Source: Candidatus Edwardsbacteria bacterium RifOxyA12_full_54_48 (GTDB lineage Bacteria > Edwardsbacteria > AC1 > EtOH8). Taken from it: DNA of 64,000 bases. The notes beneath the pieces are model-generated. The model did not search any database. It was not told the origin of the DNA and saw nothing but the letters and a program-made list of their open reading frames with translations. The position numbers were made by a program, and so were the translations under genes. Shown piece after piece: positions 1 to 64,000 of this stretch; position 1 is the first letter of the stretch, and every line of letters begins with the position of its first letter. The stretch lies in NCBI GenBank assembly GCA_001777915.1, contig MFFN01000004.1:425744-489743 (forward strand), in the 5' to 3' direction.

Positions 1-1
1 C

Positions 2-439
2 CGGGCCAACGGCGGGACTTTGCGCAACATCTCCACCCTGTGGAGCCTGCGTCCCCACACCGGCGATATCTGGACCGTTCACTGTTCCGGGCCCACCACT
101 CCGTCCGAAGGAGCCGTGGCCACCTTCATCCTGACCCCGGCGGTGCCCGACGACGGCCTGGCCCATCTGCTGCAGAACTTCCCCAACCCATTCGGAACCT
201 CCGGCACCAAAATTCATTACCAGGTCAGCGGTTCCGGCGCCGAGGTGAACCTCAAGGTCTACAACATAACCGGGCAGCTGGTTAAGGCCCTGGTCAGCGG
301 ATATAGGGCCCCGGGATATTACCAGGCCGTCTGGAACGGCCGGTCCGAGAACGGCCACAGAGTCTCAGCCGGCATATATATCTACCGCCTGGAGACGGCG
401 GGAAAGGCCGTCTCCAGAAGAATGATACTGATAAAATAA
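2..439 (+). CDS. 3' fragment (5' end cut by window edge) of a secreted protein ending in a Por_Secre_tail / T9SS-type (FlgD-Ig-like) C-terminal sorting domain; paralog of the next gene
   Basis: Frame is open from base 2. The tail ...NGGTLRNISTLWSLRPHTGDIWTVHCSGP...FPNPFGTSG...VYNITGQLV...GIYIYRLETAGKAVSRRMILIK matches the tail of the 476..3562 product (NGGTLRRMVWSQRPHTGDVWTVHCPGP...VPNPYL...IYNLAGDLI...GVFIYQIDA...AVIK). Confidence 0.6.
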   Translation, partial: RANGGTLRNISTLWSLRPHTGDIWTVHCSGPTTPSEGAVATFILTPAVPDDGLAHLLQNFPNPFGTSGTKIHYQVSGSGAEVNLKVYNITGQLVKALVSGYRAPGYYQAVWNGRSENGHRVSAGIYIYRLETAGKAVSRRMILIK

Positions 440-475
440 CCCAGACCCATATACAAAATTTATTGCGAGTCGTCC

Positions 476-3400
476 ATGAAAAGATCCATTCTTGCCCTCA
501 CGCTCTTGGCTCTGCTGCCCGCCGCCCAGGCATCCCTGGCCGCCCTGCCGGCCGGAAAACCACTGCCGGCCGGAAAATCGCTGTCCGCCCGGGTGCTCGA
601 CGCCAACGCCTGGGAGATCTGGACCTCCAACTACGGCCCCTTTGTCAATCCCACCATCGGGCCAGGAGGCTTCTGGCCCAAGGGCTCCGGACACAGTTAT
701 ATCTTCGGCGCCGGCCTGTGGGTGGGGGCCATCGATGCCAGCAACAGCAAGGTCGTGTCGGTGGGATACAACACCAGCAGCGGAGGCCACGAATTCGGGC
801 CGGAGCCCTGGGAATCCTATCTGACCGACCCCCGGGCCAGGGTCTACCTGTCCACCGACCTGCTCGACCTGGCCGAATGGCCGCTGGTGGCCGACGGCAA
901 AAAAGTGATCCGCTCGGTCCAGGACAGCTATTGCCGGTACAGCGATCTCAACCCCGCCTTCACCAGCCTGGGCGACAAGCAGCTTAAAGTGCAGGTCGAG
1001 CAGTTCTCCTATTCCTGGAATTACGCCGACAACAACGATATCGTCTTCTTCTACTTCAAGGTCAGGAACCGGAGCGGCACCACCCTCCGGAATGTCTATC
1101 TCGGACCGGCGGTGGATTCCGATATCGGCTATGATCCCTGGGATGACCTGGTGGCCTTCGATTACCTCCGCAACCTGGCCATGCAGTTCCAGAACCTGCC
1201 CCAGCCGGGCTGGGACCAGACCGGGGTGGTGGGTTTCCGCTTTTTGGAAAGCCCCGTCAACAACACCGGGAGCACCGTCAGCGTCATCGACAACCAGTTC
1301 TCCCATTACATCCCCTCCGGCGATCCTTTGGGGATGACGGCCTTTAAAACATTCACCTCGGAGCATGAGCCGACCACGGACGATGAGCGCTACCTGGAGC
1401 TTTGCGGCATCAACTTCTGGGACATGACGGGCGACGCCTACGACGAGCTGACCGATTACTACGGCGACAAGCGCTTCCTGATGTCCAGCGGGCCCTTCAA
1501 CCTGGGGCCCGATGCCGTCTGCGCCACCTGCCTCGGGATCATCGCCGCTTCGGACACCCTGGCGGTAAAGATCGCTTCGGACGTGGCCCAGATGATATAT
1601 GATAACGACTTTGCCCTGGCCAACACTCCAGCCGCCCCCGTCCTGACGGTCGCCCCGGGCGACAAACACGTGATCATCGGCTGGGACCGCCGGGCCGAGA
1701 CCACTCCCGACCCCTACTGGCAGGGCATGCCCGACAGCATGGGCTGGTATGCCTACTTCCCCGGCACCTGGGAGTGGCTGATGCCCTCCAGCCGGCTGCT
1801 GGTGGATTCGTTCAAGGTCAGGCTCAGCGACACCAGTTCGCTTAAAATGCCCCGGGGCGGGGCCAATCCAGGGACCGACACCCTGATGGCCCGCTACAAC
1901 CAGAGAAGCCTGTATGTCCGGTACGATTTTCAGGGCTATCTGGTCTATCGGGCCCGCCGCCTGGACGACCTGGCCTATCCCGGCCAGCGGGAGCCGGTGG
2001 GCACATTCTACACCGACCCGGACACCGGCTTGATCGACAGCACCCTGAGCTACGGAGGGGGCGCCGGTTATTGCTACGACAAGGTGGACGGAATCAAGAT
2101 CGTCATCGACCTGGTCCCCAACATCACTTATCTGCCCTGGACTTCTTATACCAGCCCCAGGCTGGACACCCTGGGTACCGACCGCGGCCTGGTCTACAGC
2201 CTGCGGGATGAAAATGTGATCAACGGCTTCGGCTGGTACTACGGGGTGGCGGCCTATGATTATCAGCCCAACGTCTACTTCACCCGCAAATGCCCCACCA
2301 CTCTCAGCAGCAGCCCTGTCGAGAACGCCGTCTATGCAGTGGCCCGGAAGCCCTTGGCCGACTACCGGGCCCCGGCGGTCAGCTATACCGTCACCGGCGG
2401 CTCGGACATCAGGACCGGAGGAACGGTCGATTACGAGTACACCTTGACCCTGGTGCCCAAGAAGGTCAACAACGATACCTTTCGGCTGGTATGGGGTCCG
2501 GTCACCAAGGCCGGCATCGCCGGGATAAACTACCCGGTATATCATGCCGAGCTGTACGACCGGCGCCTGGACAACCTGGGGGTCCCGGCCGACAGCATAC
2601 TGCAGTCCATAAACTTCCGGCCAGCCTATGGTGTTCTGGGCAGCGATCCGGCGGCCACCTTTCACGGAAACCTGGGAGACCAGATCCCCTTCGGTGGGGT
2701 GGTGTTCAACGCCAGCTACAAATTCGACCCGGCGCTGGCTAAGGTGGACACGGTATCGGTCACCGGCACCTATCCGGCCGACAGCATCTGGTGCCAGGTC
2801 CAGGGCAGCTCTTTGTTCACCGCCACTGCCAATGCTTGGCAATGGCGGGGAGCGGACTATGAGATCAGATGGAAGGATACCACGGTGGCCGCCAGGGCCT
2901 GCCTGACCGCTTCGGTTTGGGACCTGACCAACAACTGGGAGGTGCCCCTGGAATCCGGCATGACCAAGGCCAGCATGACCCAGTCCTCCTGGTGTTTCAA
3001 CGCCACCGCCAACATCTGCACCACTTATGTTGACAGCGCCATGAGCACCGCCTATCACAGCCTCTACCTGGCCGGGATCTCTTTATTCTTCAACCGCCGC
3101 AACGGGGGCACCCTGAGAAGGATGGTTTGGAGCCAGCGGCCGCACACCGGCGATGTCTGGACGGTACACTGCCCCGGGCCCGGCAACCCGGTTCAGGGCG
3201 GAACGGTGACCTTCATCACCACCCAGGCCTCCCAGAAAGCGGTCCTTTCGGCCAGCCTGCTGGACAGCATCAAGGTGGTGCCCAACCCCTACTTGGTGCG
3301 GGCCGGCTGGGATGTCAGCGGCAATTATCCCAAGCTCCATTTCGTCAACCTGCCGGCCAGGTGCACCATCCGGATCTACAACCTGGCCGGTGACCTGATC

Positions 3401-3562
3401 CGGGTGCTCAACCACCAGTCCACCTTTAATGACAACAACGGCACCGAGCGCTGGGATATCCTTTCCACTTACGATGAACGTCCCGCCAGCGGGGTGTTCA
3501 TTTACCAGATTGATGCGCCGGGCATCGGCACCAAGCTGGGCAAATTCGCGGTGATCAAGTAG
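476..3562 (+). CDS. Large secreted protein (1028 aa) of unknown function with N-terminal signal peptide and T9SS-type C-terminal sorting domain
   Basis: Signal peptide MKRSILALTLLALLPAAQASLA. The C-terminal ~90 aa carry the PNP...IYNLAGDLIRVL...GVFIYQIDA...K pattern of Por_Secre_tail. Long ORF with normal amino-acid composition. The reverse-strand ORF 365..3058 is a GC shadow. Confidence 0.7.
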   Translation: MKRSILALTLLALLPAAQASLAALPAGKPLPAGKSLSARVLDANAWEIWTSNYGPFVNPTIGPGGFWPKGSGHSYIFGAGLWVGAIDASNSKVVSVGYNTSSGGHEFGPEPWESYLTDPRARVYLSTDLLDLAEWPLVADGKKVIRSVQDSYCRYSDLNPAFTSLGDKQLKVQVEQFSYSWNYADNNDIVFFYFKVRNRSGTTLRNVYLGPAVDSDIGYDPWDDLVAFDYLRNLAMQFQNLPQPGWDQTGVVGFRFLESPVNNTGSTVSVIDNQFSHYIPSGDPLGMTAFKTFTSEHEPTTDDERYLELCGINFWDMTGDAYDELTDYYGDKRFLMSSGPFNLGPDAVCATCLGIIAASDTLAVKIASDVAQMIYDNDFALANTPAAPVLTVAPGDKHVIIGWDRRAETTPDPYWQGMPDSMGWYAYFPGTWEWLMPSSRLLVDSFKVRLSDTSSLKMPRGGANPGTDTLMARYNQRSLYVRYDFQGYLVYRARRLDDLAYPGQREPVGTFYTDPDTGLIDSTLSYGGGAGYCYDKVDGIKIVIDLVPNITYLPWTSYTSPRLDTLGTDRGLVYSLRDENVINGFGWYYGVAAYDYQPNVYFTRKCPTTLSSSPVENAVYAVARKPLADYRAPAVSYTVTGGSDIRTGGTVDYEYTLTLVPKKVNNDTFRLVWGPVTKAGIAGINYPVYHAELYDRRLDNLGVPADSILQSINFRPAYGVLGSDPAATFHGNLGDQIPFGGVVFNASYKFDPALAKVDTVSVTGTYPADSIWCQVQGSSLFTATANAWQWRGADYEIRWKDTTVAARACLTASVWDLTNNWEVPLESGMTKASMTQSSWCFNATANICTTYVDSAMSTAYHSLYLAGISLFFNRRNGGTLRRMVWSQRPHTGDVWTVHCPGPGNPVQGGTVTFITTQASQKAVLSASLLDSIKVVPNPYLVRAGWDVSGNYPKLHFVNLPARCTIRIYNLAGDLIRVLNHQSTFNDNNGTERWDILSTYDERPASGVFIYQIDAPGIGTKLGKFAVIK

Positions 3563-3570
3563 CGCTCCGA

Positions 3571-3604
3571 AAAAGCCCCGCTTCAACGGCGGGGCTTTTC
3601 ATTT
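3571..3604 (+). terminator. Rho-independent terminator
   Basis: GC stem GCCCCGC / GCGGGGC around a 7-nt loop, followed by a TTTTCATTT run, immediately after the stop of 476..3562. Confidence 0.6.
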
Positions 3605-3665
3605 GCATTCGGTCGGCAAAAATGGTATCCTTACTCTCGTTCAAAGATCAAAGGATTTTTAATTT

Positions 3666-4883
3666 ATGTCAGTATTCGAGGTCCTGAAAGAGCGGGGCTT
3701 CATCCAGCAGATGACCCATGAGGATGAGATCCGCCAGCTCCTGGAGAAGGAGAAGGTCACCTTCTACATAGGTTTCGACCCCACCGCCGACAGCCTGACC
3801 GTCGGTCATTTTTTACAGTTGATGGTGATGAGCCATATGCAACGGCACGGCCATAAGCCCATTGCCCTGCTGGGGGGCGGCACCACCATGGTGGGCGACC
3901 CCTCCGGCAAGAGCGACATGCGGAAAATGCTGGGCAAGGAGGACATCGCCCGCAACGCCGAGTGTTTCAAAAAACAAATGGAGAAATTCATTGATTTCTC
4001 CGGCGGCAAGGCCATCATGGCCAACAACGCCGACTGGTTGCTGGGCCTGAATTATGTGGACTTTTTAAGGGAGATCGGATCCCACTTCTCGGTCAACCGG
4101 ATGCTGCAGGCCGAGTGTTTCAAGGCACGATTGGAGCGGGGCCTGACATTCATGGAGTTCAATTACATGGTGATGCAGGGCTATGATTTCCTGGAGCTGT
4201 ACCGCAGACATCACTGCACCCTACAGCTGGGCGGGGACGACCAGTGGTCCAACATCATCGCCGGGGTGGAGCTGGTGCGCAAGATCGAGGCCCGGCCGGT
4301 CTTTGGAATGACCTTTACTTTGCTGACCACCAGCGACGGCAAAAAGATGGGCAAGACCGAAAAGGGCGCCGTCTGGCTGGATCCCCAAAAGACCCCGCCC
4401 TACGATTTTTACCAGTACTGGCGCAACGTGGCCGACAGCGAGGTGAAAAGGTGCCTGGCCCTGCTGACCTTTCTGCCCATGGACCAGGTCAACCGCCTGG
4501 GGGATCTGAGGGACCAGGAGATCAACCAAGCCAAAAAGATACTGGCTTACGAACTGACCAAGATGGTGCACGGAGAGGACGAAGCCCAAAAAGCCCAAAA
4601 GGCCGCCGAAACATTGTTCGAGGGCGGGGCCGATCTGCAGGATGTCCCCACCTCGCCCATAGGCCGGGACCTTCTGGGCAAAAGCATCATCGAGGTTCTT
4701 TTCGCCTGTCAGATCATACCCACCAAGAGCGAGGGCCGCCGGCTCATCGCCCAGGGCGGACTGTATGTGAACTCCGCCAAGGTCGAGAGCATCGACCTGA
4801 AGGTCACCGGCGAATTGTTCCAGGATGGGATGATGATGGTCCGAAAAGGAAAGAAAGGATATCATAAGGTGGTGCTCAAATGA
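3666..4883 (+). CDS. tyrS: Tyrosine--tRNA ligase (class I, with C-terminal S4 domain)
   Basis: N-terminal HIGH-like region ([12 protein letters not shown]), KMSKS-type KMGKT motif, GGDDQW motif, and a C-terminal S4-like [11 protein letters not shown] segment. Length 405 aa. Confidence 0.9.
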
Positions 4884-5629
4884 ACCAGACCAAGGCCCGG
4901 TTGAACAAATATCTCTCCATGTGCGGCGCGGCCTCCCGCCGCAAGGCCGACGAGATGATATCCCGCGGACAGGTGCGGGTCAACGACAAAGTGGCCGACC
5001 AGCTGGGCACGGTGATAGACATCTACAACGATATCGTCACCGTCGGCGGAAAAACCTTGCGCCTGCCGCAGCGGGTCGGTTACTTCATCTTCAACAAACC
5101 GGCCGGCTGCCTCTGCTCCAGGGGCGACCCCGAGGGAAGAAAGACCATTTACGACCTGCTCCCCCCTAACCTGAGAAAACTGAAATACGTGGGACGGCTG
5201 GACAAGGACACCGAGGGGCTGTTGCTGCTGACCGACGACGGGGACATGATAGAGTACCTCACCCACCCCCGCAACGAGATCCCCCGGACCTATCAGGCCC
5301 TGGTCCGGTGGATCCTGCGGGACAGCGATGTTGAGCCTTTAAGAAAAGGGGTTGATTACCTGGGGGAATCCTACCATCCGGCCCAGGTTAAGATCCTGTC
5401 TATCGACCGGCCCAAGAACAACACCCTGCTGGAGATCACCATCAAGGAGGGGAAGAAGCGCGAGGTGCGGATGATGCTTCGGGCCCTCAACCTTCATGTG
5501 GACCATCTGAAGAGGGTTGCCTTCGGGCCGCTGAGGCTGGACAATACTCCGGTCGGCCAGCACCGGCCCTGCAAGCCCAACGAATTGGAACGGCTCAGGA
5601 AGATCTCCAAGATAAAAGCCCCGCTGTAA
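4880..5629 (+). CDS. RsuA/RluB-family pseudouridine synthase with N-terminal S4 domain
   Basis: S4 RNA-binding N-terminus ([28 protein letters not shown]). Catalytic Asp motif [21 protein letters not shown] start/stop overlap with tyrS indicates an operon. Confidence 0.85.
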
Positions 5630-5650
5630 GGCGGGGCTTTTGCTTTTTTA
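5614..5650 (+). terminator. Rho-independent terminator (overlaps the stop codon of the pseudouridine synthase)
   Basis: AGCCCCGC tgtaag GCGGGGCT hairpin followed by TTTGCTTTTTT. Confidence 0.65.
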
Positions 5651-5666
5651 AGATCGAGCCGGAGAT

Positions 5667-7523
5667 CTACCGGGCCGGCTGGGCCGCTGCCAGGGGCGTT
5701 ATCTCGAAATGGTCGCCGCTGAAATCCTGGCAGTTGACGGGAACCTTGATGCCTTCTTTTCTGGCCTCCTCGGCGAATTCGCGGTAGGCCTGGCCGCCAT
5801 CCCCGGCATGCATCGGGAATACCGCCCGGGGCCGCAGTTTCTCCATGGCGTAGAATGCCCCCATCCGCACCGCCACCACATCGCCGAAGTTACAGCCGGT
5901 CACCGGCATGAACATTATGTCGATGGGACGGCCCAGCCCGGCCATAAAATCGATCTCCTCCTTGTATGGTCCGGAAAAATCCCTCTTGCGGTTGGCATGG
6001 TCGCCCGGATGGCAGATGGTGACCCCGTCGACCGTCACCAAAAATCCCTGTCCGCTGTCATTGGATTCGATGGTGGTGATCTCGGCCCCGCCGATGCTCC
6101 GGCTCTCACGGGAGGCCAACTGGGTGAATCCCTCCTTGTCCCGGGGCGCGAATCCCATCACGTAGGTAATGTCGCTCAGGTCCTTTCTCCAGTCGAATAT
6201 GGCCGGCATGTAGTGGTCGCCATGAACATGGGAGGCGAAAACAATCACTTTGACCCCTTTTAGTTCTTCCGGCAAAATGGAGCCGTTGGCCAGACCCGGG
6301 CTGTCGGGCAGGCGGCCGTTTTTGAAATAGTCGAACACCAGCAGATGACCGCTGGTCCTGACGGCCCATCCGCTGTGCCCCAGGTACCAAACCGCTGCCT
6401 GGCCGTTTTTCAGCGGCTTGGACATCGGAGCGATCAGGCCCTCTTTCACCGCCTGCTTGCTTCCCTTGGCCCCTTTTGTCTTTAGCAGCGTTGCGCAGGC
6501 GGTCTGGCCGTATTGAATGGCATAATCGAGCGCCGTCTTGCCATCTTTGTCCTTGGCGTTGACCGCCACCCCCTTCTCCATCAGCAGGCCGGCAACATCG
6601 CCGTAGCCTTTGATGACAGCGTAATGGAGCAGGTTCCGCCGCTCGTTCCCATACTGCCCGTCAACGCGCGCACCTGACCCGATGAGCTCGGCGGCCAGGG
6701 CCAGATTCCCGCAGTTGACGGCCATGAACAACGGGGTCTGGCCAGCGGCGGTGACAGCATTGACATCGGCCCCTCGTGCGATCAGTGCCCGGGCGCCGGC
6801 GGTGTTTCCCTGGAGGCAGGCATTGTGGAGCGGGGTCCGGTCGCCGTCGGTCTTCTGGTCGACCGGTACGCCGTGGTCCGCCAGAAAGTCGATCAGATCC
6901 TTGCCGGCTTCCCAGGCTGCCGTGTGCATCAGGGTCCAGCTGGCGGGAAATTGGTTCCGCGGGTTCATCTTGGTTGTTGCTCCAAGTCGGATCAGTAATT
7001 TGACCGCCTCGGGCTGCCGCCGCTCCATAGCCAGCGAAACCACCGTATTCCCCACCCGGCTTAAGGAGTCGTTGACATCCGCTCCCTGGGAGACCAGAAA
7101 TTCGACCATAGGCAGTCGTCCCAGGGCTGCAGCGTAATACAAAGGTGTTTCATTGTCGCTTTCCCTGGCATTAAGATCGGCTTTTTGGGACAACAGAAAC
7201 TTGGCCACCTCTAGGTGGCCGTTCCCGGCGGCAAAATGAAGCGGCGTCAATTGGTAACTGGTATCGCGTTCAGTTACGGAAGCACCCTTTTTCATCAAAT
7301 ATTTGACGATATCCAACTTCCCCTCAAAGCAGGCTGTATGAAGGGGCAGGCGGCCTCGGGCATTGGGAACCTTTATGGCGGTTTTATCTTTTTCCACGAT
7401 CTTCTTCACCGCCGTCAGGTCGCCGGCCTGTATTGCGGCATGAATATCGGTTTCAAGCGCCATCGTTGTCGCTATAGTTTGTATCAGCAGCAGCCAGAGC
7501 AGGGAAAAAATAGCTTTTTTCAT
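5667..7523 (-). CDS. Secreted ankyrin-repeat protein fused to a C-terminal metallo-beta-lactamase-fold domain
   Basis: Signal peptide MKKAIFSLLWLLLIQTIATTMA. At least 8 ankyrin-type repeats (TPLH.A...G....V..LL..GA.VN pattern). C-terminal MBL-fold motifs (HSGWAV...HVHGDHY...D...H). Confidence 0.7.
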   Translation of the reverse strand: MKKAIFSLLWLLLIQTIATTMALETDIHAAIQAGDLTAVKKIVEKDKTAIKVPNARGRLPLHTACFEGKLDIVKYLMKKGASVTERDTSYQLTPLHFAAGNGHLEVAKFLLSQKADLNARESDNETPLYYAAALGRLPMVEFLVSQGADVNDSLSRVGNTVVSLAMERRQPEAVKLLIRLGATTKMNPRNQFPASWTLMHTAAWEAGKDLIDFLADHGVPVDQKTDGDRTPLHNACLQGNTAGARALIARGADVNAVTAAGQTPLFMAVNCGNLALAAELIGSGARVDGQYGNERRNLLHYAVIKGYGDVAGLLMEKGVAVNAKDKDGKTALDYAIQYGQTACATLLKTKGAKGSKQAVKEGLIAPMSKPLKNGQAAVWYLGHSGWAVRTSGHLLVFDYFKNGRLPDSPGLANGSILPEELKGVKVIVFASHVHGDHYMPAIFDWRKDLSDITYVMGFAPRDKEGFTQLASRESRSIGGAEITTIESNDSGQGFLVTVDGVTICHPGDHANRKRDFSGPYKEEIDFMAGLGRPIDIMFMPVTGCNFGDVVAVRMGAFYAMEKLRPRAVFPMHAGDGGQAYREFAEEARKEGIKVPVNCQDFSGDHFEITPLAAAQPAR

Positions 7524-7600
7524 TTCCGATCTCCTAATGGTTTAAATGATGTATGGGATGAGTTCTCAAATCCCCCGGACAATCGCTCTGCGCCCTTCCG

Positions 7601-8914
7601 CTAGCTTTTGGTGGTGACCGAGACCCCTTCGCAAAGCAGTGGCGGGACCCGGGCCCCTTCAAAAGACGGATAAAGCGTATCCCCCACCTCCAGCACGTTG
7701 GCCAGCGTTTCGTAGATGTTGCCGGCCGCCATGGCATTCTTGACCCGGCCCACTATCTGGCCGTTCTCCACGTAAAGGCCGGGGCTGATGCCGATGGAGT
7801 AGTCCCCGTTGGGAATGTTGCCGCTGTGGGCGCCCATCGCCCCTTCGATGATGATGCCGCGGTCCATCTGGGAGATAAGTTTTGCCAGGGACGCGGTCCC
7901 CGGCTTTATAAATAGGTGCCCCAGGAACGGTCCGGGCCTGGTGGTCACAGGGTCACCCCCCCAGATGTCGCCCCGGTAACCGTGGCCGGTTGGGGTGGCG
8001 CCGGTTTTTTCCGCATACTTGAGGTCGTAGAAAAAGTCCTTCAGCACCCCCTGTTCGATCAGGGAAAGTTTCTTGCAGGGCACTCCTTCGTCGTCCCAAG
8101 ACCGGGCGCCGGGGTAGGCATCGTTGAGCGGATCATCGAAGATGCTCAGCTTCGGGCTGAATATTTTCTGCTCCAGCTTCCCGGCAATAGGCGAGATTTT
8201 TTCGTAAAGACTGCGGCCGCTTAAGCCGCTGGCGATGCGCCACAACAGGGTGATCATGCTGTCCGGCATGAACAGCACCTTCATCCGGCCGCCCCTCGGT
8301 TGAACGGTCTTTTGCCCCTTCCCGAACAGGTCCGTCATCTCGGCTATCAGGGAATCCGGCATTTTCCCAATTGACCGGCTCCTGACCTCCCGGCTTATCC
8401 CGCTGCCCGAACCGGGGAAGATTATGGAACTGTATGAGCCGGCCGTGGAATTCCGCTGGCCCAGATCGGCGCCCTTGCTGTTCAGTATCCGCAGGTAATC
8501 CACGCTGACATAAGCGCCGGCCATTATCTCTCCGGCGGCTTTGGCCTTAAGGATCTCGCAGACCCGTTTGGCCTCGTCCACCAGTTGTTCATTGGTCAGC
8601 TTGGCGGCCGCTGGATCACACGTGCCCAGGTCCTTGCCTTCCTTGGTATCCGGCAGGTCGTAATGCGCTTCCACCCCTCCCCGGAGCGAGTCCAGGGCGT
8701 TGTCCAGCAGACCCTGCCGGTCGTTAAGGTTGCGGGTATAGGCAAACCCCAGTTTGCCGTCCTTGATGATCCGCAGCGAGACCCCCGACAGGAAGCTGGT
8801 CCTTATGTCGTACAGCTTGGCATCCTGAAATGACACCGACCTTGCGGTCTGCTCGGCGGAAAACACCTCGGCCTGATCGGCAGCCCTGCCGGCCATTTCC
8901 AAAAGCTTTTCCAT
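7601..8914 (-). CDS. pmbA: TldD/PmbA-family metallopeptidase (PmbA/TldE partner)
   Basis: TldD/PmbA-family C-terminal region (GSIGISPGLYVENGQIVGRVKNAMAAGNIYETL). No HExxxH motif, as expected for the PmbA/TldE partner. Overlaps the tldD stop by 1 nt. Confidence 0.8.
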   Translation of the reverse strand: MEKLLEMAGRAADQAEVFSAEQTARSVSFQDAKLYDIRTSFLSGVSLRIIKDGKLGFAYTRNLNDRQGLLDNALDSLRGGVEAHYDLPDTKEGKDLGTCDPAAAKLTNEQLVDEAKRVCEILKAKAAGEIMAGAYVSVDYLRILNSKGADLGQRNSTAGSYSSIIFPGSGSGISREVRSRSIGKMPDSLIAEMTDLFGKGQKTVQPRGGRMKVLFMPDSMITLLWRIASGLSGRSLYEKISPIAGKLEQKIFSPKLSIFDDPLNDAYPGARSWDDEGVPCKKLSLIEQGVLKDFFYDLKYAEKTGATPTGHGYRGDIWGGDPVTTRPGPFLGHLFIKPGTASLAKLISQMDRGIIIEGAMGAHSGNIPNGDYSIGISPGLYVENGQIVGRVKNAMAAGNIYETLANVLEVGDTLYPSFEGARVPPLLCEGVSVTTKS

Positions 8915-10278
8915 CAGATGCCCCCCACTATCAGGTTATCGATTATTATATGAGGCCCCCCGTTGCAGGAACGGATGTTGCTCTGCCCCTTGCCGCAGCC
9001 GCCGATCTTGGAAAGCTCCAGATCGCTGCCCACGGCGCTGATATCCATCAGCGTCTGATACAGGTTGCCGGAGATGTTTATGTCCCGGACCATCCGGCCG
9101 ATCTTGCCCTGCCTGACCTCGTAACCGTAGTTGGCTCCGAAGGTGAAGTTCTCGCCGGATGTCTGGCCGCCCTTGGCGTCCAAAAGGTAAAGCCCGTCCC
9201 CCATTTCCTGGAGCAGTTCCTCGAACCCTTTCCCCCCGGGCTGGATGTAGATGGTGCCCATCCGGACTATCGGCGCATACCGGTAATCCTCGGCCACGCA
9301 ATGGCCGCTCACGGGTTCCCCGAACTCGGCCGCGGTCCTCCGCGAATGAAGCCGGCCGGCCAGCACCCCGTTCTTGATCAGCTGGACCGGGCGCACCGCC
9401 ACCCCCTCGTCATCGTATTTATAGAACCCGAGCTGTCCGGGACGGGTGGCGTCGTCGATGATGTTGAGCGTCCTGTTCCCCAGCTCGGCCCCCAGTGTCA
9501 TTCTTTCCCTCATGGCCGGCAGTGTTTCCACGATGTCGGCCTCCGAGAAATGGCCGAAGGCTTCGTGGGCAAAGACCCCGGCCAGGCTGGGATTTAGGAT
9601 ACAGCTGTAGGATCCGCTTTTCACCGGCTCGGCCGACAGCAGGTCCAGAACCAATTTGGTCTTTTCTTCAAAATGTCTTTCCTGCCCCCTGATGGCGCCG
9701 AAGCCGTCGCTGCCTCCTATCCCCACCCTGATGTTCTGGGTCAGGCTGCCCTCCCGGGCGGTGATCAGGCCCCGTATGCTGGTGGTCACCAGGTCTTCCT
9801 GGATCCGGCTCCCCTCGCTGTTCAGGTAGAACTTTTTCCGGTAGACCTCGCTGTAGGCAATGCTGGTGTTCACCACCTTGGGCTGGGCCAGCGGGATGTT
9901 GTTGTACCTTCGCATCAACTCCAGCTTTTCCGCCATCGGGATCTGCCGGGGGTCTTCCCCCAGCTTTGGGGAAAAAACATCCCGGACCGCTTCGGCTTTG
10001 GCCATCCGGACCGGTTTTGCCATGTTCCGGCAGAACAATGCTGCGTTCTCCGCCGCCGTTCTGACCGCGGCTTCGGCCTCCTCCGGCCGGGTGAAGGCCA
10101 CCGAGGCCATGCCGCCATGGTCCAGGGCCCGGACCACATATCCGTCGCCGGAATTGGCCGACAGGGTGGTCAGCTCCTTTCCGCTGAAGCCGATGGCGGT
10201 CTCCTTCACCTCTTCGTAGCGGATGTCAACATAGTCAGCCTTGGCTCCGGCCAGCATCTTCTCCAATTTATCGAACAT
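8914..10278 (-). CDS. tldD: Metalloprotease TldD
   Basis: HEAFGH zinc motif. TldD-like length (454 aa) and conserved C-terminal region (GGKGFEEL...GNLYQTLMDISAVGSD). Immediately upstream of pmbA on the same strand. Confidence 0.85.
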   Translation of the reverse strand: MFDKLEKMLAGAKADYVDIRYEEVKETAIGFSGKELTTLSANSGDGYVVRALDHGGMASVAFTRPEEAEAAVRTAAENAALFCRNMAKPVRMAKAEAVRDVFSPKLGEDPRQIPMAEKLELMRRYNNIPLAQPKVVNTSIAYSEVYRKKFYLNSEGSRIQEDLVTTSIRGLITAREGSLTQNIRVGIGGSDGFGAIRGQERHFEEKTKLVLDLLSAEPVKSGSYSCILNPSLAGVFAHEAFGHFSEADIVETLPAMRERMTLGAELGNRTLNIIDDATRPGQLGFYKYDDEGVAVRPVQLIKNGVLAGRLHSRRTAAEFGEPVSGHCVAEDYRYAPIVRMGTIYIQPGGKGFEELLQEMGDGLYLLDAKGGQTSGENFTFGANYGYEVRQGKIGRMVRDINISGNLYQTLMDISAVGSDLELSKIGGCGKGQSNIRSCNGGPHIIIDNLIVGGI

Positions 10279-10330
10279 CGTATCTCCAGTTTAAATGATT
10301 AATGATAAAATATTCCTGGCGCTTTGAAAA

Positions 10331-12535
10331 TTAGAAATACAGCAGGTATCTGGCTTTAATGGCTCCAATGATATACCTCTGGGTCATTTCGCCGTCGGGA
10401 TTTGAACCGTAATCAAGTGAATTGTAATCGTTCAAAGCCACGTACAGCCAACTTTTTGGGGAGAAGTTCCAGGAATATAAAAGCCCAAAACGATCCGAAT
10501 AAAGACGGGTCTTTTCGAAATTGCTTTCCGGGGTGGTGCCTACCATCTCGTTGAATACCGAAAGCGTCATTTTGGCGGTTATCCGGTAATCCATCCTGGG
10601 GCGGAATATAGGAGTCATGGCTACGATCTCTTTGCCGGGATCCCATTCGACCCATAACATAGAAGTCAGGGTGGTGCTTAAGGGCGAGATGATGGAATAA
10701 CTGAATGTCAGCCAGTTCGACCCCTGGTATGCCAGGTAGTTCCTGGCGTAATTGTAACTGTAATTGTAATCGCAGCCCCCGTTGATGTTGTTCCCCATCA
10801 AAAAGCCCCAGAAATTGAAACTCATGTCGCGGCTGATATAGTTTATGCATTCTTCCCTGCCAACAAAGGGATTGTAGATCAATTCGTAATTTCTTCCATA
10901 ATTCAACTCAAGATTTGCCCCCCAGTTATTCCTCCAGTTTGGATTGATGGAAAAATAACCGGCGGTGGACCATTCGGGACAGCCCGGCTCCCGCACCCGG
11001 GCGATGCCCGGCGCGATGTAAAGATTACGCAGCGATGCTTGCCGGAACGTCCAAAAAGGTCCTCCGATGAACAACGCCCTCTGTCTGCCGGTCCAGGGGA
11101 CGTAGCCGATACCCTCTACGGAGAATGAGTCATCCACCGCCTCATATGCCGACATGATCAAGAACTTGTCGATGAATCCGCGGAAGCCGGTGCTTACCGC
11201 CATCCCCTTTTTACCCGACTCGTCGCTGTAGGCACCCTGCAGGATCAACTGGTTTGGTCCTTTGCGCAAAGAGGCATCCAGCCCTGCGGCGTAGTTGTAT
11301 TCGTCCGCATTGGCAGACATGCCGCTAAACAGCAATCCTATATCAGAGTTGTTTAATACCCTTCTGGTCGCCCTCAAAACTCCGAATTTCCTTTCCGGCT
11401 CTGTCAGCGGCAGACCCCGATAGGAATAATCATATTTCTCGGTATACGCCGCCAGAGCCCCAATATTCCAGCCTTCGGTTTTGTGGGTCACCTTCAATCC
11501 TCCGATGATCGGCACCGCACCGCCGTCGATGGACTTCCCCACCCGGCGGGAATAAAAAATATTGAGCGGCTGAAAGAAACCGCTGCCCTGGAATTCCGAA
11601 AAGCGGAATATCTCCCGCCCCTCCACAAAGAACGGCCGTTGCTCCTGCAGATAGGTGGGATAGCGGGAAAGGTTGACCGAGGACGGGTCCGATTCTATCT
11701 GGGCAAAATCGGGGTAGGCCGTGGCATTGATGCTGGTCTGCGGGGTCAGGTCCCATTTGGCGGTCAGGCTGCCGTTTACCTTCCTGGCAGTTGTTCTTCC
11801 CTTAAAATCCTCATAGCGTAAAAACCCTTCGGGATACAGCTCGAAATAATATCCCGAAGACCGGGGGTTGATGTTCTGGGCCACCCCCCATCGAGACACC
11901 AGATCGTCGTCCTTTTGGGTAACCTCGGTCCAGTAATCATCCTCGCGATTGGTGGCGATGTGCCGGGCGAACTGAACGCCCCAATTCATCAAGCCCTTTT
12001 TATAGCGCAATGTCTTGAAGGGGATCTTCATCTCCACCTCCATCCGGTCGGGATACATCTTAACCGAGTTGTACCAGACCCCCTCCCAGGAAAGGTCCTG
12101 GCTGCGTCCGTCGTCCATGATCAGCCCGTCCCAGAAAAGGCCGCTGCCGAAAACCAAAAAGAAATACCCGCCGGTCCGGCTGCCGAAAGGATCTATCTTG
12201 ATGGTCACATAGTCCTCATCCTTGGTGAAGCAGGCCACCGGGGGATTTTTGTCTGCATGGCAGCGAAAGGCCACATATAGATTTTCGGCATCCTGAAGCA
12301 GGTAGACCACCGTCCGCTCGGTCGGAGCGGTCTTTTCATATGGGGTATGCTGGATGAAATTGATTGCTGAATCGCCCGATAGCCAAAGATCCTCAATTAT
12401 GCCATCGATTTTCGGCTCAATATCCGTTTGGGTAATATTGACGCTTTTTTGTGGTCTGTTTTCTTCCTCTTGGGCCCGAGCGGCCATGGATGATATTACT
12501 AGGAAGAAAAACAGTAAAAAAACATGCTTTTTCAT
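10331..12535 (-). CDS. Secreted/outer-membrane protein with N-terminal CBM9-like (DOMON-like) domain; DUF5916-type architecture
   Basis: Signal peptide. N-terminal PKIDGIIEDLW...TVVYLLQDAENLYVAFRCHADKNP matches the CBM9-like opening of DUF5916 proteins. Length 734 aa. C-terminal aromatic ending (...RYLLYF) typical of OM beta-barrels. Confidence 0.55.
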   Translation of the reverse strand: MKKHVFLLFFFLVISSMAARAQEEENRPQKSVNITQTDIEPKIDGIIEDLWLSGDSAINFIQHTPYEKTAPTERTVVYLLQDAENLYVAFRCHADKNPPVACFTKDEDYVTIKIDPFGSRTGGYFFLVFGSGLFWDGLIMDDGRSQDLSWEGVWYNSVKMYPDRMEVEMKIPFKTLRYKKGLMNWGVQFARHIATNREDDYWTEVTQKDDDLVSRWGVAQNINPRSSGYYFELYPEGFLRYEDFKGRTTARKVNGSLTAKWDLTPQTSINATAYPDFAQIESDPSSVNLSRYPTYLQEQRPFFVEGREIFRFSEFQGSGFFQPLNIFYSRRVGKSIDGGAVPIIGGLKVTHKTEGWNIGALAAYTEKYDYSYRGLPLTEPERKFGVLRATRRVLNNSDIGLLFSGMSANADEYNYAAGLDASLRKGPNQLILQGAYSDESGKKGMAVSTGFRGFIDKFLIMSAYEAVDDSFSVEGIGYVPWTGRQRALFIGGPFWTFRQASLRNLYIAPGIARVREPGCPEWSTAGYFSINPNWRNNWGANLELNYGRNYELIYNPFVGREECINYISRDMSFNFWGFLMGNNINGGCDYNYSYNYARNYLAYQGSNWLTFSYSIISPLSTTLTSMLWVEWDPGKEIVAMTPIFRPRMDYRITAKMTLSVFNEMVGTTPESNFEKTRLYSDRFGLLYSWNFSPKSWLYVALNDYNSLDYGSNPDGEMTQRYIIGAIKARYLLYF

Positions 12536-12663
12536 GATTGCTCCATAATGTAATATTATTGAATATACGCAAACTACTTAAAATTAAGCTATAATGTTTC
12601 AATAAAGAAGGGTCAATAACTGCTTGTTTACATGATATTTAACAACATTACACCTTTTAAATA

Positions 12664-13908
12664 TTATTTTTTCTTTTCCAGAAATATTTTCATGGAATCA
12701 AAGTTAAAAGTTAGACGATATGGCCGAAAAAACCCATGGGAAATGATCCCCCCTATCAGAAACCCAAACCGGCTCTCAAAACCTGGCGGAAGCGCTCCGA
12801 ACAAACCGCGAACATCCCTTTCCTCGATATTTCCCAAAGTCAGCCGATCCACCGTAAAGGGGCGTACCTGTACTTCTCCTCCGCCCCCCATGCCCTCTTT
12901 GGCTTCGCCCAGCTTGATACCGGCCGTTTTAATGGTGGCCTCGGTAGCAGTGAAACCCCCTCCGGCCAGTCCGGTGTCGATGAAAAAAAGCTGGGGTTGG
13001 CCGCTGTTGACTGTCCCCCAAGCCACCATTATATGGTCTCCGGCCATCCAAAAAGGCAGGCCTCCGCTAATAGACACTGCCGTGGCTTCTCCGGAGTTGC
13101 GACGGGCTAGGACCAGTTTTCCTCCCGGATAATCCAAGGTAAAATTGAAATGGTATAGGAAACATGTACCCACTACCCCCCGAACAGGTTGTTGAAACAT
13201 CTGGGCTGCCCGTTTGGGGGCCTGGCTAATGTTAATGGGAACATTGCGAACGATAAATGATCCAGCTTTGACGCTATCCAGTATCCCATGATAGGTAGCA
13301 GCGGTTTTCCCACCTGCAAACGTAGCGGTCTGCGTACCCAGGAATTTTATTCCAAGGTCTTTCGCTAATTCTTCATCTATGCTCAGTTCCCAGCCGCCGG
13401 TGTCGATCAGGAACATCGTCTCTCTGCCGTTGACCGTGAGCATAATCAAAGGCAGGGGATCAGTCTGGACGAACGGCAGTTCGGTCACTATGGCCGCACT
13501 TTCGATGAGGTACGGCGTTCTATCTTTGAATGCCTGCAGTTTGTCGGCTTTGGCCATCTGGCCGGCCTCGGCGAATAGCGACCCGGCTTCGGCGAAGCGG
13601 TCCTGGCGGTAATAGGTTTCCGATAGCAGGCCGATGGTCTTGACACGAACAGAACTGTCTGTCAGGGCTTTCTTTAAATGCGTCTCTGCCTTGCTGAAAC
13701 GGTTGCCGTAAAGGGCAATCTGTCCTAGCATTAGGTTGGCATAGACATTGTTCGAATCCTTTTTCAGTATCCGGTTATAATATGCCTCAGCTTCAGGGAA
13801 TAACCCTTGATAAAATAAATTATCCGCTTTTCCCATTGCATCTTCGGCTTTTCCGTTGTTAGCCAAACCAAGTATGGCTATCATAAATACGATGATTGTA
13901 TATTTCAT
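12664..13908 (-). CDS. Secreted TPR-repeat protein with two retropepsin-like aspartic-protease domains (clan AA)
   Basis: Signal peptide. TPR-like N-terminus (AEAYYNRILKKDSNNVYANLMLGQIALYGNRFSKAETHLKKAL). Two catalytic D-T-G motifs (LIDTGGWE and FIDTGLAGGG), each followed by hydrophobic flap-like segments. Confidence 0.6.
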   Translation of the reverse strand: MKYTIIVFMIAILGLANNGKAEDAMGKADNLFYQGLFPEAEAYYNRILKKDSNNVYANLMLGQIALYGNRFSKAETHLKKALTDSSVRVKTIGLLSETYYRQDRFAEAGSLFAEAGQMAKADKLQAFKDRTPYLIESAAIVTELPFVQTDPLPLIMLTVNGRETMFLIDTGGWELSIDEELAKDLGIKFLGTQTATFAGGKTAATYHGILDSVKAGSFIVRNVPINISQAPKRAAQMFQQPVRGVVGTCFLYHFNFTLDYPGGKLVLARRNSGEATAVSISGGLPFWMAGDHIMVAWGTVNSGQPQLFFIDTGLAGGGFTATEATIKTAGIKLGEAKEGMGGGGEVQVRPFTVDRLTLGNIEERDVRGLFGALPPGFESRFGFLIGGIISHGFFRPYRLTFNFDSMKIFLEKKK

Positions 13909-13967
13909 GCTAACCTCACTTGTTTGAGTTTAAAATTGACGGGATCCTCCTATACAGCCAGTGCTCG

Positions 13968-15287
13968 CTATTTCCGCAGACACCGCACAGTGTCTCCGAC
14001 GGAACGGATCAGGGTGAACCCGTCGACCCTGCCGTCCAGGCCGGTGGTGAAGCTGACCGAGCTGCCAGTCTGTTCGATCACGAAGCTCCGGTCAGAGGCT
14101 GGTACCAGACGCATCTTGGGGCCGTTCTCGCGCTGGAAGAATAGTTGCCCCCCGTCAGCGGAGATGACCCGGATGCCATACTTTCCGGGATACGAGTCAA
14201 GCATGGCGGAGGATGGTTTGAGGTTTCGCGCTTCTGCCCGCTTGACCGCTGCCAGGTTGTCGTATTCAAAGCGTTCGGCGGATGATGGTGCAGTCCGGGC
14301 CAGGGTGTCTAGGGCCATCAGATAAGCGACCTCTAAAGCGCTGTCGGCCGGCACTGGGACATGAGGCTGAACCCCGGTTCCCTCCCAGTTCTTTTTGGAT
14401 ATTGGATTGATGGCCCGGCCGATCGACACTTTGAGAACGAAATGATCGTTAAGTATCTTGAAGTCGACCGGATGAGCGCCACCGCCGGTGGTCTGGCCGA
14501 CGATGGTGGCCCGCTTCAGCTCCCGCAGGTTGTTGGAGAACTCCTCGGCTCCCGAGAAAGTATAATCACTGGTCAGAATGTAGACCGGCACTTTGGCCAA
14601 ACGAGGCCCTGGAACCCAGGGCAGTATCCAATACTGCTGGGTAAGATTGGTGGGCCGGGTGTATAAGTCGTTCAGGTGGGCCTCACCCTCGAACAGGTAG
14701 GTGCTTATCAGCTGGATCATCTCGGGGTGGCCCCCGCCGTTTCGGCGCAGATCGAAGATGACCGCCTGGGCATTGGCCATAAAATTCATGGCCGACACCG
14801 CAGCCGCACCGGCTCCCGGCAGCTGGGGATTATCGAACATCCTGAAATCTATGTATCCAACGTTCCCCGGCATAAGTTCGACCTTTCGAAATCCGAAATT
14901 ATCGCGCTGATGGGACCGAATGACCTCCGGGAGGCTTTCACCATCCATGGTGTCGCAACGCATTTGGGCAATACGCTGCGGTCCGTATATCACCGCCAGA
15001 TGGCGGTCCTTGGTTACCGACCGCAGATCGTTGGTGAGTCGCGCGGCGAAATCCTCCGGGTTGGATAATCGATCGTAAGTGCCGGCATTAAGGTTCTTCC
15101 GCAGCAGTGCCGACATGGCCTTGGCCTTGTCGGGAAATACATAGTTATTCGCCAGCAGTTTGGAAACCGAGTCGACCACCGATTTTCTGATGGCCTTGTC
15201 AATAGCTGTCTGTGTTGCCGGCAGGGCCGGGGCCAGCACCGGGAATATTAAAGCGATCAAAATGGGGAAAAATATTTTTCGCATCAT
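13968..15287 (-). CDS. S41-family peptidase (C-terminal processing / tricorn-like)
   Basis: Signal peptide. VIFDLRRNGGG motif and surrounding region typical of peptidase S41. Length 439 aa. Confidence 0.75.
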   Translation of the reverse strand: MMRKIFFPILIALIFPVLAPALPATQTAIDKAIRKSVVDSVSKLLANNYVFPDKAKAMSALLRKNLNAGTYDRLSNPEDFAARLTNDLRSVTKDRHLAVIYGPQRIAQMRCDTMDGESLPEVIRSHQRDNFGFRKVELMPGNVGYIDFRMFDNPQLPGAGAAAVSAMNFMANAQAVIFDLRRNGGGHPEMIQLISTYLFEGEAHLNDLYTRPTNLTQQYWILPWVPGPRLAKVPVYILTSDYTFSGAEEFSNNLRELKRATIVGQTTGGGAHPVDFKILNDHFVLKVSIGRAINPISKKNWEGTGVQPHVPVPADSALEVAYLMALDTLARTAPSSAERFEYDNLAAVKRAEARNLKPSSAMLDSYPGKYGIRVISADGGQLFFQRENGPKMRLVPASDRSFVIEQTGSSVSFTTGLDGRVDGFTLIRSVGDTVRCLRK

Positions 15288-15310
15288 GTTTGTTGCTCCT
15301 TCGATTGTGA

Positions 15311-16288
15311 TTATTTTAGGGTGAGGGTCAATACGATCGTTGACCGCTGATAGTCGCCACTATGGTCGTTTCCGGAATATTTGAAGCCCAGGCTGCGGTA
15401 CAGCCGATTAGCCGAGTCCAATCTGGGATTTGTCCGGACCAGCAATATTTTTGCCTTTAGGGCCGTAGATTCTTTGATCGCGGCCAAGACCAGTTTTTTG
15501 CCCACCATTCTTCCCCGGAATTCCGGGGCTACCGCCAATTTGGCCAGCTCGTATTTACCTTTTCCTTTATTTATAAGGGCCACGGTGCCAATTGCTTTTC
15601 CGCCAATGACGGCAAACAATATTTTTCCTCCGGGCTTGATGATATTGGCCTCTGGGTGCAACAACATCCTTTCATCAGCCGGCTCAACGGTGAAGTATTC
15701 CTCCAACCATTGCTTGTTCAACTGGTAAAATGGTTCTTTAAATTTTTTTTTGAATTCAACGATATCGACCTCCTTATACTGGCGGCTTTTTATTTTATTC
15801 GCCACCCGTTGATACATGCTTTTATCTTCCAAGGCATCCTCTATCTGGCCGATCATTTGCAGAAAATTACAATCCAGTTCGCCCAGCAATTCAGAGGTGC
15901 TTGTTTCAATGACCTTCCACAACGGTTTTATAGATGGCATCAGGGCCCGGCCTTTTTCGGTTAAGGATATCAGTCTTTTCCTCTTGTCCTTTGGGTCGCT
16001 TTTCGAATCAACCAGTCCCGACCCGGCCATCTCGGCCGCCAGCTGGTTTACCGCCGGATAGGTGATCCCAACCGCTTTGGCCAGTTCGGTGACCGACATG
16101 GCCTTCTGTTGCGAGAGCTGGAAGAATATCAGGAACCATTTGGGTTCGAAGTCAAACCCCTGTTCCTTATATATCCGTCCCACATCTTGCATCAGGCTTT
16201 CACTCAGCCTTTTTATTCGGCTGGCAGTCGCCAGCTCCCCCAGTTTTCTGATAAGCTCGGTCATATTCCCCTCAATAAAAAGTAACAT
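15311..16288 (-). CDS. MarR-family HTH regulator fused to a GNAT N-acetyltransferase domain (start more likely the MTELIRK codon at 16264)
   Basis: Winged-helix MarR region (MSVTELAKAVGITYPAVNQLAAEMAGSGLVDSKSDPKDKRKRLISLTEKG). C-terminal GNAT motifs (ELAKLAVAPEFRGRMVGKKLV ... RLYRSLGFKY). Confidence 0.75.
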   Translation of the reverse strand: MLLFIEGNMTELIRKLGELATASRIKRLSESLMQDVGRIYKEQGFDFEPKWFLIFFQLSQQKAMSVTELAKAVGITYPAVNQLAAEMAGSGLVDSKSDPKDKRKRLISLTEKGRALMPSIKPLWKVIETSTSELLGELDCNFLQMIGQIEDALEDKSMYQRVANKIKSRQYKEVDIVEFKKKFKEPFYQLNKQWLEEYFTVEPADERMLLHPEANIIKPGGKILFAVIGGKAIGTVALINKGKGKYELAKLAVAPEFRGRMVGKKLVLAAIKESTALKAKILLVRTNPRLDSANRLYRSLGFKYSGNDHSGDYQRSTIVLTLTLK

Positions 16289-16292
16289 AATG

Positions 16293-16306
16293 TGTAAGTG
16301 CTTACA
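16293..16306. promoter_or_regulatory. 14-bp palindrome TGTAAGTGCTTACA, candidate MarR-type operator
   Basis: 6-bp inverted arms separated by 2 bp, about 30 bp upstream of the MarR-GNAT start, in an AT-rich intergenic region. Confidence 0.35.
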
Positions 16307-16345
16307 TAAATATATATAAAAAAATTGCTTTTGTCAAGAGAAAAA

Positions 16346-17075
16346 TTAAAATCTTTTATATGCCGGATTACCAAAATCCAAGTATCGTTTAAGATATTGC
16401 CTGTATTCCTCTATCGAGAACCAGCCTGCCCTTCCATTCTCGGCCCTGCCCTTTTCCAGATGAAATTGCTGGGCCGGCATAAAGCTGTAACCTATAAGAT
16501 AGAGCCGCCCCCCCCCTACCATCACGGCAAACATCCATCACCACCGAAACATGGCCCACCCCGCCGGTTTGATTTTGCACCAGCATGTCCCCTGGCCGCA
16601 AATCTTTCTCCTCAACCGATCGGCAACCCTTTTTCAACGAATAGGAATTTGCGTTGTCCATGGTCCATTTTAGAAATCCCTTATATGGCTGGCCGCTATC
16701 CCGGTAATAACGGCGCTTTCCGTTATAATCAAAAAGATAGAGCTGTTCCAGCCTTCCGGTCTGTTTAAAATACTCCGCCCGGAACCTGAAGCACCAGTCT
16801 GCGCACTGCTCCAGGTCCCGGCTGAACAGCATTGGCATATCAACCACTGCCAGAACGCTGTAACGAGGCGAAATGACCGGCTTCCCGTCGCACCCCAATA
16901 TAACATTATCATCTTTTATCGGAAGCCTCTGGATCCAGCCAGAATACGAGCTGTCGGCATATTCCACCCGCGCATATCCGGAGGGAATTGGTATATCTTT
17001 TAGGACCCTTGCTTGGCAGATAGCGGGCACTATAAGCAACGCCCCCATTTTTATCGCGTATTTTAAACTTTTCAT
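16346..17075 (-). pseudogene. Secreted protein of unknown function interrupted by a frameshift at a G9 (C9 on +) homopolymer
   Basis: ORF 16389..17099 (signal peptide MKSLKYAIKMGALLIVPAICQA). Protein-like ORF 16346..16534 is in the +1 frame. Both frames are open across the 9-nt homopolymer at 16508..16516. Deleting one G joins them into one ~243-aa ORF (...DVCRDGRGGRLYLIGYSFMPAQQFHLEKG...). Confidence 0.5.
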
Positions 17076-17143
17076 ATATCGATCATTGTTATAAATCAAG
17101 AGCGAAGACCTTGCGGTCTTCGCCCGTTTTGTGGCTTATTCAA

Positions 17144-18214
17144 TTACTTTACCCTGTAAACCCAACCGTATTTATCCTCTTTCTCTCCATATTGTATTCC
17201 GGTCATGGTATCGAAGATTTTTTTTGCCCACGGCCCTGTCTCTTGTGAGATGACATATTCCTTGTCTTTATAATTGATCCTGCCCACCGGGCTTATCACC
17301 GCCGCGGTGCCGGCGCCAAAAGCCTCGGTGACTTTTTTACTATTGATGCCATCCATCAGCTCATCGATCGGGATCTGCCTTTCCTCGGGAACGATCCCCA
17401 GGTCTTCAGCTATCTGAAGCACCGATTTGCGGGTGATGCCCTGCAGGATGCTTCCGGAGAGTTTTGGAGTTACCAGCTTGTTGTCGATTACGAAAAAAAT
17501 ATTCATGGCCCCCACTTCTTCGATATATTTGTGCTCCACAGCGTCCAGCCACAGTACCTGGCTGCAACCCTTGTCCTTGGCAATTTTGGAAGCCAGCAGG
17601 GTGCCGGCATAATTCCCGCCGGTCTTGGCCTCGCCGGTACCCCCCTGGGCTGCCCTGGTGTAGCTGTCGCTGACCCACAGCCCCACCGGGTTGAAACCCT
17701 CCTGAAAATATGGCCCCACCGGAGAAAGGATGATGAAGAAAAGATACCGGTCGGCGGGCTTCACCCCCAAAGCGGCCTCGGTGCCGATGACAGCCGGGCG
17801 GATATATAAAGAGGCCCCCACGGCCTTGGGGATCCACCGTTCCTCAAGCCTGAGCAGCTCGCCTTCGGCCTGCAGAAAAATCTCCTCTGGGATTTCCGGC
17901 ATGCACATTCTTTTAAGGGAGTGGTTAATGCGCCGGGCGTTTTCCTGTGGTCGAAACAATAGAATCTCATCCTTGGGGGACTTATAGGCCTTTTGTCCTT
18001 CGAAAACCTCCTGGCTATAGTGAAGAACATTGGCGGCGGGATCAAGCAGCAAGGGCTGATAGGGTTTTATCTCGGCATTGTGCCAGCCCTTATCAACAGT
18101 ATGTTCCATGGTGAACATGTAATCGGTGAAATTTCTTCCGAAAACCAGTTTTAGAGGATCTTGAAATAAGGGTTTCAGCTTATCTACCGATAACAGCGTC
18201 TTTTTGATATCCAT
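17144..18214 (-). CDS. ilvE: Branched-chain amino acid aminotransferase
   Basis: Fold-type IV aminotransferase features: N-terminal FTDYMF...HYSQEVFEGQKAYK and C-terminal GTGEAKTGGNYA / EAFGAGTAAVISPV regions. Length 356 aa. Confidence 0.85.
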   Translation of the reverse strand: MDIKKTLLSVDKLKPLFQDPLKLVFGRNFTDYMFTMEHTVDKGWHNAEIKPYQPLLLDPAANVLHYSQEVFEGQKAYKSPKDEILLFRPQENARRINHSLKRMCMPEIPEEIFLQAEGELLRLEERWIPKAVGASLYIRPAVIGTEAALGVKPADRYLFFIILSPVGPYFQEGFNPVGLWVSDSYTRAAQGGTGEAKTGGNYAGTLLASKIAKDKGCSQVLWLDAVEHKYIEEVGAMNIFFVIDNKLVTPKLSGSILQGITRKSVLQIAEDLGIVPEERQIPIDELMDGINSKKVTEAFGAGTAAVISPVGRINYKDKEYVISQETGPWAKKIFDTMTGIQYGEKEDKYGWVYRVK

Positions 18215-18316
18215 CGCCCGCTCCCGTTTAATTAATGCATTAGGTACATATCATAGATTACCAGATGATGAAAAAAATTTCAAGTAAATAATTTGGTGAT
18301 ATCTTTAAAAACAATG

Positions 18317-18853
18317 CTATTGTTTTGCAACGAACTCAATGCCGCCAAAGACCACCGCTGCATGGATCAGCAGGTGCTTCTCTGCACTTTTGAAATTCTC
18401 TGTTTTATATGTGTATTGCCCGAAGGCCACCACATTGCCGTCCGGCAGGTGGGCCCCGCCAAAGGCCGAACTGGCGACGATCTTGGTGGGAATGGCGGGA
18501 TCGATCTTAATTACCGACCCGCCGAAGATGGTGTTGATATCCACCCTAACATTCTGATCCTTAAGCTCTATGCCAGAAAGATCGATCTCTCCCTTGCCAA
18601 AGACCACATCATACTTATCCGCGGCCGTGATAACTTCGATGGCCTTTTCCTCGAATACCGCCGATTTTTTGCTTTTGCTCCAAAAGGAGATCCCGGTCAG
18701 CATCTGAATGCCCAGATAGATCAGGGACAGGGCAAATATGGTCCTGAAGATGGGTATCTTTATCCCGAACACCACATTGATTATCACGCCCAAACCTATC
18801 AGGATAAGAACCACCCCCCAAAAGACGCCGGTAAAAATAAACCCCATTCTCAT
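18317..18853 (-). CDS. Membrane protein with LiaF-like / DUF2154 C-terminal domain (cell-envelope stress family)
   Basis: Two N-terminal TM helices, then a beta-rich C-terminal domain (GEIDLSGIELKDQNVRVDINTIFGGSVIKID) resembling LiaF C-terminal domains. Confidence 0.45.
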   Translation of the reverse strand: MRMGFIFTGVFWGVVLILIGLGVIINVVFGIKIPIFRTIFALSLIYLGIQMLTGISFWSKSKKSAVFEEKAIEVITAADKYDVVFGKGEIDLSGIELKDQNVRVDINTIFGGSVIKIDPAIPTKIVASSAFGGAHLPDGNVVAFGQYTYKTENFKSAEKHLLIHAAVVFGGIEFVAKQ

Positions 18854-19036
18854 AACCTCCTCCTTATATTTAATAGATTATTTTTTTGATGCACGGCAAC
18901 CCTACCGGAATTGTAAATCTCTTGCTGAAAAAAGTCAACGATAAAATATTTGGGGAATATCACCGTAAGCTGGGCAAATTTGCAACTGTTTTATAACTAT
19001 TAAAAAATAGTATTTGACGGGATTTGGGTTTGGGGC

Positions 19037-19052
19037 TGTTTCACGTGAAACA
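19037..19052. other. parS: parS centromere-like site (perfect match to consensus TGTTTCACGTGAAACA)
   Basis: 16-bp perfect palindrome identical to the canonical ParB-binding parS consensus. A parB gene lies 17 kb downstream in this window. Confidence 0.8.
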
Positions 19053-19056
19053 ATAA

Positions 19057-19085
19057 CTCCCCTGCGGCCTCGACCGCAGGGGAGT
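19057..19085 (-). terminator. GC-rich hairpin between the two parS sites (possible terminator of the 19153..19350 gene)
   Basis: CTCCCCTGCGG cctcga CCGCAGGGGAG inverted repeat (11-bp arms). Only a weak U tract follows on the - strand. Confidence 0.35.
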
Positions 19086-19112
19086 TAAACGGCAATGATT
19101 TGTGTTGTCTGG

Positions 19113-19136
19113 GGAATGTTTCACGTGAAACATTCC
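19113..19136. other. parS: parS centromere-like site (core 19117..19132 = TGTTTCACGTGAAACA, extended to a 24-bp perfect palindrome)
   Basis: GGAATGTTTCACGTGAAACATTCC. The core is identical to the parS consensus. Centre is 80 bp from the first site. Confidence 0.8.
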
Positions 19137-19152
19137 GTATTGGGGGGCCGGT

Positions 19153-19350
19153 TTATCTCTGCTCCGGGTTTTGCTCCCTTATGGCATACGCCAACTGTTG
19201 TCGGTTAATGCACCCCATCTCCACCAAGCACTCGCCGATCTTTTTTGAAGAATCGTTGATTTGTTTATATCTGGCCCGGATTATGTGTTCCACCGAGATG
19301 AATCCATGGGTCATCATTATTTCACCCAGCAGTTTTTTGTTCCTTTTCAT
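19153..19350 (-). CDS. 65-aa stand-alone MshEN-like (T2SSE_N-type) domain protein, candidate c-di-GMP receptor
   Basis: Two tandem 24-residue motifs, LLGEIMMTHGFISVEHIIRARYKQ and KIGECLVEMGCINRQQLAYAIREQ, 5 residues apart, fit the MshEN motif RLGxx(L/V/I)(L/V/I)xxG(L/V/I)(L/V/I)xxxxLxxxLxxQ. Confidence 0.5.
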   Translation of the reverse strand: MKRNKKLLGEIMMTHGFISVEHIIRARYKQINDSSKKIGECLVEMGCINRQQLAYAIREQNPEQR

Positions 19351-19362
19351 GGCTGCGTCCTT

Positions 19363-20478
19363 TTAAAAATTATAATTAATCCCAGCATATGCCAGGAGTT
19401 TTTTATAATTATAAAGCTCATCATTGGATGAATTATTGACATAATTAATCCCCGCCCCCAAATCTATGCCGTTGGGGCCATCTGACAACGGAGCGGTGTA
19501 GTCTATTCCCAAAACAGTCTCTCGGTCCAGCCGGACGGTCCCCAAACTTTGTCTGGTTAATATGCTGGCATTGTCCGCTGCCGGAAGGCTATAGGCATCA
19601 AGCTTGTCATAGCTTCTGCTGATATAATTGGCCCATAAGGCCATCTTCCCGGCGGGTTCAAGTATTAAAGTTACTTTTGCCCCCACCTGGCCGCCGGAAT
19701 AATCAAAATATTCGTTCACCTCGCTCAGTAAAGTGTCGGGCATATAATAAGGATCGGCGGTGGTCACCTGGTTTGTTAAATACGAGCATTCCAGGGAAAG
19801 GCCGATATTTGATCCAAGCCCCTGGCTTACCCGGCAACCCGGAGACAGGTTTGTAATATTCACTGGAACCTGGCTGTCGGCAGGCAAGGGAGAGAAATCG
19901 TACTTTTTATATCCTGCTAAAATTGTCAAACCGCTCCGGGTAGGAAGAAATATATTTATGGATAGGTTTGCTATTGATTGATCAAAGTCATATTTTGGTA
20001 AATTCTTATATTGATATCTCCCCAGGGCCCCGTCCGCTTTTAACAGCACCGGTTGAGCAATATATATTTTTGTCTCGCCGATAACTTTAAAATTATTGGT
20101 ATCATAAGCCGAGCGGTCCGCAGCATTGAATTGAAAGCTATAAGCGCCACCCAAACCAACGAAACCATCTTTTCCCAAATTCCGCCACAGGATCATTTTC
20201 AGCAAATGGTCGTTTTGATTGATGCCCAAATAACTGAGGTAGGCGCTGTAGCTGCCGGAATAATCAGCTCCCAAAATCATCCCGGCCAATTTTAAGTCAA
20301 TGTCGGTGTTAAGATCCAACCGGGCGGTTCCGACCACGCTGCCTCCGCCGTAGGAATCGTTATAGGCATTGCTGTCGTATTCGCCGCTCACCCCGATGCT
20401 TCCTTTGATCTGGGCAAATAAGGTTCCTGATAAAACTATTGTGATTATCCCGGTAATATAGAATTTTAAATTCCTCAT
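19363..20478 (-). CDS. Outer-membrane beta-barrel protein of unknown function
   Basis: Signal peptide MRNLKFYITGIITIVLSGTLFA. Alternating amphipathic beta-strand pattern. C-terminal ...YAGINYNF with terminal Phe typical of OMPs. Confidence 0.55.
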   Translation of the reverse strand: MRNLKFYITGIITIVLSGTLFAQIKGSIGVSGEYDSNAYNDSYGGGSVVGTARLDLNTDIDLKLAGMILGADYSGSYSAYLSYLGINQNDHLLKMILWRNLGKDGFVGLGGAYSFQFNAADRSAYDTNNFKVIGETKIYIAQPVLLKADGALGRYQYKNLPKYDFDQSIANLSINIFLPTRSGLTILAGYKKYDFSPLPADSQVPVNITNLSPGCRVSQGLGSNIGLSLECSYLTNQVTTADPYYMPDTLLSEVNEYFDYSGGQVGAKVTLILEPAGKMALWANYISRSYDKLDAYSLPAADNASILTRQSLGTVRLDRETVLGIDYTAPLSDGPNGIDLGAGINYVNNSSNDELYNYKKLLAYAGINYNF

Positions 20479-20561
20479 GGTTGGTCTTCCTTAAAGATGA
20501 TGTCACAAAGCAAGAGAAGCGCAGGTAAATAAGGTCCTGCGCTTCATTATTAAGTGCCTAT

Positions 20562-21068
20562 CTATCGGCCCCGCCCGGTGGTTGTGCTGCCGCCCTTCTT
20601 GCCATTGGCTCCGCCTTTGGGCGTCATATCATCATCCTTTCCGTCCTTTTTACGGGTACGGGTTCTGGTCTGCTCCTTGGTCTGGGTGGAATCGGATATA
20701 CCATCTCCATCCTCGTCCCGATATCTGGTCTGGGTCATTTCGCCCTGGCCCTTGTCGCCTTCCTCGGTGCGAGTGCGGATCTTCTGGTCCTGGCCTTTAT
20801 TCTGGGTGCGGACCTTGTTTTGTTCCTTTACCTTAGCAGAGTCGCTCTCCGTCAATTTCTTCTCTTCCCTGGTTCTGGTCTGGGCCATCTCGCCTTGTCC
20901 ATTTTGGCCCTCTTCAGTTCGAACCCTCAATTGGGTCTCCTCGCCCTGATTTTTAGTTTTGATCTCATTTTTCATTTTCAGACTGTCGCCCTCTTCAGCC
21001 AGGGCCACTGTGGTCAAGGCTAGAGAAAAAATTAAGACCGGCAGCAAAAGCATGATGAATTTCTTCAT
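20562..21068 (-). CDS. Small secreted low-complexity protein with K/T/E/Q/G-rich internal repeats
   Basis: Signal peptide MKKFIMLLLPVLIFSLALTTVALA. Repeated units ...RTEEGQNGQGEMAQTRTREE... / ...RTEEGDKGQGEMTQTRYRDED... KGG-type ending (TPKGGANGKKGG). The DNA is correspondingly repetitive. Confidence 0.5.
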   Translation of the reverse strand: MKKFIMLLLPVLIFSLALTTVALAEEGDSLKMKNEIKTKNQGEETQLRVRTEEGQNGQGEMAQTRTREEKKLTESDSAKVKEQNKVRTQNKGQDQKIRTRTEEGDKGQGEMTQTRYRDEDGDGISDSTQTKEQTRTRTRKKDGKDDDMTPKGGANGKKGGSTTTGRGR

Positions 21069-21285
21069 TTTATGAACCTCCTTATAAATTGCGGTTTGAT
21101 GGCCAGTTTCTGTTTTGTCATATTACATTAGAGTTGCCCATTATTAATAAGGTTCCCAAACATAATTATAACATTAATATTGATATTAGACAATCAATAT
21201 GATATCATGGCTTAGGTGTAGTTAATATGTTTTTTGAGTATCTCTAACTAATTGTATCGCATTGTATTATAAATATTATTAGTTT

Positions 21286-23211
21286 ATGAACAAAACATTC
21301 GATATCATAATCATTGGCGGGGGCCATGCCGGCATAGAGGCATCGGTAGTTTGTACCGGCATGGGGCTGAATACTGCTCTATTCAGCATCACCCTGGACC
21401 GTATCGGCTGGATGTCATGCAATCCGTCAATCGGCGGATTGGCTAAAAGCCATCTGGTAAAAGAGATCGATGCTCTGGGCGGAGCCATGGGCCGGTTGGC
21501 CGATTTGTCGGGGATACAGTTCCGAATGCTGAACAAAGGCAAAGGGCCTGCGGTCTGGTCTCTCAGGGCTCAATGTGACCGCCCGCTTTATTCGGCCGAA
21601 GCCAAGCATCTTCTGGAGAACCTGCCTAATTTAGAGCTGCGGCAGGCCTTGGTTGATGACATTATATTAGAGGAGCGGTCCGGCAAAAAGTGTGCGACCG
21701 GCGTGAGGACCGAAAGCGGCCAGGAGTTTTTTGCCCAGGCCGTGATCGTGGCCACCGGCACTTTTCTTAACGGTCTGATCCATATCGGAGACCGGTCCTT
21801 TCCGGCCGGCCGGGCCGGGGAATTCCCGGCCCGAAAATTATCAGATTCTCTAAAATTATCCGGGCTGAAGATGGGCCGGCTGAAGACCGGAACCCCGGCC
21901 CGGGTTAATTCTCAAAGCGTAGACTTTTCTGCAATGTCCGAACAGCCCGGCGACCCCGACCCGCTCCCCTTCTCCCGGCAGACCAGGATTTACGAGGTCA
22001 TCAATCAGCGCACCGATCAGAAAAGAAGGGTCTGGCCGGCGCTGCTTCAGATTCCCTGCTACCTTACCTACACCAACCCCGTAACCCACCAGATCATCCG
22101 AGACAATCTTTCCCGCTCGGCCCTTTATTCCGGCCGGATAACAGGCATCGGCCCCAGATATTGCCCCTCTATCGAGGACAAGGTGGTTCGCTTCTCCGAG
22201 CGACAGGGACATCAGGTTTTTATCGAGCCCGAGGGCCTCAATACCAATGAGCTGTATCTTAACGGCATCTCTTCCTCCCTGCCCGAGGAAGTTCAGGAGA
22301 AGATGATCCGCTCCATAAAAGGCCTGGAGAATGCTAAAATAACCAGGTCGGGCTACGCCATAGAATATGATTTTGTTTTTCCCACCCAGTTGTTTCCCAC
22401 CCTTGAGGCCAAACTGGTATCCGGGCTGTACCTCGCCGGGCAGATCAACGGCACTTCGGGATATGAGGAGGCCGCGGCCCAGGGGCTGATGGCCGGGATC
22501 AATGCTGCTCAAAAGATTTTAGGGAACGATCCCTTCATTCTGCGAAGAGACCAGGCCTATATCGGAGTTTTGATAGATGACCTGGTCACCAAGGGAACCG
22601 AGGAGCCATACCGGATGTTCACCTCCCGGGCCGAATACCGGCTGTTGCTGCGTCAGGACAACGCCGAGCAAAGGCTTCTGGCTTATGGTTATGGCCTGGG
22701 TCTTATCGCCGAGGATAGGTGGGTCGATTTCCAAAGGACCCAAGGCAGAGTGGAGTCTGAAATCCAGCGTCTTCGTCTGGAAAAAGCCCTGCCGCCGGAT
22801 GCCAATGGTATTCTTGAGAGACTGGGAACCTCGCCCATCAGCCAGCCAGCCAGCCTGGCCGAATTATTGAAACGTCCCGAGGTGACTTACGATGATCTAC
22901 TGCCCTTGGACCAGTACCGCCCGGATTACGACCGGACGGTTTTTGAAAAGGTGGAGTTGGAGCTTAAATACGGCGGATATGCCAAACGCCAGCAGGATGA
23001 GGCCCTGAGGATGAGGGGGCTGGAAAATATGGTGCTGTCGAACGACTTCGATTACGATCTGGTTTATGGCCTTTCCTCCGAAGCCCGCCAGAAACTGCAG
23101 AAACTTAAACCCCTCAGCCTGGGCCAGGCCTCGAGAATATCGGGCGTGTCCCCGGCAGATATTAGTATGCTGCTGATTCACCTGAAGAAGGCAAAACCTG
23201 CTGCCCATTAA
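21286..23211 (+). CDS. mnmG: tRNA uridine 5-carboxymethylaminomethyl modification enzyme MnmG (GidA)
   Basis: FAD-binding N-terminus [16 protein letters not shown]. Conserved MnmG length (641 aa) and C-terminal [17 protein letters not shown] motif. AT-rich promoter region upstream. Confidence 0.9.
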
Positions 23212-23287
23212 TTTCAACTTGATATCTGGGGCATTTTCTTGTAATATGGTTGTGTTCGTTTTCAGTTATAATTTGGAGGAGATGGTC

Positions 23288-25255
23288 ATGAAAAAAATAA
23301 TTATGTCGGCACTGGTCCTGATTTCTTTCTGCCTGTCCTGGGGGCAGGCCATTAAATTCGAATTCTCCAACATCCAGTTCCGCACCGGACGGGCCAGCAT
23401 AGACCCCAAAACCTATCCGGCCCTTGATTCCCTGGCGGAATTTTTAAAGAACTCCGGAGCCAAGATAGAAGTTGCCGGACATACCGACAATGTTGGGGGA
23501 TCCAGAGCCAATCAGCGGTTGTCCCAGCAACGGGCCGAAGCAGCCAGGCGTTACCTGATCTCCCGGCATCGTATTCCGGCATCGCAACTGGTTGCCAAGG
23601 GCTACGGGGACCTTTTTTCCCTGGTTCCCAACCTGACCGCCGAATACCGGGCTCGGAACCGCCGGGTGGAGATCACCATACTTTCCAAGATCAGGACCGC
23701 CCGGCTTTCATACATCCAGGGCAATGTCTTCACGCGCAAACAAGGCATCAGCAGCTGGCAACCGGCGGTGCTGGACCAGGTGCTTACCATACAGGACGAG
23801 GTGGTGACCGATTCGCTGGGCCGGGCCGAGATCACCTTTGACAACGGCACCAGGATCAAGGTGCTTCCCAGATCGGATGTTGTGATCACCAAGCAGTCCT
23901 GGAGCGAAAAGGAGGGGGCCGGAGATACCGAGCTAAAGCTTTTGACCGGGCGCACCCTTTCTAGAGTGTCCAAACTCCGGAACAGCCGGGAGCGCTTTTT
24001 GGTGACCACCCCCACCGCAGTGGCCGGCAGCCGTGGCGCGGAATTCATCGTGGAACAAAAGCCCGACCGGACCGCCCTGCTCTCGGTCTGGGAAAGCAAT
24101 GTATCCTGGCAGTGGCCGGCAGCCGGCTCCATGGAGAGGGAGGTCCCTTCGGGCAAGGGGTGCCTTTGCCGTTACGGACAGCAGCCGGAACCCCCGGTGG
24201 ACCTGCCGGCTCCGCCGTTCCCAAAATCCCCGGCGGCCAATGATACTTTCTTTTATAATCCGGACCGGACCCGTTCCATCACTTATCATTGGAGCAAGCC
24301 GGCTGATATTAAGGCCCACCTCCTGGTCTGGCAAGATGCTGATCAGAACGAGGTACTGGTTGACGCAGTTGTGTCCAACGACAGCTTTAAAATGGCTCCT
24401 CCAAAGGCCGACAAGATCTACTGGTCATTGACGGCGGTAGATTCTGTAGGATTTGAGGGACAACCCTGGCCCAGCCGGGTGTTATATCTATCCCGGAAGC
24501 TGGATAATCCGCAACTGGAGATAATAAACCCGCGGCCCGATCAGAAAATTCCATCTGCTGCCACACTAGTCGCCGGCCTGAGCGAATATAAAGCAGTAGT
24601 TACCATCAACGGGCAGACATTATCAACCCAAAATGACGGCGGGTTTTCTCAACCCCTAAAACTGACCCCGGGAATAAATAACATAATAGTTACTTCTACC
24701 GATCGGGCCGGCAATACCGCCTCGATGTCTTTCAGTGTGGTCTCTTCGCCTCTCAAGCGTTATGAGCTGCAGCCCTTTGGTGCCGGCATCAAGCTGCTGG
24801 GGGGGGATCTTGACGACAGTGAGATCGGATTCCTGGCTGGCCTGAAGGTGGGATACAATCTGTCCGAAAAGATCGGGATAGGCGTCCTGAGCGGGTATGG
24901 GCAGGCTGGAGCCAAAAATGTCGGAGCTCCTTCCCAGGAGTACCTTACGGCCATTATGGCTGCCGGAGCCTGGGGGAAATATACCTTTGCCCCGGAAGCC
25001 GCAGTCACTCCTTATTTGACAGCCGAGGCCGGAGCCATCCTGTGGAAGAACCAGTATAACGATGCCACAATTTATGAATCGAACAGCCCGTTCGTCGTCA
25101 TCGGGCCGGGAGTGAGGTTCAATCTGAACCCCGGCATCGGACTGCAGGTCGAAGGGAAGGGCGGATTCATGGCCAACAATGATCCCAACTCCGGACCGCT
25201 GGATGCCAACAACCTGTTCCTCGTAGGATCGTTCGCTGTCTGCTTTGGCTTTTAA
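23288..25255 (+). CDS. Outer-membrane protein with N-terminal OmpA_C-like domain, FecR-like domain and C-terminal beta-barrel (start at MKKIIM, RBS GGAGGA)
   Basis: Signal peptide. OmpA-like peptidoglycan-binding block (FRTGRASIDPKTYPALDSLAEFLKNSGAKIEVAGHTDNVGGSRANQRLSQQRAEAARRYL...RRVEITIL). FecR-like segment (ITFDNGTRIKVLPRSDVVI). C-terminal barrel-like repeats ending ...AVCFGF. Confidence 0.6.
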   Translation: MKKIIMSALVLISFCLSWGQAIKFEFSNIQFRTGRASIDPKTYPALDSLAEFLKNSGAKIEVAGHTDNVGGSRANQRLSQQRAEAARRYLISRHRIPASQLVAKGYGDLFSLVPNLTAEYRARNRRVEITILSKIRTARLSYIQGNVFTRKQGISSWQPAVLDQVLTIQDEVVTDSLGRAEITFDNGTRIKVLPRSDVVITKQSWSEKEGAGDTELKLLTGRTLSRVSKLRNSRERFLVTTPTAVAGSRGAEFIVEQKPDRTALLSVWESNVSWQWPAAGSMEREVPSGKGCLCRYGQQPEPPVDLPAPPFPKSPAANDTFFYNPDRTRSITYHWSKPADIKAHLLVWQDADQNEVLVDAVVSNDSFKMAPPKADKIYWSLTAVDSVGFEGQPWPSRVLYLSRKLDNPQLEIINPRPDQKIPSAATLVAGLSEYKAVVTINGQTLSTQNDGGFSQPLKLTPGINNIIVTSTDRAGNTASMSFSVVSSPLKRYELQPFGAGIKLLGGDLDDSEIGFLAGLKVGYNLSEKIGIGVLSGYGQAGAKNVGAPSQEYLTAIMAAGAWGKYTFAPEAAVTPYLTAEAGAILWKNQYNDATIYESNSPFVVIGPGVRFNLNPGIGLQVEGKGGFMANNDPNSGPLDANNLFLVGSFAVCFGF

Positions 25256-25280
25256 ATAACCGTTGGTCTCAAAAATGATA

Positions 25281-25310
25281 AAAGGGCCTTCCTGCAGGAA
25301 GGCCCTTTTT
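25281..25310. terminator. Bidirectional rho-independent terminator between convergent genes
   Basis: AAAGGGCCTTCC tgca GGAAGGCCCTTTTT; perfect 10-bp stem with A/T runs on both sides. Confidence 0.7.
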
Positions 25311-25323
25311 CAGTAATGATGCA

Positions 25324-26010
25324 TCAAACATTGGGGTCGGCAATTATCTTCTTCCGGCACCTTATCCATCCGGCCAGCAGCCCCAGGAAGAAAAGCAGCA
25401 GGGCCAGAACGGCAGAGAGCAACCCCAGCAGATATTTATCCCGGGGACTGGTTTGTCCGGGGTTATTATCATAGCCCCTTTCCTTGACGGTCACATATAT
25501 CAAGGCCTGGGTGCTGTCCAGCTGAGCAGAGCTCCTCAGCTGGCTCTCCAGCGATTCTATCTGCTGGGTCAGCAGCTTGACGATCTCCGGTTCCGGCTTT
25601 TCGGAGGAGATCGCCCTCTCCAGATATTTTTTGAATATGCCCAGCTTCTGCCGCAGGCTCTCCGAATCGTAATAATTCTGATACTCGCTATAGCTTTTGG
25701 ACTGGACATCGCCCAGTTCGGCGAAAGATCCCATAAGGGCCAGGGCCTTCTCCTTGGCGACCTGAAGGTTGATGTTTATGGAGCGTTTCTTGGTCTGATT
25801 ATTGGTGTATTCGTTGAAGTTCTTGACCATGGGGTTGAATTCGGCATTGATCCGGTCGATCTTTTGGGTAACGCCTTTCATGCTCCCGACCTCTATGACC
25901 AGGTTGCCGTTTCCGGCCCCGCCGGCCGATCCGATCCTGGCGGCGACACTTTCGGCACCAGCCATTCCCCACATCAGCAAAGCAAACCAGCACAAAATAT
26001 TTCGTGCCAT
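25324..26010 (-). CDS. Membrane-anchored protein of unknown function (N-terminal signal peptide, C-terminal TM helix)
   Basis: MARNILCWFALLMWGMAGA signal. Coiled-coil-like middle. C-terminal hydrophobic LLGLLSAVLALLLFFLGLLAGWI followed by a basic tail. Confidence 0.5.
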   Translation of the reverse strand: MARNILCWFALLMWGMAGAESVAARIGSAGGAGNGNLVIEVGSMKGVTQKIDRINAEFNPMVKNFNEYTNNQTKKRSININLQVAKEKALALMGSFAELGDVQSKSYSEYQNYYDSESLRQKLGIFKKYLERAISSEKPEPEIVKLLTQQIESLESQLRSSAQLDSTQALIYVTVKERGYDNNPGQTSPRDKYLLGLLSAVLALLLFFLGLLAGWIRCRKKIIADPNV

Positions 26011-26101
26011 TCATCTCTCCTTAAAATATTAACGTTGCGGTCACAAAGCATCGTATATACCAGTATAATGCCGGTGATATTCCCGGTCAAGAGAATATTT
26101 A

Positions 26102-26971
26102 TCAGGTTTCGGCCAGCACCACCCCGCCGATCAGGATCATCCCCCCGATGACCAGTCCGGCGGTCAAATTTTCCCCCAACAGGAAGATGCCAGACAACAC
26201 GGTCACCAGTGGTATCAAGTATACCACCGCTCCCAGCCGGGCGGCCTCGGTATGTTTTAAGGCCCAGGACCAGACCAGGAACCCGAAGATGGTGCACACC
26301 AAGGTCAGAAAAGCCAGCGCCCACCAGGCCGGAGCCGGCAACTGGGCCAGGTTGCCCGGAATGAAAAAAACCAGCGGCAGGCTGCCCCACAATATGGCCG
26401 ACATGGTTATCAGGCTGGGATCCTCCCGGCTCATCATGGGCTTTCCCACGATGGTGTAAATTGCCCAGGATATCGGCGCACCCAGCGTGATCAGCACCCC
26501 CCACAGGTAGTTGAAGTTGATGGGGTCACTGGTCCCCCAGCGCACCACCGCAAACAGGCCGGCGAAGGAGACGATTATCCCCAGCAGTTTTCTGGCGGTG
26601 ATCTTTTCCCTCAAAGCCAGCCTGGAGGCGATCAGGGTGAAGATGGGGGAGAGGCCGACCATCAGGCTGGCGGTTCCGGCTGCAATTCTGGTCTCGCCGA
26701 AGTTGAGGGCCAGATTATATCCCAGGACGCCGGTAATTCCGTACAGCAAGATGCCCCGCCACTCTTTGCCCCAGGCCACCAGCATTTTTTTGGGGCCATA
26801 GAAGACCAGCATCACAGCCAGGACGATCGCCGCCGCCGGAACATACCGCAGAGCGGTAAGCCCCATGGCTGAAAACTTCTGAACCTCCAGCAGATATTTG
26901 ATGGCCACAAAAGCAATCCCCCAAGAGAGAACCACCAGCAGCATCAAGAAAAGCAGCAATATTTTTTTCAT
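26102..26971 (-). CDS. EamA/DMT-family transporter
   Basis: 10 predicted TM helices. Duplicated EamA-like halves. Adjacent paralog. Confidence 0.7.
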   Translation of the reverse strand: MKKILLLFLMLLVVLSWGIAFVAIKYLLEVQKFSAMGLTALRYVPAAAIVLAVMLVFYGPKKMLVAWGKEWRGILLYGITGVLGYNLALNFGETRIAAGTASLMVGLSPIFTLIASRLALREKITARKLLGIIVSFAGLFAVVRWGTSDPINFNYLWGVLITLGAPISWAIYTIVGKPMMSREDPSLITMSAILWGSLPLVFFIPGNLAQLPAPAWWALAFLTLVCTIFGFLVWSWALKHTEAARLGAVVYLIPLVTVLSGIFLLGENLTAGLVIGGMILIGGVVLAET

Positions 26972-26983
26972 ATATTTCCCGGA

Positions 26984-27835
26984 TTATTTTCCCAATTCGG
27001 CGGTGAGGGTCCCCGCCAGTATCATGCCCGCCCCCAGCCATCCCGCCATCGGCAGCCTCTCGCCGAAAAGCACAAAGGCAAAACCCGCCGCAAACAGGGG
27101 CTCCATGGTATAGATGATGGCGGCCCTGGTGGCGGTGGTCCTTCTCTGCCAGTAGAACTGGATGACCAGCGCCCCGGCGGTGGCCAGCAGGCTGGTGACG
27201 GCCAGGTCCAGCAGTAGGCTTTGTGACCAATGCCAATGCGGTTTTTCCAAGATGCCGACGAACATGGCCGAAAGAACAATGGTGGTTATTATTTGGACCA
27301 TTATCATGTCCAGGGGAGGATGTTTTTGGGTGAATTTCTGCACCAGCACCACCTCCACTGCGAAGCTGACTGCGCAGAGGGCGGTCAGCAGGTCTCCCTT
27401 GTTGAAACCTCCGGCCTCGGGACGGGAGAGGAAGTACAGCCCCGCGGCGGCCATGATCACCCCCAGTATCTGCCAGCCGTCACTTTTGGTCTTCAACATG
27501 ACGACCGAGAGCGATGGCACCAGCACCACGCACATTCCGGTGATAAAGGCCGATCGGGTGGCGGTGGTGTGAACCAATCCCACGGTCTGAAAGGCAAATC
27601 CGGCGAACAAAAAAACCCCTATCAGCATTCCGTCGCGCCAGCCCTCCCGGGAAAGTTTTTTCAATCCCTTATAACAGAAAGGCAGCAACACCAACCCGGC
27701 CAGCAGGAATCGCACCCCCAAAAAGATCAGGGGAGAGGCATACAGCATGGCGTCCTTGACCGCCACAAAGGTGACGCCCCAAAAAAAGGTGGCCAGCAAC
27801 AGCCACATATCGGCTTTAAAATGTCTGTTCGGCAT
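26984..27835 (-). CDS. EamA/DMT-family transporter (tandem paralog)
   Basis: 10 TM helices with EamA-like repeat structure. 12-bp gap to the downstream paralog. Confidence 0.7.
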   Translation of the reverse strand: MPNRHFKADMWLLLATFFWGVTFVAVKDAMLYASPLIFLGVRFLLAGLVLLPFCYKGLKKLSREGWRDGMLIGVFLFAGFAFQTVGLVHTTATRSAFITGMCVVLVPSLSVVMLKTKSDGWQILGVIMAAAGLYFLSRPEAGGFNKGDLLTALCAVSFAVEVVLVQKFTQKHPPLDMIMVQIITTIVLSAMFVGILEKPHWHWSQSLLLDLAVTSLLATAGALVIQFYWQRRTTATRAAIIYTMEPLFAAGFAFVLFGERLPMAGWLGAGMILAGTLTAELGK

Positions 27836-27902
27836 AGGCAGATATTATATCATAAAAGCCGGGAGTTTTAATATGCTCCGGCCCCGGTGAAGGAAAGAGT
27901 AT

Positions 27903-28874
27903 TTATATCGCCAGGCTTCGTTCTCTTTCGGAACTATTTTTATTTCCCATCATTCCCTCGATGCCGTTCAATATCTGCCGGATCTCGCTCCGGGTGGGTG
28001 GATAGTAGCGGTCGGCGGAACCAAGGGTGGGGTCCCGGTATAATTTGATCAGCTTGCCGCGGCTCTCCCGGGCGATGATGGTTGACAGCTTCTCGCCCGG
28101 CATGAATTTGGCCTGATCCTGATTCCGGAAGGAGGGATTTATCATCAGCAGGGAGAGGGCCTGTTTGCGGTACAGGGAGGCCGCCCGGATGGTCTCCCGG
28201 TAGGCCGGCTCATCGAAGATGTCGGGGCAATGGGCGGTCAGGGGCTCGGGATAGCCGTCGCTGAGCAGGATGACCAGGTTGGTGGAGCCGGGCTTGCGGA
28301 ATTTCTCCAGCCGGACCATGGCCAGGGCTTTTAGCAGGCCGTCGGCCAGCGGGCTCTCCCCCTGGACCTTGAGGCCCATCAGCCCCTTGGTGATCACCCG
28401 GTAGTTGTGGGTAGGATGGTTGAGTATCTTGGCCTGCATGCCCTGCAGGGAGATCAGGCCGATGCGGTCCTGATGCAGCTTGAAGTAGCCGGTCAGGGAA
28501 TCCAGTATCTCGGCGAAGATCTTGATGAAGGGGAAGGTGGATCGGCTGACGTCCACCAGCAGCACCAGGGTCATGCTCTGGCGCTCCAGCTTCTCCCAGC
28601 CCACAAAATCGCCGGGGCCGATGCTGAATTCCTTCCGGGACAGCGAATATTTGCCGCCTATCAAGGAGCCGACCACCGTCTGCAGCGGGGCCAGGGTGTT
28701 CTCGCCGGCCCGAAAGCGGACGGCCTTGATGTTGCGTCCGGACCGGTCGCTGATGACCGACCGGCGTTTCTTGCTGCCGCGGACAGTCCTGGACTTTAAG
28801 CGGCTTATTTTGTTGAGGAATTTGAAGAAGGCTTTTTTTAGCTGGCTGAAGGTGCCGGGCGGCTCCTGGAACAA
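27903..28874 (-). CDS. VWA-domain protein (ChlD/BchD C-terminal-like)
   Basis: MIDAS-type motif LVLLVDVSRST ... ILLSDG. Sits immediately downstream of a ChlI-like ATPase gene. Confidence 0.65.
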   Translation of the reverse strand: MFQEPPGTFSQLKKAFFKFLNKISRLKSRTVRGSKKRRSVISDRSGRNIKAVRFRAGENTLAPLQTVVGSLIGGKYSLSRKEFSIGPGDFVGWEKLERQSMTLVLLVDVSRSTFPFIKIFAEILDSLTGYFKLHQDRIGLISLQGMQAKILNHPTHNYRVITKGLMGLKVQGESPLADGLLKALAMVRLEKFRKPGSTNLVILLSDGYPEPLTAHCPDIFDEPAYRETIRAASLYRKQALSLLMINPSFRNQDQAKFMPGEKLSTIIARESRGKLIKLYRDPTLGSADRYYPPTRSEIRQILNGIEGMMGNKNSSERERSLAI

Positions 28875-28978
28875 AACCGGGGCCGCCTGGTCCTGAGCCT
28901 GGGGGCGGAGAAGGATGACCGGTCTTTTCTTTTTCCTGAAAGTTAGTATCTTTTTGGAGAGATCCAGAAATTTTTCAG

Positions 28979-30121
28979 CTAGGGATTGCCGTTTTTTTTT
29001 ACCCCTGGCTGGTCGGAGGGAACGGCAACCTGGATCTTCTGCTTGGCAGTTGTTTTTTGGATCGGCTCTTTGTCCCTGGGCAGATTTTTATTGAAATTAT
29101 CCATTATTTCATCGGTGGTTGGCGGCTCCAGCAGTCCGCCGTCCCGGGTGCGGTGGACCAGGGTCAGCTCGGAGGCCAGAAGGATATCGCCGGAAAAAAC
29201 TTCGCTGCGCCCGTTGAGGGCGGCCAGGGTCATGGCGGTCTTGATTATCACGATATCGGGCCGCTGGCCGTCCACTTTCAGGGCGGCGCAGGAGACGGCC
29301 ACCGAATCTATCAGCGACGGATCGATGGTCACCCGGGGCAGCAGCTCCCGGGCGGAGAGGATCTGCTTTCCAGTCTCCGCCTCCTGTCCGGCGAACTTTT
29401 TGTGGAAGGCCTCCCGGTCATTCTCGAACAGCAGGTTGCTCTGCACCACCTGGGAGCGGATGGCGGGATCCTTGATGGTCTCGATCTTCACGCACAGCGG
29501 GAAGCGGTCCAGGATCTGGGGACGGAGATCGCCCTCTTCGGGATTCATGGTGCCCACCAGGACAAAATCGGCCGGATGGGAGACCGAGATGCCCTCGCGC
29601 TCGATGGTGTTCCAGTGGGTGGAGGCGGCATCCAGGATGTCGTCCACCAGATGGTCCGGCAGCAGGTTGACCTCGTCCACGTAGAGGATGTTGCCGTTGG
29701 CCTGGCCCAGGATGCCCGGCAGGATCACCTTCTGGCCGGTCTTCAAGAGCTTTTCGATGTCGATGCTTCCGATCAGCCGGTCCTCGGTGCAGCTTAGGGG
29801 AAGGTTGATTATCCTCATCTTCCGGGTGACAGCCTGATGGTCCGGCCTTTGGCGGCACAGCGAGCAGAGATCCTGGGGTTTTGCCGGATGGCAGTTGAAA
29901 ATGCAGCCGTCGACCGCCTGGCCCTCCGGCAGGATGGACTCCACCGAATGGACGATGGTGCTTTTTCCCGTGCCCTTGGGCCCGCTGATCAGCAGCCCGC
30001 CTATCCGGGGATTGACGATGTTGGCCAGATAGGCATATTTCAGCTTATCCTGGCCCAGAATGGCGGAAAAAAGAAAACGTCTGTTTTGAGAGATATTCAT
30101 ATTTTCAAACCTTATAATCAA
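28979..30121 (-). CDS. ChlI/BchI-like AAA+ ATPase (Mg-chelatase subunit I family); start possibly MNISQ at 30101
   Basis: FSAILGQDKLKYAYLANIVNPRIGGLLISGPKGTGKST (Walker A). ILYVDEVNLL (Walker B). LPLSCTEDRLIGSIDIEKLL (ChlI-conserved). Cys-rich insert CIFNCHPAKPQDLCSLC. Confidence 0.7.
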   Translation of the reverse strand: MIIRFENMNISQNRRFLFSAILGQDKLKYAYLANIVNPRIGGLLISGPKGTGKSTIVHSVESILPEGQAVDGCIFNCHPAKPQDLCSLCRQRPDHQAVTRKMRIINLPLSCTEDRLIGSIDIEKLLKTGQKVILPGILGQANGNILYVDEVNLLPDHLVDDILDAASTHWNTIEREGISVSHPADFVLVGTMNPEEGDLRPQILDRFPLCVKIETIKDPAIRSQVVQSNLLFENDREAFHKKFAGQEAETGKQILSARELLPRVTIDPSLIDSVAVSCAALKVDGQRPDIVIIKTAMTLAALNGRSEVFSGDILLASELTLVHRTRDGGLLEPPTTDEIMDNFNKNLPRDKEPIQKTTAKQKIQVAVPSDQPGVKKNGNP

Positions 30122-30407
30122 CCACCACCCGCTGATGGCGGACCTTTCCCAAAAAGCCCACGGCCTTAAGGTGCTCGGGATGCTTTTGATAGATATCCAG
30201 CCCGGCCTGGTCGTCGAATTCCGAATATAGCGCCAGGTCGTAGGCCGCTTCGGAGGGGTTGATGTTATGCCCGATCTCCAAAAAGCGCACAGTGTCGATC
30301 TTGTCCTTGAGCCCAGCCAGCATCTGGGTGGCCAGCTTTAGATTTTCGTCCTTGCCCCGGCCGTCGGCATGATCCTTGAAGGTCCACATTACGATATGTT
30401 TTATCAT
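30105..30407 (-). CDS. Dabb-family stress-responsive dimeric alpha/beta-barrel protein
   Basis: MIKHIVMWTFKDHADG...LEIGHNINPSEAAYDLALYSEFDDQAGLDIYQKHPEHLKAVGFLGKV matches the Dabb (stress-responsive A/B barrel) pattern. Start at MIKHIV. Confidence 0.65.
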   Translation of the reverse strand: MIKHIVMWTFKDHADGRGKDENLKLATQMLAGLKDKIDTVRFLEIGHNINPSEAAYDLALYSEFDDQAGLDIYQKHPEHLKAVGFLGKVRHQRVVVDYKV

Positions 30408-30626
30408 TTTATTATCTCTTGATTTCAGAATAAGAATACAACTTGACGGTGCTAAAATCAAGATAATTTATTGATAATTTATCGATAAAGTTTGGTATAA
30501 TGAATAGGGTTATATTTCAGGTCATTCTGAAAACGGCGTCTTGCCTTGCCCTTGAAGAATCCGAGATCCTTCCTTAGAAAAGTATCGGGTCTATTTCAGG
30601 ATGACGGAGAATAGTGATATTCATCC

Positions 30627-31328
30627 TTGAAACCGACCCTTAATAATAACCGGAGAATAATTATTAATAATCCTGAATTTCAAAAGATGGGCCGGGCCGT
30701 CCAGGCTTTGGGCGTGACGCTGAGCCAGGAGCAGATAGAGAAGTTGTTCCAGTTTCAGGTCCTGGTAAAGGAATGGAATGCCAAAGTAAATTTGATCTCG
30801 CGGCGGGACATTGACAACCTGCTGGCCAATCATCTTCTGGACTCGCTGACCGCCCTGCCGGCATTGTCGGCGAAGGCCTCGGCCGAAGTGATGGACCTGG
30901 GCCCGGGCGGCGGCTTCCCCGGGATCCCGCTGAAGATCTGCCTGCCGGAGATAAAACTGACCTGCCTGGAGGCCACCCAGAAAAAGGCCCGCTTCTTGGA
31001 GCTGGCCGCCAATGAGCTGGGGTTGTCAGACGTGCTGGTTATAGCCCAGCATTCCCAGGCGGTCCAAAAGGATATAACTCTTTTGAATCGGTATGATTTC
31101 GTCACCGCCCGGGCGGTGGCGGAACTAAAGGAGCTGGTGAAGATATCCTTTCCGTTCCTGAAGGTGGGGGGAAAACTGCTGGCCTACAAATCCAGCAAGG
31201 CCGGCCAGGAGATCGAGGCAGCCGGGGAAATCATAAATAAACTGGGGGGAACCCTGGAGGGTAAATTGCGCCAGGAGCCGGGAGCGGGCGACAAGGACCG
31301 AAAAATAATTATAATAAGGAAAGAATAA
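30627..31328 (+). CDS. rsmG: 16S rRNA (guanine527-N7)-methyltransferase RsmG (GidB); likely start at 30678 (MGRAV...)
   Basis: Conserved RsmG blocks: EQIEKLFQFQVLVKEWNAKVNLISRRDIDNLLANHLLDSL, SAM-binding VMDLGPGGGFPGIPL, and KKARFLE. Confidence 0.85.
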   Translation: MKPTLNNNRRIIINNPEFQKMGRAVQALGVTLSQEQIEKLFQFQVLVKEWNAKVNLISRRDIDNLLANHLLDSLTALPALSAKASAEVMDLGPGGGFPGIPLKICLPEIKLTCLEATQKKARFLELAANELGLSDVLVIAQHSQAVQKDITLLNRYDFVTARAVAELKELVKISFPFLKVGGKLLAYKSSKAGQEIEAAGEIINKLGGTLEGKLRQEPGAGDKDRKIIIIRKE

Positions 31329-31359
31329 ATAAACCCCAGTTGTAAACATAAGCGTTCTT

Positions 31360-32070
31360 ATGAAAAAAACATTTTTAATATTATTACTATTAGCATCCCT
31401 TGTTTCATCTCTGTTGGCGCAGGATAAGGTCACCGGGATTGCCACCGATATCCCCATATTGATGCACCGATCAACTTCAAATCCCGGCGCGTTTCCTCTG
31501 CCTTGGCGACGGAGCATCGTTATGTACGAATACGTTGATAAAAATATCAGTTGGTCTTTTGGGTGGGGCAGAGGCCTTGAAACCGAGTTTGGCTGGCAAG
31601 AACATTACTCATCGCCCGAGTATTTATTTACCATAAGATGGAAAACACCCTTCAGGGGTGCCCTGCGAAACGGAACTTTTATTGAATTCCATAATCGCAC
31701 ATTAAACGAAAGCAATTCCAACAAACTTACTATAGGTTATTTATTCAATAAAAACCAAAATCTTTCTTTTACTCCAACGATATCCCTGGGTGGGCGTGTG
31801 GCTATAACCCCGGCAATTGAGGCCGGATGGACGCCGTTTAGTCATCTGGCTGTTTCTTTGGGAACCGGATACGCTTTTGCTAATAACTCTCAAAAACTAT
31901 GGGAATCAAGCTTAGGTTTAAAACTGCGAATCTGGAAAGGAATTTTTCACCAATGGAAAATCAGCAGCACCTACGAGTCTCAAACATATTATGAGGAAAG
32001 TACTGACAGAAACTGGACTAATTGCACTATCTCTATTAAACAATACCAATATCTGGGCATAATGTTCTGA
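31360..32070 (+). CDS. Outer-membrane beta-barrel protein of unknown function
   Basis: Signal peptide MKKTFLILLLLASLVSSLLA. Beta-strand-rich. Ends ...YQYLGIMF (terminal Phe). Confidence 0.5.
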   Translation: MKKTFLILLLLASLVSSLLAQDKVTGIATDIPILMHRSTSNPGAFPLPWRRSIVMYEYVDKNISWSFGWGRGLETEFGWQEHYSSPEYLFTIRWKTPFRGALRNGTFIEFHNRTLNESNSNKLTIGYLFNKNQNLSFTPTISLGGRVAITPAIEAGWTPFSHLAVSLGTGYAFANNSQKLWESSLGLKLRIWKGIFHQWKISSTYESQTYYEESTDRNWTNCTISIKQYQYLGIMF

Positions 32071-32756
32071 TGAAATACACCCACTTGGTCCTTTTCGACA
32101 TAGACGGCACCCTGGTGCATTGCGGGCCCACCCCCAAAAGGGTCTTCAAGCAGGGCCTGATCGATACCTTCGGCACCGCCGGACCGATAGACGGCTGGAT
32201 ATTCGACGGCAAGACCGATCCCATGATCGTCCGGGAATTGATGGCCGAGGCTGGTGTGTCCTGCACTGATGAATTGGTGAAAAAGGCCCTTGATATTTAT
32301 GCCCAAGGAATAAAGAGAGAGCTTCCCGGAGAGGCAAACAAAAAGATCTATCCCGGAGTCATCAATTTATTGGAGGGGCTGGCCAAGCAGCCGGTTCTGT
32401 TGGGACTGCTGACCGGCAACATACAAAAGGGGGCCCGGGCGAAGCTGGGATCGCTGGACCTGTGGCGGTATTTCTCCTTCGGGGCCTTTGCCGACGATTC
32501 CTCGGTCCGCAAAGAACTGGCCGATATTGCGGTGCAGAGAGCTTATGAAATGACCGGACAGCAATTCTCCGGGAAGCAGATCGTCATTATCGGCGACACC
32601 GAACACGATATAAGATGCGGCCGGCACTTGGGAGCCAAGGCCATTGGGGTGGGCACTGCCCGAAGCACGGCCAAAGAACTGCTGGCCCACGGAGCGGATC
32701 ACGCCTTTGATGATCTTTCGGACCATGAACGGGTTCTTCGGGCAATTTTGGAATAA
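32070..32756 (+). CDS. HAD-superfamily hydrolase (phosphoglycolate-phosphatase-like, subfamily IA)
   Basis: Motif I LVLFDIDGTL, motif II LLTGN, motif III/IV ...K...VIIGDTEHD. Confidence 0.75.
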   Translation: MKYTHLVLFDIDGTLVHCGPTPKRVFKQGLIDTFGTAGPIDGWIFDGKTDPMIVRELMAEAGVSCTDELVKKALDIYAQGIKRELPGEANKKIYPGVINLLEGLAKQPVLLGLLTGNIQKGARAKLGSLDLWRYFSFGAFADDSSVRKELADIAVQRAYEMTGQQFSGKQIVIIGDTEHDIRCGRHLGAKAIGVGTARSTAKELLAHGADHAFDDLSDHERVLRAILE

Positions 32757-32770
32757 TTACTGGCAAGCAT

Positions 32771-32796
32771 AAAGCCCCGGCTTTTGCCGGGGCTTT
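32771..32796 (+). terminator. Rho-independent terminator after the HAD hydrolase
   Basis: AAAGCCCCGGC tttt GCCGGGGCTTT, then TATTG. Confidence 0.65.
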
Positions 32797-32811
32797 ATTG
32801 ATAGATGCAGA

Positions 32812-33357
32812 TTATGACTGCAACCCGATCATAATAGAGAATACGGAATGTTTGATGTCGTCATTATATTCTTTAAATATTTTACGAAGCCCCATTGTGT
32901 ACCTAACATCTAAAGATATTTTTAAGGGTGTTTTTATTTCAGTACCCAAAACAAGTCCCAAATCAGGGCTGTTAACATCCTGGCTGAAATCAAAATCTTC
33001 GATTTTGGCGTTAGCCAATAAACTTACCGCTGGCCCTAAATACGGGCTGATCCTGAATTTTTGGGACAATGGTATTTTTATTAAAACAGGGATTTCAAAA
33101 TAATTATATCTGCAACCAATATTATATTTCCACCCTTTTTGGGAAAACAATACTTCGGGTTGGATGCTGAAAGAGACAAAATCAAAATCACAAAAAGCTC
33201 CGCCGATAAAGCCAAACCTGGAATCGGGCCTATCGCATTCGATGCCGTAAATATTAGATATATTCATTCCGCCCTTCAGCCCGAAGGAGGTCGTTTGTGC
33301 CAAACACAAACCAGAGAACGATGTAAGTATCAAAATTACCAAGAGGCGTCTTTTCAT
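32812..33357 (-). CDS. Small outer-membrane beta-barrel (porin-family/OmpW-like) protein
   Basis: Signal peptide MKRRLLVILILTSFSGLCLA. About 160-aa mature barrel ending ...SIMIGLQS. Paralog of the next gene (GLKGGMNISN / GIKGGVNMAK). Confidence 0.55.
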   Translation of the reverse strand: MKRRLLVILILTSFSGLCLAQTTSFGLKGGMNISNIYGIECDRPDSRFGFIGGAFCDFDFVSFSIQPEVLFSQKGWKYNIGCRYNYFEIPVLIKIPLSQKFRISPYLGPAVSLLANAKIEDFDFSQDVNSPDLGLVLGTEIKTPLKISLDVRYTMGLRKIFKEYNDDIKHSVFSIMIGLQS

Positions 33358-33383
33358 GGTTAACTCCTGGTTACGGGTTGTTA

Positions 33384-33410
33384 AAAGCCCCGGCGCTAAG
33401 CCGGGGCTTT
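33384..33410 (-). terminator. Rho-independent terminator (GC hairpin) downstream of 33424..34023
   Basis: AAAGCCCCGG cgctaag CCGGGGCTTT palindrome with flanking A/T. Confidence 0.6.
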
Positions 33411-33423
33411 AGTGTTCCCTGTT

Positions 33424-34023
33424 TTAGAAAAGGGCGTAACCAACCATCAAAGATATCGTCGAATTTTTAACATCTGGGTTATAGGTCACGCCCAAAAACT
33501 CGAACTCTTTTGCCGTTGTCATAAGGCCTAAATTATACCGGGCATCAACCGTAAGTTTAATCGGGGTTTTCACATCCACTCCAAAAACCAATCCGAGGTC
33601 ACTGCTCATCACCGCATCTTTTACGTCAACGCCTTCCACATCGGCGCTCATAAGCATCCCAAAGGACGGCCCGGCATATATACTGGGAACCACGATCTTG
33701 CCCAGGGGAAATTTAATAAGCACCGGGATCTCAACGTAATTAAGATTCTGGTCTATAGAAAGGCCTAAAATCTCATAGGTGGCCCCCTTTTGTGAAAAAA
33801 GCACCTCGGGCTGGATATTAACGAACATCAGATCAATGGTGGCATAGGCTCCGCCCACCAACCCGGTCTTCATGCTGTTGGTTCCGGCATCCGCCCCGGT
33901 GAACTTGGCCATGTTCACCCCGCCCTTGATCCCCAAGGATAGCCCCTGGGCGGAACAGTATTGGGGAAGGCCGAAAACCAGGGCCGTGATCAGAGCCAAC
34001 AGGACAATGGTTGTCTTTCTCAT
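33424..34023 (-). CDS. Small outer-membrane beta-barrel protein (tandem paralog); start at MRKTT with AAGGAAAG RBS
   Basis: Signal peptide MRKTTIVLLALITALVFGLPQYCSA. Ends ...LMVGYALF. Similar to 32812..33357 product. Confidence 0.55.
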   Translation of the reverse strand: MRKTTIVLLALITALVFGLPQYCSAQGLSLGIKGGVNMAKFTGADAGTNSMKTGLVGGAYATIDLMFVNIQPEVLFSQKGATYEILGLSIDQNLNYVEIPVLIKFPLGKIVVPSIYAGPSFGMLMSADVEGVDVKDAVMSSDLGLVFGVDVKTPIKLTVDARYNLGLMTTAKEFEFLGVTYNPDVKNSTISLMVGYALF

Positions 34024-34152
34024 GATCTTTCCTTTCTTATTATTAGATGCTGGGCTTTCGCTGGGATATATGCTATAATAATTGCGGTCATAAGTCAATA
34101 CTTTATTTGAGGTTTAACGATTTTTTGAAGCCTTGCGGCTTTTCGGTTTTCC

Positions 34153-34180
34153 TTGACAAAGGCCGGCAGGCTATATTATC
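34153..34180 (+). promoter_or_regulatory. Candidate sigma70-type promoter for parA (TTGACA ... TATATT/TATTAT, sub-optimal spacing)
   Basis: Consensus -35 hexamer TTGACA at 34153..34158 followed 13-15 nt later by TATATTAT, ~60 bp upstream of the parA ATG. Confidence 0.25.
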
Positions 34181-34240
34181 ATATCAGTTTGCCAGCCAAC
34201 TTATCGGCATCCCCAATCAGGCTATTTTAGGAGCGTTTCA

Positions 34241-35011
34241 ATGTCGCGCATCATCGCCCTGGTCAACCAAAAAGGAGGCGTGGGAAAGACCACCTCGTCC
34301 ATCAACCTGGCGGCCTCGCTGGCCGTGCTGGAGAAGCCCACTCTGTTGGTGGACATCGACCCCCAGGCCAACGCCACCAGCGGGCTGGGCATAGACAAAA
34401 GCACGGTGGAAAGCGGCATCTACGACGTGCTGTTGAACGAGGTGCCCATCAATGACATAATTGTCCGGACCCAGCTGGACAAGCTGCATCTGGCGCCGTC
34501 CCAGATAGACCTGGCCGGGGCCGAGGTGGAGATGGTGGGAATGGAGGGCCGGGAGAATCTCTTGAAGCCCCACCTGGAAGCCTTGCGCGACAGGTACAAA
34601 TACATCCTGATAGACTGCCCGCCCTCGCTGGGCCTGCTGACCATCAACGCCCTGACCGCGGCCGATTCGGTGCTGATACCCATTCAGGCCGAATACTACG
34701 CCCTGGAGGGCCTGGGCCAGCTGCTGAACACCATCGACCTGGTGAAGAACAGCCTCAATCCGGAATTGGACATCGAGGGCATCCTGCTGACCATGTTCGA
34801 TTCCCGCCTCAACCTGGCCCAGCAGGTGGCCGGGGAGATAAAAAAGCACTTTCCGGAAAAGGTCTACGAGAACTTCATCGCCCGCAGCGTCCGGATAGCC
34901 GAGGCTCCGTCCCACGGCAAGCCGATCATATTATATGACGTCAACTCCAACGGCGCCCAGAGCTACCTAGCCCTGGCCAAAGAGGTGGCCGCCCGGAGGG
35001 GCGCGAAATGA
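34241..35011 (+). CDS. parA: Chromosome-partitioning ATPase ParA/Soj
   Basis: Deviant Walker A KGGVGKTT. Conserved ParA blocks (YILIDCPPSLGLLTINALTAADSVLIPIQAEYYALEGL). Length 256 aa. Confidence 0.9.
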   Translation: MSRIIALVNQKGGVGKTTSSINLAASLAVLEKPTLLVDIDPQANATSGLGIDKSTVESGIYDVLLNEVPINDIIVRTQLDKLHLAPSQIDLAGAEVEMVGMEGRENLLKPHLEALRDRYKYILIDCPPSLGLLTINALTAADSVLIPIQAEYYALEGLGQLLNTIDLVKNSLNPELDIEGILLTMFDSRLNLAQQVAGEIKKHFPEKVYENFIARSVRIAEAPSHGKPIILYDVNSNGAQSYLALAKEVAARRGAK

Positions 35012-35033
35012 TCATTTTACAGAGGAAACCCCG

Positions 35034-35669
35034 ATGAATAAAAGACCCTTTTCCGGCCTTCGTTCAATAGCCGCAATGATGGCCCTGGCGGTCATCATCC
35101 CGGGATGCGCCACATTGACCCAGATGGCTGGGGCGCTGTCCAACCTGCAGCGCCTGAAGTTCAAGGTGGCCGGGGTGGCCGACTTCACGGTGTCGGGCAT
35201 CGCCATCGCCGGCAAGCAGAAGATCGGTGATTTCACCCTGCTGGACGGGATCAACCTGATGGCGGCCTACCGCAGCAGGAAACTGCCGGCCGGGTTCACC
35301 CTCAACATCGAGGCGATCAATCCCAACGACGGCACCGGGGGCTCGCCCCAGACCAGCTCCACCCTGACCAGCTTCGAATGGCGCCTGCTGATAGACGACA
35401 AGCCCACCGTCTCCGGCAATATTGCGAGGCCCATCGAGATCCCCGGCACCGGACAGTCGGCGGCCATCCCGCTGCAGATAAGCCTGAACCTGGTGGAGTT
35501 CTTCGGGGAGAAGGGATACAACGACCTGCTGAACCTGGCCCTGGCCTTGGGCGGGGCCCAAAGCGACATCAGCCGTCTGGCCATAGACGCCCAGCCCCGG
35601 GTCAGCACCCCGCTGGGCGAGATCACCTATCCCGGGCGGATCACCATAGTATCCCAGGAATACAGATAA
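35034..35669 (+). CDS. Lipoprotein, possibly LEA_2/WHy (LEA14-like) family
   Basis: Lipobox AVIIPGC. Beta-rich sequence with ...NIEAINPND... and ...FEWRLLIDDKPTVSGNIARPIEIPG... resembling LEA14-like desiccation-related proteins. Family call is tentative. Confidence 0.4.
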   Translation: MNKRPFSGLRSIAAMMALAVIIPGCATLTQMAGALSNLQRLKFKVAGVADFTVSGIAIAGKQKIGDFTLLDGINLMAAYRSRKLPAGFTLNIEAINPNDGTGGSPQTSSTLTSFEWRLLIDDKPTVSGNIARPIEIPGTGQSAAIPLQISLNLVEFFGEKGYNDLLNLALALGGAQSDISRLAIDAQPRVSTPLGEITYPGRITIVSQEYR

Positions 35670-35679
35670 AGGAGCATCA

Positions 35680-36243
35680 ATGAACGTAAAGGGAACCGCA
35701 CTGGCGGTGCTGCCGATCTTCATCGAAAGCAAATTCGGCAAAGAAGGACTTAACAAATGGCTGGAATCGCTGAACACCGAGGCGGTGGCCTTGTACCAGG
35801 AGGCCAACACCATCAAGCTCAACCAGTGGTACCCTTTAAAGGAAAGCTACCTGGAGCCCACTGCGGCCCTGTGCGAGCTTTTTTATGACAACGATCCCAA
35901 AGGAGCCTGGGAGGTGGGCCGGTTCAGCGCCGACTATGCCCTTAAAGGCGTATACAAAGCCTTCGTCAAAATGACCTCGGTCAGCTTCTTCATCAAACGG
36001 GCCAGCCTGCTGATGACCACCTACTACCAGCCCAGCACCATGGAGCTCAAATCGTCCACCTACAGCCAGGCGGTCCTGCACATGACCGAATTTCCCGAGG
36101 CCCACCACCTGATAGAATCGCGCATCGGCGGCTGGATCCAACGCTCCCTGGAGATCCACGGCTGCAAGGAGGTGGCGGTGGAGACTACCAAATCCCTGGC
36201 CGACGACGATCCCCACACCGAATTCATTTTAAGCTGGAAATAA
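35680..36243 (+). CDS. Hypothetical cytoplasmic protein (187 aa)
   Basis: Protein-like ORF with RBS context, 10 bp after the preceding gene. No family recognised by eye. Confidence 0.45.
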   Translation: MNVKGTALAVLPIFIESKFGKEGLNKWLESLNTEAVALYQEANTIKLNQWYPLKESYLEPTAALCELFYDNDPKGAWEVGRFSADYALKGVYKAFVKMTSVSFFIKRASLLMTTYYQPSTMELKSSTYSQAVLHMTEFPEAHHLIESRIGGWIQRSLEIHGCKEVAVETTKSLADDDPHTEFILSWK

Positions 36244-36272
36244 TCCCGACACATCAGAATATTGGAGACCCC

Positions 36273-37151
36273 ATGACCGCACAGAAAAGAGGCCTGGGAA
36301 AGGGCCTGTCGGCCCTGATCCCGGCCAAGAAGACAGCCGCACCGGTGACCCCGCATCCCGAGGGCATCGAGCGCTTTTTAAAGCTGTCCGAGATCAAGCC
36401 CAACCGCTTCCAACCCCGCCGCTCTTTCCGGGAGGCCGAGCTGGCCGAACTGATGGACTCCATCAGGGAGAAGGGGATCATCGAGCCGGTGATCGTCCGC
36501 CGCAGCGGCTCCGGATACGAGCTGATCGCCGGGGAGCGGCGCCTTAGGGCCTGCCAGAAGCTGGGCCAGGAGAAGATCCCGGCCATCATCCGCCAGGCCG
36601 GCGACCAGGAGGCCCTGGAGATAGCGCTGATAGAGAACATCCAGCGGGAGAACCTCAATCCCATCGAGGAGTCCCGGGGCTACGAGCGGCTGGCCAGGGA
36701 GTTCAGCCTGACCCAGGAGGCTTTGGCCAGGAAGGTGGGCAAGGAAAGATCCACCGTGGCCAACAGCCTGCGGTTGCTGGCCCTGCCGGAAGAGATCCAA
36801 AAAATGCTGGAGGACGATAAGTTGACCGCCGGGCACGCCCGGGCCCTGCTGACGGTCAGCGACAGGCGAAAACAGCTGTCCCTGGCCCAGACCATAATCT
36901 CAAAGGGCCTGTCGGTCAGGGAGGCCGAAGTTCTGGCTAAGGGGGAGCCGGTCAAATCGTCCCTCACTTCTCCCAAAACACCCCGGCAATTGGACCAGCA
37001 CCTGACCAACATCCAGAACGAGATCCAGCGGGCCTTGGGCACCAGGGTGCGGATAGTGTCCCAGGGAAAGAACAAGGGAAAGATCGAGGTGGAGTATTAT
37101 TCGGCCGATGATTTCGAGAGGATCCTGCAGAAGCTCAGTATCAAGCTATAA
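36273..37151 (+). CDS. parB: Chromosome-partitioning protein ParB/Spo0J
   Basis: LGKGLSALI opening. ParB box GERRLRA. HTH region ([25 protein letters not shown]). Confidence 0.9.
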
Positions 37152-37203
37152 CATTTTGGCACGGCAAGGGACCGTGCTATATTTTTATCCAAAAGGAGCC
37201 CCA

Positions 37204-37686
37204 ATGGAAACAAAACTGGTTGCCATCAAAAAGCCCGAGGATATCAATTTCATCCTGGGCCAGTCGCATTTTATCAAAACAGTGGAGGATCTCTACGAGA
37301 TACTGGTCTCCTCTGTGCCGGGAATAAAATTCGGGCTGGCCTTCTGCGAGGCCTCCGGCGCCTGCCTGATCAGACATGAGGGAACGGACGATGAGATGGT
37401 CAGGCTGGCTAGCGAAAACGCCAAGGCGATCGGGGCCGGCCACAGCTTCATCATCTTTTTAAGGGACGCCTATCCCATCAACGTGCTCAATGCCGTAAAA
37501 AACTGCCCCGAGGTCTGCCGCATATTCTGCGCCACCGCCAATCCCTGCCAGGTGATCATCGCCGAAAGCGAACAGGGGCGGGGGATTATGGGGGTGATAG
37601 ACGGCTCTGCTCCAAAAGGGGTGGAAGATGAGGCGGGAATCAAGTGGAGAAAAGAGCTTCTGCGCCAGATCGGGTATAAGCGATAG
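37204..37686 (+). CDS. Conserved hypothetical protein (~160 aa; possibly PF04008 adenosine-specific-kinase-like)
   Basis: Start at METKL with AAAGGAG RBS. Cys-containing conserved-looking blocks ([32 protein letters not shown]). Family assignment is a recollection only. Confidence 0.4.
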
Positions 37687-37717
37687 TCAAATAAGTTGAA
37701 ATTCATGGAGCAAAAAG

Positions 37718-39478
37718 ATGAATACTTTATTTAAATTTGTGTTTTGGGCTGGCGCGACATCTTGGCTTTTAGTTTCATCCGTCAACGCCCAGCCGCCGGC
37801 AACCGGCCGCCCGGCACCGGTATTAGAGAACACCCCGGCTCAGACAACGATAGCGGTGCTGGTGTTCTTTTACGACAAGGGATTTTCCACCAAGGACGAA
37901 TTAAGAAGCGCTTTGGATCGGCGCGGCCGGCAATTCTCCCAGCGGGCTCTCAAGCGCCGGGCTAAAGTGGGCCGGCAGGAGATGACCTTTGAAGACCTTC
38001 CGGTAAACGCCGATTACGTTCATCGGATCGCGGCCCTGGGCGCAAGGCACCGTCAGTCGCTAAACTGGTTCAACGCCGCCAGCTTCGAGATGACCGAATC
38101 CCAAGTTAGGCTCTGCCAAAACCTGAGTTTTGTAAAAACCATCGGCCTGCTTCCGGCCGGCAGTAAAAGGATCCTGCCGGAACTTGAAGATACCGACCGG
38201 AAGCCGCCGGAGACCCAAAATCCCAAGGCCCATCTGCTGAACTACGGCCCGTCATTCACCCAGGACAGCCTGATCAACGCCGTGATCTGCCACGACTCCG
38301 GATATTCCGGGGCCGGTGTGCTGGTGGCCATGCTCGACAACGGGTTCCGCAAGGGCCACCAGGCTTTTGATTCGATACGGGTTGGCGGCCGTTTGGTGGA
38401 CGAATGGGACTTCTGCACCAACCTGCCCTTGGTCGACAGCGCATCCCACGGCACCGGCACCTGGTCGGAGGCCGGCGGCTACGTTCCCGGAAAACTGATC
38501 GGCCCGGCATATAAAGCCTTGTGGGCCATCTATCACACCGAGGACAATTATCAGGAGATGCCGGTCGAGGAGGACCACTGGGCTGCCGCCCTGCAGAGGG
38601 CCGATTCCATCGGCGCAGAGGTGGTCTCCAGTTCGCTGGGTTACCGGGATTTCGATTCGTCCCAATATTCGTATTCATACCAAGACCTGGACGGCAACAC
38701 CGCCATCAGCACACTGGCCGCCAGGCATGCGGCGGCGCTGGGCATCATCGTCTGCAACGCCATGGCCAACTCCGGCCCGTCTCTGGGGAGCCTGGCCGCC
38801 CCAGCCGATGCCGATTCCATCCTCTCGGTGGGAGCTGTCAATTCATCGGGGATCATCGCTAGTTTTAGTTCTCGCGGCCCGACCTATGATGCCCGACCCA
38901 AACCAGAGGTCTGTGCGCAAGGAGTTAGTGACTATTGGGCAAACTGGAGTGATATTGATTCATTCAGTTATGCTTCCGGCACCTCCTGCGCCACGCCGCT
39001 GGTGGCCGGGGCCTGTGCCCTGATCCTTGAGGCCCACCCGGACTGGACGCCGATGCAGGTGCGGGAGGCCCTGATGATGACCGCCAGCCGGAGTACCAAC
39101 CCCGACAGCACCACTTACGGCTGGGGAATTATCGACACCTGGGCGGCCATGCATTATTCGCCCAGCGGGGCAGCCGAGGAAAAACCGGGGCCATCAGTCG
39201 GGCCGGGACTGGCGCTTTCCTGCCGGCCGAATCCGATGCGGTCGGGTGCTGTCATAAGTTTTGCCATGCCCGGATCGGGCAGCGCAATGCTGGCGGTCTA
39301 TGACATAACCGGCCGGCTGGTTTATCAAACAGCGACAATCTATGCTGCACCCGGAACAAATCATTTCTCCTGGAACGGTCATGACCGCTCTGGCCGCTTA
39401 TTGGGTAACGGGGTTTATTTCTGCCGGGTGAACGGCGGGGGCCGGGCAGGAACAATAAAGATCACCATCATCCGCTGA
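37718..39478 (+). CDS. Secreted S8-family (subtilisin-like) serine peptidase with T9SS-type C-terminal sorting domain
   Basis: Signal peptide. Catalytic triad contexts VAMLDNGF (Asp), SHGTGT (His), GTSCATPLVAG (Ser). C-terminal ...LAVYDITGRLVYQ...GVYFCRVNGGGRAGTIKITIIR Por_Secre_tail. Confidence 0.8.
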   Translation: MNTLFKFVFWAGATSWLLVSSVNAQPPATGRPAPVLENTPAQTTIAVLVFFYDKGFSTKDELRSALDRRGRQFSQRALKRRAKVGRQEMTFEDLPVNADYVHRIAALGARHRQSLNWFNAASFEMTESQVRLCQNLSFVKTIGLLPAGSKRILPELEDTDRKPPETQNPKAHLLNYGPSFTQDSLINAVICHDSGYSGAGVLVAMLDNGFRKGHQAFDSIRVGGRLVDEWDFCTNLPLVDSASHGTGTWSEAGGYVPGKLIGPAYKALWAIYHTEDNYQEMPVEEDHWAAALQRADSIGAEVVSSSLGYRDFDSSQYSYSYQDLDGNTAISTLAARHAAALGIIVCNAMANSGPSLGSLAAPADADSILSVGAVNSSGIIASFSSRGPTYDARPKPEVCAQGVSDYWANWSDIDSFSYASGTSCATPLVAGACALILEAHPDWTPMQVREALMMTASRSTNPDSTTYGWGIIDTWAAMHYSPSGAAEEKPGPSVGPGLALSCRPNPMRSGAVISFAMPGSGSAMLAVYDITGRLVYQTATIYAAPGTNHFSWNGHDRSGRLLGNGVYFCRVNGGGRAGTIKITIIR

Positions 39479-39480
39479 AC

Positions 39481-41952
39481 TTGCTAAGAGGATCAATTTT
39501 GCATATCAAAGATTTTAAAAAGGCCGCCCTGATCTACCGGGGCCGGGAGATATCCTACGCCGAGACCATCTCCCTGGTGAACCGCTTTGCTTCCTGCTAT
39601 CGGTTAAATGAGGGAGACCGGACGGCGGTCTTCGCCGAGAACCGGCCGGAATGGATCTACGCCTATTTGTCGGTGTGGCGTAACGGCGGGATCTCGGTGC
39701 CCATCGATTACCTGGCTCCGGCCGACGAGGTGTCCTATATCCTGAACGATTGCCGGCCTTCGGTGGTCTTTTGCTCGCATAAGACCAAAGAGGTGTTGAC
39801 CGAAGCGGTTAACTCCCTGAAAGGAGACTACCGCCCGGAGATCCTGATATTCGAGGAGCTTTCCCTGCCGGAGAATGCGCCGGACAAAATAGTCGCCGAA
39901 CCGGACAAGCATGAGACCGCCACCATCATCTACACCTCCGGCACCACCGGCAGCCCCAAGGGGGTGATGCTGACCCACGACAATATTATGGCCAATATCG
40001 AGGACGTGGTGGACCACACCAAAATATTCACCGCCGATGACCGGCTGCTGGCCATTCTGCCCTTCCACCACATCTTCCCGCTGATGGGGACCATCATGGC
40101 CACCCTGTATTGCGGGGCCACCCTGGTGATCCTGGAGAAGATATCCTCCGAGGAGATCCTGGGCGCCCTGAAGCAATACGGCATCACCATCATCATCGGG
40201 GTTCCCCGGCTGTACCGGCTGTTCCACAAGGGGATGATCGACAAGATCAATGCCAGCCCGGCCGCCAAAGTATTGCTGAAAATCTCCCGGGCCCTGAAGC
40301 AGCCGGCCCTGGGCCGCCTGATCTTCAAAAAAGCCCAGCAGGCCTTCGGGGGGCACATCAAATACTTCATCTCCGGCGGGGCCAAGCTGGACGAAAGGGT
40401 GGGCGGTGACCTTTACGCCATGGGTTTCGAGGTGCTGGAGGGCTTCGGCATGACCGAGGCCGCCCCGATGATAACCTTCACCAAGCCCGGTCAGGTGAGG
40501 ATCGGCTCGCCCGGCACCCCCACCAGCCAGACCGAGGTCAGGATCGAAGACGGTGAAATACTGGCCCGGGGCCGCAATATAATGAAGGGCTATTACAACA
40601 AGCCGGAGGACACCGCCGCCATCTTGAAGGACGGCTGGCTGCATACCGGCGACCAGGGCTACCTGGACAAAAAGAACCGGCTGTTCATCACCGGGCGCAA
40701 GAAGGAGATCATCGTCCTGTCCAGCGGGAAGAACATCAACCCCGAGGAGATCGAGAACCGCATCCTGTCGCTCTCCCCGCTGATCAAGGAGATAGGGGTC
40801 TATCCCCGGGAGGAGAAGCTGGGGGCGGTGATCCACCCCGACTTCCTGGCGGTCAAGAAACAGCAGGTGGTCAACTTGCGGGAGACCATCAAGTGGCTGG
40901 TGCTGGACAAGTTCAACCTGACGGTGCCCGGCTACAAGAAGATCCATCATTTCACCCTGGTCAACGACGAGCTGCCCAAGACCCGGCTGGGGAAATTAAA
41001 AAGATTCCTGCTGCCCCAGATGGACGCCAGAACCGCCGAGACCCATCGCCTGAGGCCCGACCCCGACACCCAGGAGTACCGGGCATTGAAGACCTACCTG
41101 GAGAAGGCCCTGGACCAGAAGGTCTATCCCGATCAGCACCTGGAGTACGACCTGGGGCTGGATTCTTTAGGCAAGATAGAGCTGGACCTGTTCCTGGAAA
41201 AGAACTACGGGATCAAACTGGAGGACCAGGAGTCGGTGGCCCACCACACGGTGGAGGCCCTGAGCCTCTTGATGGCCGAACAGAAAAAGACCGGCCCGGC
41301 TGAGACATCGGATTGGCACAGCACCCTGCAGGAGAAGGCTGAGTTTACCATGCCCCAAAGCCGGTTCATGCAGTGCACTATGAAATTGGCAACCGCGCCT
41401 CTATTTAAACTATACTTCCACCTGCAAGGACAAGGGCAACAGAACCTGCCGCCTGGGCCGTTCATACTGGCTCCAAACCACCAGAGCTTTCTTGACGGGA
41501 TATTCCTGTCCATTCTGCTGCCCAATCGGATTTTAAAGGACACCTTTTTCCTGGCCGCCGGAAAACATATTAAAACACCTATCAATCGTTTCTACGCCAA
41601 CCACAGCAACCTGCTGGTGATGGACATCAACCGAGATCTAAAGAGCACCCTGCAGCAGGCGGCGGCGGCCATCCGGCAGGGGAAAAATTTGGCCATCTTC
41701 CCCGAGGGAGCCCGCAGCCGGGACGGCCATCTTTCGGAGTTCAAAAAGACCTTCGCCATCCTGAGCCGGGAACTGCAGGTGCCGGTGGTGCCGGTGGCCA
41801 TCTCCGGGGCCTATGCCTCGGTCCCCATCGGACGCAAACTTCCCAAGCCCGGCAAGGTGTCGTTAAAATTCCTCCCGGCCATTTATCCCGGACAGATGGA
41901 CTACGACCAGATCACCAGCCAGACCAGACAGGCCATTGCGGAGAATATTTAA
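39481..41952 (+). CDS. Tri-domain fusion: AMP-dependent acyl-CoA/ACP synthetase + acyl-carrier (phosphopantetheine attachment) domain + PlsC-type 1-acylglycerol-3-phosphate acyltransferase
   Basis: AMP-binding motif TSGTTGSPKGVMLTHDNI. Linker LEYDLGLDSLGKIELDLFLEK (DSL phosphopantetheine site). PlsC motifs NHQSFLD (HxxxxD) and FPEGARS. Confidence 0.75.
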   Translation: MLRGSILHIKDFKKAALIYRGREISYAETISLVNRFASCYRLNEGDRTAVFAENRPEWIYAYLSVWRNGGISVPIDYLAPADEVSYILNDCRPSVVFCSHKTKEVLTEAVNSLKGDYRPEILIFEELSLPENAPDKIVAEPDKHETATIIYTSGTTGSPKGVMLTHDNIMANIEDVVDHTKIFTADDRLLAILPFHHIFPLMGTIMATLYCGATLVILEKISSEEILGALKQYGITIIIGVPRLYRLFHKGMIDKINASPAAKVLLKISRALKQPALGRLIFKKAQQAFGGHIKYFISGGAKLDERVGGDLYAMGFEVLEGFGMTEAAPMITFTKPGQVRIGSPGTPTSQTEVRIEDGEILARGRNIMKGYYNKPEDTAAILKDGWLHTGDQGYLDKKNRLFITGRKKEIIVLSSGKNINPEEIENRILSLSPLIKEIGVYPREEKLGAVIHPDFLAVKKQQVVNLRETIKWLVLDKFNLTVPGYKKIHHFTLVNDELPKTRLGKLKRFLLPQMDARTAETHRLRPDPDTQEYRALKTYLEKALDQKVYPDQHLEYDLGLDSLGKIELDLFLEKNYGIKLEDQESVAHHTVEALSLLMAEQKKTGPAETSDWHSTLQEKAEFTMPQSRFMQCTMKLATAPLFKLYFHLQGQGQQNLPPGPFILAPNHQSFLDGIFLSILLPNRILKDTFFLAAGKHIKTPINRFYANHSNLLVMDINRDLKSTLQQAAAAIRQGKNLAIFPEGARSRDGHLSEFKKTFAILSRELQVPVVPVAISGAYASVPIGRKLPKPGKVSLKFLPAIYPGQMDYDQITSQTRQAIAENI

Positions 41953-41979
41953 CTTTAACTAATATTTACAATCAAACTT

Positions 41980-42564
41980 ATGTCGCTTTCTAACATAAAT
42001 ACCGCCATCTATCACAATATCGCTTTGATATTGTTCATACTATATGGTCTATATATATTATTTGATACACTAATGATAACATTATTTAAATACCATTTTT
42101 ATAGACTTGGCCTTAAATTACTGACCTTTTCTGAGGTTGTAAATTATAATTTTGCCGAGATTGAAAAAAACAATAAATATGAAACCCAAGATGGTAAATT
42201 TATGCTAATATCAAGCGATAAGTGTATTTTTCGAACAAAATATCTTTTTAAACCTTTAGAATGGAACCCTTTTAATAATGGTGTTCCCACAACCGGCTTT
42301 ATACACATAAAAGATGGCATTTTTACCACAGAAATTCGGTTAAGTCTTGGCATAACGATATTTATTGTCGTTTGGATAATAGGTTTCACCTCAGGGGTTA
42401 TTTGGGAGGTTATTTTATCATTCTTAAAGGGAGAAAATATATATGAATCTATTGTTTTTCTGGCTGTATTGATCATCGTGATTCTTTTATTTTTAGAATT
42501 TAAAAAAATTATGTTAAATAAATCATTAGCCATATATGAACAAATTAAAATTCATATTTCATAG
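41980..42564 (+). CDS. Low-GC membrane protein of unknown function (4 TM helices)
   Basis: 194-aa ORF in a ~30% GC islet. Hydrophobic helices (IALILFILYGLYILF, ITIFIVVWIIGF, IVFLAVLIIVILLFL). Gene-like spacing between flanking genes. Confidence 0.5.
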   Translation: MSLSNINTAIYHNIALILFILYGLYILFDTLMITLFKYHFYRLGLKLLTFSEVVNYNFAEIEKNNKYETQDGKFMLISSDKCIFRTKYLFKPLEWNPFNNGVPTTGFIHIKDGIFTTEIRLSLGITIFIVVWIIGFTSGVIWEVILSFLKGENIYESIVFLAVLIIVILLFLEFKKIMLNKSLAIYEQIKIHIS

Positions 42565-42601
42565 TATATCTTTTGTCCTTTTTAATTTTTAATATTAACC
42601 T

Positions 42602-45283
42602 ATGCCCCTCTACAATCAAACCATAGAACAATCCCTGGCCGAGCTGGGCTCCGATCACTACTCCGGCCTTTCGGAGCAGCAGGTCGCCGAACGCTTGGCC
42701 AAGTATGGTCCCAACAAGCTGGCCGAGGGCAAGCGGGCCGGACCGCTGAAGATATTTTTCGACCAGTTCAAGAATATCATGGTGCTGGTCCTGCTGATCG
42801 CGGCGGTGATCTCCGGGCTGACCCACGACCTGACCGATTCCTTCGTCATTCTGGCCATCGCCCTGATCAATGCCGTCATCGGCTTCCTCCAGGAATACCG
42901 GGCCGACCAGGCCATGGCCGCCCTGAAAAAACTTTCCCAGCCGCTGGCCAAGGTGGTAAGGGCCGGGAAGGTGCTGGAGATCCCCTCGGAAAACCTGGTG
43001 CCGGGGGACATCATATTGATCGAGGCCGGATCCCGGATCCCGGCCGACGCCCGGATACTGGAGGCCGCTTCGCTCAAGATAGAGGAATCCTCCCTTACCG
43101 GCGAGTCCCTGCCGGTGGAGAAATCTTCTCTCCCCATTGAAAGCGAAGTTCCCCTGGCCGACCGGAACAACATGGCCTTTTTGGGCACCATCTGCGTCTA
43201 CGGCCGGGGAAGGGCGGTGGTGGCCTCCACCGGGATGAACACCGAATTGGGCAGGATAGCCCAGTCCATCCAGACCCTCCGGCAGGGCCAGACCCCGCTG
43301 CAGAAAAGGCTGGCCGGGCTGGCCCGGATCCTGGCCCTGGCCACGGTGATCCTGTGCGCCGTGATATTTCTGGCCGGATGGCTGCACGGCATTCCGGTCT
43401 CGGTGATGCTGCTGACCGCCATCTCGCTGGCGGTGGCGGCCATCCCGGAGAGCCTGCCGGCGGTGATCACCATCGTCCTGTCATTCGGCGTTCAGAAGAT
43501 GGTCAAAAAGAACGCCCTGGTAAAAAAACTGCCGGCGGTGGAGACCCTGGGCTCGGTCTCGGTGATCTGCTCGGACAAGACCGGCACCCTGACCCAGAAC
43601 CAGATGACGGTCAAAAAGGTATTCTGCAACGGCGTGCTTTATGATGTCCGGGGAGGCGGCTACCAGCCCATGGGAGAGATCCTGTCCCAGGACGGGAAAA
43701 AAGCCGACGACCCCCTGTTCCAGAAATTACTGAACGCCTCCTGCCTGTGCAACGATGCCACCCTGTTCCAGGAGAAGGCCGACGGCTCCGATGCCTGGAA
43801 AATAGCCGGGGATCCCACCGAGGGGGCCCTGCTGACCTTAGCCGCCAAGGCCGGGCTGTGGCGCGATTCTTTGGAGAAGGACCTGCCCCGGGTGGGCGAA
43901 CTGCCATTCGATTCCGAACGCAAGATGATGACCACCATCCACCGGATGGGCGATGGAAAGTACATCTGCTATGTCAAGGGCGCTCTGGATAATCTGGAGC
44001 ATAAGTGTCCGGATTTTCCCGCCCAGGCTTTGGAGATCAACCGATCCCTGGCCGAAGGCGGGCACCGGGTGCTGGCCCTGGCCTATAAGATCATCGAAGC
44101 CCTGCCGGAGAAGCTGGAGATAGATCAGATCGAGAGGGGCCTGATCTTTCTGGGGCTGGCGGCCATGATCGACCCGCCCCGGGAGGAGGTCCGGGCCGCG
44201 GTGGAGCAGTGCCGCAGCGCCGGCATCCGGCCGGTGATGATCACCGGCGACCATCCGGCCACCGCCCTGGCCATCGCCCGGGAGCTGGGCATTTACTCGC
44301 CCGGCGATCTGCATCTGACCGGAATGGAGCTCAAGGCCCTGAGCGTGGAGGAGCTGGCGGAAAAGATAGAGAGAATATCCCTCTTCGCCCGGGTCTCGCC
44401 GGAGGACAAGATCAAGATAGTCCAGGCCCTGCAAAGCAAGGGGCGCATCGTGGCCATGACCGGCGACGGGGTCAACGACGCTCCGGCCTTAAGGGGGGCC
44501 GATATCGGCATCGCCATGGGCATCACCGGGAGCGACGTCTCCAAGGAAGCCTCGGACGTGGTGTTGCTGGACGACAACTTCGCCACCATCGTGGCGGCGG
44601 TGGCCGAGGGCCGGAAAATATATGACAACATCCGCAAGTTCGTGCGCTATATGCTGGGCACCAACCTGGGCGAGGTGCTGACCATGTTCGGCGGCATCAT
44701 GCTGAACCTGCCCCTGCCCCTGCTGCCGATCCAGATATTGTGGATCAACCTGGTGACCGATTCCCTGCCGGCCCTGGCCCTGAGCAACGAGCCGCCTGAG
44801 GCCGACATCATGAAGCGGGCACCCCGCCCCCCGGCCGAGAGTCTTTTCGCCCGGGGCTTGTGGGCCCAGGTGCTTTTCTCGGGGCTGCTGATGGCGGCCG
44901 GCTGCCTGCTGATGTTCCATTGGGCCATCGGCCGGCACATCGAGATGGGTCAGACCAGGGAAACCGCTGAAATTATGGCCCGGACCATGGTCTTCATGAC
45001 CATGTCGTTCTACCAGCTGTTCAACGCCCTGGCCATCCGCTCCGACAAAAGATCGTTCTTTGCCCTGGCCCCCTCCGGAAACTGGTACCTCTACGGCGCA
45101 GTGCTGATCACCGCCCTGCTGCAGTTGGGCGCGGTCTATCTGCCGGTCCTGCAGCCGGTCTTCAAGACCGCCCCGGTCGGCGGGCTGGACCTGCTGGCCT
45201 GCATAGTCGTTTCTTCGTCCATCCTGGTCGCGGTGGAGCTGGAGAAACTTATCCGCCAAAATATTTTTCGCAGAGCCTCTTGA
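42602..45283 (+). CDS. P-type ATPase, Ca2+-transporting type (P2A/P2B-like)
   Basis: Phosphorylation motif DKTGTLT. Hinge motif GDGVNDAPAL. TGES (LTGESLPV). 10 TM segments. Length 893 aa. Confidence 0.85.
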   Translation: MPLYNQTIEQSLAELGSDHYSGLSEQQVAERLAKYGPNKLAEGKRAGPLKIFFDQFKNIMVLVLLIAAVISGLTHDLTDSFVILAIALINAVIGFLQEYRADQAMAALKKLSQPLAKVVRAGKVLEIPSENLVPGDIILIEAGSRIPADARILEAASLKIEESSLTGESLPVEKSSLPIESEVPLADRNNMAFLGTICVYGRGRAVVASTGMNTELGRIAQSIQTLRQGQTPLQKRLAGLARILALATVILCAVIFLAGWLHGIPVSVMLLTAISLAVAAIPESLPAVITIVLSFGVQKMVKKNALVKKLPAVETLGSVSVICSDKTGTLTQNQMTVKKVFCNGVLYDVRGGGYQPMGEILSQDGKKADDPLFQKLLNASCLCNDATLFQEKADGSDAWKIAGDPTEGALLTLAAKAGLWRDSLEKDLPRVGELPFDSERKMMTTIHRMGDGKYICYVKGALDNLEHKCPDFPAQALEINRSLAEGGHRVLALAYKIIEALPEKLEIDQIERGLIFLGLAAMIDPPREEVRAAVEQCRSAGIRPVMITGDHPATALAIARELGIYSPGDLHLTGMELKALSVEELAEKIERISLFARVSPEDKIKIVQALQSKGRIVAMTGDGVNDAPALRGADIGIAMGITGSDVSKEASDVVLLDDNFATIVAAVAEGRKIYDNIRKFVRYMLGTNLGEVLTMFGGIMLNLPLPLLPIQILWINLVTDSLPALALSNEPPEADIMKRAPRPPAESLFARGLWAQVLFSGLLMAAGCLLMFHWAIGRHIEMGQTRETAEIMARTMVFMTMSFYQLFNALAIRSDKRSFFALAPSGNWYLYGAVLITALLQLGAVYLPVLQPVFKTAPVGGLDLLACIVVSSSILVAVELEKLIRQNIFRRAS

Positions 45284-45308
45284 CAAAACCATAATTCGGG
45301 CATAGAAT
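45280..45308 (+). promoter_or_regulatory. Consensus-like sigma70 promoter TTGACA-N17-TAGAAT
   Basis: -35 TTGACA at 45280..45285, 17-nt spacer, -10 TAGAAT at 45303..45308, overlapping the ATPase stop. Followed by TAAGGAGG and a small ORF. Confidence 0.5.
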
Positions 45309-45331
45309 GAAAACCGTAAGGAGGACAGTCT

Positions 45332-45493
45332 ATGCCCGGCTGTATCTTTATGCACACCTGCCTGTTTCCGGAAAACAGACCGGACCATGACCCCCGCTGT
45401 TATATGGCCCCGGGGATTATAGTAGATAAAGCCGCCTTCCAACAGGCGGCTTTATGCGTTCATCCCAAAAGGCCGCGGAGAGTTCCGGTATGA
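45332..45493 (+). CDS. Small Cys/His-containing ORF (53 aa) or leader peptide, translationally coupled (ATGA) to the GNAT gene
   Basis: Strong SD TAAGGAGG 7 nt upstream of ATG. MPGCIFMHTCLFPENRPDHDPRCYMAPGII... Stop TGA overlaps the ATG at 45490. A hairpin AAAGCCGCC ttccaaca GGCGGCTTT lies inside it. Confidence 0.3.
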   Translation: MPGCIFMHTCLFPENRPDHDPRCYMAPGIIVDKAAFQQAALCVHPKRPRRVPV

Positions 45494-46050
45494 TATCCCT
45501 ACCGAAAAAAGCCAAAGAAGACAAGGGCCGCCTCAGGCTGGCCGAGCCCTCCATGGAGCTCGAGGAGGCTTTCCTGGAACTGGCGGCCGATTACCGGGCG
45601 GCCGGGGAGCAGCGCTATACCGACCTGTACGAGGTCCATGGCATGGCCTTTGACCGTTACATCAAGGGCCTGCAGCGGGAATGCCTGGAGCGGGACCTGT
45701 CGGACGGACGGGTGCCCTGCAGCACCTTTTGGATGCTGTCGGACCAAGGGACCATCTGCGGAATCAGCCGGCTGCGGCATTACCTGACACCGGAGATGGA
45801 GATGGAGGGGGGCCACATCCTGCTGGAGGTGCCGCCATCGCTGCGCCGCCGGGGGCACGGATCGATCCTTTTGGAAATGACCCTGGAACGGGCGGTGGAG
45901 CTGAAGATCACCAAAGCCCTGCTTACCTGCGACTGGGACAACTTCGGGGCCATCCGGGTCATCAAGAACAACGGAGGGATGCTGGAGAACACCATACTGT
46001 CAACCGGTGCCGGAAAAAAAGTGATGCGTTTCTGGATCGATCTGACATAA
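45490..46050 (+). CDS. GNAT-family N-acetyltransferase (alternative start 45454)
   Basis: GNAT motifs in C-terminal half (HILLEVPPSLRRRGHGSILLEMTLERAVEL ... NNGGMLEN). Confidence 0.65.
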   Translation: MISLPKKAKEDKGRLRLAEPSMELEEAFLELAADYRAAGEQRYTDLYEVHGMAFDRYIKGLQRECLERDLSDGRVPCSTFWMLSDQGTICGISRLRHYLTPEMEMEGGHILLEVPPSLRRRGHGSILLEMTLERAVELKITKALLTCDWDNFGAIRVIKNNGGMLENTILSTGAGKKVMRFWIDLT

Positions 46051-46207
46051 CCCTCTCTTTAGATACGCCCCTTGTCTTCCCGACAGCCAAAAGGCTTTCG
46101 GTTTTTTTATTTTAAAAAACGTTTTTTATCATTGTATTCAACCTGAAAATGATATAAAATAAATATTTAACGGCCGGGTCTTTCACCTCTTTTTTTGGGA
46201 GGGACCG

Positions 46208-47044
46208 ATGCGGGTCTGCTTGGTCTATTTTTCACAGACCGGTAACACCCAAAAGATAGCCCAGGCCATCCAGGAACAGATGGCCGAAGCGGCCGGAGAT
46301 TGCGCCATGCTGCGCCTGGAGGAGGCCGACCCGGCCATCTTCTCCAATTACGATCTGGTCGGATGCGGGTTGCCGGCTTTCTATTTCAGGGAGCCCATTA
46401 ACGTAAATCATTTCTTTAATGATATGCCCGGTCAGGGCACCGCCGGCCGGCCAAAACCATTCTTCTTTTTTGTCACCCACGGCGGCACCCCCGGCGATGT
46501 GTATTCCCGGATCGACCGGCTGGCCGCCTCCCGGGGCCTGGAGACCTTGGGATTTTTCCAATGCCTGGGGGTCGACACCTATCCGCCGTTTGCCGACAGA
46601 AAGCCCTTGACCGCCCAGGGACATCCCGATCAAAAGGATCTATTTCAGGCCAGGACCTTTGCCAAAGATATCATTCATAGAGCCGGAGTTTATCTTGATC
46701 GGGGCGAATTGAAAAGGCCCAAGATCCCCGGGAATTGGATATCCCGGACCGTGGCCGGCCTATTCAGCGAACGTAAAATTCGCCTGCGGATGAGGCAGCA
46801 TCTGCTTCCGGCAAAAAAGATCCGTCAAAACAAATGCACCCTCTGCGGCCTGTGCTTAGAGAGCTGTCCCCAGGGCATCATCAGCCTGAATCCTTATCCG
46901 GTCATCGACCAATCAAACTGCATCGCCTGCTACCACTGCCAGCGGATCTGCCCGGCCGGCGCCATAGAATGCGACTGGCGGATCTTTAAGCTGATGACCG
47001 GCGAATATTTCCGGCCGGGCAAAAAAGGCACCTCCCTCGATTAG
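46208..47044 (+). CDS. Flavodoxin-like domain fused to a 2x[4Fe-4S] ferredoxin domain
   Basis: Flavodoxin signature VYFSQTGNTQKIA. Two CxxCxxCxxxCP clusters (CTLCGLCLESCP and CIACYHCQRICP). Confidence 0.75.
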   Translation: MRVCLVYFSQTGNTQKIAQAIQEQMAEAAGDCAMLRLEEADPAIFSNYDLVGCGLPAFYFREPINVNHFFNDMPGQGTAGRPKPFFFFVTHGGTPGDVYSRIDRLAASRGLETLGFFQCLGVDTYPPFADRKPLTAQGHPDQKDLFQARTFAKDIIHRAGVYLDRGELKRPKIPGNWISRTVAGLFSERKIRLRMRQHLLPAKKIRQNKCTLCGLCLESCPQGIISLNPYPVIDQSNCIACYHCQRICPAGAIECDWRIFKLMTGEYFRPGKKGTSLD

Positions 47045-47068
47045 ATACATTACATTTAGGAGCAGATA

Positions 47069-48196
47069 ATGTCCCGCAAAAAAACATCCCTAGAAAAAAA
47101 CGTCCCGGACCAGGCCGGGGAGAATTCCACGTTAAAGCTGATCGAACGCTTGACCGCGGCTCCCGGGCCATCGGGCTACGAGACCCGGGCCGCCTTGGCC
47201 GCCGGTGAGGAGCTGGCCCCCTTCGCCACCAAGGTCAAGGTGGACAAGATGGGCAGCGTGGTGGCCTTCAAAAAGGGGCTGTCCCGGGACGGCAAAAAGA
47301 TCCTGCTGGCGGCCCATCTGGACGAGATCGGCCTGCTGATCACCGGCATCGAGCCGGGGGGATTCCTGCGCTTCACCCAGGTGGGCGGACTCGACGCCCG
47401 GGTGCTGCTGGGACAGGAGGTGCTGCTGCATCCGGTCGGCCGGTACGGCCCGGACACCCGGATCGCCCTGCCGGGCATCATCGGAGCCAAGCCGCCGCAT
47501 TTCCAGACCCCGGAGGAATCGAGCCAGGTGATCCCCCTGGAGGACCTGTATATCGACCTGGGGCTGGACGAGGCGGCAGCCAAAGCCAGGGTCTCCATCG
47601 GCGATCTGGCCACCCCGAGAATGCCCCTTACCAATCTCAAGAACGACCGGGCGGCCGGAAAGGCCATGGACAACCGGGCCTGCATCGCCATCATGGTCCA
47701 GGCCCTGGAGATACTCAGCAAATGCCATCATAGCTGGGATGTTTATGCGGTGGCCACCGTCCAGGAGGAGGTGTCCGGCCTGGGGGCGCTGACCTCGGCT
47801 TTCGAGATCCATCCCGACATCGGAATAGCCATAGACGTCACCCACGGCGACATGCCGGGGGTGCCCGACAGCGACACCTTCGCCATCGGCAAGGGGCCCA
47901 CCATCACCGTCGGGCCCAACATCCACCCGGCCATCGCCGACAAATTGAAGAAGGTGGCCAAGCGCGAGGAGATCCCCTTTCAGATAGAGCCCTGCGCCGG
48001 ACTAACCGGGACCGATGCGGTGGATATTCAGATATCCCAAGAGGGCATCCCCACCGGCCTGCTGGGCCTGCCCCTGCGCTACATGCACACCCCGGTGGAG
48101 ACCCTGGCGGCAGTGGACGTGGAGCGCTCGGCCAGATTGCTGGCCCGCTTCATCCAAGACCTGGACGATATAAACTTGGAATGGAAAGACGACTAA
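47069..48196 (+). CDS. M42-family (TET/FrvX-like) aminopeptidase, paralog 1
   Basis: LLAAHLDEIGLLITGIE, VQEEVSGLG, metal-ligand contexts typical of M42 glutamyl-aminopeptidase family. 375 aa. Confidence 0.8.
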   Translation: MSRKKTSLEKNVPDQAGENSTLKLIERLTAAPGPSGYETRAALAAGEELAPFATKVKVDKMGSVVAFKKGLSRDGKKILLAAHLDEIGLLITGIEPGGFLRFTQVGGLDARVLLGQEVLLHPVGRYGPDTRIALPGIIGAKPPHFQTPEESSQVIPLEDLYIDLGLDEAAAKARVSIGDLATPRMPLTNLKNDRAAGKAMDNRACIAIMVQALEILSKCHHSWDVYAVATVQEEVSGLGALTSAFEIHPDIGIAIDVTHGDMPGVPDSDTFAIGKGPTITVGPNIHPAIADKLKKVAKREEIPFQIEPCAGLTGTDAVDIQISQEGIPTGLLGLPLRYMHTPVETLAAVDVERSARLLARFIQDLDDINLEWKDD

Positions 48197-48237
48197 AAGA
48201 CCTGAACAAAAAATAAAACAGTTAGGCTTAAAACTAA

Positions 48238-48618
48238 ATGCTTACTCAAGGTATTGATATAATTTTAGAAAACGAAAAGGAAGGTTGGTTTCCACTCGCT
48301 CCCAGCAGCGGCCTTCGTGGAAAAGTTATCCGCACTATACCGGTTGATCCACCACAAGTGCCATTTTACTTGATACAACTTAATTCCCCTCTAGAAATTC
48401 AAGAACCCGCAAAAGACACACCATCTGGTCTTCGCCTTCAACTTTACAGCCATCTTGTTGTGCGCTCACGTTGGGTGGGGATACCGCTTGGCTCAAAACC
48501 GTCGATATCGGCACAGGTATTTCTTGTTCCCATTAATGCAACTTTGCCATCAACACCTTTAGAACTTAAGGATCATAATCCAGATATTTGGGCCTCATGC
48601 TCAATCGCGTCCCAATGA
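48238..48618 (+). CDS. Hypothetical ORF in a low-GC insert (may be non-coding)
   Basis: 126-aa ORF in ~40% GC DNA between two M42 paralogs. No recognisable family. Weak start context. Confidence 0.2.
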   Translation: MLTQGIDIILENEKEGWFPLAPSSGLRGKVIRTIPVDPPQVPFYLIQLNSPLEIQEPAKDTPSGLRLQLYSHLVVRSRWVGIPLGSKPSISAQVFLVPINATLPSTPLELKDHNPDIWASCSIASQ

Positions 48619-48668
48619 GAGGAGAGGCTCAAAGAAATCAGAATAATAATTTTAATACGGAACAAAAA

Positions 48669-49709
48669 ATGATAGACCTTAAACTGATAGCAGAGATCAC
48701 CAACGCTTTCGGGGTCAGCGGCTGCGAAGGCGAGATCCGCAACATCGTCCGCCAGCACATCACCAAGAACGTGGATGACATCCGGGTGGACGCCCTGGGA
48801 AACCTGATAGCCTACAAAAAAGCCAAGGGGGCAAAATCAGTCCCAAAGAGAACCAAGGTGATGCTGGCCGCCCACATGGACGAGGTGGGATTGATGGTCA
48901 CATCCATCGATAAATCGGGTTTTCTGCAGTTCGACAAGGTGGGGGGGATTGACAATCGGGTGCTGCTGGCCAAGAAGGTGCTGGTGGGAAAGGACCAGAT
49001 CCCCGGGGTGATCGGCTCCAAGGCTATCCATCTCATTGCTCGTAAAGGAGAACTTAAAAAAGTTTCTCCTTACAGCGATCTCTCCATAGACATCGGGGCC
49101 AGCAGCCAAGAGGACGCCCAGAAGTTCGTCTCCCCGGGCGATTATGTGATGTTCAACACCAGGTTCGAGGACTGGGGAAGGACCCTCAAGGCCAAGGCCT
49201 TTGACGATCGGATCGGCTGTTACCTGATAATCGAACTGCTGAAAGGTAAATACCCCTTTGACATCTACGCCGCCTTTACCACCCAGGAGGAGGTCGGCTT
49301 GCGGGGCGGCCGGGTGGCGGCCTATAAGGACGAGCCGGACATGGCCTTCATCCTGGAGGGCACCGGGGCCGGGGACATGCCCCAGCCCAAGGAGCGGGAC
49401 GAAAGCCTGGTGCCGGGACTGGGCCTGGGGCCGGTGATCACAATCATGGACCGCTCGGTGTTCTGCGACCAGGGCTTGGTGAAACTGCTGACCGACACCG
49501 CCCGGGCCAATCGGATCCCCCATCAGATCAAACGGCCCGGAATAGGCGGCACCGATGCCGGACGGATCCACCTGAGCAAGGGCGGCGTCCCCTCGGTGGT
49601 GCTGGCCATCCCCTCGCGCTACATCCACTCGCCGGTGTGCCTGTCCAGCAAAAAGGACATCCAGAACGCCCTGCGGCTGATGCAGCTGGCCCTGAAGAGG
49701 GTCAAATAA
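48669..49709 (+). CDS. M42-family aminopeptidase, paralog 2 (start at MIDLK; the ORF is open from 48588)
   Basis: MLAAHMDEVGLMVTSID, TTQEEVGLRGGRVAA, conserved C-terminal GGTDAGRIHL. Confidence 0.8.
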   Translation: MIDLKLIAEITNAFGVSGCEGEIRNIVRQHITKNVDDIRVDALGNLIAYKKAKGAKSVPKRTKVMLAAHMDEVGLMVTSIDKSGFLQFDKVGGIDNRVLLAKKVLVGKDQIPGVIGSKAIHLIARKGELKKVSPYSDLSIDIGASSQEDAQKFVSPGDYVMFNTRFEDWGRTLKAKAFDDRIGCYLIIELLKGKYPFDIYAAFTTQEEVGLRGGRVAAYKDEPDMAFILEGTGAGDMPQPKERDESLVPGLGLGPVITIMDRSVFCDQGLVKLLTDTARANRIPHQIKRPGIGGTDAGRIHLSKGGVPSVVLAIPSRYIHSPVCLSSKKDIQNALRLMQLALKRVK

Positions 49710-49767
49710 AAAAAGAGAGCCGGGGGCTCCCATTAAAGATCGTCGTTTATTGAATATCGGCGGCTGT

Positions 49768-50124
49768 TCATACCGCCGCAGCTATCTGCTCCAGAAGTTT
49801 TAGGGTGTCGAAAGGCTTGGAGACCACGTCTATCACGTTGAACTTTCCGGCCCGGGCCCGCAGCTCGGGGCTGCCGAAGGCGGTGATGATGATCACCGGA
49901 AGCTCCGGCCAGCGGTGACGGACCTCGCACAGCACCTCGATGCCGTCCATGCCGGGCAGCATGTAGTCCAGCAGCAGCAGGTCGGCCGCTTTTTTGCCCA
50001 TCTGCTCCAAGCCGCCCGGGCCGTCGTAGGCCACCATGGCCTCGTACCCCTCGGACTCCAGCAGGGTGGTCATCATCTCCCCCACTGCCGGCTCGTCGTC
50101 GATGATCATTATTTTCTTGTTCAT
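49768..50124 (-). CDS. Single-domain response-regulator receiver (CheY-like)
   Basis: MIIDDEPAV...LLLLDYMLPGMDG...PVIIITAFG...K: phospho-acceptor Asp, T/K positions all present. 118 aa. Confidence 0.8.
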   Translation of the reverse strand: MNKKIMIIDDEPAVGEMMTTLLESEGYEAMVAYDGPGGLEQMGKKAADLLLLDYMLPGMDGIEVLCEVRHRWPELPVIIITAFGSPELRARAGKFNVIDVVSKPFDTLKLLEQIAAAV

Positions 50125-50282
50125 CCGCTCTCCAGAAATGATACTGTCGGGGCTGCCGCCCCTTAACTGACCAATCAGTATATAACAATTTTTTTTACAA
50201 AGTCAAGCTTTTTCTGATCCGGCCAATACCCGCCGGGAACTTCTGCCGGATGATGTTGCGCCCCAAGCCCAGGATTTTATCA

Positions 50283-50311
50283 TTGACAGAGGGGACAAAA
50301 AGCCATAATAT
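50283..50311 (+). promoter_or_regulatory. Consensus-like sigma70 promoter TTGACA-N17-TAATAT upstream of M42 paralog 3
   Basis: TTGACA at 50283..50288, 17-nt spacer, TAATAT at 50306..50311. 68 bp upstream of the ATG at 50379. Confidence 0.45.
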
Positions 50312-50378
50312 TAACCGTTGCCCCTCGGTTTAACAGCTATTTATAAAAAAAAGACAACCCTTTATAAGGAAATATTTA

Positions 50379-51383
50379 ATGAAAGACATCATCAAAAGAC
50401 TCACCGAGACCTACGGCCCGTCCGGCAGCGAAAGGCAGATCCGGGAGCAGATCAAAAAAGAGATCCGGGGGCTGGCCGACCAGGTCAGCACCGATGTGCT
50501 GGGCAACCTGATAGCGATCAAGAAGGGCAAGGGCTCCCGGGTGATGGTGGCGGCCCATATGGACGAGATCGGGTTCATCGTTACCCATATAGACAAGAAC
50601 GGCTTCCTGCGCTTCTCCAACATCGGCGGGATCTACCCCTATAATATCATCGCCCAGCGGGTGATATTCGAGAACGGCCTTATCGGCACCATCAACGAGG
50701 AGCGTTCGGAGAAACCGGCCGATCCCCGGCGGCTGGACCGGATGTATATCGACATCGGCGTCAAGGATCATAAACAGGCCTCTGCCAGGGTATCGGTGGG
50801 CGACGTGGCCGGGTTTCACCGGAGCTGCGAATTCCTGGGCGACCGGGTCGTCGCCAAATCAATGGATGACCGGATCGGCTGCGCCATCATGATCGAGGCC
50901 ATGAAACAGCTTAAGAAAAGCCCCAACCAGATATATTTCGTTTTCACCACCCAGGAGGAGGTGGGGCTGCGGGGGGCCACCACCGCCGCTTTCGGGGTGG
51001 CCCCGGACCTGGGGATAGCGGTGGATATCACCGGAGCCTTCGATACTCCCGAGGAGAAGCCCAAGCTGCCTTCGGTGCTGGGAAAGGGGACCGCCATCAA
51101 GATCAAGGATGCCGGGATGCTGGCCCATCCGGGGGTGAAAAAACTGCTGGTGGATACCGCCCGGGCCGGCCGGATCCCCTACCAGTTTGACATCCTGGAG
51201 GGCGGGACCACCGACGGATCGGTGATCAACAAGACCAAGTCCGGCATTCCCACCGGGGTGCTGTCAGTACCCACCAGGTATGCCCACTCGGCCTCGGAGA
51301 TGGTGGATATGATTGACGTTAAAGCCACGGTGGACCTGCTGGTCAAAGTGCTCTCATCGAACCTCAGGGCCAAGGGATTCTAA
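50379..51383 (+). CDS. M42-family aminopeptidase, paralog 3
   Basis: MVAAHMDEIGFIVTHID, FTTQEEVGLRGATTAA, GGTTDGS. 334 aa. Confidence 0.8.
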   Translation: MKDIIKRLTETYGPSGSERQIREQIKKEIRGLADQVSTDVLGNLIAIKKGKGSRVMVAAHMDEIGFIVTHIDKNGFLRFSNIGGIYPYNIIAQRVIFENGLIGTINEERSEKPADPRRLDRMYIDIGVKDHKQASARVSVGDVAGFHRSCEFLGDRVVAKSMDDRIGCAIMIEAMKQLKKSPNQIYFVFTTQEEVGLRGATTAAFGVAPDLGIAVDITGAFDTPEEKPKLPSVLGKGTAIKIKDAGMLAHPGVKKLLVDTARAGRIPYQFDILEGGTTDGSVINKTKSGIPTGVLSVPTRYAHSASEMVDMIDVKATVDLLVKVLSSNLRAKGF

Positions 51384-51422
51384 TCCCAAATTTTTTAATT
51401 CCAAGGTTGATATTGTATAAAA

Positions 51423-52214
51423 ATGAAGAAACGGGAACGGTACATATCGTTGATCATTGCGCCGCATCATAAGGCCCAGCCCTGGCAGATGGATATCTCT
51501 TACACTAATCTGAAGCGCATCGCTGTTCTGCTGTCGGTGTTGTTGCTGGTGGCGGTATTTTTCGTCTTCAATTACGGCCATATTTTCTGGCGAGCCAGCC
51601 AGTACGAGATCATGAAAAAAAGGACCCGGGAGGTGGAGGAAAAATTCAGCGAGATCCAGGCCCTGAAAAGTGAGCTCTCCTCCCTAAAAAGGACCGAAGC
51701 AAAGTTACAGCACATGCTGGGCATCTCCCAGCAGCCGGTCCTGCTTTCCCTGGACGACATTACCCGGAATACCTCTTTAAATGCCTCGGTTTCCGGAGAC
51801 CCGGCTCTTTTGAGCAACTCCGAAGATACGTTATCGGTGAGCCTCGAACGTTCGACCCCCAGCATCATGCCGGTCAAGGGATGGGTCTCTGCAAAAATGG
51901 GAGACCATCATAACGGGGTTGATATCGCCGCCCGGGAGGGCGCTCCGGTGGTGTCGGCGGCCGACGGCATAGTCACCTTTGCCGGGTGGGATAATTATTT
52001 CGGAAACAAGGTGGAGGTATCCCACGGCCAGAAATTCAGCACCATGTACGGACACAACGCCAAACTTTTCGTCAAAGAAAAACAGGCCGTCAAGCAGGGG
52101 CAGGTGATCGCGCTGGTGGGCTCCACCGGACAAAGCTCCGGCCCCCACCTGCATTACGAGGTCCGGATCAACGGCAAACCGGTCGACCCATCCTATCACT
52201 GGATAAATCATTGA
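51423..52214 (+). CDS. M23-family (LytM-like) metallopeptidase with N-terminal TM anchor and coiled-coil
   Basis: HxxxD and HxH contexts: GVDIAAREGAPVVSAADGIV ... MYGHNAK ... GSTGQSSGPHLHYEVRINGKPVDP. Confidence 0.8.
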   Translation: MKKRERYISLIIAPHHKAQPWQMDISYTNLKRIAVLLSVLLLVAVFFVFNYGHIFWRASQYEIMKKRTREVEEKFSEIQALKSELSSLKRTEAKLQHMLGISQQPVLLSLDDITRNTSLNASVSGDPALLSNSEDTLSVSLERSTPSIMPVKGWVSAKMGDHHNGVDIAAREGAPVVSAADGIVTFAGWDNYFGNKVEVSHGQKFSTMYGHNAKLFVKEKQAVKQGQVIALVGSTGQSSGPHLHYEVRINGKPVDPSYHWINH

Positions 52215-52234
52215 CCGAAACTATAAAATTTCTC

Positions 52235-52263
52235 TTGACAATTTGGGACTAACCTGATATATT
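52235..52263 (+). promoter_or_regulatory. Candidate dnaA promoter TTGACA-N17-TATATT
   Basis: -35 TTGACA 52235..52240, 17-nt spacer, -10 TATATT 52258..52263, upstream of the DnaA-box cluster. Confidence 0.4.
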
Positions 52264-52348
52264 TACCAAGCTGACAAATAAATACGTATCCCCTTTATGA
52301 AATCGCGGACTTTATTTCCGTGGTTTCTTTTTGTTTTTATAGCCATCC

Positions 52349-52614
52349 TGTGGAAAACCTTGTGGATAACTTACCCCCAACGGTGTTTCGTATTAAGTCC
52401 TTGTTAAATCAAAAATTAGCCACAATTCTGGTTGTGTGGATAAACAATAAATAATCATTTAGATATTTATGTTAATTGTTCTATTGCAATGCATTATGCT
52501 GATTGACCACCTGTGGATAAATATGTTAAGAACCCGTAAATAGCGTTACCAGTAGTATATTAACTAGCAACCCTCAACAACCATTAAAAACACTGACTTT
52601 CTGATTGTGGATAT
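52349..52614 (+). other. oriC: DnaA-box cluster (candidate oriC / dnaA autoregulatory region)
   Basis: Three perfect TGTGGATAA boxes (complement of TTATCCACA) at 52361..52369, 52435..52443 and 52512..52520. One-mismatch boxes at 52349..52357 (TGTGGAAAA) and 52606..52614 (TGTGGATAT). All same orientation. AT-rich stretch 52440..52500. Directly upstream of dnaA. Confidence 0.7.
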
Positions 52615-52617
52615 CCT

Positions 52618-53958
52618 ATGAATCAACAAATACAAGCGCTGTGGGCCCAGTCCCAGGACAGGATCAAGGAACGGATAGGTTCCCAGAGTTTTGACACCTG
52701 GATAAAGCCGCTGACAGCCATGACGGTGGGCGATGACAGCCTGACCCTAAAGGTTCCCAACCACTTTTTTGTGGAATGGCTGGGGCAGCACTACCTTAAT
52801 ATGATGAAAGAGGTGGTTTCGGATATCTTTCATAAGCCCCTCTCCATAGTCCTGGTCCCTCCGGTGGGGGAAACTCAGGCCGCCGCCCGCCAGAAACCGG
52901 ATAGAACCGAATTTGTCCCGGCCCATCCGACCAGCGATAGCGGCCTCCGGGAGAGATATATCTTCGACACCTTCGTCATAGGAAAAAGCAACGAGTTCGC
53001 CTACGCCACCGCTTTCGCCACCGCCCAGGATCCCGGAAAACTGTACAACCCGCTGTTCATCTATGGCGGGGTGGGGCTGGGAAAGACCCATCTGATGCAG
53101 GCTATCGGCCATTTTACCAAGAGCAAGAGACCAAAGGCCCGGGTGCTGTACATACCGGCCGAGAATCTGATGAACGAGCTGGTCTATGCCATTCAGAACC
53201 GCAAGATGCTGGAGTTCAAAAATCGTTATCGTTCGCTGGATATCCTACTGCTGGACGATGTCCAATTCCTGTCAGAAAAATCCGGCCTGCAGGAGGAGAT
53301 CTTTCATACTTTCAATTCGCTGTACGACGCCCGCAAACAGATCGTCCTGACCTCCGATCGGCCGCCCAAGGATATATCCCACCTGGAGGAGCGCCTGGTA
53401 TCACGCTTTCAAAGCGGACTGGTGGCCGATATTCAGGCTCCGGACCTGGAGACCAGGGCGGCTATCTTAAAGAAAAAAGCCGAGTTGGACGGCCTCTCCA
53501 TTCCCAACGACGTCATCTATTTCATTGCCTCCTCGGTCAAATCAAACATCCGTGAGCTGGAGGGTTCATTGATAAGGGTAGTGGCCTTTTCCTCGGTGTC
53601 GGACCAGGAGCTGACGGTGGATTTCGCCCGCGAGGTCCTTAAGAACATCATCTCCCAGAAATCACGGCTGATATCCATCGAACTTATTCAGAAAATAGTG
53701 GCTAACTACTATTCCATACCCGAAGAGGCCCTCAAATCAAAAAGGAGGATCAAAAAACTGGTGCTGCCCAGGCAGCTGGCCATGTATCTGAGCCGGGAAC
53801 TGACCGCCGCCTCCCTCAACGACATCGGCAACCGCTTCGGCGGAAAGGACCACACCACGGTGCTGCATGCCATATCAAAGATAAAGAAAATGATAGCCTC
53901 GGACGATGAGATAACCTCTCAGGCCGATAGGATAACTGAGTTGATCAATGGTGGATAG
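52618..53958 (+). CDS. dnaA: Chromosomal replication initiator protein DnaA
   Basis: AAA+ Walker A GGVGLGKTHL, Walker B LLLDDVQFL, sensor/box VII, C-terminal DNA-binding helix (LSRELTAASLNDIGNRFGGKDHTTVLHA). Confidence 0.92.
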   Translation: MNQQIQALWAQSQDRIKERIGSQSFDTWIKPLTAMTVGDDSLTLKVPNHFFVEWLGQHYLNMMKEVVSDIFHKPLSIVLVPPVGETQAAARQKPDRTEFVPAHPTSDSGLRERYIFDTFVIGKSNEFAYATAFATAQDPGKLYNPLFIYGGVGLGKTHLMQAIGHFTKSKRPKARVLYIPAENLMNELVYAIQNRKMLEFKNRYRSLDILLLDDVQFLSEKSGLQEEIFHTFNSLYDARKQIVLTSDRPPKDISHLEERLVSRFQSGLVADIQAPDLETRAAILKKKAELDGLSIPNDVIYFIASSVKSNIRELEGSLIRVVAFSSVSDQELTVDFAREVLKNIISQKSRLISIELIQKIVANYYSIPEEALKSKRRIKKLVLPRQLAMYLSRELTAASLNDIGNRFGGKDHTTVLHAISKIKKMIASDDEITSQADRITELINGG

Positions 53959-54202
53959 AACCTTGATCTCTGCATTTAGCCCCTGCTTAATGTTGATCAC
54001 TGTTGACAACAGCGGCGGATATCAACAGCCGATCAAAAACATATCCCCATGATATACATTCTTTATTATTTTAAACAGCATGGCTTTATGCCAATCCCAC
54101 AACAATATCAAGAAATACTATTGACTTTTATTATAATTTAGATATATCATATATTAGTTATTAAGTATAAATTTAAAACCAGAAATTTGGAGCCGGGATC
54201 AA

Positions 54203-55312
54203 ATGAAATTTTCCGTTAACCAGGAGAAACTTTTCACCTGCCTGCAGAGCCTGATCGGGGTGGTGCCAACCAAGAGCACTTTTCCGGTCCTTACCAATAT
54301 CCTGATAGAGGCCAATAATAATAAGCTGAAATTATCTGCCACCGATCTCGAGATAGCGGCCGTAACCCAGATTGATGCCCAGACCGCTGGTAATGGTTCC
54401 ATCACCGTGCCGGCCAAACAGTTCTTCGAGATAATAAAGCAACTGCCGCCATTGAATATAGATCTGGATGTCAACGGCAATAAAGTGTCCATTAAATGTG
54501 ACCGCAGCCGATTCAATATCATTGGTCTCCCCAAGGAGGACTTTCCCAAGATACCGGAGATCAGCAAGGAGAAGAGCGTCAAACTCAGCAGCGGTATTCT
54601 GCAGAACATCATCAAAAAGACCTTGTTTGCTGTATCCACCGACAGCTCCCGTCCGGACCTGTGCGGGGTTTTCCTTCAGATGAGCGGCGATAAGCTGAAA
54701 GTGGTCACTACCGACGCCCACCGGTTGGCCATGCTGGAGACCATGATCCCGCCCATCTCACAGAACAGCGAACTGCTGCTGTCACCCAAAGGTTTGAACA
54801 TTGTCAACCGGATGCTTCCAGGCTCGGATACCGAGATCACGTTGCGGTTCGACGACAGCTATTCCCAGTTTAGTTTTGATGACACCCAGGTCTATGCCCG
54901 GCACATCGAGGGACCCTACCGTGATTACGAGAAGGCCATTCCCAAGAACAATAAAAAGACCCTGACCGTCAACGTGGACCTGCTGACCGCGGCGGTGCGC
55001 CGAGTGGCCATACTGTCCGACACCTTCACCCACCAGATCAGGCTTTCATTAAAGGCCGACAGCATCGAGCTCTCCAGCCAGACGGTGGATATCGGAGAGG
55101 CCCGGGAGACCATTGCCGCAGTATTCAAGGGTGAGGAGATGGAGATAGGATACAACGCCAGCTATCTGCTGGACATCATCAAGAACGTGGACTCCGAGGA
55201 GATGGTCTGCTCCCTGAATACCTCGTTGTCGGCCGCCCTGATCAATCCGGCCAAGCAGGCCGAGGACTACAACCTGATGTATCTATTGATGCCCATCCGC
55301 CTTCCGGAATAG
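54203..55312 (+). CDS. dnaN: DNA polymerase III subunit beta (sliding clamp)
   Basis: MKFSVNQEKL...LQSLIGVVPTKSTFPVLTNILIEA opening. Three-domain length (369 aa). Position immediately after dnaA. Confidence 0.9.
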   Translation: MKFSVNQEKLFTCLQSLIGVVPTKSTFPVLTNILIEANNNKLKLSATDLEIAAVTQIDAQTAGNGSITVPAKQFFEIIKQLPPLNIDLDVNGNKVSIKCDRSRFNIIGLPKEDFPKIPEISKEKSVKLSSGILQNIIKKTLFAVSTDSSRPDLCGVFLQMSGDKLKVVTTDAHRLAMLETMIPPISQNSELLLSPKGLNIVNRMLPGSDTEITLRFDDSYSQFSFDDTQVYARHIEGPYRDYEKAIPKNNKKTLTVNVDLLTAAVRRVAILSDTFTHQIRLSLKADSIELSSQTVDIGEARETIAAVFKGEEMEIGYNASYLLDIIKNVDSEEMVCSLNTSLSAALINPAKQAEDYNLMYLLMPIRLPE

Positions 55313-55464
55313 AGGAAAAAGCACCCCAAAAAGGAAGTAAGCATTCTGGCCGGTCTGCACCGGGATTATGACCGATATCAAGCACGGCATAGGGCAGCCG
55401 GGCCGGAAGCCGGACAAGTTGCTTCCTTTTTTCAATCCTAAAAAAAATCAATGACAGGTGAAAA

Positions 55465-57723
55465 TTGGCCGCTGAGCAGAATATCAAACCACAGGAGACC
55501 AGCCTCTACGAGGTGGTGGATCTGCTGTGGAGACGAAAGACCCTGATCCTGGTCTGCCTGGCCGGGATATTGCTGCCCATCATCATCGCCAATTTCACCC
55601 TGCCGCCGGTCTATGAGAGCCAGACCACCATCATCTTCGAGCAAAGCCGGGAGCCTATCGCCGCCTTCGACGTCTCCGACGCTTTCAGCCGTAAGAGCTA
55701 CATCGTCAATCAGATCGAGGAGATCAAGGCTCGGACCCTGGCCGAGGAGGTGGCTCATAAACTGGCTCCCGAGACCGCCGCCGAGATACTCAAAGACCAG
55801 GGCCGGGGCCTGTCCCAGGAGGGGAGACGCCAACTGCTGTCCCAGCGTATAAAGAAAGGCATCTCGGCCGAGCCCATCAGGGACTCCGATGTGATCCTGA
55901 TAAAATTCCAGGGGCCCACTCCGGCCAGCGCCGCCCGGACGGTCAATCTGGTGGCCGAGACGGTCAAGGAGCGCAGCTCCCAGGTCAAGAGGGAGCAGGC
56001 CTCCTCCACCAGAAAATTCATCGAGGTCCAGCTGCCGGCGGTGGAGGCCGGGCTCTACAAGGCCGAGGACGCCATCAAGGGCTTCAAGGCCCGCAACCAG
56101 GTGGTATCGCTGTCCGACGAGGCCCGGGAGGTGCTGGCCCGGATGACCGAGATTGACAAGATGTACGCCGGCACCGTCACCCAGAAGATGGCCCTGGAGA
56201 AGAAACTGGAGGCCATCTACACCAAACTGGAATACAAGCCTGATTTCTCCGAGGGCAGCAGCAAAATGACCTCCGGCGCGGTGGCCGATTCGCTGCGAAA
56301 GAGCCTGTTGGATCTGCAGATCGAGGCCACCCAGCTTTCCATCAAGGGCTACCATCCGGAACACCCCCAGATATACAAACTGAACCGGCAGATCGAGGCC
56401 ACCAAGAACAAGCTGGTGGAGGAGCTGGCCAACATCAGCCGGGGGGGCCAGGCCAAGCCCATGCCGGAGATGTCCGACTTGCTGGCCCAGATACCGCCCC
56501 TCCAAATAGAACTGATCTCCCTGGAGGCCCGGGAGCTGGCCATCCGGGATTTCAACACCGGCTACGAAAGCGATCTCTCCAAGCTGCCCTACAAGGAGCT
56601 GGAGCTGACCCGCCTGCTGCGGGCCAAGGATGTCAACGAGAACATCTATAAGATGCTGCTGGAGAAGTACGAGGAGGCCAAGATCACCGAGGCCGGAAAG
56701 ATCGGCAACGTCCGGGTGATCGACCCGGCCAAGGAGCCGCTTTCGCCCATCAAGCCCCGCAAGGCACTGAATCTCCTGATCGGGCTGGTGGTGGGGCTGG
56801 TGCTGGGGGTGGGCCTGTCATTCTTCCTGGACTCCATGGACAATTCGGTCAAGACCGCCGAGGAGATCGAGACCAATTTCGGGATACCGGTGCTGGGGCT
56901 GATTCCCAGTATCCAGTCCGAGGGCCCCCGCAAGAAGAAGCGCAACGGCCGGGACGAGATCTCCAAGATCGCCTCCACCCTGGTGACCAAATACACCCCC
57001 CGCTCGCCCATCTCCGAGGCCTACCGGGCCATTCGGACCAACATCCAATTCTCCAAGATCGACGCTCCGCTGCGCTCCATAGTGGTGACCTCGGCCGCGC
57101 CCTCGGAGGGCAAGTCCACCACCGTGGCCAACCTGGCCTTCACCACCGCCCTGGCCGGGGCCAAGACCCTGCTGATAGACGCCGACCTGCGGCGCCCGGT
57201 GGTCCACTCGCTGTTCGGGCTGGAGCGGGAGCCGGGCATGACCAACATCCTGGCCGAGCGGCTGGCCCCGGAGAAGGTGATCAAGCCCTCCGGGGTGGAG
57301 AACCTGGACATTCTGACCTGCGGGGCCATCCCCCCCAACCCCTCGGAGCTTTTGGGCTCCCAGAGGATGAAGGAGCTGGTCCAGCAGTTGAAGGCCAAGT
57401 ACGACCTGGTGCTGTTCGACAGCCCGCCGGTGATCACCGTCACCGACACCGCTGTGCTGTCCAACCAGGTGGAGGGGGTGGTGCTGGTGGTGCTCTCCCA
57501 CGGCACCGATCGCCGGGCCCTGGCCAGGGCCAAGAGCCTGCTGAGCAACGTCAACGCCAATATCCTGGGATCGATCCTCAATAAGATCGACCTGACCGGG
57601 ATCGGCTCCAGCTACGATTACTACTATCACTACCATTATTACTACTACAGCGATGATGGCCAGAACGTCAAGCGCAAGGGAAGATTCTGGGACATCCTGC
57701 GTCCCGGGGGCCGGCGGGGATAG
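55465..57723 (+). CDS. Polysaccharide co-polymerase / tyrosine autokinase (Wzc/EpsB-type BY-kinase); ORF track places the start at TTG
   Basis: N-terminal Wzz-like TM + periplasmic coiled-coil region, second TM (LLIGLVVGLVLGVGLSFFL). Cytoplasmic P-loop kinase domain (Walker A SAAPSEGKSTTVANLA, Walker A' / B). C-terminal Tyr cluster YDYYYHYHYYYY. Confidence 0.8.
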   Translation: MAAEQNIKPQETSLYEVVDLLWRRKTLILVCLAGILLPIIIANFTLPPVYESQTTIIFEQSREPIAAFDVSDAFSRKSYIVNQIEEIKARTLAEEVAHKLAPETAAEILKDQGRGLSQEGRRQLLSQRIKKGISAEPIRDSDVILIKFQGPTPASAARTVNLVAETVKERSSQVKREQASSTRKFIEVQLPAVEAGLYKAEDAIKGFKARNQVVSLSDEAREVLARMTEIDKMYAGTVTQKMALEKKLEAIYTKLEYKPDFSEGSSKMTSGAVADSLRKSLLDLQIEATQLSIKGYHPEHPQIYKLNRQIEATKNKLVEELANISRGGQAKPMPEMSDLLAQIPPLQIELISLEARELAIRDFNTGYESDLSKLPYKELELTRLLRAKDVNENIYKMLLEKYEEAKITEAGKIGNVRVIDPAKEPLSPIKPRKALNLLIGLVVGLVLGVGLSFFLDSMDNSVKTAEEIETNFGIPVLGLIPSIQSEGPRKKKRNGRDEISKIASTLVTKYTPRSPISEAYRAIRTNIQFSKIDAPLRSIVVTSAAPSEGKSTTVANLAFTTALAGAKTLLIDADLRRPVVHSLFGLEREPGMTNILAERLAPEKVIKPSGVENLDILTCGAIPPNPSELLGSQRMKELVQQLKAKYDLVLFDSPPVITVTDTAVLSNQVEGVVLVVLSHGTDRRALARAKSLLSNVNANILGSILNKIDLTGIGSSYDYYYHYHYYYYSDDGQNVKRKGRFWDILRPGGRRG

Positions 57724-57844
57724 AGGTGCTTGGGCGGACCACACCCCACCCTCCCCTAAAGCATTAGGAGAGGGAATAATTTAGCCTTGCGGCTCTGCGG
57801 TAAAAACTTTTCAACAATCATTCAATAACATAATATAGCCAGAA

Positions 57845-58852
57845 ATGTCTGACATTAAAACAGCGGTAGTGGGCTGCGGCCAGTGGGGCATCAACCAGGT
57901 CCGGACCTATGCCAATCTGCCCGGGGCTTATTTGGCCTGGCTGGTGGACGCCAGCCCCAAAAATCTTCAGCGGGCAAAAAGCTTCTCCCCGACCGCCAAA
58001 ACGTCCGGGGACCTTAAAGCGGCCCTGGAAGACAAGGATCTCGATGCGGTGGTGATCGCCACCAATTCCGAATCGCACCACGCCCTGGCCAAAATGTCTT
58101 TGGAGGCCGGCAAGCACGTGATGGTGGAGAAGCCCCTGGCCCTGAATGTCAAGGACGCCGAGGAGCTGGTGAAGATCGCCAAGGACAAAGATCTGATATT
58201 GATGACCGGCCACCTGCTGCTGTACCATCCGGCGGTCAGGTATTTGAAGGAGCTGGTGAAATCCGGCGAGCTGGGGCAGATACTGTACCTGTACTCCACC
58301 CGGGTCAACTTGGGCGCCATCCGCAAGAACGAGAACGCCCTGTGGAGCCTGGCCCCCCACGACATCTCGGTGATGCTCTATTTGATGGACCAGAACCCGG
58401 ACCAGGCCCTGGCCAACGGAAAATGCTTCCTGCAGAAGGGCATCGAGGACGTGGTGTTCTTCTCGCTGGATTTCCCCGGCGGGCAGGTGGCCCAGGCCCA
58501 GGTGAGCTGGCTGGACCCCCACAAGATCCGCAAGTTCACGGTGGTGGGCAGCAAGAAGATGGTGACCTTCGACGACATGGAGGCCACCGAGAAGATCCGG
58601 ATCTACGACAAGGGGGTCAACCAGGAGAAGCGCTACGGCAGCTATGACGAGGTGCTGACCCTAAGGGACGGGGATATCCACATCCCGTATTTCAAGATGC
58701 AGGAACCGCTGAAGATAGAGGCCAATCATTTCATCGAATGCGTCAGGGAACACAAGCAGCCCATAAGCGACGGGCAGAACGGGCTGGAGGTGGTGAAGAT
58801 CCTGGCGGCGGTGAGCCTTTCGCTGAAAGAGGAACGAGCGGTCAAAATATAG
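57845..58852 (+). CDS. Gfo/Idh/MocA-family NAD(P)-dependent oxidoreductase (sugar-nucleotide dehydrogenase-like)
   Basis: Rossmann opening KTAVVGCGQWG. Conserved EKPLAL motif. Family-typical C-terminal alpha/beta domain. 335 aa. Confidence 0.8.
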   Translation: MSDIKTAVVGCGQWGINQVRTYANLPGAYLAWLVDASPKNLQRAKSFSPTAKTSGDLKAALEDKDLDAVVIATNSESHHALAKMSLEAGKHVMVEKPLALNVKDAEELVKIAKDKDLILMTGHLLLYHPAVRYLKELVKSGELGQILYLYSTRVNLGAIRKNENALWSLAPHDISVMLYLMDQNPDQALANGKCFLQKGIEDVVFFSLDFPGGQVAQAQVSWLDPHKIRKFTVVGSKKMVTFDDMEATEKIRIYDKGVNQEKRYGSYDEVLTLRDGDIHIPYFKMQEPLKIEANHFIECVREHKQPISDGQNGLEVVKILAAVSLSLKEERAVKI

Positions 58853-58898
58853 ATAAAAGAACGCCCGGGGTCAAGATAATTAATAGAACAAATTTTTA

Positions 58899-58921
58899 GC
58901 CGGTCTTGCGACCGGTTTTTT
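58899..58921 (+). terminator. Rho-independent terminator after the oxidoreductase gene
   Basis: GCCGGTC ttgc GACCGGT followed by TTTTT. Confidence 0.55.
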
Positions 58922-59282
58922 AATTGCCCGGGATGACTCACCCCCCAGCCCCTTCTCTCTGAAGATAGAAGAAGAAAGGGGATTGCTTCGTTTGTAAATC
59001 TTCGTAGTTTTCTCGCAATGACGCGGGAACCGGCTGAAACGGGGTTGGGTCTGAGGCCCGCCCCTTCGATATTTCTAATTAGGGACAGTACGCCGTCAGG
59101 TCTTTGCAATATAAACCAGATTACTTCGTCTGAAAATTAAGGTTGCTTTCTCGTAATGACACTATGCCAAAGGTTAAAAAATCTTTGTGCCTTGGTGCTT
59201 TGGTGGTTGAAACCCCCGTCTGTTATTGCCTAAAATTTAAGCACAATTAATGCTTGCTTTAAACCGGAGGTTGTTATAAAAT

Positions 59283-59300
59283 AAGATGTTAAAACATCTT
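59283..59300. promoter_or_regulatory. 18-bp perfect palindrome AAGATGTTAAAACATCTT, candidate operator overlapping the promoter of the HD-GYP/cyclase operon
   Basis: Perfect inverted repeat immediately 5' of a TTGCCA ... TATAAT-like promoter region, ~55 bp upstream of the ATG at 59357. Confidence 0.4.
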
Positions 59301-59356
59301 TGCCAAATCACTTAGACAATATAATAAACTATAATGCCTTTTCAGGGAGGGATGCC

Positions 59357-61027
59357 ATGCCTGCGCCCAAGAAGAAAAAAACCGTCCACGGGGCCGTCTC
59401 GCGCCGAATGGCCCTGATGCCCACCGCCAAGAGCGAGCTCTCCAGCCTCAAGATGAAGCTGAAGGTGCTCCAAAGGGTCAACGAGATCGCCGCCAGCACC
59501 TTCGATGTCCAGCCGCTGTTGGACCGGGCCATGGACCTGGTGACAGAGATCGCGCCCTCCGAGGCCGGGTCCTTATTACTGCTGTCCTCCGACCGCACAA
59601 CTTTGAAATTCTCCATCGTCAAGGGGTCGGCCTCCGCCAAGCTGGAGGGCCTGGAGATCCCCGTCGGGCAGGGTATCGCCGGCTGGGTGGCCAAGACCGG
59701 CATCCCGCTGACCGTCAACGATGTGGCCTCCGAGCCCAAGTGGAAGAAGGAGATCGCCGATAATGTGGATTTCCCCACCCGCAGCATCCTGTGCGTGCCG
59801 TTGAAATCCCGGGCCGAGGTGATCGGGGTGGTGGAGCTGATCAACAAGCTGAGGGACGAGGACTATAACGACGACGACCTGGAGATCATCGAGCTGCTGG
59901 GAGCCCATCTTTCCACCCTGATAGAGAACAGCCGGCTGTATTCCGAGGCCCGGGAGAAGGTGGAGCGCATCTCCGCCATGGCCGAAACGTCAGCCCTGAT
60001 CTCCTCCTCGCTGGATGTCAAAAGGGTGCTGGAGACGGTGATGAATGTGGCCAAGGACGTCATCGACGCCGAGGCCTCGTCCATATTTTTATACGACGAG
60101 GAGAAGCACGAGTTCTTCTTCGAGATCGCCACCGGCGATGCCGGCGATGCGGTCAAGCAGATCCGGGTGCCCTGGGGCAAGGGGATGGTGGGCTGGGCGG
60201 CCGAGCACATGCAGACCCTGTTGGTGCCGGACGTCACCAAGGACCCCCGCTTCTATTCCAAGGTGGACGAGAAGTCAAAATTCCAGACCCGCAACGCCAT
60301 CACCGTGCCCCTGAAGCCCAAGAACAAGCTGATCGGGGTGGCCCAGGTGCTCAACAAGAAGGGCGGGCTGTTCTCCCGGGAGGACGTGGAACTGTTCGAG
60401 ACCCTGGCCCGCCAGGCGGCGGTGGCCATCGAGAACGCCAGCCTGTACACCGACCTCCAGGAGCTGTTTTTGAATTCCATCCGCACCGTGGTCAGCCTGA
60501 TAGACGCCAAGGACGACTATACCGCCGGCCATTCCTCCCGGGTCACCCAGTACGCCCTGATGATCGCCGACCAATTGGGATATGACACCGAGAACCGCAA
60601 AAGGCTGGAACTGGCGGCCCTGCTGCACGACGTGGGCAAGATCGGGATGCCGGATGCCATCCTTAAAAAACCCTCCGGCCTGACCGCCGAGGAATTCGCC
60701 ATCGTCAAGGACCATCCCAACAAGGGGGCCGAGGCCCTGGAGCCCATCAAGCAGATGAAAGCCATCATCCCCGGGGTGCGCTACCACCACGAGAAGCTGG
60801 ACGGCAAGGGGTATCCGGCCGGCCTGTCCGGCGACCAGGTGCCGATGGACGCCCAGATCATCTGCGTGGGCGACTCCTACGATGCCATGAACTCCGATCG
60901 CCCCTACCGGAAAGGGCTGGGGATGGAGGAATCGGTCCGAAGATTGCGCCAGGACAGCGGAACCCAGTTCAATCCCAAACTGGTGGAAGCATTCGTATCG
61001 GCTTTAGAGAATGAGGAGAAGAAATGA
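59357..61027 (+). CDS. GAF-GAF-HD-GYP protein (putative c-di-GMP phosphodiesterase); start at MPAPKKKK with AGGGAGGG RBS
   Basis: Two GAF-like domains (..GIAGWVAKTG.., ..GMVGWAAEH..). HD-GYP motifs HDVGKIG and HHEKLDGKGYP. Confidence 0.8.
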   Translation: MPAPKKKKTVHGAVSRRMALMPTAKSELSSLKMKLKVLQRVNEIAASTFDVQPLLDRAMDLVTEIAPSEAGSLLLLSSDRTTLKFSIVKGSASAKLEGLEIPVGQGIAGWVAKTGIPLTVNDVASEPKWKKEIADNVDFPTRSILCVPLKSRAEVIGVVELINKLRDEDYNDDDLEIIELLGAHLSTLIENSRLYSEAREKVERISAMAETSALISSSLDVKRVLETVMNVAKDVIDAEASSIFLYDEEKHEFFFEIATGDAGDAVKQIRVPWGKGMVGWAAEHMQTLLVPDVTKDPRFYSKVDEKSKFQTRNAITVPLKPKNKLIGVAQVLNKKGGLFSREDVELFETLARQAAVAIENASLYTDLQELFLNSIRTVVSLIDAKDDYTAGHSSRVTQYALMIADQLGYDTENRKRLELAALLHDVGKIGMPDAILKKPSGLTAEEFAIVKDHPNKGAEALEPIKQMKAIIPGVRYHHEKLDGKGYPAGLSGDQVPMDAQIICVGDSYDAMNSDRPYRKGLGMEESVRRLRQDSGTQFNPKLVEAFVSALENEEKK

Positions 61028-63297
61028 GCAATGTCATAAGGAGCAAAAAGACCACCGGGGCCCTGGTGGGCATCGCCGTGGTGGCCGCGGTGCTGGCTAT
61101 ATCATATCTATTTCCCAGCCTGTTCCAGGGCATGGAGAACAAGACCTACGACCTTCGTTATCGACTGCGGGTAGGGCAGATGGGAGAGCAGGACATAGAT
61201 GATGTCATTATAGTGGACATCGACGACCAGTCCCTGGCCAAGCTGGGGCGTTTCTACAACTGGCCACGACTGTACCACGCCAAGGTGGCCGACTACCTGG
61301 CCCAAGGCGGGGCTTCGGCAGTGGCTTTCGACATCTTCTTTGTGGAGAGTGACAGCCTGATGCCGGATGTTGTCCAGCTGTTTGAGGATGCCAAGACAGA
61401 GAATATATCATCACAACTGAAGGACCTGAAGATACCGCTAACCCCCGCCCAGCTCACCTCGACCATAGATGCGGTGCTTTACTCTTGGGGATACGACCTT
61501 GATTTTGCCGCCGCCACCAGGTCCAGCGGCAACGTCTACTTTCCCTTCTACCTTACCACTGGCGAACCGGACGACAGCTCCGACCTTGGCACGCGTAAAT
61601 ATTCCTACCTTCTTCCGGCAGATGCCACCGAAAAATTCAAATATCTTAACATTGCCGGGGACCTGTACCAGGTGGCCAGCATCTTCCCGCCGGTGCCGGT
61701 CCTGCTGGAATCGGCCCGGGGAACAGGGTATTACAACATTGAATTGGATGAAGACGGGACGGCCCGAAGGATCCCGTTATTTATGGCCCTCAACGACCAC
61801 AGTTATCCATCCATGGACTTCCAAATAGTGCTGGATAAAATGGGGGTGGGCAAGGACCAAGTTGCCGTCGAACTGGGAAAGTTTATAAAATGCGGAGACA
61901 AACTAAAGATCCCCATTGACAATGAAGGCCGGATGCTGATCAGCTATTTCGGGCAATTCAAGAAATTCCGGTATATTTCTTATTCCGACGTGTTGATGGA
62001 ACTGGTGCCGGCCGAGTATTTCAAAGACAAGATAGTGATCGTCGGGGCCACCGCCGCCGGCCTGATGGACCTGCGGGTGGTGCCGTTCTCCAACCAGTTT
62101 CCCGGGCCGGAGATCCATGCCAATATCATGGAGACATTGCTTACCGGAAAGTTCGTGACAGTGGTCTCCTGGCATATACAACTGGCCCTGCTGATAGCGA
62201 TCGGCCTGCTGACGGTATTCGTTTCCCTAAGGTTCAAGCCGGTCAATTCCGGTCTGATCCTGACCGGGCTGGTGGTGGCTTATTTTGTGGCCGCAACGGC
62301 GCTGTTCGACAAATCATTGATCTGGGTGGAGATGGTGCGCCCGCTGGCGGTGGTGCTGTTCACCAACATGGCCATCCTGGGGTATCGCTATCTGACCGAG
62401 GAGAAACAGAAGGTCTGGATCAAGAACATGTTCCAGGGCTACATGTCCAAGGATCTGGTGGACAAGATAATGGCCAACCCCGAGATGCTGCTGATGGGCG
62501 GCGACAAGAAGGAGGTCACGGTCTTCTTCTCCGACATCAAGGGCTTTTCTAGCTTCTCTGAGAAACTGGGGACCCCGGAACGCCTGATCGCCCTGATCAA
62601 CGAGTACCTGGGGGCCATGTCCGATGTGGTGCTGGAATACGGCGGCTACATCAGCAAGTACGAGGGCGACGCCATCATGGCCTTCTGGGGCGCCCCCACC
62701 GACGACCCCAAGCACGCCGAGACATGCATCAAATGCGTCTGGGCCATGAACCAGCGTCTGCAGATACTCAATGCCGACCTGGCCAAGAGGAACATGCCCA
62801 ATCTTTTCACCCGGTTCGGGATGAACACCGGCATGGTGACGGTGGGCAACGTGGGTTCGGAAAAGAAGAAGAGCTACACCGCCATGGGAGACTCCATCAA
62901 CCTGGGCTCGCGGCTGGAGGGGGCCAACAAGGAATATGGCACGGCCATCATGATGTCGGAGTTCACCTACGCCAAGGTCAAGGGCCTGTACCCGGTGCGG
63001 GAGCTGGACATGCTGCGGGTGGTGGGCAAGGAACAGCCGGTGCGGGTGTACGAACTGCTGGGTCTGTCCCAGGCCGACGTCAGCGAAAAGAAAAAGAAGG
63101 CGGTGGAGATCTACCTGAAGGGCCTGGAGCTTTATCGGGGCAAGCAGTGGGACCAGGCTGAGGCCGTGTTCCGGCAGGCCCTGGAAGTGGATCCCGAAGA
63201 CGGACCCAGCCAGGCCTACATCGGCCGCTGCGAGGATTTCAAGGTGCTGCCGCCGCCGGAGAACTGGGACGGCGTGTTCGTGATGAAGACCAAGTAG
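61024..63297 (+). CDS. CHASE2 sensor domain + class III adenylate/guanylate cyclase catalytic domain + C-terminal TPR
   Basis: N-terminal TM then CHASE2 block (VIIVDIDDQSLAKLGRFYNWPR...AVAFDIFF). Three more TM helices. Cyclase motifs (VTVFFSDIKGFSSFSE ... YEGDAIMAFWGAP ... GMNTGMVTVGNVGS). TPR tail. ATGA overlap with upstream HD-GYP gene. Confidence 0.8.
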   Translation: MSNVIRSKKTTGALVGIAVVAAVLAISYLFPSLFQGMENKTYDLRYRLRVGQMGEQDIDDVIIVDIDDQSLAKLGRFYNWPRLYHAKVADYLAQGGASAVAFDIFFVESDSLMPDVVQLFEDAKTENISSQLKDLKIPLTPAQLTSTIDAVLYSWGYDLDFAAATRSSGNVYFPFYLTTGEPDDSSDLGTRKYSYLLPADATEKFKYLNIAGDLYQVASIFPPVPVLLESARGTGYYNIELDEDGTARRIPLFMALNDHSYPSMDFQIVLDKMGVGKDQVAVELGKFIKCGDKLKIPIDNEGRMLISYFGQFKKFRYISYSDVLMELVPAEYFKDKIVIVGATAAGLMDLRVVPFSNQFPGPEIHANIMETLLTGKFVTVVSWHIQLALLIAIGLLTVFVSLRFKPVNSGLILTGLVVAYFVAATALFDKSLIWVEMVRPLAVVLFTNMAILGYRYLTEEKQKVWIKNMFQGYMSKDLVDKIMANPEMLLMGGDKKEVTVFFSDIKGFSSFSEKLGTPERLIALINEYLGAMSDVVLEYGGYISKYEGDAIMAFWGAPTDDPKHAETCIKCVWAMNQRLQILNADLAKRNMPNLFTRFGMNTGMVTVGNVGSEKKKSYTAMGDSINLGSRLEGANKEYGTAIMMSEFTYAKVKGLYPVRELDMLRVVGKEQPVRVYELLGLSQADVSEKKKKAVEIYLKGLELYRGKQWDQAEAVFRQALEVDPEDGPSQAYIGRCEDFKVLPPPENWDGVFVMKTK

Positions 63298-63311
63298 AGA
63301 ATCTGATCGAT

Positions 63312-63333
63312 CCCCTCCTTGATCAAGGAGGGG
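63312..63333. repeat. 22-bp hairpin repeat CCCCTCCTT gatc AAGGAGGGG (copy 1; also a terminator for the cyclase gene)
   Basis: 9-bp perfect stem. A near-identical copy sits on the other side of the DUF559 gene. Confidence 0.6.
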
Positions 63334-63364
63334 ATAAAGGGGTGGTCTAAAAAGCTATGGGGTA

Positions 63365-63727
63365 TTGCGTATGGCGCAATTGCACAATAAACCAGAATAT
63401 CAACAAAGAAGAAAATTTCTGCGTAATAACTCAACCCGGGCCGAGATAATACTCTGGCGATTTTTAAAGAAAAAACAATTGAACGGTTTGAAGTTCCGGC
63501 GCCAGCACAGCATCGGCGGGTTTATTGTTGACTTTTATTGCCCCGAAAAAAGGCTGGCCATAGAGCTGGACGGCGACGTTCACGAAGAGAAAAAACAAGC
63601 GACCTATGATAAAGCCCGGCAGAAGACCATAGAGGCCCTGGGAATAAAAGTGTTAAGATTTACCAATGAAGACGTTATACAAAACGTAGAGGATGTGCTT
63701 AAGGCCATATCGGCTGAAGCCTGTTGA
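63365..63727 (+). CDS. DUF559 / Vsr-like endonuclease-domain protein
   Basis: TRAEIILWRFLKKKQLNGLKFRRQHSIGGFIVDFYCPEKRLAIELDGDVHEE...D...R...LGIKVLRF matches DUF559 pattern. 120 aa. Confidence 0.75.
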   Translation: MRMAQLHNKPEYQQRRKFLRNNSTRAEIILWRFLKKKQLNGLKFRRQHSIGGFIVDFYCPEKRLAIELDGDVHEEKKQATYDKARQKTIEALGIKVLRFTNEDVIQNVEDVLKAISAEAC

Positions 63728-63738
63728 CCACCCCCTAC

Positions 63739-63760
63739 CCCCTCCTTGAATAAGGAGGGG
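63739..63760. repeat. 22-bp hairpin repeat CCCCTCCTT gaat AAGGAGGGG (copy 2)
   Basis: Same 9-bp arms as the copy at 63312..63333; only the loop differs (gatc vs gaat). Confidence 0.6.
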
Positions 63761-63792
63761 ATGATAAAAGGCAGTTATATTGTGAGAGCGAT

Positions 63793-64000
63793 ATGAAAAA
63801 AGTAATTTTTGGTACCTGTTTGCTTTTGCTTCATGGTGTTTTGCTAAATGCCCAACAAACCGATACCACTTTGGTAAAAACGGACACATTGCCAAAGTAT
63901 GGAGTTTTAAAAGTGATGGTTTTGGATTCTGATACCAAAGAGCCGTTGCCTGATATAAAAATATATATCAAAGGGAAACGAGATACTGTAATAACAGATT
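63793..64000 (+). CDS. 5' fragment (cut by window end) of a secreted protein starting with a CarboxypepD_reg-like domain (typical of TonB-dependent receptor / SusC-like N-termini)
   Basis: Signal peptide MKKVIFGTCLLLLHGVLLNA. GVLKVMVLDSDTKEPLPDIKIYIKG resembles carboxypeptidase-regulatory-like beta-sandwich openings. Markedly lower GC than surrounding genes. Confidence 0.5.
   Translation, partial: MKKVIFGTCLLLLHGVLLNAQQTDTTLVKTDTLPKYGVLKVMVLDSDTKEPLPDIKIYIKGKRDTVITD

Follow-up and report, generated by a model that had tools for sequence, protein, structure and literature searches.

A predicted chromosomal centromere of two parS sites around a likely operon terminator in Candidatus Edwardsbacteria

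What role might two identical palindromes play when they are set close together in the chromosome of an uncultured bacterium, on either side of a GC-rich hairpin? The question is raised by a 64-kb stretch of DNA from Candidatus Edwardsbacteria (hereafter the window, meaning the whole stretch that was analyzed), in which the 16-mer TGTTTCACGTGAAACA is present as exact copies at 19037-19052 (parS-1) and 19117-19132 (parS-2). The initial annotation had counted two copies with centers 80 bp apart, the second lying within a 24-bp perfect palindrome, and our exact-match scan bore out both points; the longer palindrome, GGAATGTTTCACGTGAAACATTCC, occupies 19113-19136, and the layout of 19037-19136 is TGTTTCACGTGAAACA-A-TAACTCCCCTGCGGCCTCGACCGCAGGGGAGTTA-...-GGAATGTTTCACGTGAAACATTCC. 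Both copies match the 16-bp palindromic parS consensus TGTTNCACGTGAAACA perfectly. When up to three mismatches to TGTTTCACGTGAAACA were allowed, these two sites alone matched in the window, against a chance expectation of 0.09, and none of 100 shuffled sequences reached two matches. A scan with up to five mismatches found nothing further that resembled parS in the window, and TTCACGTGAA was confined to the two sites (CACGTG occurs five times in total), in agreement with the earlier claim that the 64 kb hold no other such sequence. The survey was carried 9.5 kb past the left end of the window and 9.3 kb past its right end using two loci from one 294-kb contig (L130 and L131, whose overlaps with the window are identical), and no third parS with up to three mismatches was found in the resulting ~83 kb.

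The plainest alternative would be that the copies are chance palindromes or belong to a dispersed REP/MITE-like repeat, for which nothing speaks beyond the palindromic nature of the sequence itself. Chance was rejected on the expectation and the shuffles given above, and a dispersed repeat was rejected on copy number, as the 16-mer is present twice and the hairpin once in the window. Just two copies were found in ~83 kb, and the pair is kept at the same syntenic spot in related loci, where the protein encoded beside it can be as little as 38% identical. We regard this alternative as almost certainly wrong.

The window also encodes canonical ParA and ParB proteins. The parA gene (34241-35011, plus strand), ~15 kb from the parS pair, encodes a Soj-type ATPase with AAA_31/CbiA domains and the sequence KGGVGKT, while parB (36273-37151, plus strand), 17 kb from the pair, encodes a protein with ParB_N, HTH_ParB, and ParB_C domains, a GERRLRA motif, and residues of the type that specify parS. 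This ParB passes the TIGR00180 parB_part model, and its nearest relatives of solved structure are Thermus Spo0J (1VZ0, 1.4e-58) and the Caulobacter ParB-parS complex (6T1F, 4.4e-54). Noc is a ParB paralog in Firmicutes, and NBS is a 16-bp palindrome related to parS. The window ParB has a high raw score with the Noc model TIGR04285 (249.7), which is nevertheless below the cut-off of 315. The residues that contact parS have been listed, with R173 and G201 specifying parS and Noc carrying Q and R at these positions (PMC7383237), and we placed them on the window ParB through a gap-free alignment to 6T1F. The protein retains the equivalents of Q162, G170, K171, R173, N178, G201, and R204; S172 alone is changed, to E, and the variable positions 179 and 184 hold S and A. 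Thus, a Noc/NBS system was rejected: positions 173, 179, 184, and 201 of the window protein are R, S, A, and G, with R173 and G201 in place of the Q173 and R201 of Noc and no lysine at 179 or 184, and the DNA matches parS and not NBS.

The surroundings of the pair are those of a replication origin. A cluster of six boxes resembling TTATCCACA (three perfect, three with one mismatch) at 52349-52614 is likely to be oriC; it is directly followed by dnaA (52618-53958) and then by dnaN, and lies with dnaA 33 kb from the parS pair. The mnmG/gidA gene (21286-23211, plus strand), a classical marker of the origin region, is 2.2 kb away. The distances of 15 kb to parAB and 33 kb to the DnaA boxes, and the position of parB at 36.3 kb, had all been given correctly in the initial annotation, as judged by coordinates. 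Its proposal of an origin-proximal segregation region is supported by parAB, by the DnaA boxes and dnaA at 33 kb, and by mnmG at 2.2 kb, and its identification of the 16-mer as canonical parS by the perfect consensus match, the encoded ParA and ParB, the DnaA boxes, and the syntenic conservation described below. The cumulative G-C curve reaches its minimum at 58,085, a position that is weakly informative over 64 kb; it is about 5.5 kb to the right of the DnaA-box cluster and may be noise over such a length. The longest contig carrying these genes measures 1.62 Mb.

We therefore consider it very probable, judging from sequence, that the locus is a chromosomal centromere made of two predicted ParB-loading sites, with the intrinsic terminator of the neighboring operon between them. 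The steps that follow are taken from the established ParABS mechanism. A dimer of ParB would recognize each palindrome by its helix-turn-helix; bound at parS, it would take up CTP and form a closed clamp that slides onto the flanking DNA. ParA would then move the ParB-DNA complex, which would probably also load SMC-ScpAB, and the two adjacent sites may simply represent two loading points. The likeness to the ParB/Spo0J parS systems of Bacillus subtilis, Caulobacter crescentus, and Thermus thermophilus (tGTTNCACGTGAAACa) is close, as the 16-bp palindrome is identical, its position is origin-proximal near mnmG/gidA, parAB, and dnaA, and the window ParB agrees with theirs in its domains, its CTP-binding motif, and the residues that specify parS. 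The differences are that the host belongs to an uncultured phylum (Candidatus Edwardsiibacteriota), that the sites are 15-17 kb away from the par genes with none inside or beside parB, and that parA and parB are split by two unrelated genes. One or several parS near the origin are the rule in bacteria and the sites tend to cluster, the reason for the close clustering being listed as an open question (PMC7333895).

The hairpin between the two sites (19054-19087, minus strand) had been described with an 11-bp stem. The hairpin is present, but its stem is longer, with 14 perfect pairs (19054-19067 with 19074-19087), or 15 when one G-T pair is counted. The terminator scan scored it on the minus strand only, with 15 pairs (9 G-C), a 4-nt loop, and the tail TTGTTTCACG, and the folding energy of the spacer is -29.5 kcal/mol. 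As T-tail, the hairpin has TTGTTTC, which coincides with the start of parS-1 (the TGTTTC of the site, preceded by a T); the U-tract is short. On its own strand, the hairpin follows a stop codon at a distance of 66 nt, and the two flanking genes, both on the minus strand, point the same way as it does. The scan reported three terminator-like sites in 2 kb as compared to 2.5 expected from shuffles, and its own count is thus not significant; the terminator call is instead supported by the long stem, its orientation, and its conservation among related loci. Because no further copy of the hairpin sequence was found in the window, it does not belong to a REP family. Together, these features suggest that the hairpin is most likely a Rho-independent terminator of the upstream minus-strand operon (20478-19153), separate from the centromere. 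With its GC-rich stem of 14-15 bp, short loop, T-rich tail, and co-oriented gene, it resembles other intrinsic terminators; it differs from them in that its short U-tract comes from the first half of a predicted ParB-binding site.

Along the minus strand, the order of elements is the stop codon (at 19153), 20 nt, parS-2, 25 nt, the terminator stem-loop, parS-1, ~100 nt, and a promoter-like sequence, TTGACT-17-TACAAT (18910-18938, minus strand), for the following gene on that strand. As its U-tract, the terminator would use the T-rich beginning of parS-1 (tTGTTTC). If so, parS-2, which lies between the stop codon and the terminator, would be part of the transcribed 3' UTR, whereas parS-1, the distal copy with respect to minus-strand transcription, would be in the untranscribed gap ahead of the promoter at 18938-18910.

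The minus-strand RNA can also be folded so that one parS copy pairs with the other and the hairpin lies inside, at -54.2 kcal/mol and with a z of -6.85, values which would favor an RNA element, namely, a structured 3' UTR in which the copies pair in the transcript. This long-range stem is trivial, because two copies of any palindrome are mutually complementary, and a working terminator would end the transcript inside parS-1, in which case the stem cannot form. A search of 18000-21500 against Rfam with E values up to 1 returned no RNA family. The conservation follows the exact DNA consensus of ParB and not base-pairing covariation: we found no covarying substitutions between the copies, and those with mismatches in five related loci (L003, L004, L005, L007, and L009) are uncompensated. 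On the grounds of the trivial fold, the empty Rfam search, and the lack of covariation, an RNA motif was rejected as very unlikely.

The operon that ends at the parS pair comprises three ORFs on the minus strand. The first (20562-21068) encodes 168 amino acids of low complexity with no family match; it has a signal-peptide-like N terminus and a highly charged body of repeats (…TRTEEG.(N/K)GQGEM.QTR…). The second (19363-20478) encodes a 371-aa outer-membrane beta-barrel-like protein, which has no Pfam match, carries the UniRef name [quoted passage not shown] and served as our synteny anchor. The third (19153-19350), the final gene before the parS pair, encodes 65 amino acids with little beyond an MshEN-type motif and would be a stand-alone c-di-GMP-binding motif protein (NCBIfam NF053729, 42.4 bits, cut-off 38). 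Downstream of the pair, the next gene (18317-18853, minus strand) encodes a membrane protein with a LiaF-like_C domain, whose score of 27.2 bits is just below the Pfam cut-off of 29. Sequences identical to the 371-aa protein and to ParB are present in Candidatus Edwardsbacteria MAGs (e.g., OGF05620.1 and OGF05602.1), and the homolog search with the 371-aa protein returned Edwardsbacteria, TA06, and unclassified MAGs only. The 2-kb bin that holds the parS pair (18001-20000) has the lowest G+C content of the window, 44.8%, most other bins being at 49-62%; other low bins, at 47-48%, are found at 30-34 kb.

The conservation of the pair was followed in nine related loci (L001-L009), whose 371-aa proteins are 84-38% identical to the window copy. 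In all nine, the genes run in the order FecR/OmpA protein, mnmG, a 170-aa ORF, the 371-aa ORF, and the small ORF where present; the latter (63-74 aa) is found at the same place in L001-L007 and is absent from L008 and L009, while an ORF of 147-175 aa occupies the position of the 168-aa ORF in all relatives. Right after the operon, at the same syntenic spot, every one of the nine loci carries two parS with zero to two mismatches, and no additional parS was found within 11 kb. In an alignment of the ten regions, the two 16-mers alone are invariant, the mean column identity being 54%. Invariant 16-mers in such diverged surroundings are what selection acting on the sites themselves would leave. 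The distance between them varies: start-to-start spacings of 53, 68, 71, 73, 77, 80, and 95 bp were observed in the relatives, and a role for helical phasing was rejected, since the spacing ranges over 53-95 bp without a kept phase. The 24-bp palindrome around parS-2 is kept in L001, partly in L003, and is absent further out; as it is retained in the closest relatives only, it is not a defining feature.

The gene downstream of the pair varies among the relatives (LiaF-like, other ORFs, or an aminotransferase), while the parS pair persists. This bears on the possibility that the pair acts mainly as a ParB-dependent operator for its neighbors, the LiaF-like gene or the downstream aminotransferase, and not as a centromere. 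Precedents come from Pseudomonas aeruginosa, in which parS-bound ParB reportedly represses adjacent promoters, and from Streptococcus pneumoniae, in which it is said to affect competence genes. Three of the relatives (L005, L008, and L009) have a sigma-70 promoter at or near consensus beyond the distal parS, and in two of them this promoter begins 13-16 bp past the site. These two (L008 6207-6235 and L009 6236-6264) read TTGACA-17-TATAAT or TTGACT-17-TATAAT and drive a class IV aminotransferase gene; bound ParB would sit just upstream of the -35 element. In the window, by contrast, the promoter-like site is ~100 bp from parS-1, and the persistence of the pair while its downstream gene changes speaks against this reading. 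Moreover, the 83 kb around the origin contain no alternative parS that could be the centromere, and regulation of neighbors would be a side effect compatible with a centromere role. Thus, a main function as operator appears unlikely, while a regulatory side role on neighboring promoters is possible by analogy with the systems named above.

We return to the centromere reading and to the question of whether the hairpin belongs to it. Eight of the nine relatives have a strong hairpin between the sites, with differing sequences: CTCCCCTGCG... is shared by the window, L001, and L003, whereas ACAGACCCGTTA is found in L004, AACACCGAAC in L005, TTGAGCCCCCGG in L007, and stems of the GGGCG type in L008 and L009. 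Between the window and L003, the base of the stem shows compensatory changes from AA/TT to GG/CC. In six of the ten sequences (the window, L001, L003, L004, L005, and L007), the stem lies 0-2 nt from the distal parS and the tail is tTGTTTC, while in L008 and L009 the hairpin adjoins or follows the proximal parS and has a T-run of its own. In L006, the terminator is placed ahead of both parS sites, which shows that hairpin and sites are separable. The terminator scan called the hairpins of L005 and L009 terminators on the transcribed strand; those of L004 and L007 were below its threshold for the number of T residues.

These positions could indicate that terminator and centromere form a selected, functionally linked unit in the Edwardsbacteria/TA06-like lineage. 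Two variants are conceivable, in which either the terminator set against parS-1 would stop RNA polymerase from stripping ParB off its loading site, or ParB on parS-1 would form a roadblock and thereby reinforce a terminator whose U-tract is weak. Such a unit would account for the close approach of hairpin and distal parS in the six sequences despite their differing hairpins, for the abutment on the proximal parS in L008 and L009, and for the rarity of hairpins between paired parS in other phyla (see below). Other points speak against it. Any operon is expected to end in a terminator, and the 20 bp that separate parS-2 from the stop codon leave no room for one; the conserved position can be explained by plain descent, with the stem drifting through compensatory changes; and, with parS as U-tract, adjacency is needed for termination alone. 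The terminator of L006 precedes both sites, and neither the spacing (53-95 bp) nor the helical phase is conserved. No specific link between parS and a terminator was found in the literature. We therefore hold the linked unit, with both variants taken together, to be a doubtful though not negligible proposal. If it were true, one parS copy would be shielded from transcription, or ParB clamps would reinforce termination, while the other copy is transcribed.

The arrangement of two sites bracketing a hairpin had been called unusual, a claim that we compared with other bacteria by a pattern scan in which each species was represented by a single genome and two perfect parS with a spacer of 40-70 bp were sought. 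Such a pair was present in at least 120 genome stretches, which come from many phyla; among the matches listed were Actinomycetota (Collinsella, Streptomyces), Bacillota including Lachnospiraceae, Chloroflexota, Acidobacteriota, Pseudomonadota, Spirochaetota, Fibrobacter, Paceibacterota, and others. Close parS pairs are thus common, and those of other bacteria resemble the window pair in having perfect copies at a separation of 40-70 bp. A terminator-like hairpin within or abutting the spacer was detected by a crude script in ~16 of 140 pairs among the matches listed, several of the ~16 being the parS palindrome itself, as compared to eight of the nine Edwardsbacteria/TA06-like loci. Of this geometry, the close pair itself is therefore common, whereas a hairpin between the sites is uncommon, yet conserved in this lineage. 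The scan also returned regular arrays of three to five perfect parS with a period of ~56-70 bp in Lachnospiraceae, Paceibacterota, Eubacteriales, and Gordonibacter (L107 6466-6693, L073 1473-1842, L064 7282-7498, L083 1608-1835, and L124 1682-1821).

As a predicted centromere, the parS pair marks the position of the segregation origin on a Candidatus Edwardsbacteria chromosome and points to the universal parS/ParB system, with an unchanged 16-bp site, in a candidate phylum, as would be expected. It can also help in annotating genomes and in setting the orientation of MAG contigs. The order parS-terminator-parS-promoter, which is conserved in the lineage, may offer a natural test case of the coexistence of transcription with ParB loading.

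Several features of the wider region deserve mention. The parA and parB genes are not adjacent, being separated by two ORFs (35034-35669 and 35680-36243). The former encodes a 211-aa lipoprotein-like product with a signal peptide ending in ...IIPGC, and the latter a 187-aa protein of a conserved family with 58 matches in Edwardsbacteria, WOR-3, and one Bacteroidales MAG; neither had a Pfam or NCBIfam match. There is no case for regarding these ORFs as partition accessories, as the distant homologs of the 187-aa protein are not beside par genes. An ORF for an adenosine-specific kinase (PF04008; 37108-37686, plus strand) shares 44 bp with the 3' end of parB when read from its first ATG; because the Pfam match begins at residue 38, its true start is probably further downstream. 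Last, a gene for ScpA, the SMC kleisin, is located ~2.3 kb past the right end of the window (L131 15297-16049, or ~66.3 kb in window coordinates), about 14 kb to the right of dnaA, and the genes after it encode an M23 peptidase and a TPR protein; the ScpA, M23 peptidase, and TPR genes adjoin the parS locus in L007 instead.

What the first reader, a model, noticed from the sequence alone, without database searches (positions are those of the whole stretch)
19153..19350. Stand-alone 65-aa MshEN-like mini-protein (candidate minimal c-di-GMP receptor) next to the parS sites
The ORF consists of essentially nothing but two tandem 24-residue motifs, LLGEIMMTHGFISVEHIIRARYKQ and KIGECLVEMGCINRQQLAYAIREQ, separated by 5 residues. 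This is the arrangement and spacing of the c-di-GMP-binding MshEN (T2SS-E N-terminal) domain. Motif II fits the published consensus RLGxx(L/V/I)(L/V/I)xxG(L/V/I)(L/V/I)xxxxLxxxLxxQ at every position. Motif I has M-M and R substitutions. Here it is not fused to an ATPase or other output domain. The gene sits between an OMP gene and the parS pair.
Basis: partly seen in the sequence, partly recalled or inferred. Interest (0 to 1): 0.65.

Follow-up and report, generated by a model that had tools for sequence, protein, structure and literature searches.

The report
Stand-alone MshEN-like c-di-GMP mini-receptor
A real, conserved 65-residue gene encodes only the four-helix nucleotide-binding half of the MshE/PilB "MshEN" c-di-GMP receptor domain; it belongs to a large uncharacterised family of such free-standing mini-proteins in Edwardsbacteria, TA06 and WOR-3, and its position next to the parS sites is incidental.

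Summary
The 65-aa ORF at 19153-19350(-) is a real gene. It has an AAGGA ribosome-binding site, a terminator, and dN/dS of about 0.11. It is an MshEN_N-type domain: it scores 42.4 bits against NCBIfam NF053729 (cut-off 38), reaches 96% hhalign probability against V. cholerae MshE, and its AF2 four-helix bundle superposes on c-di-GMP-bound MshE at 1.1 Å. It carries no output domain.

The spacer is 6 residues, not 5. Motif II does not fit the consensus at every position. Motif I has Leu at position 1 and Arg27 where MshE has the guanine-stacking Leu29.

These departures are family constants. Of 112 free-standing homologues (52-90 aa; Edwardsbacteria, TA06, WOR-3), 111 have Arg27, none has Arg or Lys at position 1, and 108 have the 6-residue spacer. 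Both Gly and both Gln ligand contacts are invariant.

The neighbouring 371-aa protein is a predicted outer-membrane β-barrel, and the parS pair is real. However, TA06-like relatives keep the barrel gene and the parS-hairpin-parS module without the mini gene, so neither link is obligate.

Most likely this is a small diffusible c-di-GMP-binding adaptor (confidence about 0.6). Binding and partner are untested. It is a new variant of a known kind, of moderate interest.

The parts
19153..19350 (-). Gene for the 65-aa stand-alone MshEN_N mini-protein (start ATG at 19350-19348; the coordinates include the stop codon)
   Evidence: ORF. NCBIfam NF053729 42.4 bits against a cut-off of 38. AF2 pLDDT 87 with four helices. 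dN/dS 0.11 against the 89%-identical orthologue.
19261..19332 (-). Motif I (residues 7-30, LLGEIMMTHGFISVEHIIRARYKQ), forming helices 1-2. It has Leu at position 1 and Arg27 at position 21.
   Evidence: Residue-to-base coordinates were computed from the start codon at 19350.
19243..19260 (-). Six-residue spacer (INDSSK, residues 31-36)
   Evidence: The spacer is 6 residues in 108 of 112 family members.
19171..19242 (-). Motif II (residues 37-60, KIGECLVEMGCINRQQLAYAIREQ), forming helices 3-4
19358..19362 (-). Shine-Dalgarno-like AAGGA, 7 nt upstream of the ATG, in the 12-nt gap after the stop codon of the beta-barrel gene
   Evidence: Read from the sequence. Similar purine-rich sequences sit upstream of the orthologues.
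19054..19087 (-). Intrinsic-terminator-like hairpin (15 pairs) that ends the operon; it lies between the two parS sites
   Evidence: The hairpin is conserved in relatives.
19363..20478 (-). Operon context: 371-aa predicted outer-membrane beta-barrel (signal peptide, C-terminal ...NYNF), immediately upstream
   Evidence: AF2 pLDDT 86, all-beta. Foldseek matches OmpG, CymA, OprD and PgaA at E of 1e-7 to 7e-9. No Pfam or NCBIfam hit.
20562..21068 (-). Operon context: 168-aa signal-peptide protein rich in K/E/T/Q repeats; first gene of the unit
   Evidence: Conserved upstream of the barrel gene in relatives. A promoter-like TTGTCT-17-TATAAT lies at 21193-21165.
19117..19132 (.). Context only: parS site 1 (TGTTTCACGTGAAACA), 20 nt past the stop codon
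19037..19052 (.). Context only: parS site 2

Best explanation
The gene encodes a cytoplasmic, single-domain MshEN_N protein: a four-helix bundle made of two tandem 24-residue helix-turn-helix motifs. I infer that it binds one molecule of c-di-GMP in the groove between the two motifs. The backbone amides after Gly9 and Gly39 and the side chains of Gln30 and Gln60 would read the two guanines. The hydrophobic set Leu8/Leu53/Ile57 would cover guanine 2. Guanine 1 would be sandwiched between Leu7 on one face and Ile23/Arg27/Ile38 on the other; this inverts the MshE arrangement, in which Arg9 faces Leu25/Leu29/Leu39. With no output domain, the protein would act in trans as a small diffusible adaptor (or buffer) that passes the c-di-GMP level to a partner not yet identified, as single-domain PilZ proteins do. 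It is co-transcribed as the last gene of a three-gene envelope operon (secreted repeat protein, outer-membrane beta-barrel, mini-protein). It is a lineage-specific paralogue of a widespread 62-66-aa family in Edwardsbacteria, TA06 and WOR-3. Shown here: the gene, its homology, fold, conservation and operon structure. Inferred: ligand identity, the geometry of the Arg27 pocket, and the adaptor role.
For: Homology:
- NF053729 'c-di-GMP_motif, MshE-related' scores 42.4 bits against a cut-off of 38, E=4.4e-11.
- hhalign of the family against the MshE N-terminus gives 95.9% probability, E=5.6e-9.
- The family profile hits only MshEN/GSPII domains in the PDB.

Fold:
- AF2 pLDDT 87, helices 8-14, 20-32, 38-44 and 50-60.
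- The top Foldseek hits are 5htl (MshE with c-di-GMP; TM 0.76-0.78, rmsd 1.1-1.2 Å) and c-di-GMP-bound PilF GSPII-B.

Sufficiency and tolerated changes:
- Isolated VcMshEN_N 1-62 binds c-di-GMP with KD 0.35 uM (PMC5013675).
- Leu at position 1 is tolerated: PilF K167L has KD 2 nM with a crystal structure, giving the extended consensus (R/K/L)LG... (PMC11731258). R1M is tolerated in a CheA-fused MshEN_N.

Conservation of the ligand site:
- In 112 free-standing homologues G9, G39, Q30, Q60, L42 and G46 are invariant or nearly so, and positions 8, 23, 38, 53 and 57 stay hydrophobic. The documented non-binder XpsE has lost these residues.

Real gene:
- dN/dS is 0.11; against L004 synonymous sites are saturated (pS 0.94) while pN is 0.21.
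- It has an SD-like site and a terminator.

c-di-GMP signalling in the organism:
- A GAF-GAF-HD-GYP protein with intact HD...HHEKLDGKGYP motifs is encoded at 59300-61027.
Against: - Arg27 replaces MshE Leu29, a member of the guanine-1 leucine triad. L29A lowers affinity 28-fold and L29V 4-fold. L29R is one of eight changes blamed for the loss of binding in XpsE.
- The spacer is 6 residues rather than 5.
- No tested MshEN domain with Arg at this position was found in the papers read.
- Pfam T2SSE_N does not hit.
- Three of six free-standing members scanned (the window protein and five relatives) score at or below the NF053729 cut-off.
- No diguanylate cyclase was seen in the 64-kb window.
- No partner can be named: neighbours differ between lineages, and the barrel gene occurs without the mini gene.
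Confidence: 0.6

Rival explanations
1. It is a degenerate, ligand-free MshEN_N bundle that works only as a protein-protein interaction module. Precedents are the N-terminal GSPII domains of XpsE (which binds XpsL) and of Xanthomonas PilB (which binds PilZ), neither of which binds c-di-GMP.
For: The L29R-equivalent substitution is one of the changes listed for the non-binder XpsE. L29A costs 28-fold in affinity. The structural neighbours include the non-binding Xanthomonas PilB N-terminal domain in complex with PilZ (7lkm) and PilF GSPII-A (9g1w). Neither motif matches the published relaxed regex.
Against: Known non-binders have lost the Gly and Gln contact residues: G11V, G40L and Q61V in XpsE, and G40E in the D. 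geothermalis domain III. Here G9, G39, Q30 and Q60 are invariant in 105-112 of 112 homologues that are otherwise only 35-50% identical. That pattern is expected for a maintained nucleotide pocket. The best structural matches are the ligand-bound forms.
Confidence: 0.2
2. It is a receptor for a different cyclic (di)nucleotide, such as 3'3'-cGAMP or a mixed dinucleotide. On this reading the invariant Arg27, the Leu or Met at position 1 and the 6-residue spacer re-tune specificity.
For: VcMshEN binds cGAMP weakly (legend to Fig. 1h of PMC5013675). The Arg27/Leu7/6-residue-spacer signature is a family constant that sets these proteins apart from fused MshEN domains: Arg at position 21 occurs in 15 of 16 short proteins but in 9 of 264 domains of long proteins, and in 111 of 112 in the larger set. 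In the main 63-aa branch the next gene encodes a stand-alone cNMP-binding protein.
Against: There is no direct evidence. Both half-sites keep the guanine-reading Gly and Gln. An HD-GYP protein is present in the window. Arg stacking on guanine is typical of c-di-GMP receptors (my own knowledge).
Confidence: 0.08
3. It is a chromosome-partition or origin-associated factor functionally tied to the adjacent parS pair (a ParB/parS accessory protein).
For: The first parS lies within 20 nt of, or overlaps, the 3' end of the mini gene in all orthologous loci. The locus is in the origin region, with gidA, gidB, parA, parB, dnaA and dnaN.
Against: TA06-like relatives keep the barrel gene followed directly by the same parS-hairpin-parS module but have no mini gene (L018, L019). 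The much larger 63-aa branch of the family sits at an unrelated locus without parS. No DNA-binding fold was detected.
Confidence: 0.03
4. It is not a functional gene: either a chance ORF or a decayed N-terminal fragment of a PilB/GspE-type ATPase gene.
For: The ORF is small, has no Pfam hit above threshold, and is annotated 'hypothetical protein' in NCBI records.
Against: dN/dS is 0.11, and the protein is conserved although synonymous sites are saturated. It has its own SD-like site, stop codon and terminator. More than 100 distinct clusters of the same size were found in three candidate phyla. There are no ATPase remnants downstream.
Confidence: 0.02

Closest known systems
MshEN_N subdomain of Vibrio cholerae MshE (PDB 5HTL; Wang et al. 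2016, PMC5013675)
   Same: Both have two tandem 24-residue motifs forming a four-helix bundle. The Gly at position 3 and the Gln at position 24 of both motifs are kept, as is the motif-II leucine triad. The predicted structure superposes at 1.1 Å. The isolated 1-62 fragment of MshE binds c-di-GMP on its own with KD 0.35 uM.
   Different: In MshE the subdomain is fused to MshEN_C and a T2SSE ATPase; here it is the whole protein. Position 1 of motif I is Leu instead of Arg9. Arg27 replaces Leu29. The spacer is 6 residues, not 5. Sequence identity is about 25%.
GSPII-B domain of Thermus thermophilus PilF (PDB 8PDK and the K167L mutant 8PE0; PMC11731258)
   Same: Position 1 is non-Arg (K167 and L196 in the wild type), and a Leu engineered at position 1 of motif I gives a KD of 2 nM with hydrophobic stacking on guanine. 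A Glu follows the conserved Gly (E170; E10 and E40 here). It is among the best sequence and structural matches.
   Different: GSPII-B is part of a 889-aa ATPase with three GSPII domains and has a C-terminal subdomain. It keeps Leu at the Leu29-equivalent position and has a 5-residue spacer.
cce_1044 of Cyanothece sp. ATCC 51142, the (MshEN_N)2 architecture (Suppl. Table 4 of PMC5013675)
   Same: It is a small protein made only of MshEN_N units with no output domain. About a dozen such 127-138-aa proteins are among the top hits.
   Different: It has two bundles per chain (about 145 aa) instead of one. It lacks the Arg-at-position-21 signature (sequence). The single-unit architecture is not listed in that table.
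Single-domain PilZ adaptor proteins such as P. aeruginosa MapZ/PA4608 (my own knowledge; the domain class is discussed in PMC12448109)
   Same: The working principle is the same: a free-standing c-di-GMP-binding domain that acts in trans on a partner protein.
   Different: The fold is unrelated (beta-barrel PilZ with RxxxR/DxSxxG motifs), so this is not a homologue. PilZ adaptors are about twice the size.
CdbA of Myxococcus xanthus (67 aa; PMC7156744)
   Same: It is a c-di-GMP receptor of similar size, which shows that a receptor of about 65 aa has a precedent.
   Different: [quoted passage not shown] There is no homology.

Membership tests
MshEN_N c-di-GMP-binding domain (NCBIfam NF053729; Wang et al. 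2016) | Scores above the curated cut-off of the family's profile | tested here: met
   42.4 bits against a cut-off of 38, E=4.4e-11. The model aligns as two stretches because of the longer spacer.
MshEN_N c-di-GMP-binding domain (NCBIfam NF053729; Wang et al. 2016) | Four-helix bundle formed by two helix-turn-helix motifs, superposable on MshEN_N | tested here: met
   AF2 pLDDT 87 with four helices. 5htl: TM 0.76-0.78, rmsd 1.1-1.2 Å over 55-56 columns. All 11 best hits are c-di-GMP-bound MshE or PilF GSPII-B. The Foldseek E-values are only about 0.03 because the query is short.
MshEN_N c-di-GMP-binding domain (NCBIfam NF053729; Wang et al. 2016) | Gly at position 3 of both motifs (G11 and G40 in MshE; G11L and G40I abolish or severely cut binding) | tested here: met
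   G9 and G39 are present. They are invariant in the 112-member family.
MshEN_N c-di-GMP-binding domain (NCBIfam NF053729; Wang et al. 2016) | Gln at position 24 of both motifs (Q32 and Q61) | tested here: met
   Q30 and Q60 are present. They occur in 112 of 112 and 111 of 112 family members.
MshEN_N c-di-GMP-binding domain (NCBIfam NF053729; Wang et al. 2016) | Position 1 of each motif is R, or K/L in the extended consensus of PMC11731258 | tested here: met
   Motif I has L7 and motif II has K37. Both are allowed by the extended (R/K/L) consensus. L7 is outside the 2016 consensus and its relaxed [RKPN] set.
MshEN_N c-di-GMP-binding domain (NCBIfam NF053729; Wang et al. 2016) | Two hydrophobic triads that stack on the guanines (L25/L29/L39 and L10/L54/L58 in MshE) | tested here: not met
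   The second triad is kept (L8/L53/I57). The first is I23/R27/I38: Arg replaces Leu29. This Arg is invariant in the free-standing family, 111 of 112.
MshEN_N c-di-GMP-binding domain (NCBIfam NF053729; Wang et al. 2016) | 5-residue spacer between the motifs (53-residue unit) | tested here: not met
   The spacer is 6 residues, giving a 54-residue unit; 108 of 112 family members have 6. Wang et al.'s own alignments admit spacers with 2-3 extra residues, so this feature is soft.
MshEN_N c-di-GMP-binding domain (NCBIfam NF053729; Wang et al. 2016) | Binds c-di-GMP with nanomolar to low-micromolar affinity | not testable with these tools
   This needs ITC, DRaCALA or DSF on purified protein.
Full GSPII / T2SSE_N domain (Pfam PF05157; MshEN = MshEN_N + MshEN_C) | Match to the whole-domain profile, including the C-terminal alpha/beta subdomain | tested here: not met
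   PF05157 gives no hit even at E up to 10; the only Pfam hit is a weak DUF4388 match (E=0.02). The protein ends 5 residues after motif II, so MshEN_C is absent.
Free-standing single MshEN_N mini-proteins of Edwardsbacteria/TA06/WOR-3 (defined here) | 52-90 aa, one MshEN_N unit, Leu or Met at position 1, Arg at position 21 of motif I, 6-residue spacer | tested here: met
   The window protein has all of these features. It belongs to a 65-aa sub-branch (IIRARYKQ), whereas the main 63-aa branch has INEARRxQM.

The most novel reading that the evidence does not exclude
The free-standing minis form a distinct, previously undescribed subclass of MshEN receptors with a rewired guanine-1 pocket. A hydrophobic residue replaces the canonical Arg at position 1, an invariant Arg replaces the canonical Leu29, and the spacer is one residue longer. 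On this reading the rewiring either changes nucleotide specificity or affinity, or makes up for the missing MshEN_C subdomain. The minis would then act in trans as the general c-di-GMP (or other cyclic dinucleotide) adaptors of Edwardsbacteria, TA06 and WOR-3. One possible target is the secretion or pilus ATPases that lack their own MshEN domain, such as the 503-aa T2SSE protein about 3.4 kb from the 63-aa gene in L021.
Probability: 0.15. Interest if true: 0.6.

Novelty: new variant of a known kind. Interest (0 to 1): 0.4.

Why it matters
MshEN is one of only two or three widespread c-di-GMP receptor domains, and it has been studied only as part of larger proteins. A natural 65-residue version that is nothing but the binding bundle, present in more than 100 sequence clusters, would be the smallest natural unit of this receptor class. 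Three consequences would follow. It would show that MshEN_N, like PilZ, is used as a trans-acting adaptor. It would provide c-di-GMP receptor candidates for candidate phyla in which none are known. It would offer a compact scaffold for biosensors and for studying the Leu/Arg stacking rules; the invariant Arg at the Leu29 position is a natural experiment on that pocket. The study also shows that the eye-catching parS neighbourhood carries no functional message.

Tried and rejected
- Pfam scan: there was no T2SSE_N hit, only a weak DUF4388 match. I do not treat this as refutation, because the Pfam model covers the whole two-subdomain unit.
The claim 'fits at every position' is therefore rejected, although profile methods succeed.
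- parS coupling: I tested it by looking for parS in all fetched loci. It is rejected because the parS-hairpin-parS module follows the barrel gene directly in TA06-like genomes that lack the mini gene.
- Obligate partnership with the beta-barrel: rejected for the same reason, and because the 63-aa branch has different neighbours.
- Fusion in trans to the Wzc-like tyrosine kinase at 55465-57723. This was suggested by the weak EpsG hit. There is no supporting evidence; the kinase gene is 36 kb away and has no MshEN remnant.
- The search for related loci with the 17-sequence alignment failed because no stretch was conserved enough. With the 8-sequence alignment it found only two Edwardsbacteria MAGs among species-representative genomes.
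- Foldseek against afdb50 was unavailable.
- Literature search for a described single stand-alone MshEN_N protein: none was found in the library. Only the (MshEN_N)2 architecture is listed.
- A scan for a second MshEN_N in the window found none.
- I could not obtain model coordinates, so the geometry of Arg27 relative to the pocket was not measured.

Full report
**1. The observation**

It runs 19153..19350 on the minus strand and encodes 65 aa, MKRNKKLLGEIMMTHGFISVEHIIRARYKQINDSSKKIGECLVEMGCINRQQLAYAIREQNPEQR. The segment between them is INDSSK, which is six residues, not five.

- Motif II fails only because of C47 at position 11. Its other departures are conservative: K for R, I for L, and I57 for L.
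- Motif I has Leu at position 1 and Arg27 at position 21.

The two perfect parS sites are real. They lie at 19037-19052 and 19117-19132, and 0.06 matches are expected by chance.

**2. It is a real gene**

- An AAGGA sits 7 nt upstream of the ATG, in the 12-nt gap after the stop codon of the upstream gene.
- A 15-pair terminator-like hairpin follows at 19087-19054.
- A promoter-like site lies upstream of the first gene of the unit, at 21193-21165.
- Against the 89%-identical orthologue, pS is 0.36 and pN is 0.05, giving dN/dS of 0.11. Against the 68%-identical orthologue, synonymous sites are saturated (pS 0.94) while pN is 0.21.
- The identical protein occurs on contigs listed in 70 blocks of the collection, some longer than 1 Mb, and is labelled Candidatus Edwardsbacteria.

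**3. What it is**

Sequence evidence:
- NCBIfam NF053729 ('cyclic di-GMP-binding domain-containing protein, MshE-related', a 53-position model) scores 42.4 bits against a curated cut-off of 38, E=4.4e-11.
- Weaker hits are to the MshEN-bearing ends of NfrB-type glycosyltransferases and of EpsG.
- Pfam T2SSE_N does not hit. That model spans the entire two-subdomain GSPII unit, and this protein ends five residues after motif II.
- A profile of 17 free-standing homologues hits only MshEN/GSPII domains in the PDB: PilF at 2.2e-15 and MshE at 1.5e-7, followed by PilB proteins.
- The same profile aligns to the MshE N-terminus with 95.9% hhalign probability.

Structural evidence:
- AlphaFold2 gives a confident four-helix bundle (pLDDT 87; helices 8-14, 20-32, 38-44 and 50-60).
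- Its eleven best PDB neighbours are all c-di-GMP-bound MshE (5htl; TM 0.76-0.78, rmsd 1.1-1.2 Å) or c-di-GMP-bound PilF GSPII-B.

Homology to MshEN_N and the absence of any other domain are therefore established.

**4. A large family with its own signature**

The exhaustive profile search found 1513 proteins at E≤0.001. Most are multi-repeat or multi-domain proteins, but 17 of the 157 sequences held after that search were 59-74 aa.

A second search with the mini-protein profile returned 386 proteins at E≤1e-5. Of the best 120, 112 are 90 aa or shorter, mostly 62-66 aa. Where they are named, they come from Candidatus Edwardsbacteria, candidate division TA06 and WOR-3. UniRef already auto-names some of them, including this exact protein, 'Type II secretion system protein GspE N-terminal domain-containing protein'.

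Across the 112:
- G9, I11, A26, Q30, G39, E40, L42, G46 and Q60 are invariant or nearly so.
- Position 1 of motif I is Leu (73) or Met (21) and never Arg or Lys.
- Arg27 is present in 111 of 112.
- The spacer is 6 residues in 108 and 7 in 4.

By contrast, among the MshEN_N units of longer proteins in the first hit list, position 21 is Leu in 178 of 264 and Arg in 9 of 264. No unit with Arg at position 21 has Arg at position 1. The features that looked like defects of this one ORF are therefore defining constants of a free-standing subclass.

**5. Does it bind c-di-GMP?**

In favour:
- The isolated MshE fragment 1-62 binds c-di-GMP with KD 0.35 µM, slightly better than the full domain (PMC5013675).
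- Leu at position 1 has been validated experimentally. PilF GSPII-B K167L binds at 2 nM with the Leu stacked on the guanine, and the authors extended the consensus to (R/K/L)LG… (PMC11731258).
- Met at position 1 is tolerated in a CheA-fused unit.
- The residues whose mutation abolishes binding (G11 and G40) and the guanine-reading Gln residues are exactly the residues that are invariant here. Non-binders such as XpsE have lost them.
- The window encodes a GAF-GAF-HD-GYP protein with intact HD and HHEKLDGKGYP motifs. This suggests the organism turns over c-di-GMP.

Against:
- Arg27 sits at the position of Leu29. L29A costs 28-fold and L29V 4-fold in affinity.
- L29R is among the eight changes listed for XpsE.
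- I found no tested domain with Arg at this position.

Positions 23, 27 and 30 lie on one face of helix 2 (i, i+4, i+7), so Arg27 points into the guanine-1 pocket. I infer that an Arg there, opposite a Leu or Met at position 1, forms an inverted version of the MshE Arg9 / Leu25-Leu29-Leu39 sandwich. That is an inference. I could not measure it because model coordinates are not exposed. I put c-di-GMP binding at about 0.6-0.65.

**6. Neighbourhood**

The upstream 371-aa protein has no family hit. It has a signal peptide and a C-terminal …NYNF. With 23 homologues it folds as an all-β barrel (pLDDT 86) that matches OmpG, CymA, the OprD/Occ porins and the PgaA barrel.

The three-gene unit (168-aa secreted repeat protein, barrel, mini-protein) is conserved in relatives down to 51-63% barrel identity.

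The link is not obligate. In TA06-like genomes the barrel is 38-40% identical and the surrounding order (gidA, small gene, barrel, ilvE) is kept, but no mini gene is present. There the parS-hairpin-parS module begins at the barrel gene's stop codon. In L004 and in L010/L020 the first parS overlaps the 3' end of the mini gene and even supplies its last codons (…CFT*, …VSRET…, …VARET*). The parS module therefore belongs to the locus, which lies in the origin region (gidA, gidB, parA, parB, dnaA and dnaN are all in the window). The mini gene is a lineage-specific insertion in front of it.

The same Edwardsbacteria assembly that carries the orthologue P0002 (KJ620_05620) also carries a 63-aa paralogue, P0211 (KJ620_07785). 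P0193, a 63-aa mini, and P0181, the barrel orthologue of the TA06-like locus L019 that lacks a mini gene, share the same longest-contig length (793,492 bases). This suggests that one genome carries the 63-aa type but has no mini gene at the barrel locus.

That main 63-aa branch has its own conserved context in both Edwardsbacteria- and TA06-like contigs: DUF1844, then a LysM/FlgT_C protein, then the mini gene, then a 158-aa cNMP-binding protein, lying divergently next to the alanine racemase gene. A third context places the mini gene after a T9SS-tailed M6 peptidase. No common partner emerges, apart from a tendency to follow envelope or secreted-protein genes.

**7. Mechanism**

Most likely (0.6) this is a small cytoplasmic c-di-GMP-binding adaptor or buffer that acts in trans, analogous to single-domain PilZ proteins. 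The rivals are:
- a ligand-free interaction module (0.2);
- a receptor for another cyclic nucleotide (0.08);
- a parS-related function (0.03);
- a non-gene (0.02).

**8. Comparison with what is known, and novelty**

The domain is known, and automated annotation already recognises this protein as GspE-N-like. Wang et al. list (MshEN_N)2 and many fusions but not a single free-standing unit. I found no paper in the library that describes one.

A c-di-GMP receptor of 65 aa has a size precedent in CdbA, which is 67 aa but has an unrelated fold.

I rate this a new variant of a known kind. The free-standing architecture, together with the Leu/Met at position 1, the Arg at position 21 and the 6-residue spacer, forms a coherent subclass that has not been characterised. 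Interest is moderate (0.4). The finding is useful and testable but not surprising to a specialist, and the parS angle falls away.

Noticed in passing
window 19037-19132; also L001-L008, L010, L016-L020: A conserved module: parS, then a GC-rich terminator hairpin (19054-19087), then a second parS. It follows the barrel gene directly in TA06-like genomes. In some relatives the first parS overlaps and supplies the last codons and stop of the mini gene (...CFT*, ...VARET*). In L004 and L010 the second site carries one mismatch.
   Followed up: yes
L011:2055-4350, L012, L013, L021-L023:4479-6709: The main 63-aa branch of the mini-protein family sits in a conserved four-gene module: DUF1844, then a LysM/FlgT_C-like 379-397-aa protein, then the MshEN_N mini gene, then a stand-alone 158-aa cNMP-binding protein. 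The module lies divergently next to the alanine racemase gene, in both Edwardsbacteria- and TA06-like contigs. In L021 a 503-aa T2SSE ATPase without a recognisable MshEN N-terminus lies about 3.4 kb downstream.
   Followed up: partly
window 59300-63297: A GAF-GAF-HD-GYP protein with intact HD and HHEKLDGKGYP motifs. Its stop overlaps the start of a CHASE2-class III adenylate/guanylate cyclase gene (61024-63297). This looks like a two-gene second-messenger unit.
   Followed up: partly
window 21286-55312: The window covers the replication-origin region: mnmG/gidA (21286), rsmG/gidB (30627), parA (34241), parB (36273), dnaA (52618) and dnaN (54203). parA and parB are separated by two ORFs with no family hit (35034-36243).
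   Followed up: partly
window 20562-21068 (-): A 168-aa signal-peptide protein made of K/E/T/Q/R-rich near-repeats (...RTEEGQNGQGEMAQTRTREE... and ...RTEEGDKGQGEMTQTRYRDE...). It has no family hit and is conserved as the first gene of the barrel operon in all relatives.
   Followed up: no
family alignment, residue 41 of the window protein (window 19228-19230): A Cys directly after the invariant Gly-Glu of motif II (IGECL) is present in 84 of 112 free-standing minis. It is not part of the published MshEN consensus, and its role is unknown.
   Followed up: no
window 47069-51383: Three paralogous M42 glutamyl-aminopeptidase genes lie in a row (47069-48196, 48588-49709, 50379-51383), followed by an M23 peptidase gene.
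   Followed up: no
window 365-3562: Two very long overlapping ORFs lie on opposite strands (476-3562 on the plus strand, 1028 aa; 365-3058 on the minus strand, 897 aa). The plus-strand ORF has no Pfam hit. Which one is the gene was not resolved.
   Followed up: no
window 55465-57723: A Wzc-type polysaccharide co-polymerase/tyrosine autokinase (Wzz-GNVR-AAA_31) gene lies immediately after dnaN. Unlike EpsG-type kinases, it has no fused MshEN_N unit.
   Followed up: partly
window 5667-7523 (-): A 618-aa protein that combines many ankyrin repeats with a metallo-beta-lactamase-fold domain, an unusual architecture for a bacterium.
   Followed up: no

Follow-up and report, generated by a model that had tools for sequence, protein, structure and literature searches.

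The window (the whole 64-kb stretch of DNA analysed) contains two neighbouring genes, coding for a GAF-GAF-HD-GYP phosphodiesterase and for a CHASE2 adenylate cyclase. With moderate confidence, the locus can be read as a cAMP/c-di-GMP operon with a short leader, preceded by lineage-specific filler made of dispersed repeats. The operon would be transcribed from its own promoter, and its leader would be short (about 66-69 nt) and unstructured. The adenylate cyclase, of class IIIb and joined in one protein to a membrane CHASE2 sensor, would probably convert an extracytoplasmic signal into cAMP; the co-transcribed GAF-GAF-HD-GYP protein probably binds the cAMP made by the cyclase through its cNMP-type GAF tandem, and this binding would switch the hydrolysis of c-di-GMP, or possibly of 3'3'-cGAMP, by the HD-GYP protein.

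The two enzymes and their genes

The first gene (59357-61027, plus strand) encodes a protein of 556 aa, in which Pfam identifies two GAF domains and an HD_5/HD domain. Both LLHDVGK and HHEKLDGKGYP are present, and the orthologues retain the HD, HHE..GYP and D motifs. Among solved structures PmGH (4MCW) matches best, with E 7e-62 over residues 204-550; second is 5Z7C, a 3'3'-cGAMP phosphodiesterase, so that 3'3'-cGAMP may also be the substrate of the HD-GYP domain. The GAF tandem most resembles cAMP/cGMP-binding GAFs: its top solved matches are the cNMP-binding domains of CyaB2 (1YKD, E 5e-33), PDE2A, PDE5, PDE10 and 5W10, with E-values down to 4.5e-16, while GAFs that do not bind cyclic nucleotides (DevS, PtsP, NlhH) are matched more weakly, at about 6e-10 to 6e-06. 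A Shine-Dalgarno sequence, GGGAGGG, can be read on the plus strand at 59345-59351, with the ATG 5 nt downstream, and is kept in the relatives L003 and L005.

The second gene (61024-63297, plus strand) codes for 757 aa with CHASE2, Guanylate_cyc and TPR domains in Pfam, the TPR match being weak. Its best solved relative is Pseudomonas aeruginosa CyaB (3R5G, E 1.5e-34). In the alignment the substrate position is occupied by Lys both here and in CyaB, whereas the guanylate cyclase Cya2 (2W01) has Glu; the second specificity position is Thr here and in CyaB. The motifs FFSDIKGF, ISKYEGD (containing the Lys), SYTAMGD (containing the Thr) and N..R show no variation across 11 orthologues. The earlier note had left cAMP and cGMP as alternative products and proposed to predict nucleotide specificity from the substrate-defining residues; the Lys/Thr pair is that of a class IIIb adenylate cyclase, and the enzyme probably makes cAMP.

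The ATG of the cyclase gene overlaps the stop codon of the HD-GYP gene as ATGA ('gaagaaATGAgc'). ORF coordinates and Pfam agree with the overlapping GAF-GAF-HD-GYP and CHASE2/class III cyclase/TPR frames previously described. The two genes are adjacent in every Candidatus Edwardsbacteria relative found (L003-L013 and L015), and also in L318, the deepest Edwardsbacteria relative, in which cyclase identity is 48%. In the neighbourhoods examined, the pairing was not seen beside more distant CHASE2-cyclases or more distant HD-GYPs. The ATGA overlap occurs in the closest clade only, and the genes are separated by spacers of 20-550 nt in L008-L013; in UBP13 (L016) a CHASE2-GAF-HD-GYP fusion is found in a single protein. 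Domains and synteny describe a conserved, self-contained second-messenger operon, whose mechanism would be the one outlined above. The earlier proposal that one operon links c-di-GMP hydrolysis to cyclic nucleotide synthesis gains support, and is made more precise, by the conserved adjacency, the Lys/Thr residues and the cNMP-type GAFs.

Promoter and upstream region

The non-coding gap before the HD-GYP gene measures 504 nt from stop to start, or 434 nt when counted after the terminator hairpin. On a crude ORF map it is the longest of the window, as had been stated for a stretch of ~430 nt, the next ones being 473 and 403 nt. A Gfo/Idh/MocA gene lies upstream, and the terminator scan places its intrinsic terminator, AGCCGGTCTTGCGACCGGTTTTTT, at 58898-58922 on the plus strand.

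The sole upstream element common to the 11 orthologous loci (the window and L003-L012) is TTGCTT-N17-TAnAAT, which is found in 11 of 11, at a distance of 41-166 nt from where the protein match starts, and is kept although upstream genes and flanks differ among them. In the window it gives a predicted promoter at 59254-59282 (plus strand), with the -35 TTGCTT at 59254-59259, a 17-nt spacer and the -10 TAAAAT at 59277-59282; its end lies 74 nt before the ATG. The prediction is based on conservation and on a sigma-70-like layout, and the sigma-70 consensus may not be that of this candidate phylum. The sigma-70 scan omitted this promoter because TTGCTT matches TTGACA at 3 of 6 positions only; it lists instead TTGAAA-18-TAAAAT at 59207-59236, a site that would imply a leader of about 115 nt and that is not conserved in L003 or L005. 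With the conserved promoter 74 nt before the ATG, most of the upstream region would be untranscribed. The predicted UTR has a fold z of +1.12 against shuffles.

The distance from the terminator hairpin (GCCGGTC..GACCGG) to the conserved -35 is 32 nt in L006, 50 nt in L007, 146 nt in L005 and 336 nt in the window. Since one terminator sits at four different distances from the promoter, about 300 nt represent inserted DNA here. Outside L003, a near-identical strain (97% relative) with about 90% identity over 59013-59210, the distal approximately 330 nt are missing in L005, where protein identity is 95% and upstream gene and terminator are those of the window, and in all other orthologous loci; no counterpart of this part was found in L005 or elsewhere in the 680 kb of the window and loci.

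The earlier note had suggested a regulated, possibly structured (riboswitch-like) leader; on this reading the whole of the roughly 430 nt would be transcribed and would control the operon, for example as a riboswitch for c-di-GMP, cAMP or another ligand. The length of the intergenic region, its local hairpins and its GC-rich island would suit such a leader, as would the conservation of 59013-59210 in L003; this last similarity carries no weight, because L003 is a near-identical strain, and even there one of the repeats described below (copy 1) is truncated. However, the Rfam scan returned no family at E<=10, its top hits being eukaryotic lncRNA noise; the 434 nt as a whole have no folding advantage over shuffles (z = -0.16); the region is missing in L005 and in every other orthologous locus that carries the operon; and the conserved promoter is located downstream of it. 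With c-di-GMP-I/II and other Rfam riboswitches the region shares only a position upstream of a c-di-GMP-related gene, and it differs from them in having no covariance-model match, conservation or stable fold. The leader is largely refuted, and we regard it as extremely improbable: lack of conservation, lack of an Rfam hit and a start near the ATG, which the earlier note had named as arguments against its own proposal, are all observed or strongly implied, the start following only from the conserved promoter. The approximately 330 nt between terminator and promoter are lineage-specific filler of dispersed small repeats and not leader RNA.

GC content is 0.56 at 59000-59099 versus 0.31-0.39 farther downstream, and the centroid structure and composition profile locate a GC-rich hairpin, GGGGTTGGGTCTGAGGCCCGCCCC, at 59041-59064 (plus strand). 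Composition and hairpin bear out the 'GC island', described as structured and lying in AT-rich DNA; the hairpin is common to L003 only and is absent from L005. Together with a 40-aa ORF at 59018-59140 and the promoter-like site at 59207-59236, this hairpin could be a sign of a separate gene for a small RNA or small protein in the distal region. This is very unlikely: Rfam has no match, no Shine-Dalgarno sequence precedes the ORF, the region is conserved no farther than the near-identical strain, the terminator scan finds no T-run terminator, and the folding energy is not in excess.

The AT-rich, repeat-bearing region might also belong to a replication origin, given that dnaA (52618-53958) and dnaN (54203-55312) are about 4-5 kb away and that the cumulative GC skew has its minimum near 56-58 kb. 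Yet the DnaA boxes form a cluster of six (three perfect) at 52349-52614, upstream of dnaA, and none is found at 58853-59356; this distribution refutes the origin reading, whose probability is close to nil.

Repeats in the spacer

The filler owes its direct repeats to a dispersed family. TTCTCGYAATGAC occurs exactly twice, with zero mismatches (59010-59022 and 59148-59160), within a full unit of 42 nt that has 76% identity between 58981-59022 and 59119-59160, 138 nt apart. The two copies reported previously are real, although their unit is longer; the CTTCGT said to precede each of them does so at different distances, because the true register aligns GATTGCTTCGT with GATTACTTCGT.

Copy 1 (58981-59022, minus strand, reading GTCATTGCGAG..CGAAGCAATC) belongs as a degenerate copy to a dispersed family of NTS/SRM-like hairpin repeats and matches exactly the 10+11 nt family ends, GATTGCTTCG-N21-CTCGCAATGAC. 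Stretches with this pattern number at least 120 among viral contigs, and those with its extended form at least 119 among metagenomes. Copy 2 (59119-59160, minus strand), recognised by comparison of the 42-nt repeats, is a GATTAC..GTAATGAC variant, in which a G-to-A and C-to-T double change keeps the ATTGC/GCAAT stem. Among the matches listed, the stem covaries in 103 distinct family copies (99 G-C, 4 A-T, 0 mixed), orientation relative to flanking genes is unbiased (69 vs 66), and in 13 of 16 cases a small GIY-YIG ORF and a family element are no more than 65 nt apart. The 21-nt middle of copy 1 does not fold, 76% of the family middles among the matches listed folding better, and both window copies are devoid of the central hairpin of the family. 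No further copies were found in the 64-kb window or related loci, nor any GIY-YIG gene in the window, and the published SRM search string does not match the repeats.

Copy 1 is adjoined by an imperfect hairpin, CCCCTTCTCT..AGAAGAAAGGGG, read in the sequence at 58949-58981; L081, L095, L186 and L195 show this arrangement too, with GATTGCTTCG coming directly after a CCTCTCCC-loop-GGGAGAGG hairpin. A second dispersed motif consists of the tandem 8-mers CTTTGTGC CTTGGTGC TTTGGTGG TTGAAA, read at 59183-59212 on the plus strand. Motifs like CTNTGTGNCTNTGTGGTNAA have only 6 occurrences in 1.83 Mb, and 3 of these, in L100, L175 and L304, come no more than 60 nt after a copy of the hairpin repeat; the likeness of the window 8-mers to this motif was judged by eye, because the regex does not match the window variant. 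The direct repeats are not parts of an aptamer: they represent, in degenerate form, a hairpin repeat of very wide distribution, GTCATTGCGAG-hairpin-CGAAGCAATC.

An inverted repeat, AAGATGTT-AA-AACATCTT (59283-59300), stands directly after the predicted -10 and spans the predicted start (about 59288-59291). The earlier note also placed it against the promoter, but the 18-bp palindrome is not perfect: two 8-bp arms surround a non-symmetric AA (8+2+8), and the reverse complement differs at 2 positions. This element, the 42-nt repeats, or both, could be operon-specific protein-binding sites, such as an operator or an upstream activating sequence. The inverted repeat, placed between the -10 and about +11, exactly where a classic operator would be, has the same sequence in L005, and of the shuffles of the 434-nt region only about 3-4% yield a comparable one. 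On the other hand, the window contains 37 inverted repeats of equal quality, and this one is already disrupted in the closest relative, L003 (GAGATGTTAAAACATAGT), and missing from all other clades (L004 and L006-L012); the 42-nt repeats, which L005 lacks, are members of a dispersed family that occurs in either orientation and in unrelated surroundings. Specific binding sites appear unlikely, if less so than the other alternatives. Taken alone, the inverted repeat is only marginally more than chance would give: at best it may be a young, lineage-specific operator, and it may be a chance occurrence.

Comparison with known systems

The hairpin repeat family resembles the NTS/SRM repeats, which Ssn GIY-YIG nucleases recognise as single-stranded DNA and cut (Chenal et al. 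2025, PMC11893778). The NTS, CGTCATTCCCGCGMAVGCGGGAATCYRG (PMC11893778), has a similar design; in both, a short hairpin repeat is bordered by flanks that are conserved and oriented, GTCAT(T) 5' and (A)ATC 3', copies are numerous and spread over many phyla, and genes for single-domain GIY-YIG proteins of approximately 95 aa lie alongside. Canonical NTS-type repeats are found in the same contigs as the family. The family differs from them in its ATTGC/GCAAT stem, with an internal loop that is conserved (CGAG / CGAAG) and an inner hairpin that varies, and is not matched by the published string HGTCWY..YYVSBRH..; the two copies of the window are degenerate and have no Ssn gene nearby.

The predicted cyclase shares with the class IIIb enzymes CyaB (3R5G) and Spirulina CyaC (1WC0) the Lys/Thr pair, two metal-binding Asp and the transition-state Asn/Arg, and with CHASE2-sensor cyclases the N-terminal CHASE2 sensor. 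It differs from both groups in its C-terminal TPR and in that its gene is, throughout Edwardsbacteria, an obligate neighbour of an HD-GYP gene. The Persephonella marina GAF-HD-GYP protein PmGH (PDB 4MCW), whose iron centre is trinuclear (PMC4159591), has the HD, HHE..GYP and D motifs in common with the HD-GYP protein of the window, whereas PmGH has one GAF with an unidentified ligand and is described without a linked cyclase (PMC4159591). CHASE2-HD-GYP one-component sensors (Galperin & Chou, bioRxiv 10.1101/2021.11.05.467447) also couple a CHASE2 input to an HD-GYP c-di-GMP-degrading output; here input and output are split on two proteins, presumably with a diffusible cyclic nucleotide between them.

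The closest parallel in logic is Tlr0485 of Thermosynechococcus vulcanus, described as a cAMP-activated GAF-HD-GYP c-di-GMP phosphodiesterase (Enomoto et al. 2020, via PMC8846402, bioRxiv 10.1101/2021.11.05.467447). Compared by description, the two have in common a cNMP-type GAF fused to an intact HD-GYP and the proposed logic, cAMP switching c-di-GMP hydrolysis; the protein studied here has two GAFs, putatively binding cAMP, and its gene is co-transcribed with that of a candidate cognate adenylate cyclase. By analogy, a cAMP-to-c-di-GMP relay is plausible, and it would not be new in kind, because Tlr0485 is already known.

Gene layout and likely replication origin

The window derives from a Candidatus Edwardsbacteria (UBP2) population. 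Its HD-GYP protein is identical on 24 public contigs, and the nearest species-level relatives are found in Edwardsbacteria/UBP2 MAGs (97-78% identity, loci L003-L012), followed by L013 at 55%. On the plus strand, genes for a BY-kinase/Wzz protein (55465-57723) and a Gfo/Idh/MocA oxidoreductase (57845-58852) precede an intrinsic terminator (58898-58922); a non-coding gap then extends up to 59356 and is followed by the GAF-GAF-HD-GYP gene (59357-61027) and the CHASE2/cyclase/TPR gene (61024-63297), both on the plus strand. The arrangement described in an earlier note on this DNA is largely real; in particular, the two genes overlap by ATGA as it stated ('gaagaaATGAgc'), with a GAGGAG Shine-Dalgarno sequence on the 5' side. 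A plus-strand DUF559 gene (Vsr-like endonuclease fold; 63365-63727) adjoins the operon on its 3' side and is also found in L005 (82% identity) and partly in L010. Elsewhere in the window, three M42 glutamyl-aminopeptidase paralogues lie in tandem (47069-48196, 48588-49709 and 50379-51383).

The gap before the HD-GYP gene is indeed the longest non-coding stretch of the window, measuring 504 nt from stop to start on a crude ORF map, with runners-up of 473 and 403 nt. The replication origin is likely to be found in the 403-nt gap upstream of dnaA (dnaA, 52618-53958; dnaN, 54203-55312; region 52215-55312), where 52349-52614 holds six DnaA boxes, of which three are perfect TTATCCACA, and near which the cumulative GC skew reaches its minimum. 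Since the DnaA boxes cluster there, an origin placed in the HD-GYP upstream region is rejected, and its probability is next to nil.

The two proteins of the operon

The first gene product carries an HD-GYP domain (Pfam HD_5, 2.1e-38) with all the catalytic motifs, AGHSSR, LLHDVGK, DHP, YHHEKLDGKGYP and GDSYDAM, which are kept in the orthologues; this motif comparison leaves out L008, L009 and L011, whose HD-GYP genes are intact by tblastn. The top solved relative is PmGH (4MCW, E 7e-62), followed by the 3'3'-cGAMP phosphodiesterase 5Z7C, and both c-di-GMP and 3'3'-cGAMP enzymes are represented among the solved structures; the protein would hydrolyse c-di-GMP or cGAMP. Its GAF tandem is nearest to those of cAMP-binding CyaB2 (1YKD, 5e-33), PDE2A (1e-26), PDE5, PDE10 and 5W10 (2e-22), and cNMP-type GAF matches rank well ahead of non-cNMP GAFs. 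The architecture, in which GAFs of the cNMP-binding type precede the HD-GYP domain in one protein, is Tlr0485-like.

The second gene product contains, as the earlier note had it, a CHASE2 domain (Pfam PF05226, 5.2e-59, residues 21-397) and a class III cyclase domain (Pfam PF00211, 5.5e-20) with the catalytic residues of class IIIb. Among solved structures, its top matches are adenylate cyclases of class IIIb, with CyaB (3R5G) at E 1.5e-34. In class III cyclases two specificity positions are linked to the use of ATP or GTP. At the first, the protein has Lys, as does the engineered adenylate-cyclase version (6FHT) of the guanylate cyclase Cya2, which itself (2W01) has Glu there; the second is occupied by Thr, as in CyaB. 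The Lys, the Thr, both metal-binding Asp and the transition-state Asn/Arg are invariant in 11 orthologues. Thus, of the two products that had been considered, cAMP and cGMP, the Lys/Thr pair points to the former, as in class IIIb adenylate cyclases.

Operon conservation and a possible relay

The order HD-GYP, then CHASE2-cyclase, is kept in L003-L013, in L015 and in the deepest relative, L318, whose cyclase is 48% identical. No HD-GYP neighbour was found beside the CHASE2-cyclases of other lineages (34-38% identity), and no cyclase neighbour beside more distant HD-GYP homologues. The ATGA overlap is limited to the closest clade, while spacers of 20-550 nt are found elsewhere; in L013, an extra 142-aa ORF (5675-6103), with no Pfam match, lies between the two genes.

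A single protein of 755 aa from UBP13 (L016, 2918-5185; also L017) has the architecture CHASE2-GAF-HD-GYP and represents a fused counterpart of the Edwardsbacteria gene pair; the same architecture is described by Galperin & Chou (bioRxiv 10.1101/2021.11.05.467447). In L004 (~3300-3760), a 92% relative, the gene preceding the operon closes with a sequence that by eye looks like an EAL domain, a reading that would put another c-di-GMP enzyme beside the module.

Given the domains, residues and synteny observed, the most likely scheme is a relay from signal to altered c-di-GMP hydrolysis, in which ligand binding, the direction of regulation and the substrate are presumed. CHASE2 would detect an extracytoplasmic signal, in response to which the attached class IIIb cyclase would produce cAMP; binding of this cAMP to the GAF tandem of the HD-GYP enzyme encoded beside it would alter c-di-GMP hydrolysis. 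Homology, gene adjacency and literature precedent suggest that cAMP binding may activate the phosphodiesterase: Tlr0485 (GAF-HD-GYP) is cAMP-activated according to the passages that cite it in PMC8846402 and bioRxiv 10.1101/2021.11.05.467447, and cAMP also gates the c-di-GMP enzymes Lcd1 and Bd1971. We tentatively propose, at a probability somewhat short of even, that the Edwardsbacteria pair is a dedicated co-transcribed relay that brings c-di-GMP down, a split form, working through a diffusible messenger, of the one-protein CHASE2-GAF-HD-GYP sensors of UBP13.

Since cAMP-gated c-di-GMP enzymes such as Tlr0485, Lcd1 and Bd1971 are already established, the principle of such a relay would not surprise a specialist. 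If true, judging by published accounts, this would be the first conserved operon joining an adenylate cyclase to its cAMP-gated c-di-GMP phosphodiesterase. A working relay would provide a compact, genetically linked cAMP-to-c-di-GMP cross-talk in an uncultured candidate phylum, and would supply a GAF-HD-GYP enzyme, from a class for which few ligands have been identified, with a candidate cognate cyclase.

The upstream region: leader or inserted DNA

The long gap had been interpreted as a regulated, structured and possibly riboswitch-like leader, on account of its direct repeats, a GC-rich island and a palindrome. The island is present and holds a 9-bp hairpin (59041-59064); the leader itself did not hold up, as the region shows no Rfam match, no excess folding and no conservation across orthologous loci. 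Indeed, an Rfam cmscan of 58700-59500 (E<=10) returned 7 junk matches, no riboswitch and nothing near the gathering score, so that no family, c-di-GMP-I/II included, matches the region. The 434 nt fold as well as their dinucleotide shuffles (z = -0.16), and for the predicted 5' UTR the fold is less stable than that of its shuffles (z = +1.12). A riboswitch leader is thus highly improbable.

The sole upstream element common to 11 orthologous loci (the window and L003-L012), which cover at least five different upstream gene contexts, is a promoter motif, TTGCTT-N17-TAnAAT. In the window its two parts are found at 59254-59259 and 59277-59282, the end of the -10 lying 74 nt before the ATG; in L318 a promoter-like site occurs ~35 nt before the ATG. 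The conserved promoter sets a predicted transcription start near 59289, so the distal element would fall outside the transcript. Two other features, an alternative promoter at 59207-59236 found by consensus scan and a near-palindrome overlapping the -35 (AAGCAC-AATTA-ATGCTT), are kept neither in L003 nor in L005.

The distance from the terminator hairpin GCCGGTC..GACCGG to the -35 is 32 nt in L006, 50 nt in L007, 146 nt in L005 and 336 nt in the window. The same terminator and the same promoter at varying spacing indicate that ~300 nt were gained between them in the window lineage. L005, with 95% protein identity, the same upstream gene and the same terminator, is without both repeat copies and without the GC island, and the distal 330 nt have no counterpart in it or in the other orthologous loci. 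An independent sRNA or small ORF encoded in the upstream region is very unlikely. As far as sequence can tell, this comparison of orthologous loci is decisive against a structured leader, and what was taken for a leader is repeat DNA that was inserted upstream of an ordinary promoter.

The terminator hairpin, GCCGGTC-NNNN-GACCGG, is located at 58899-58917 in the window, ~3736-3754 in L005, ~3840-3858 in L006 and ~3834-3852 in L007; the genes upstream of it differ, encoding a BY-kinase in L006, a TPR protein in L007 and a Gfo/Idh/MocA protein in L005 and the window, and the hairpin appears to travel with the promoter region of the operon. In L003 (97%), the stretch 59013-59210 is in common with the window; at L003 70-100, copy 1 of the repeat is truncated, its place being taken by a perfect inverted junction of 7 bp, GTCATTGaagtcgCAATGAC, and 90 nt upstream of this the contig stops. 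This suggests that the repeat was the site of either a rearrangement or a break in the assembly.

The inverted repeat at the predicted start

The 18-bp element at 59283-59300, previously called a perfect palindrome, actually consists of two 8-bp arms flanking a non-symmetric AA. Starting one base past the -10 and extending across the predicted start, it occupies an operator-like position. Its sequence is unchanged in L005, L003 has a broken form (GAGATGTTAAAACATAGT), and no other clade has the inverted repeat. The window holds 37 inverted repeats of equal quality, and ~4% of shuffles of the region yield one. A young operator is possible, at low confidence. That the repeats or the inverted repeat are specific protein-binding sites is rather unlikely, and what probability this reading has is owed mostly to the inverted repeat.

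A dispersed hairpin repeat family

The direct repeat pointed out in the gap is real, and it is longer than claimed: two copies of 42 nt at 76% identity, copy 1 at 58981-59022 and copy 2 at 59119-59160, both on the minus strand. The ends of copy 1 (GATTGCTTCG ... CTCGCAATGAC) we took to be those of a common intergenic repeat, an assumption then tested by pattern search. The pattern GATTGCTTCG-N(5-35)-CTCGCAATGAC has 21 fixed bases, for which about one chance match is expected; among IMG/VR contigs, at least 120 stretches carry it. In metagenomes of oceans, soils, sediments and digesters, at least 119 stretches carry the extended form GATTRCTTCGT-N(12-28)-TTTCTCGYAATGAC. The repeat is a very abundant, cross-phylum hairpin family. 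Copy 1 matches 21/21 fixed bases, and 25 in the extended form, with its ends in the right order and spacing.

Among the matches listed, typical copies are 26-32 nt long, with an ATTGC/GCAAT stem, conserved unpaired bases and a variable middle that is usually self-complementary. With R and Y left free, the 103 distinct copies among these matches comprise 99 G-C pairs, 4 A-T pairs and no mixed ones; copy 2 is the covarying A/T variant seen in 4/103 members. Orientation with respect to flanking genes has no bias (69 versus 66 between co-directional genes, among the matches listed), which favours an element acting at the DNA level and disfavours a cis-acting RNA. In 12 loci with many canonical copies, Rfam had no match at the gathering threshold, so the hairpin repeat is not an Rfam family; a literature search for its 11-mers returned unrelated primer matches only.

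The middles of the window copies are not self-complementary (both MFE 0.0), and 76% of family middles, among the matches listed, fold better per nucleotide. No further repeat copy, half-site or copy of the distal region was found in the window and 78 related loci (680 kb in total), and the window contains no GIY-YIG ORF. With AT-rich, unfolded middles, no such ORF in the window and no other copy nearby, the window copies look decayed.

Two other motifs lie beside them, the hairpin CCCCTTCTCT..AGAAGAAAGGGG, which adjoins copy 1, and tandem 8-mers of the CTTTGTGC type following copy 2 (59183-59212). As both accompany the repeat elsewhere too, the distal region is a mosaic of dispersed repeats. 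The tandem 8-mers CTTTGTGC CTTTGTGG T(A/G)AA occur within 60 nt after the hairpin repeat in 3 of 6 occurrences (L100, L175 and L304; 1.83 Mb); a variant follows copy 2 in the window, and a diverged form, CTATCTGTGACTCTGCGGTAAAA, is found at the equivalent place in L005.

Possible relation to Ssn nucleases and SRM/NTS repeats

Clustering of neighbouring ORFs revealed one family enriched beside the repeat, single-domain GIY-YIG proteins of ~95 aa that match Pfam PF01541 and for which an NCBIfam search gave no informative family. In the loci around the matches listed, 13 of 16 small GIY-YIG ORFs lie within 65 nt of a GATTGCTTCG..CTCGCAATGAC repeat, which is usually placed just 5' of the start codon, in either orientation; examples, from loci in the range L199-L317, are L221 9312-9599, L280 37-885, L257 1545-1958 and 6532-6876, and L313 617-925.

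The NTS (CGTCATTCCCGCGMAVGCGGGAATCYRG) and related hairpin repeats called SRM lie beside ssnA genes, and the Ssn GIY-YIG nucleases cleave them in single-stranded form (Chenal et al. 2025, PMC11893778). Canonical NTS-type repeats (e.g. TGTCATTCCCGCGAAAGCGGGAATCCAG) share contigs with the family described here, among them L239, L259, L289, L306, L314, L106 and L109; thus, one genome can carry several related hairpin-repeat classes. The published SRM string, HGTCWYN(0-2)YYVSBRHN(0-5)WNVSBRGN(0-2)RNCYNB, which matched the NTS used as control, has no match in the two window copies or in canonical members of the family. However, read on the minus strand, the repeat is GTCATTGCGAG..CGAAGCAATC and has the same oriented GTCAT(T)...(A)ATC frame, and its GIY-YIG neighbours parallel the association of ssnA with SRM (PMC11893778). 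Judged by its motifs and neighbours, it looks like an Ssn/NTS-type element; because frame and NTS co-occurrence agree while the published string is unmatched, it is called SRM-like, not a proven SRM. This SRM-like repeat with its GIY-YIG neighbours, which escapes the published search motif, is the most useful by-product of the analysis, and it could widen the target repertoire known for the newly described Ssn nuclease family.
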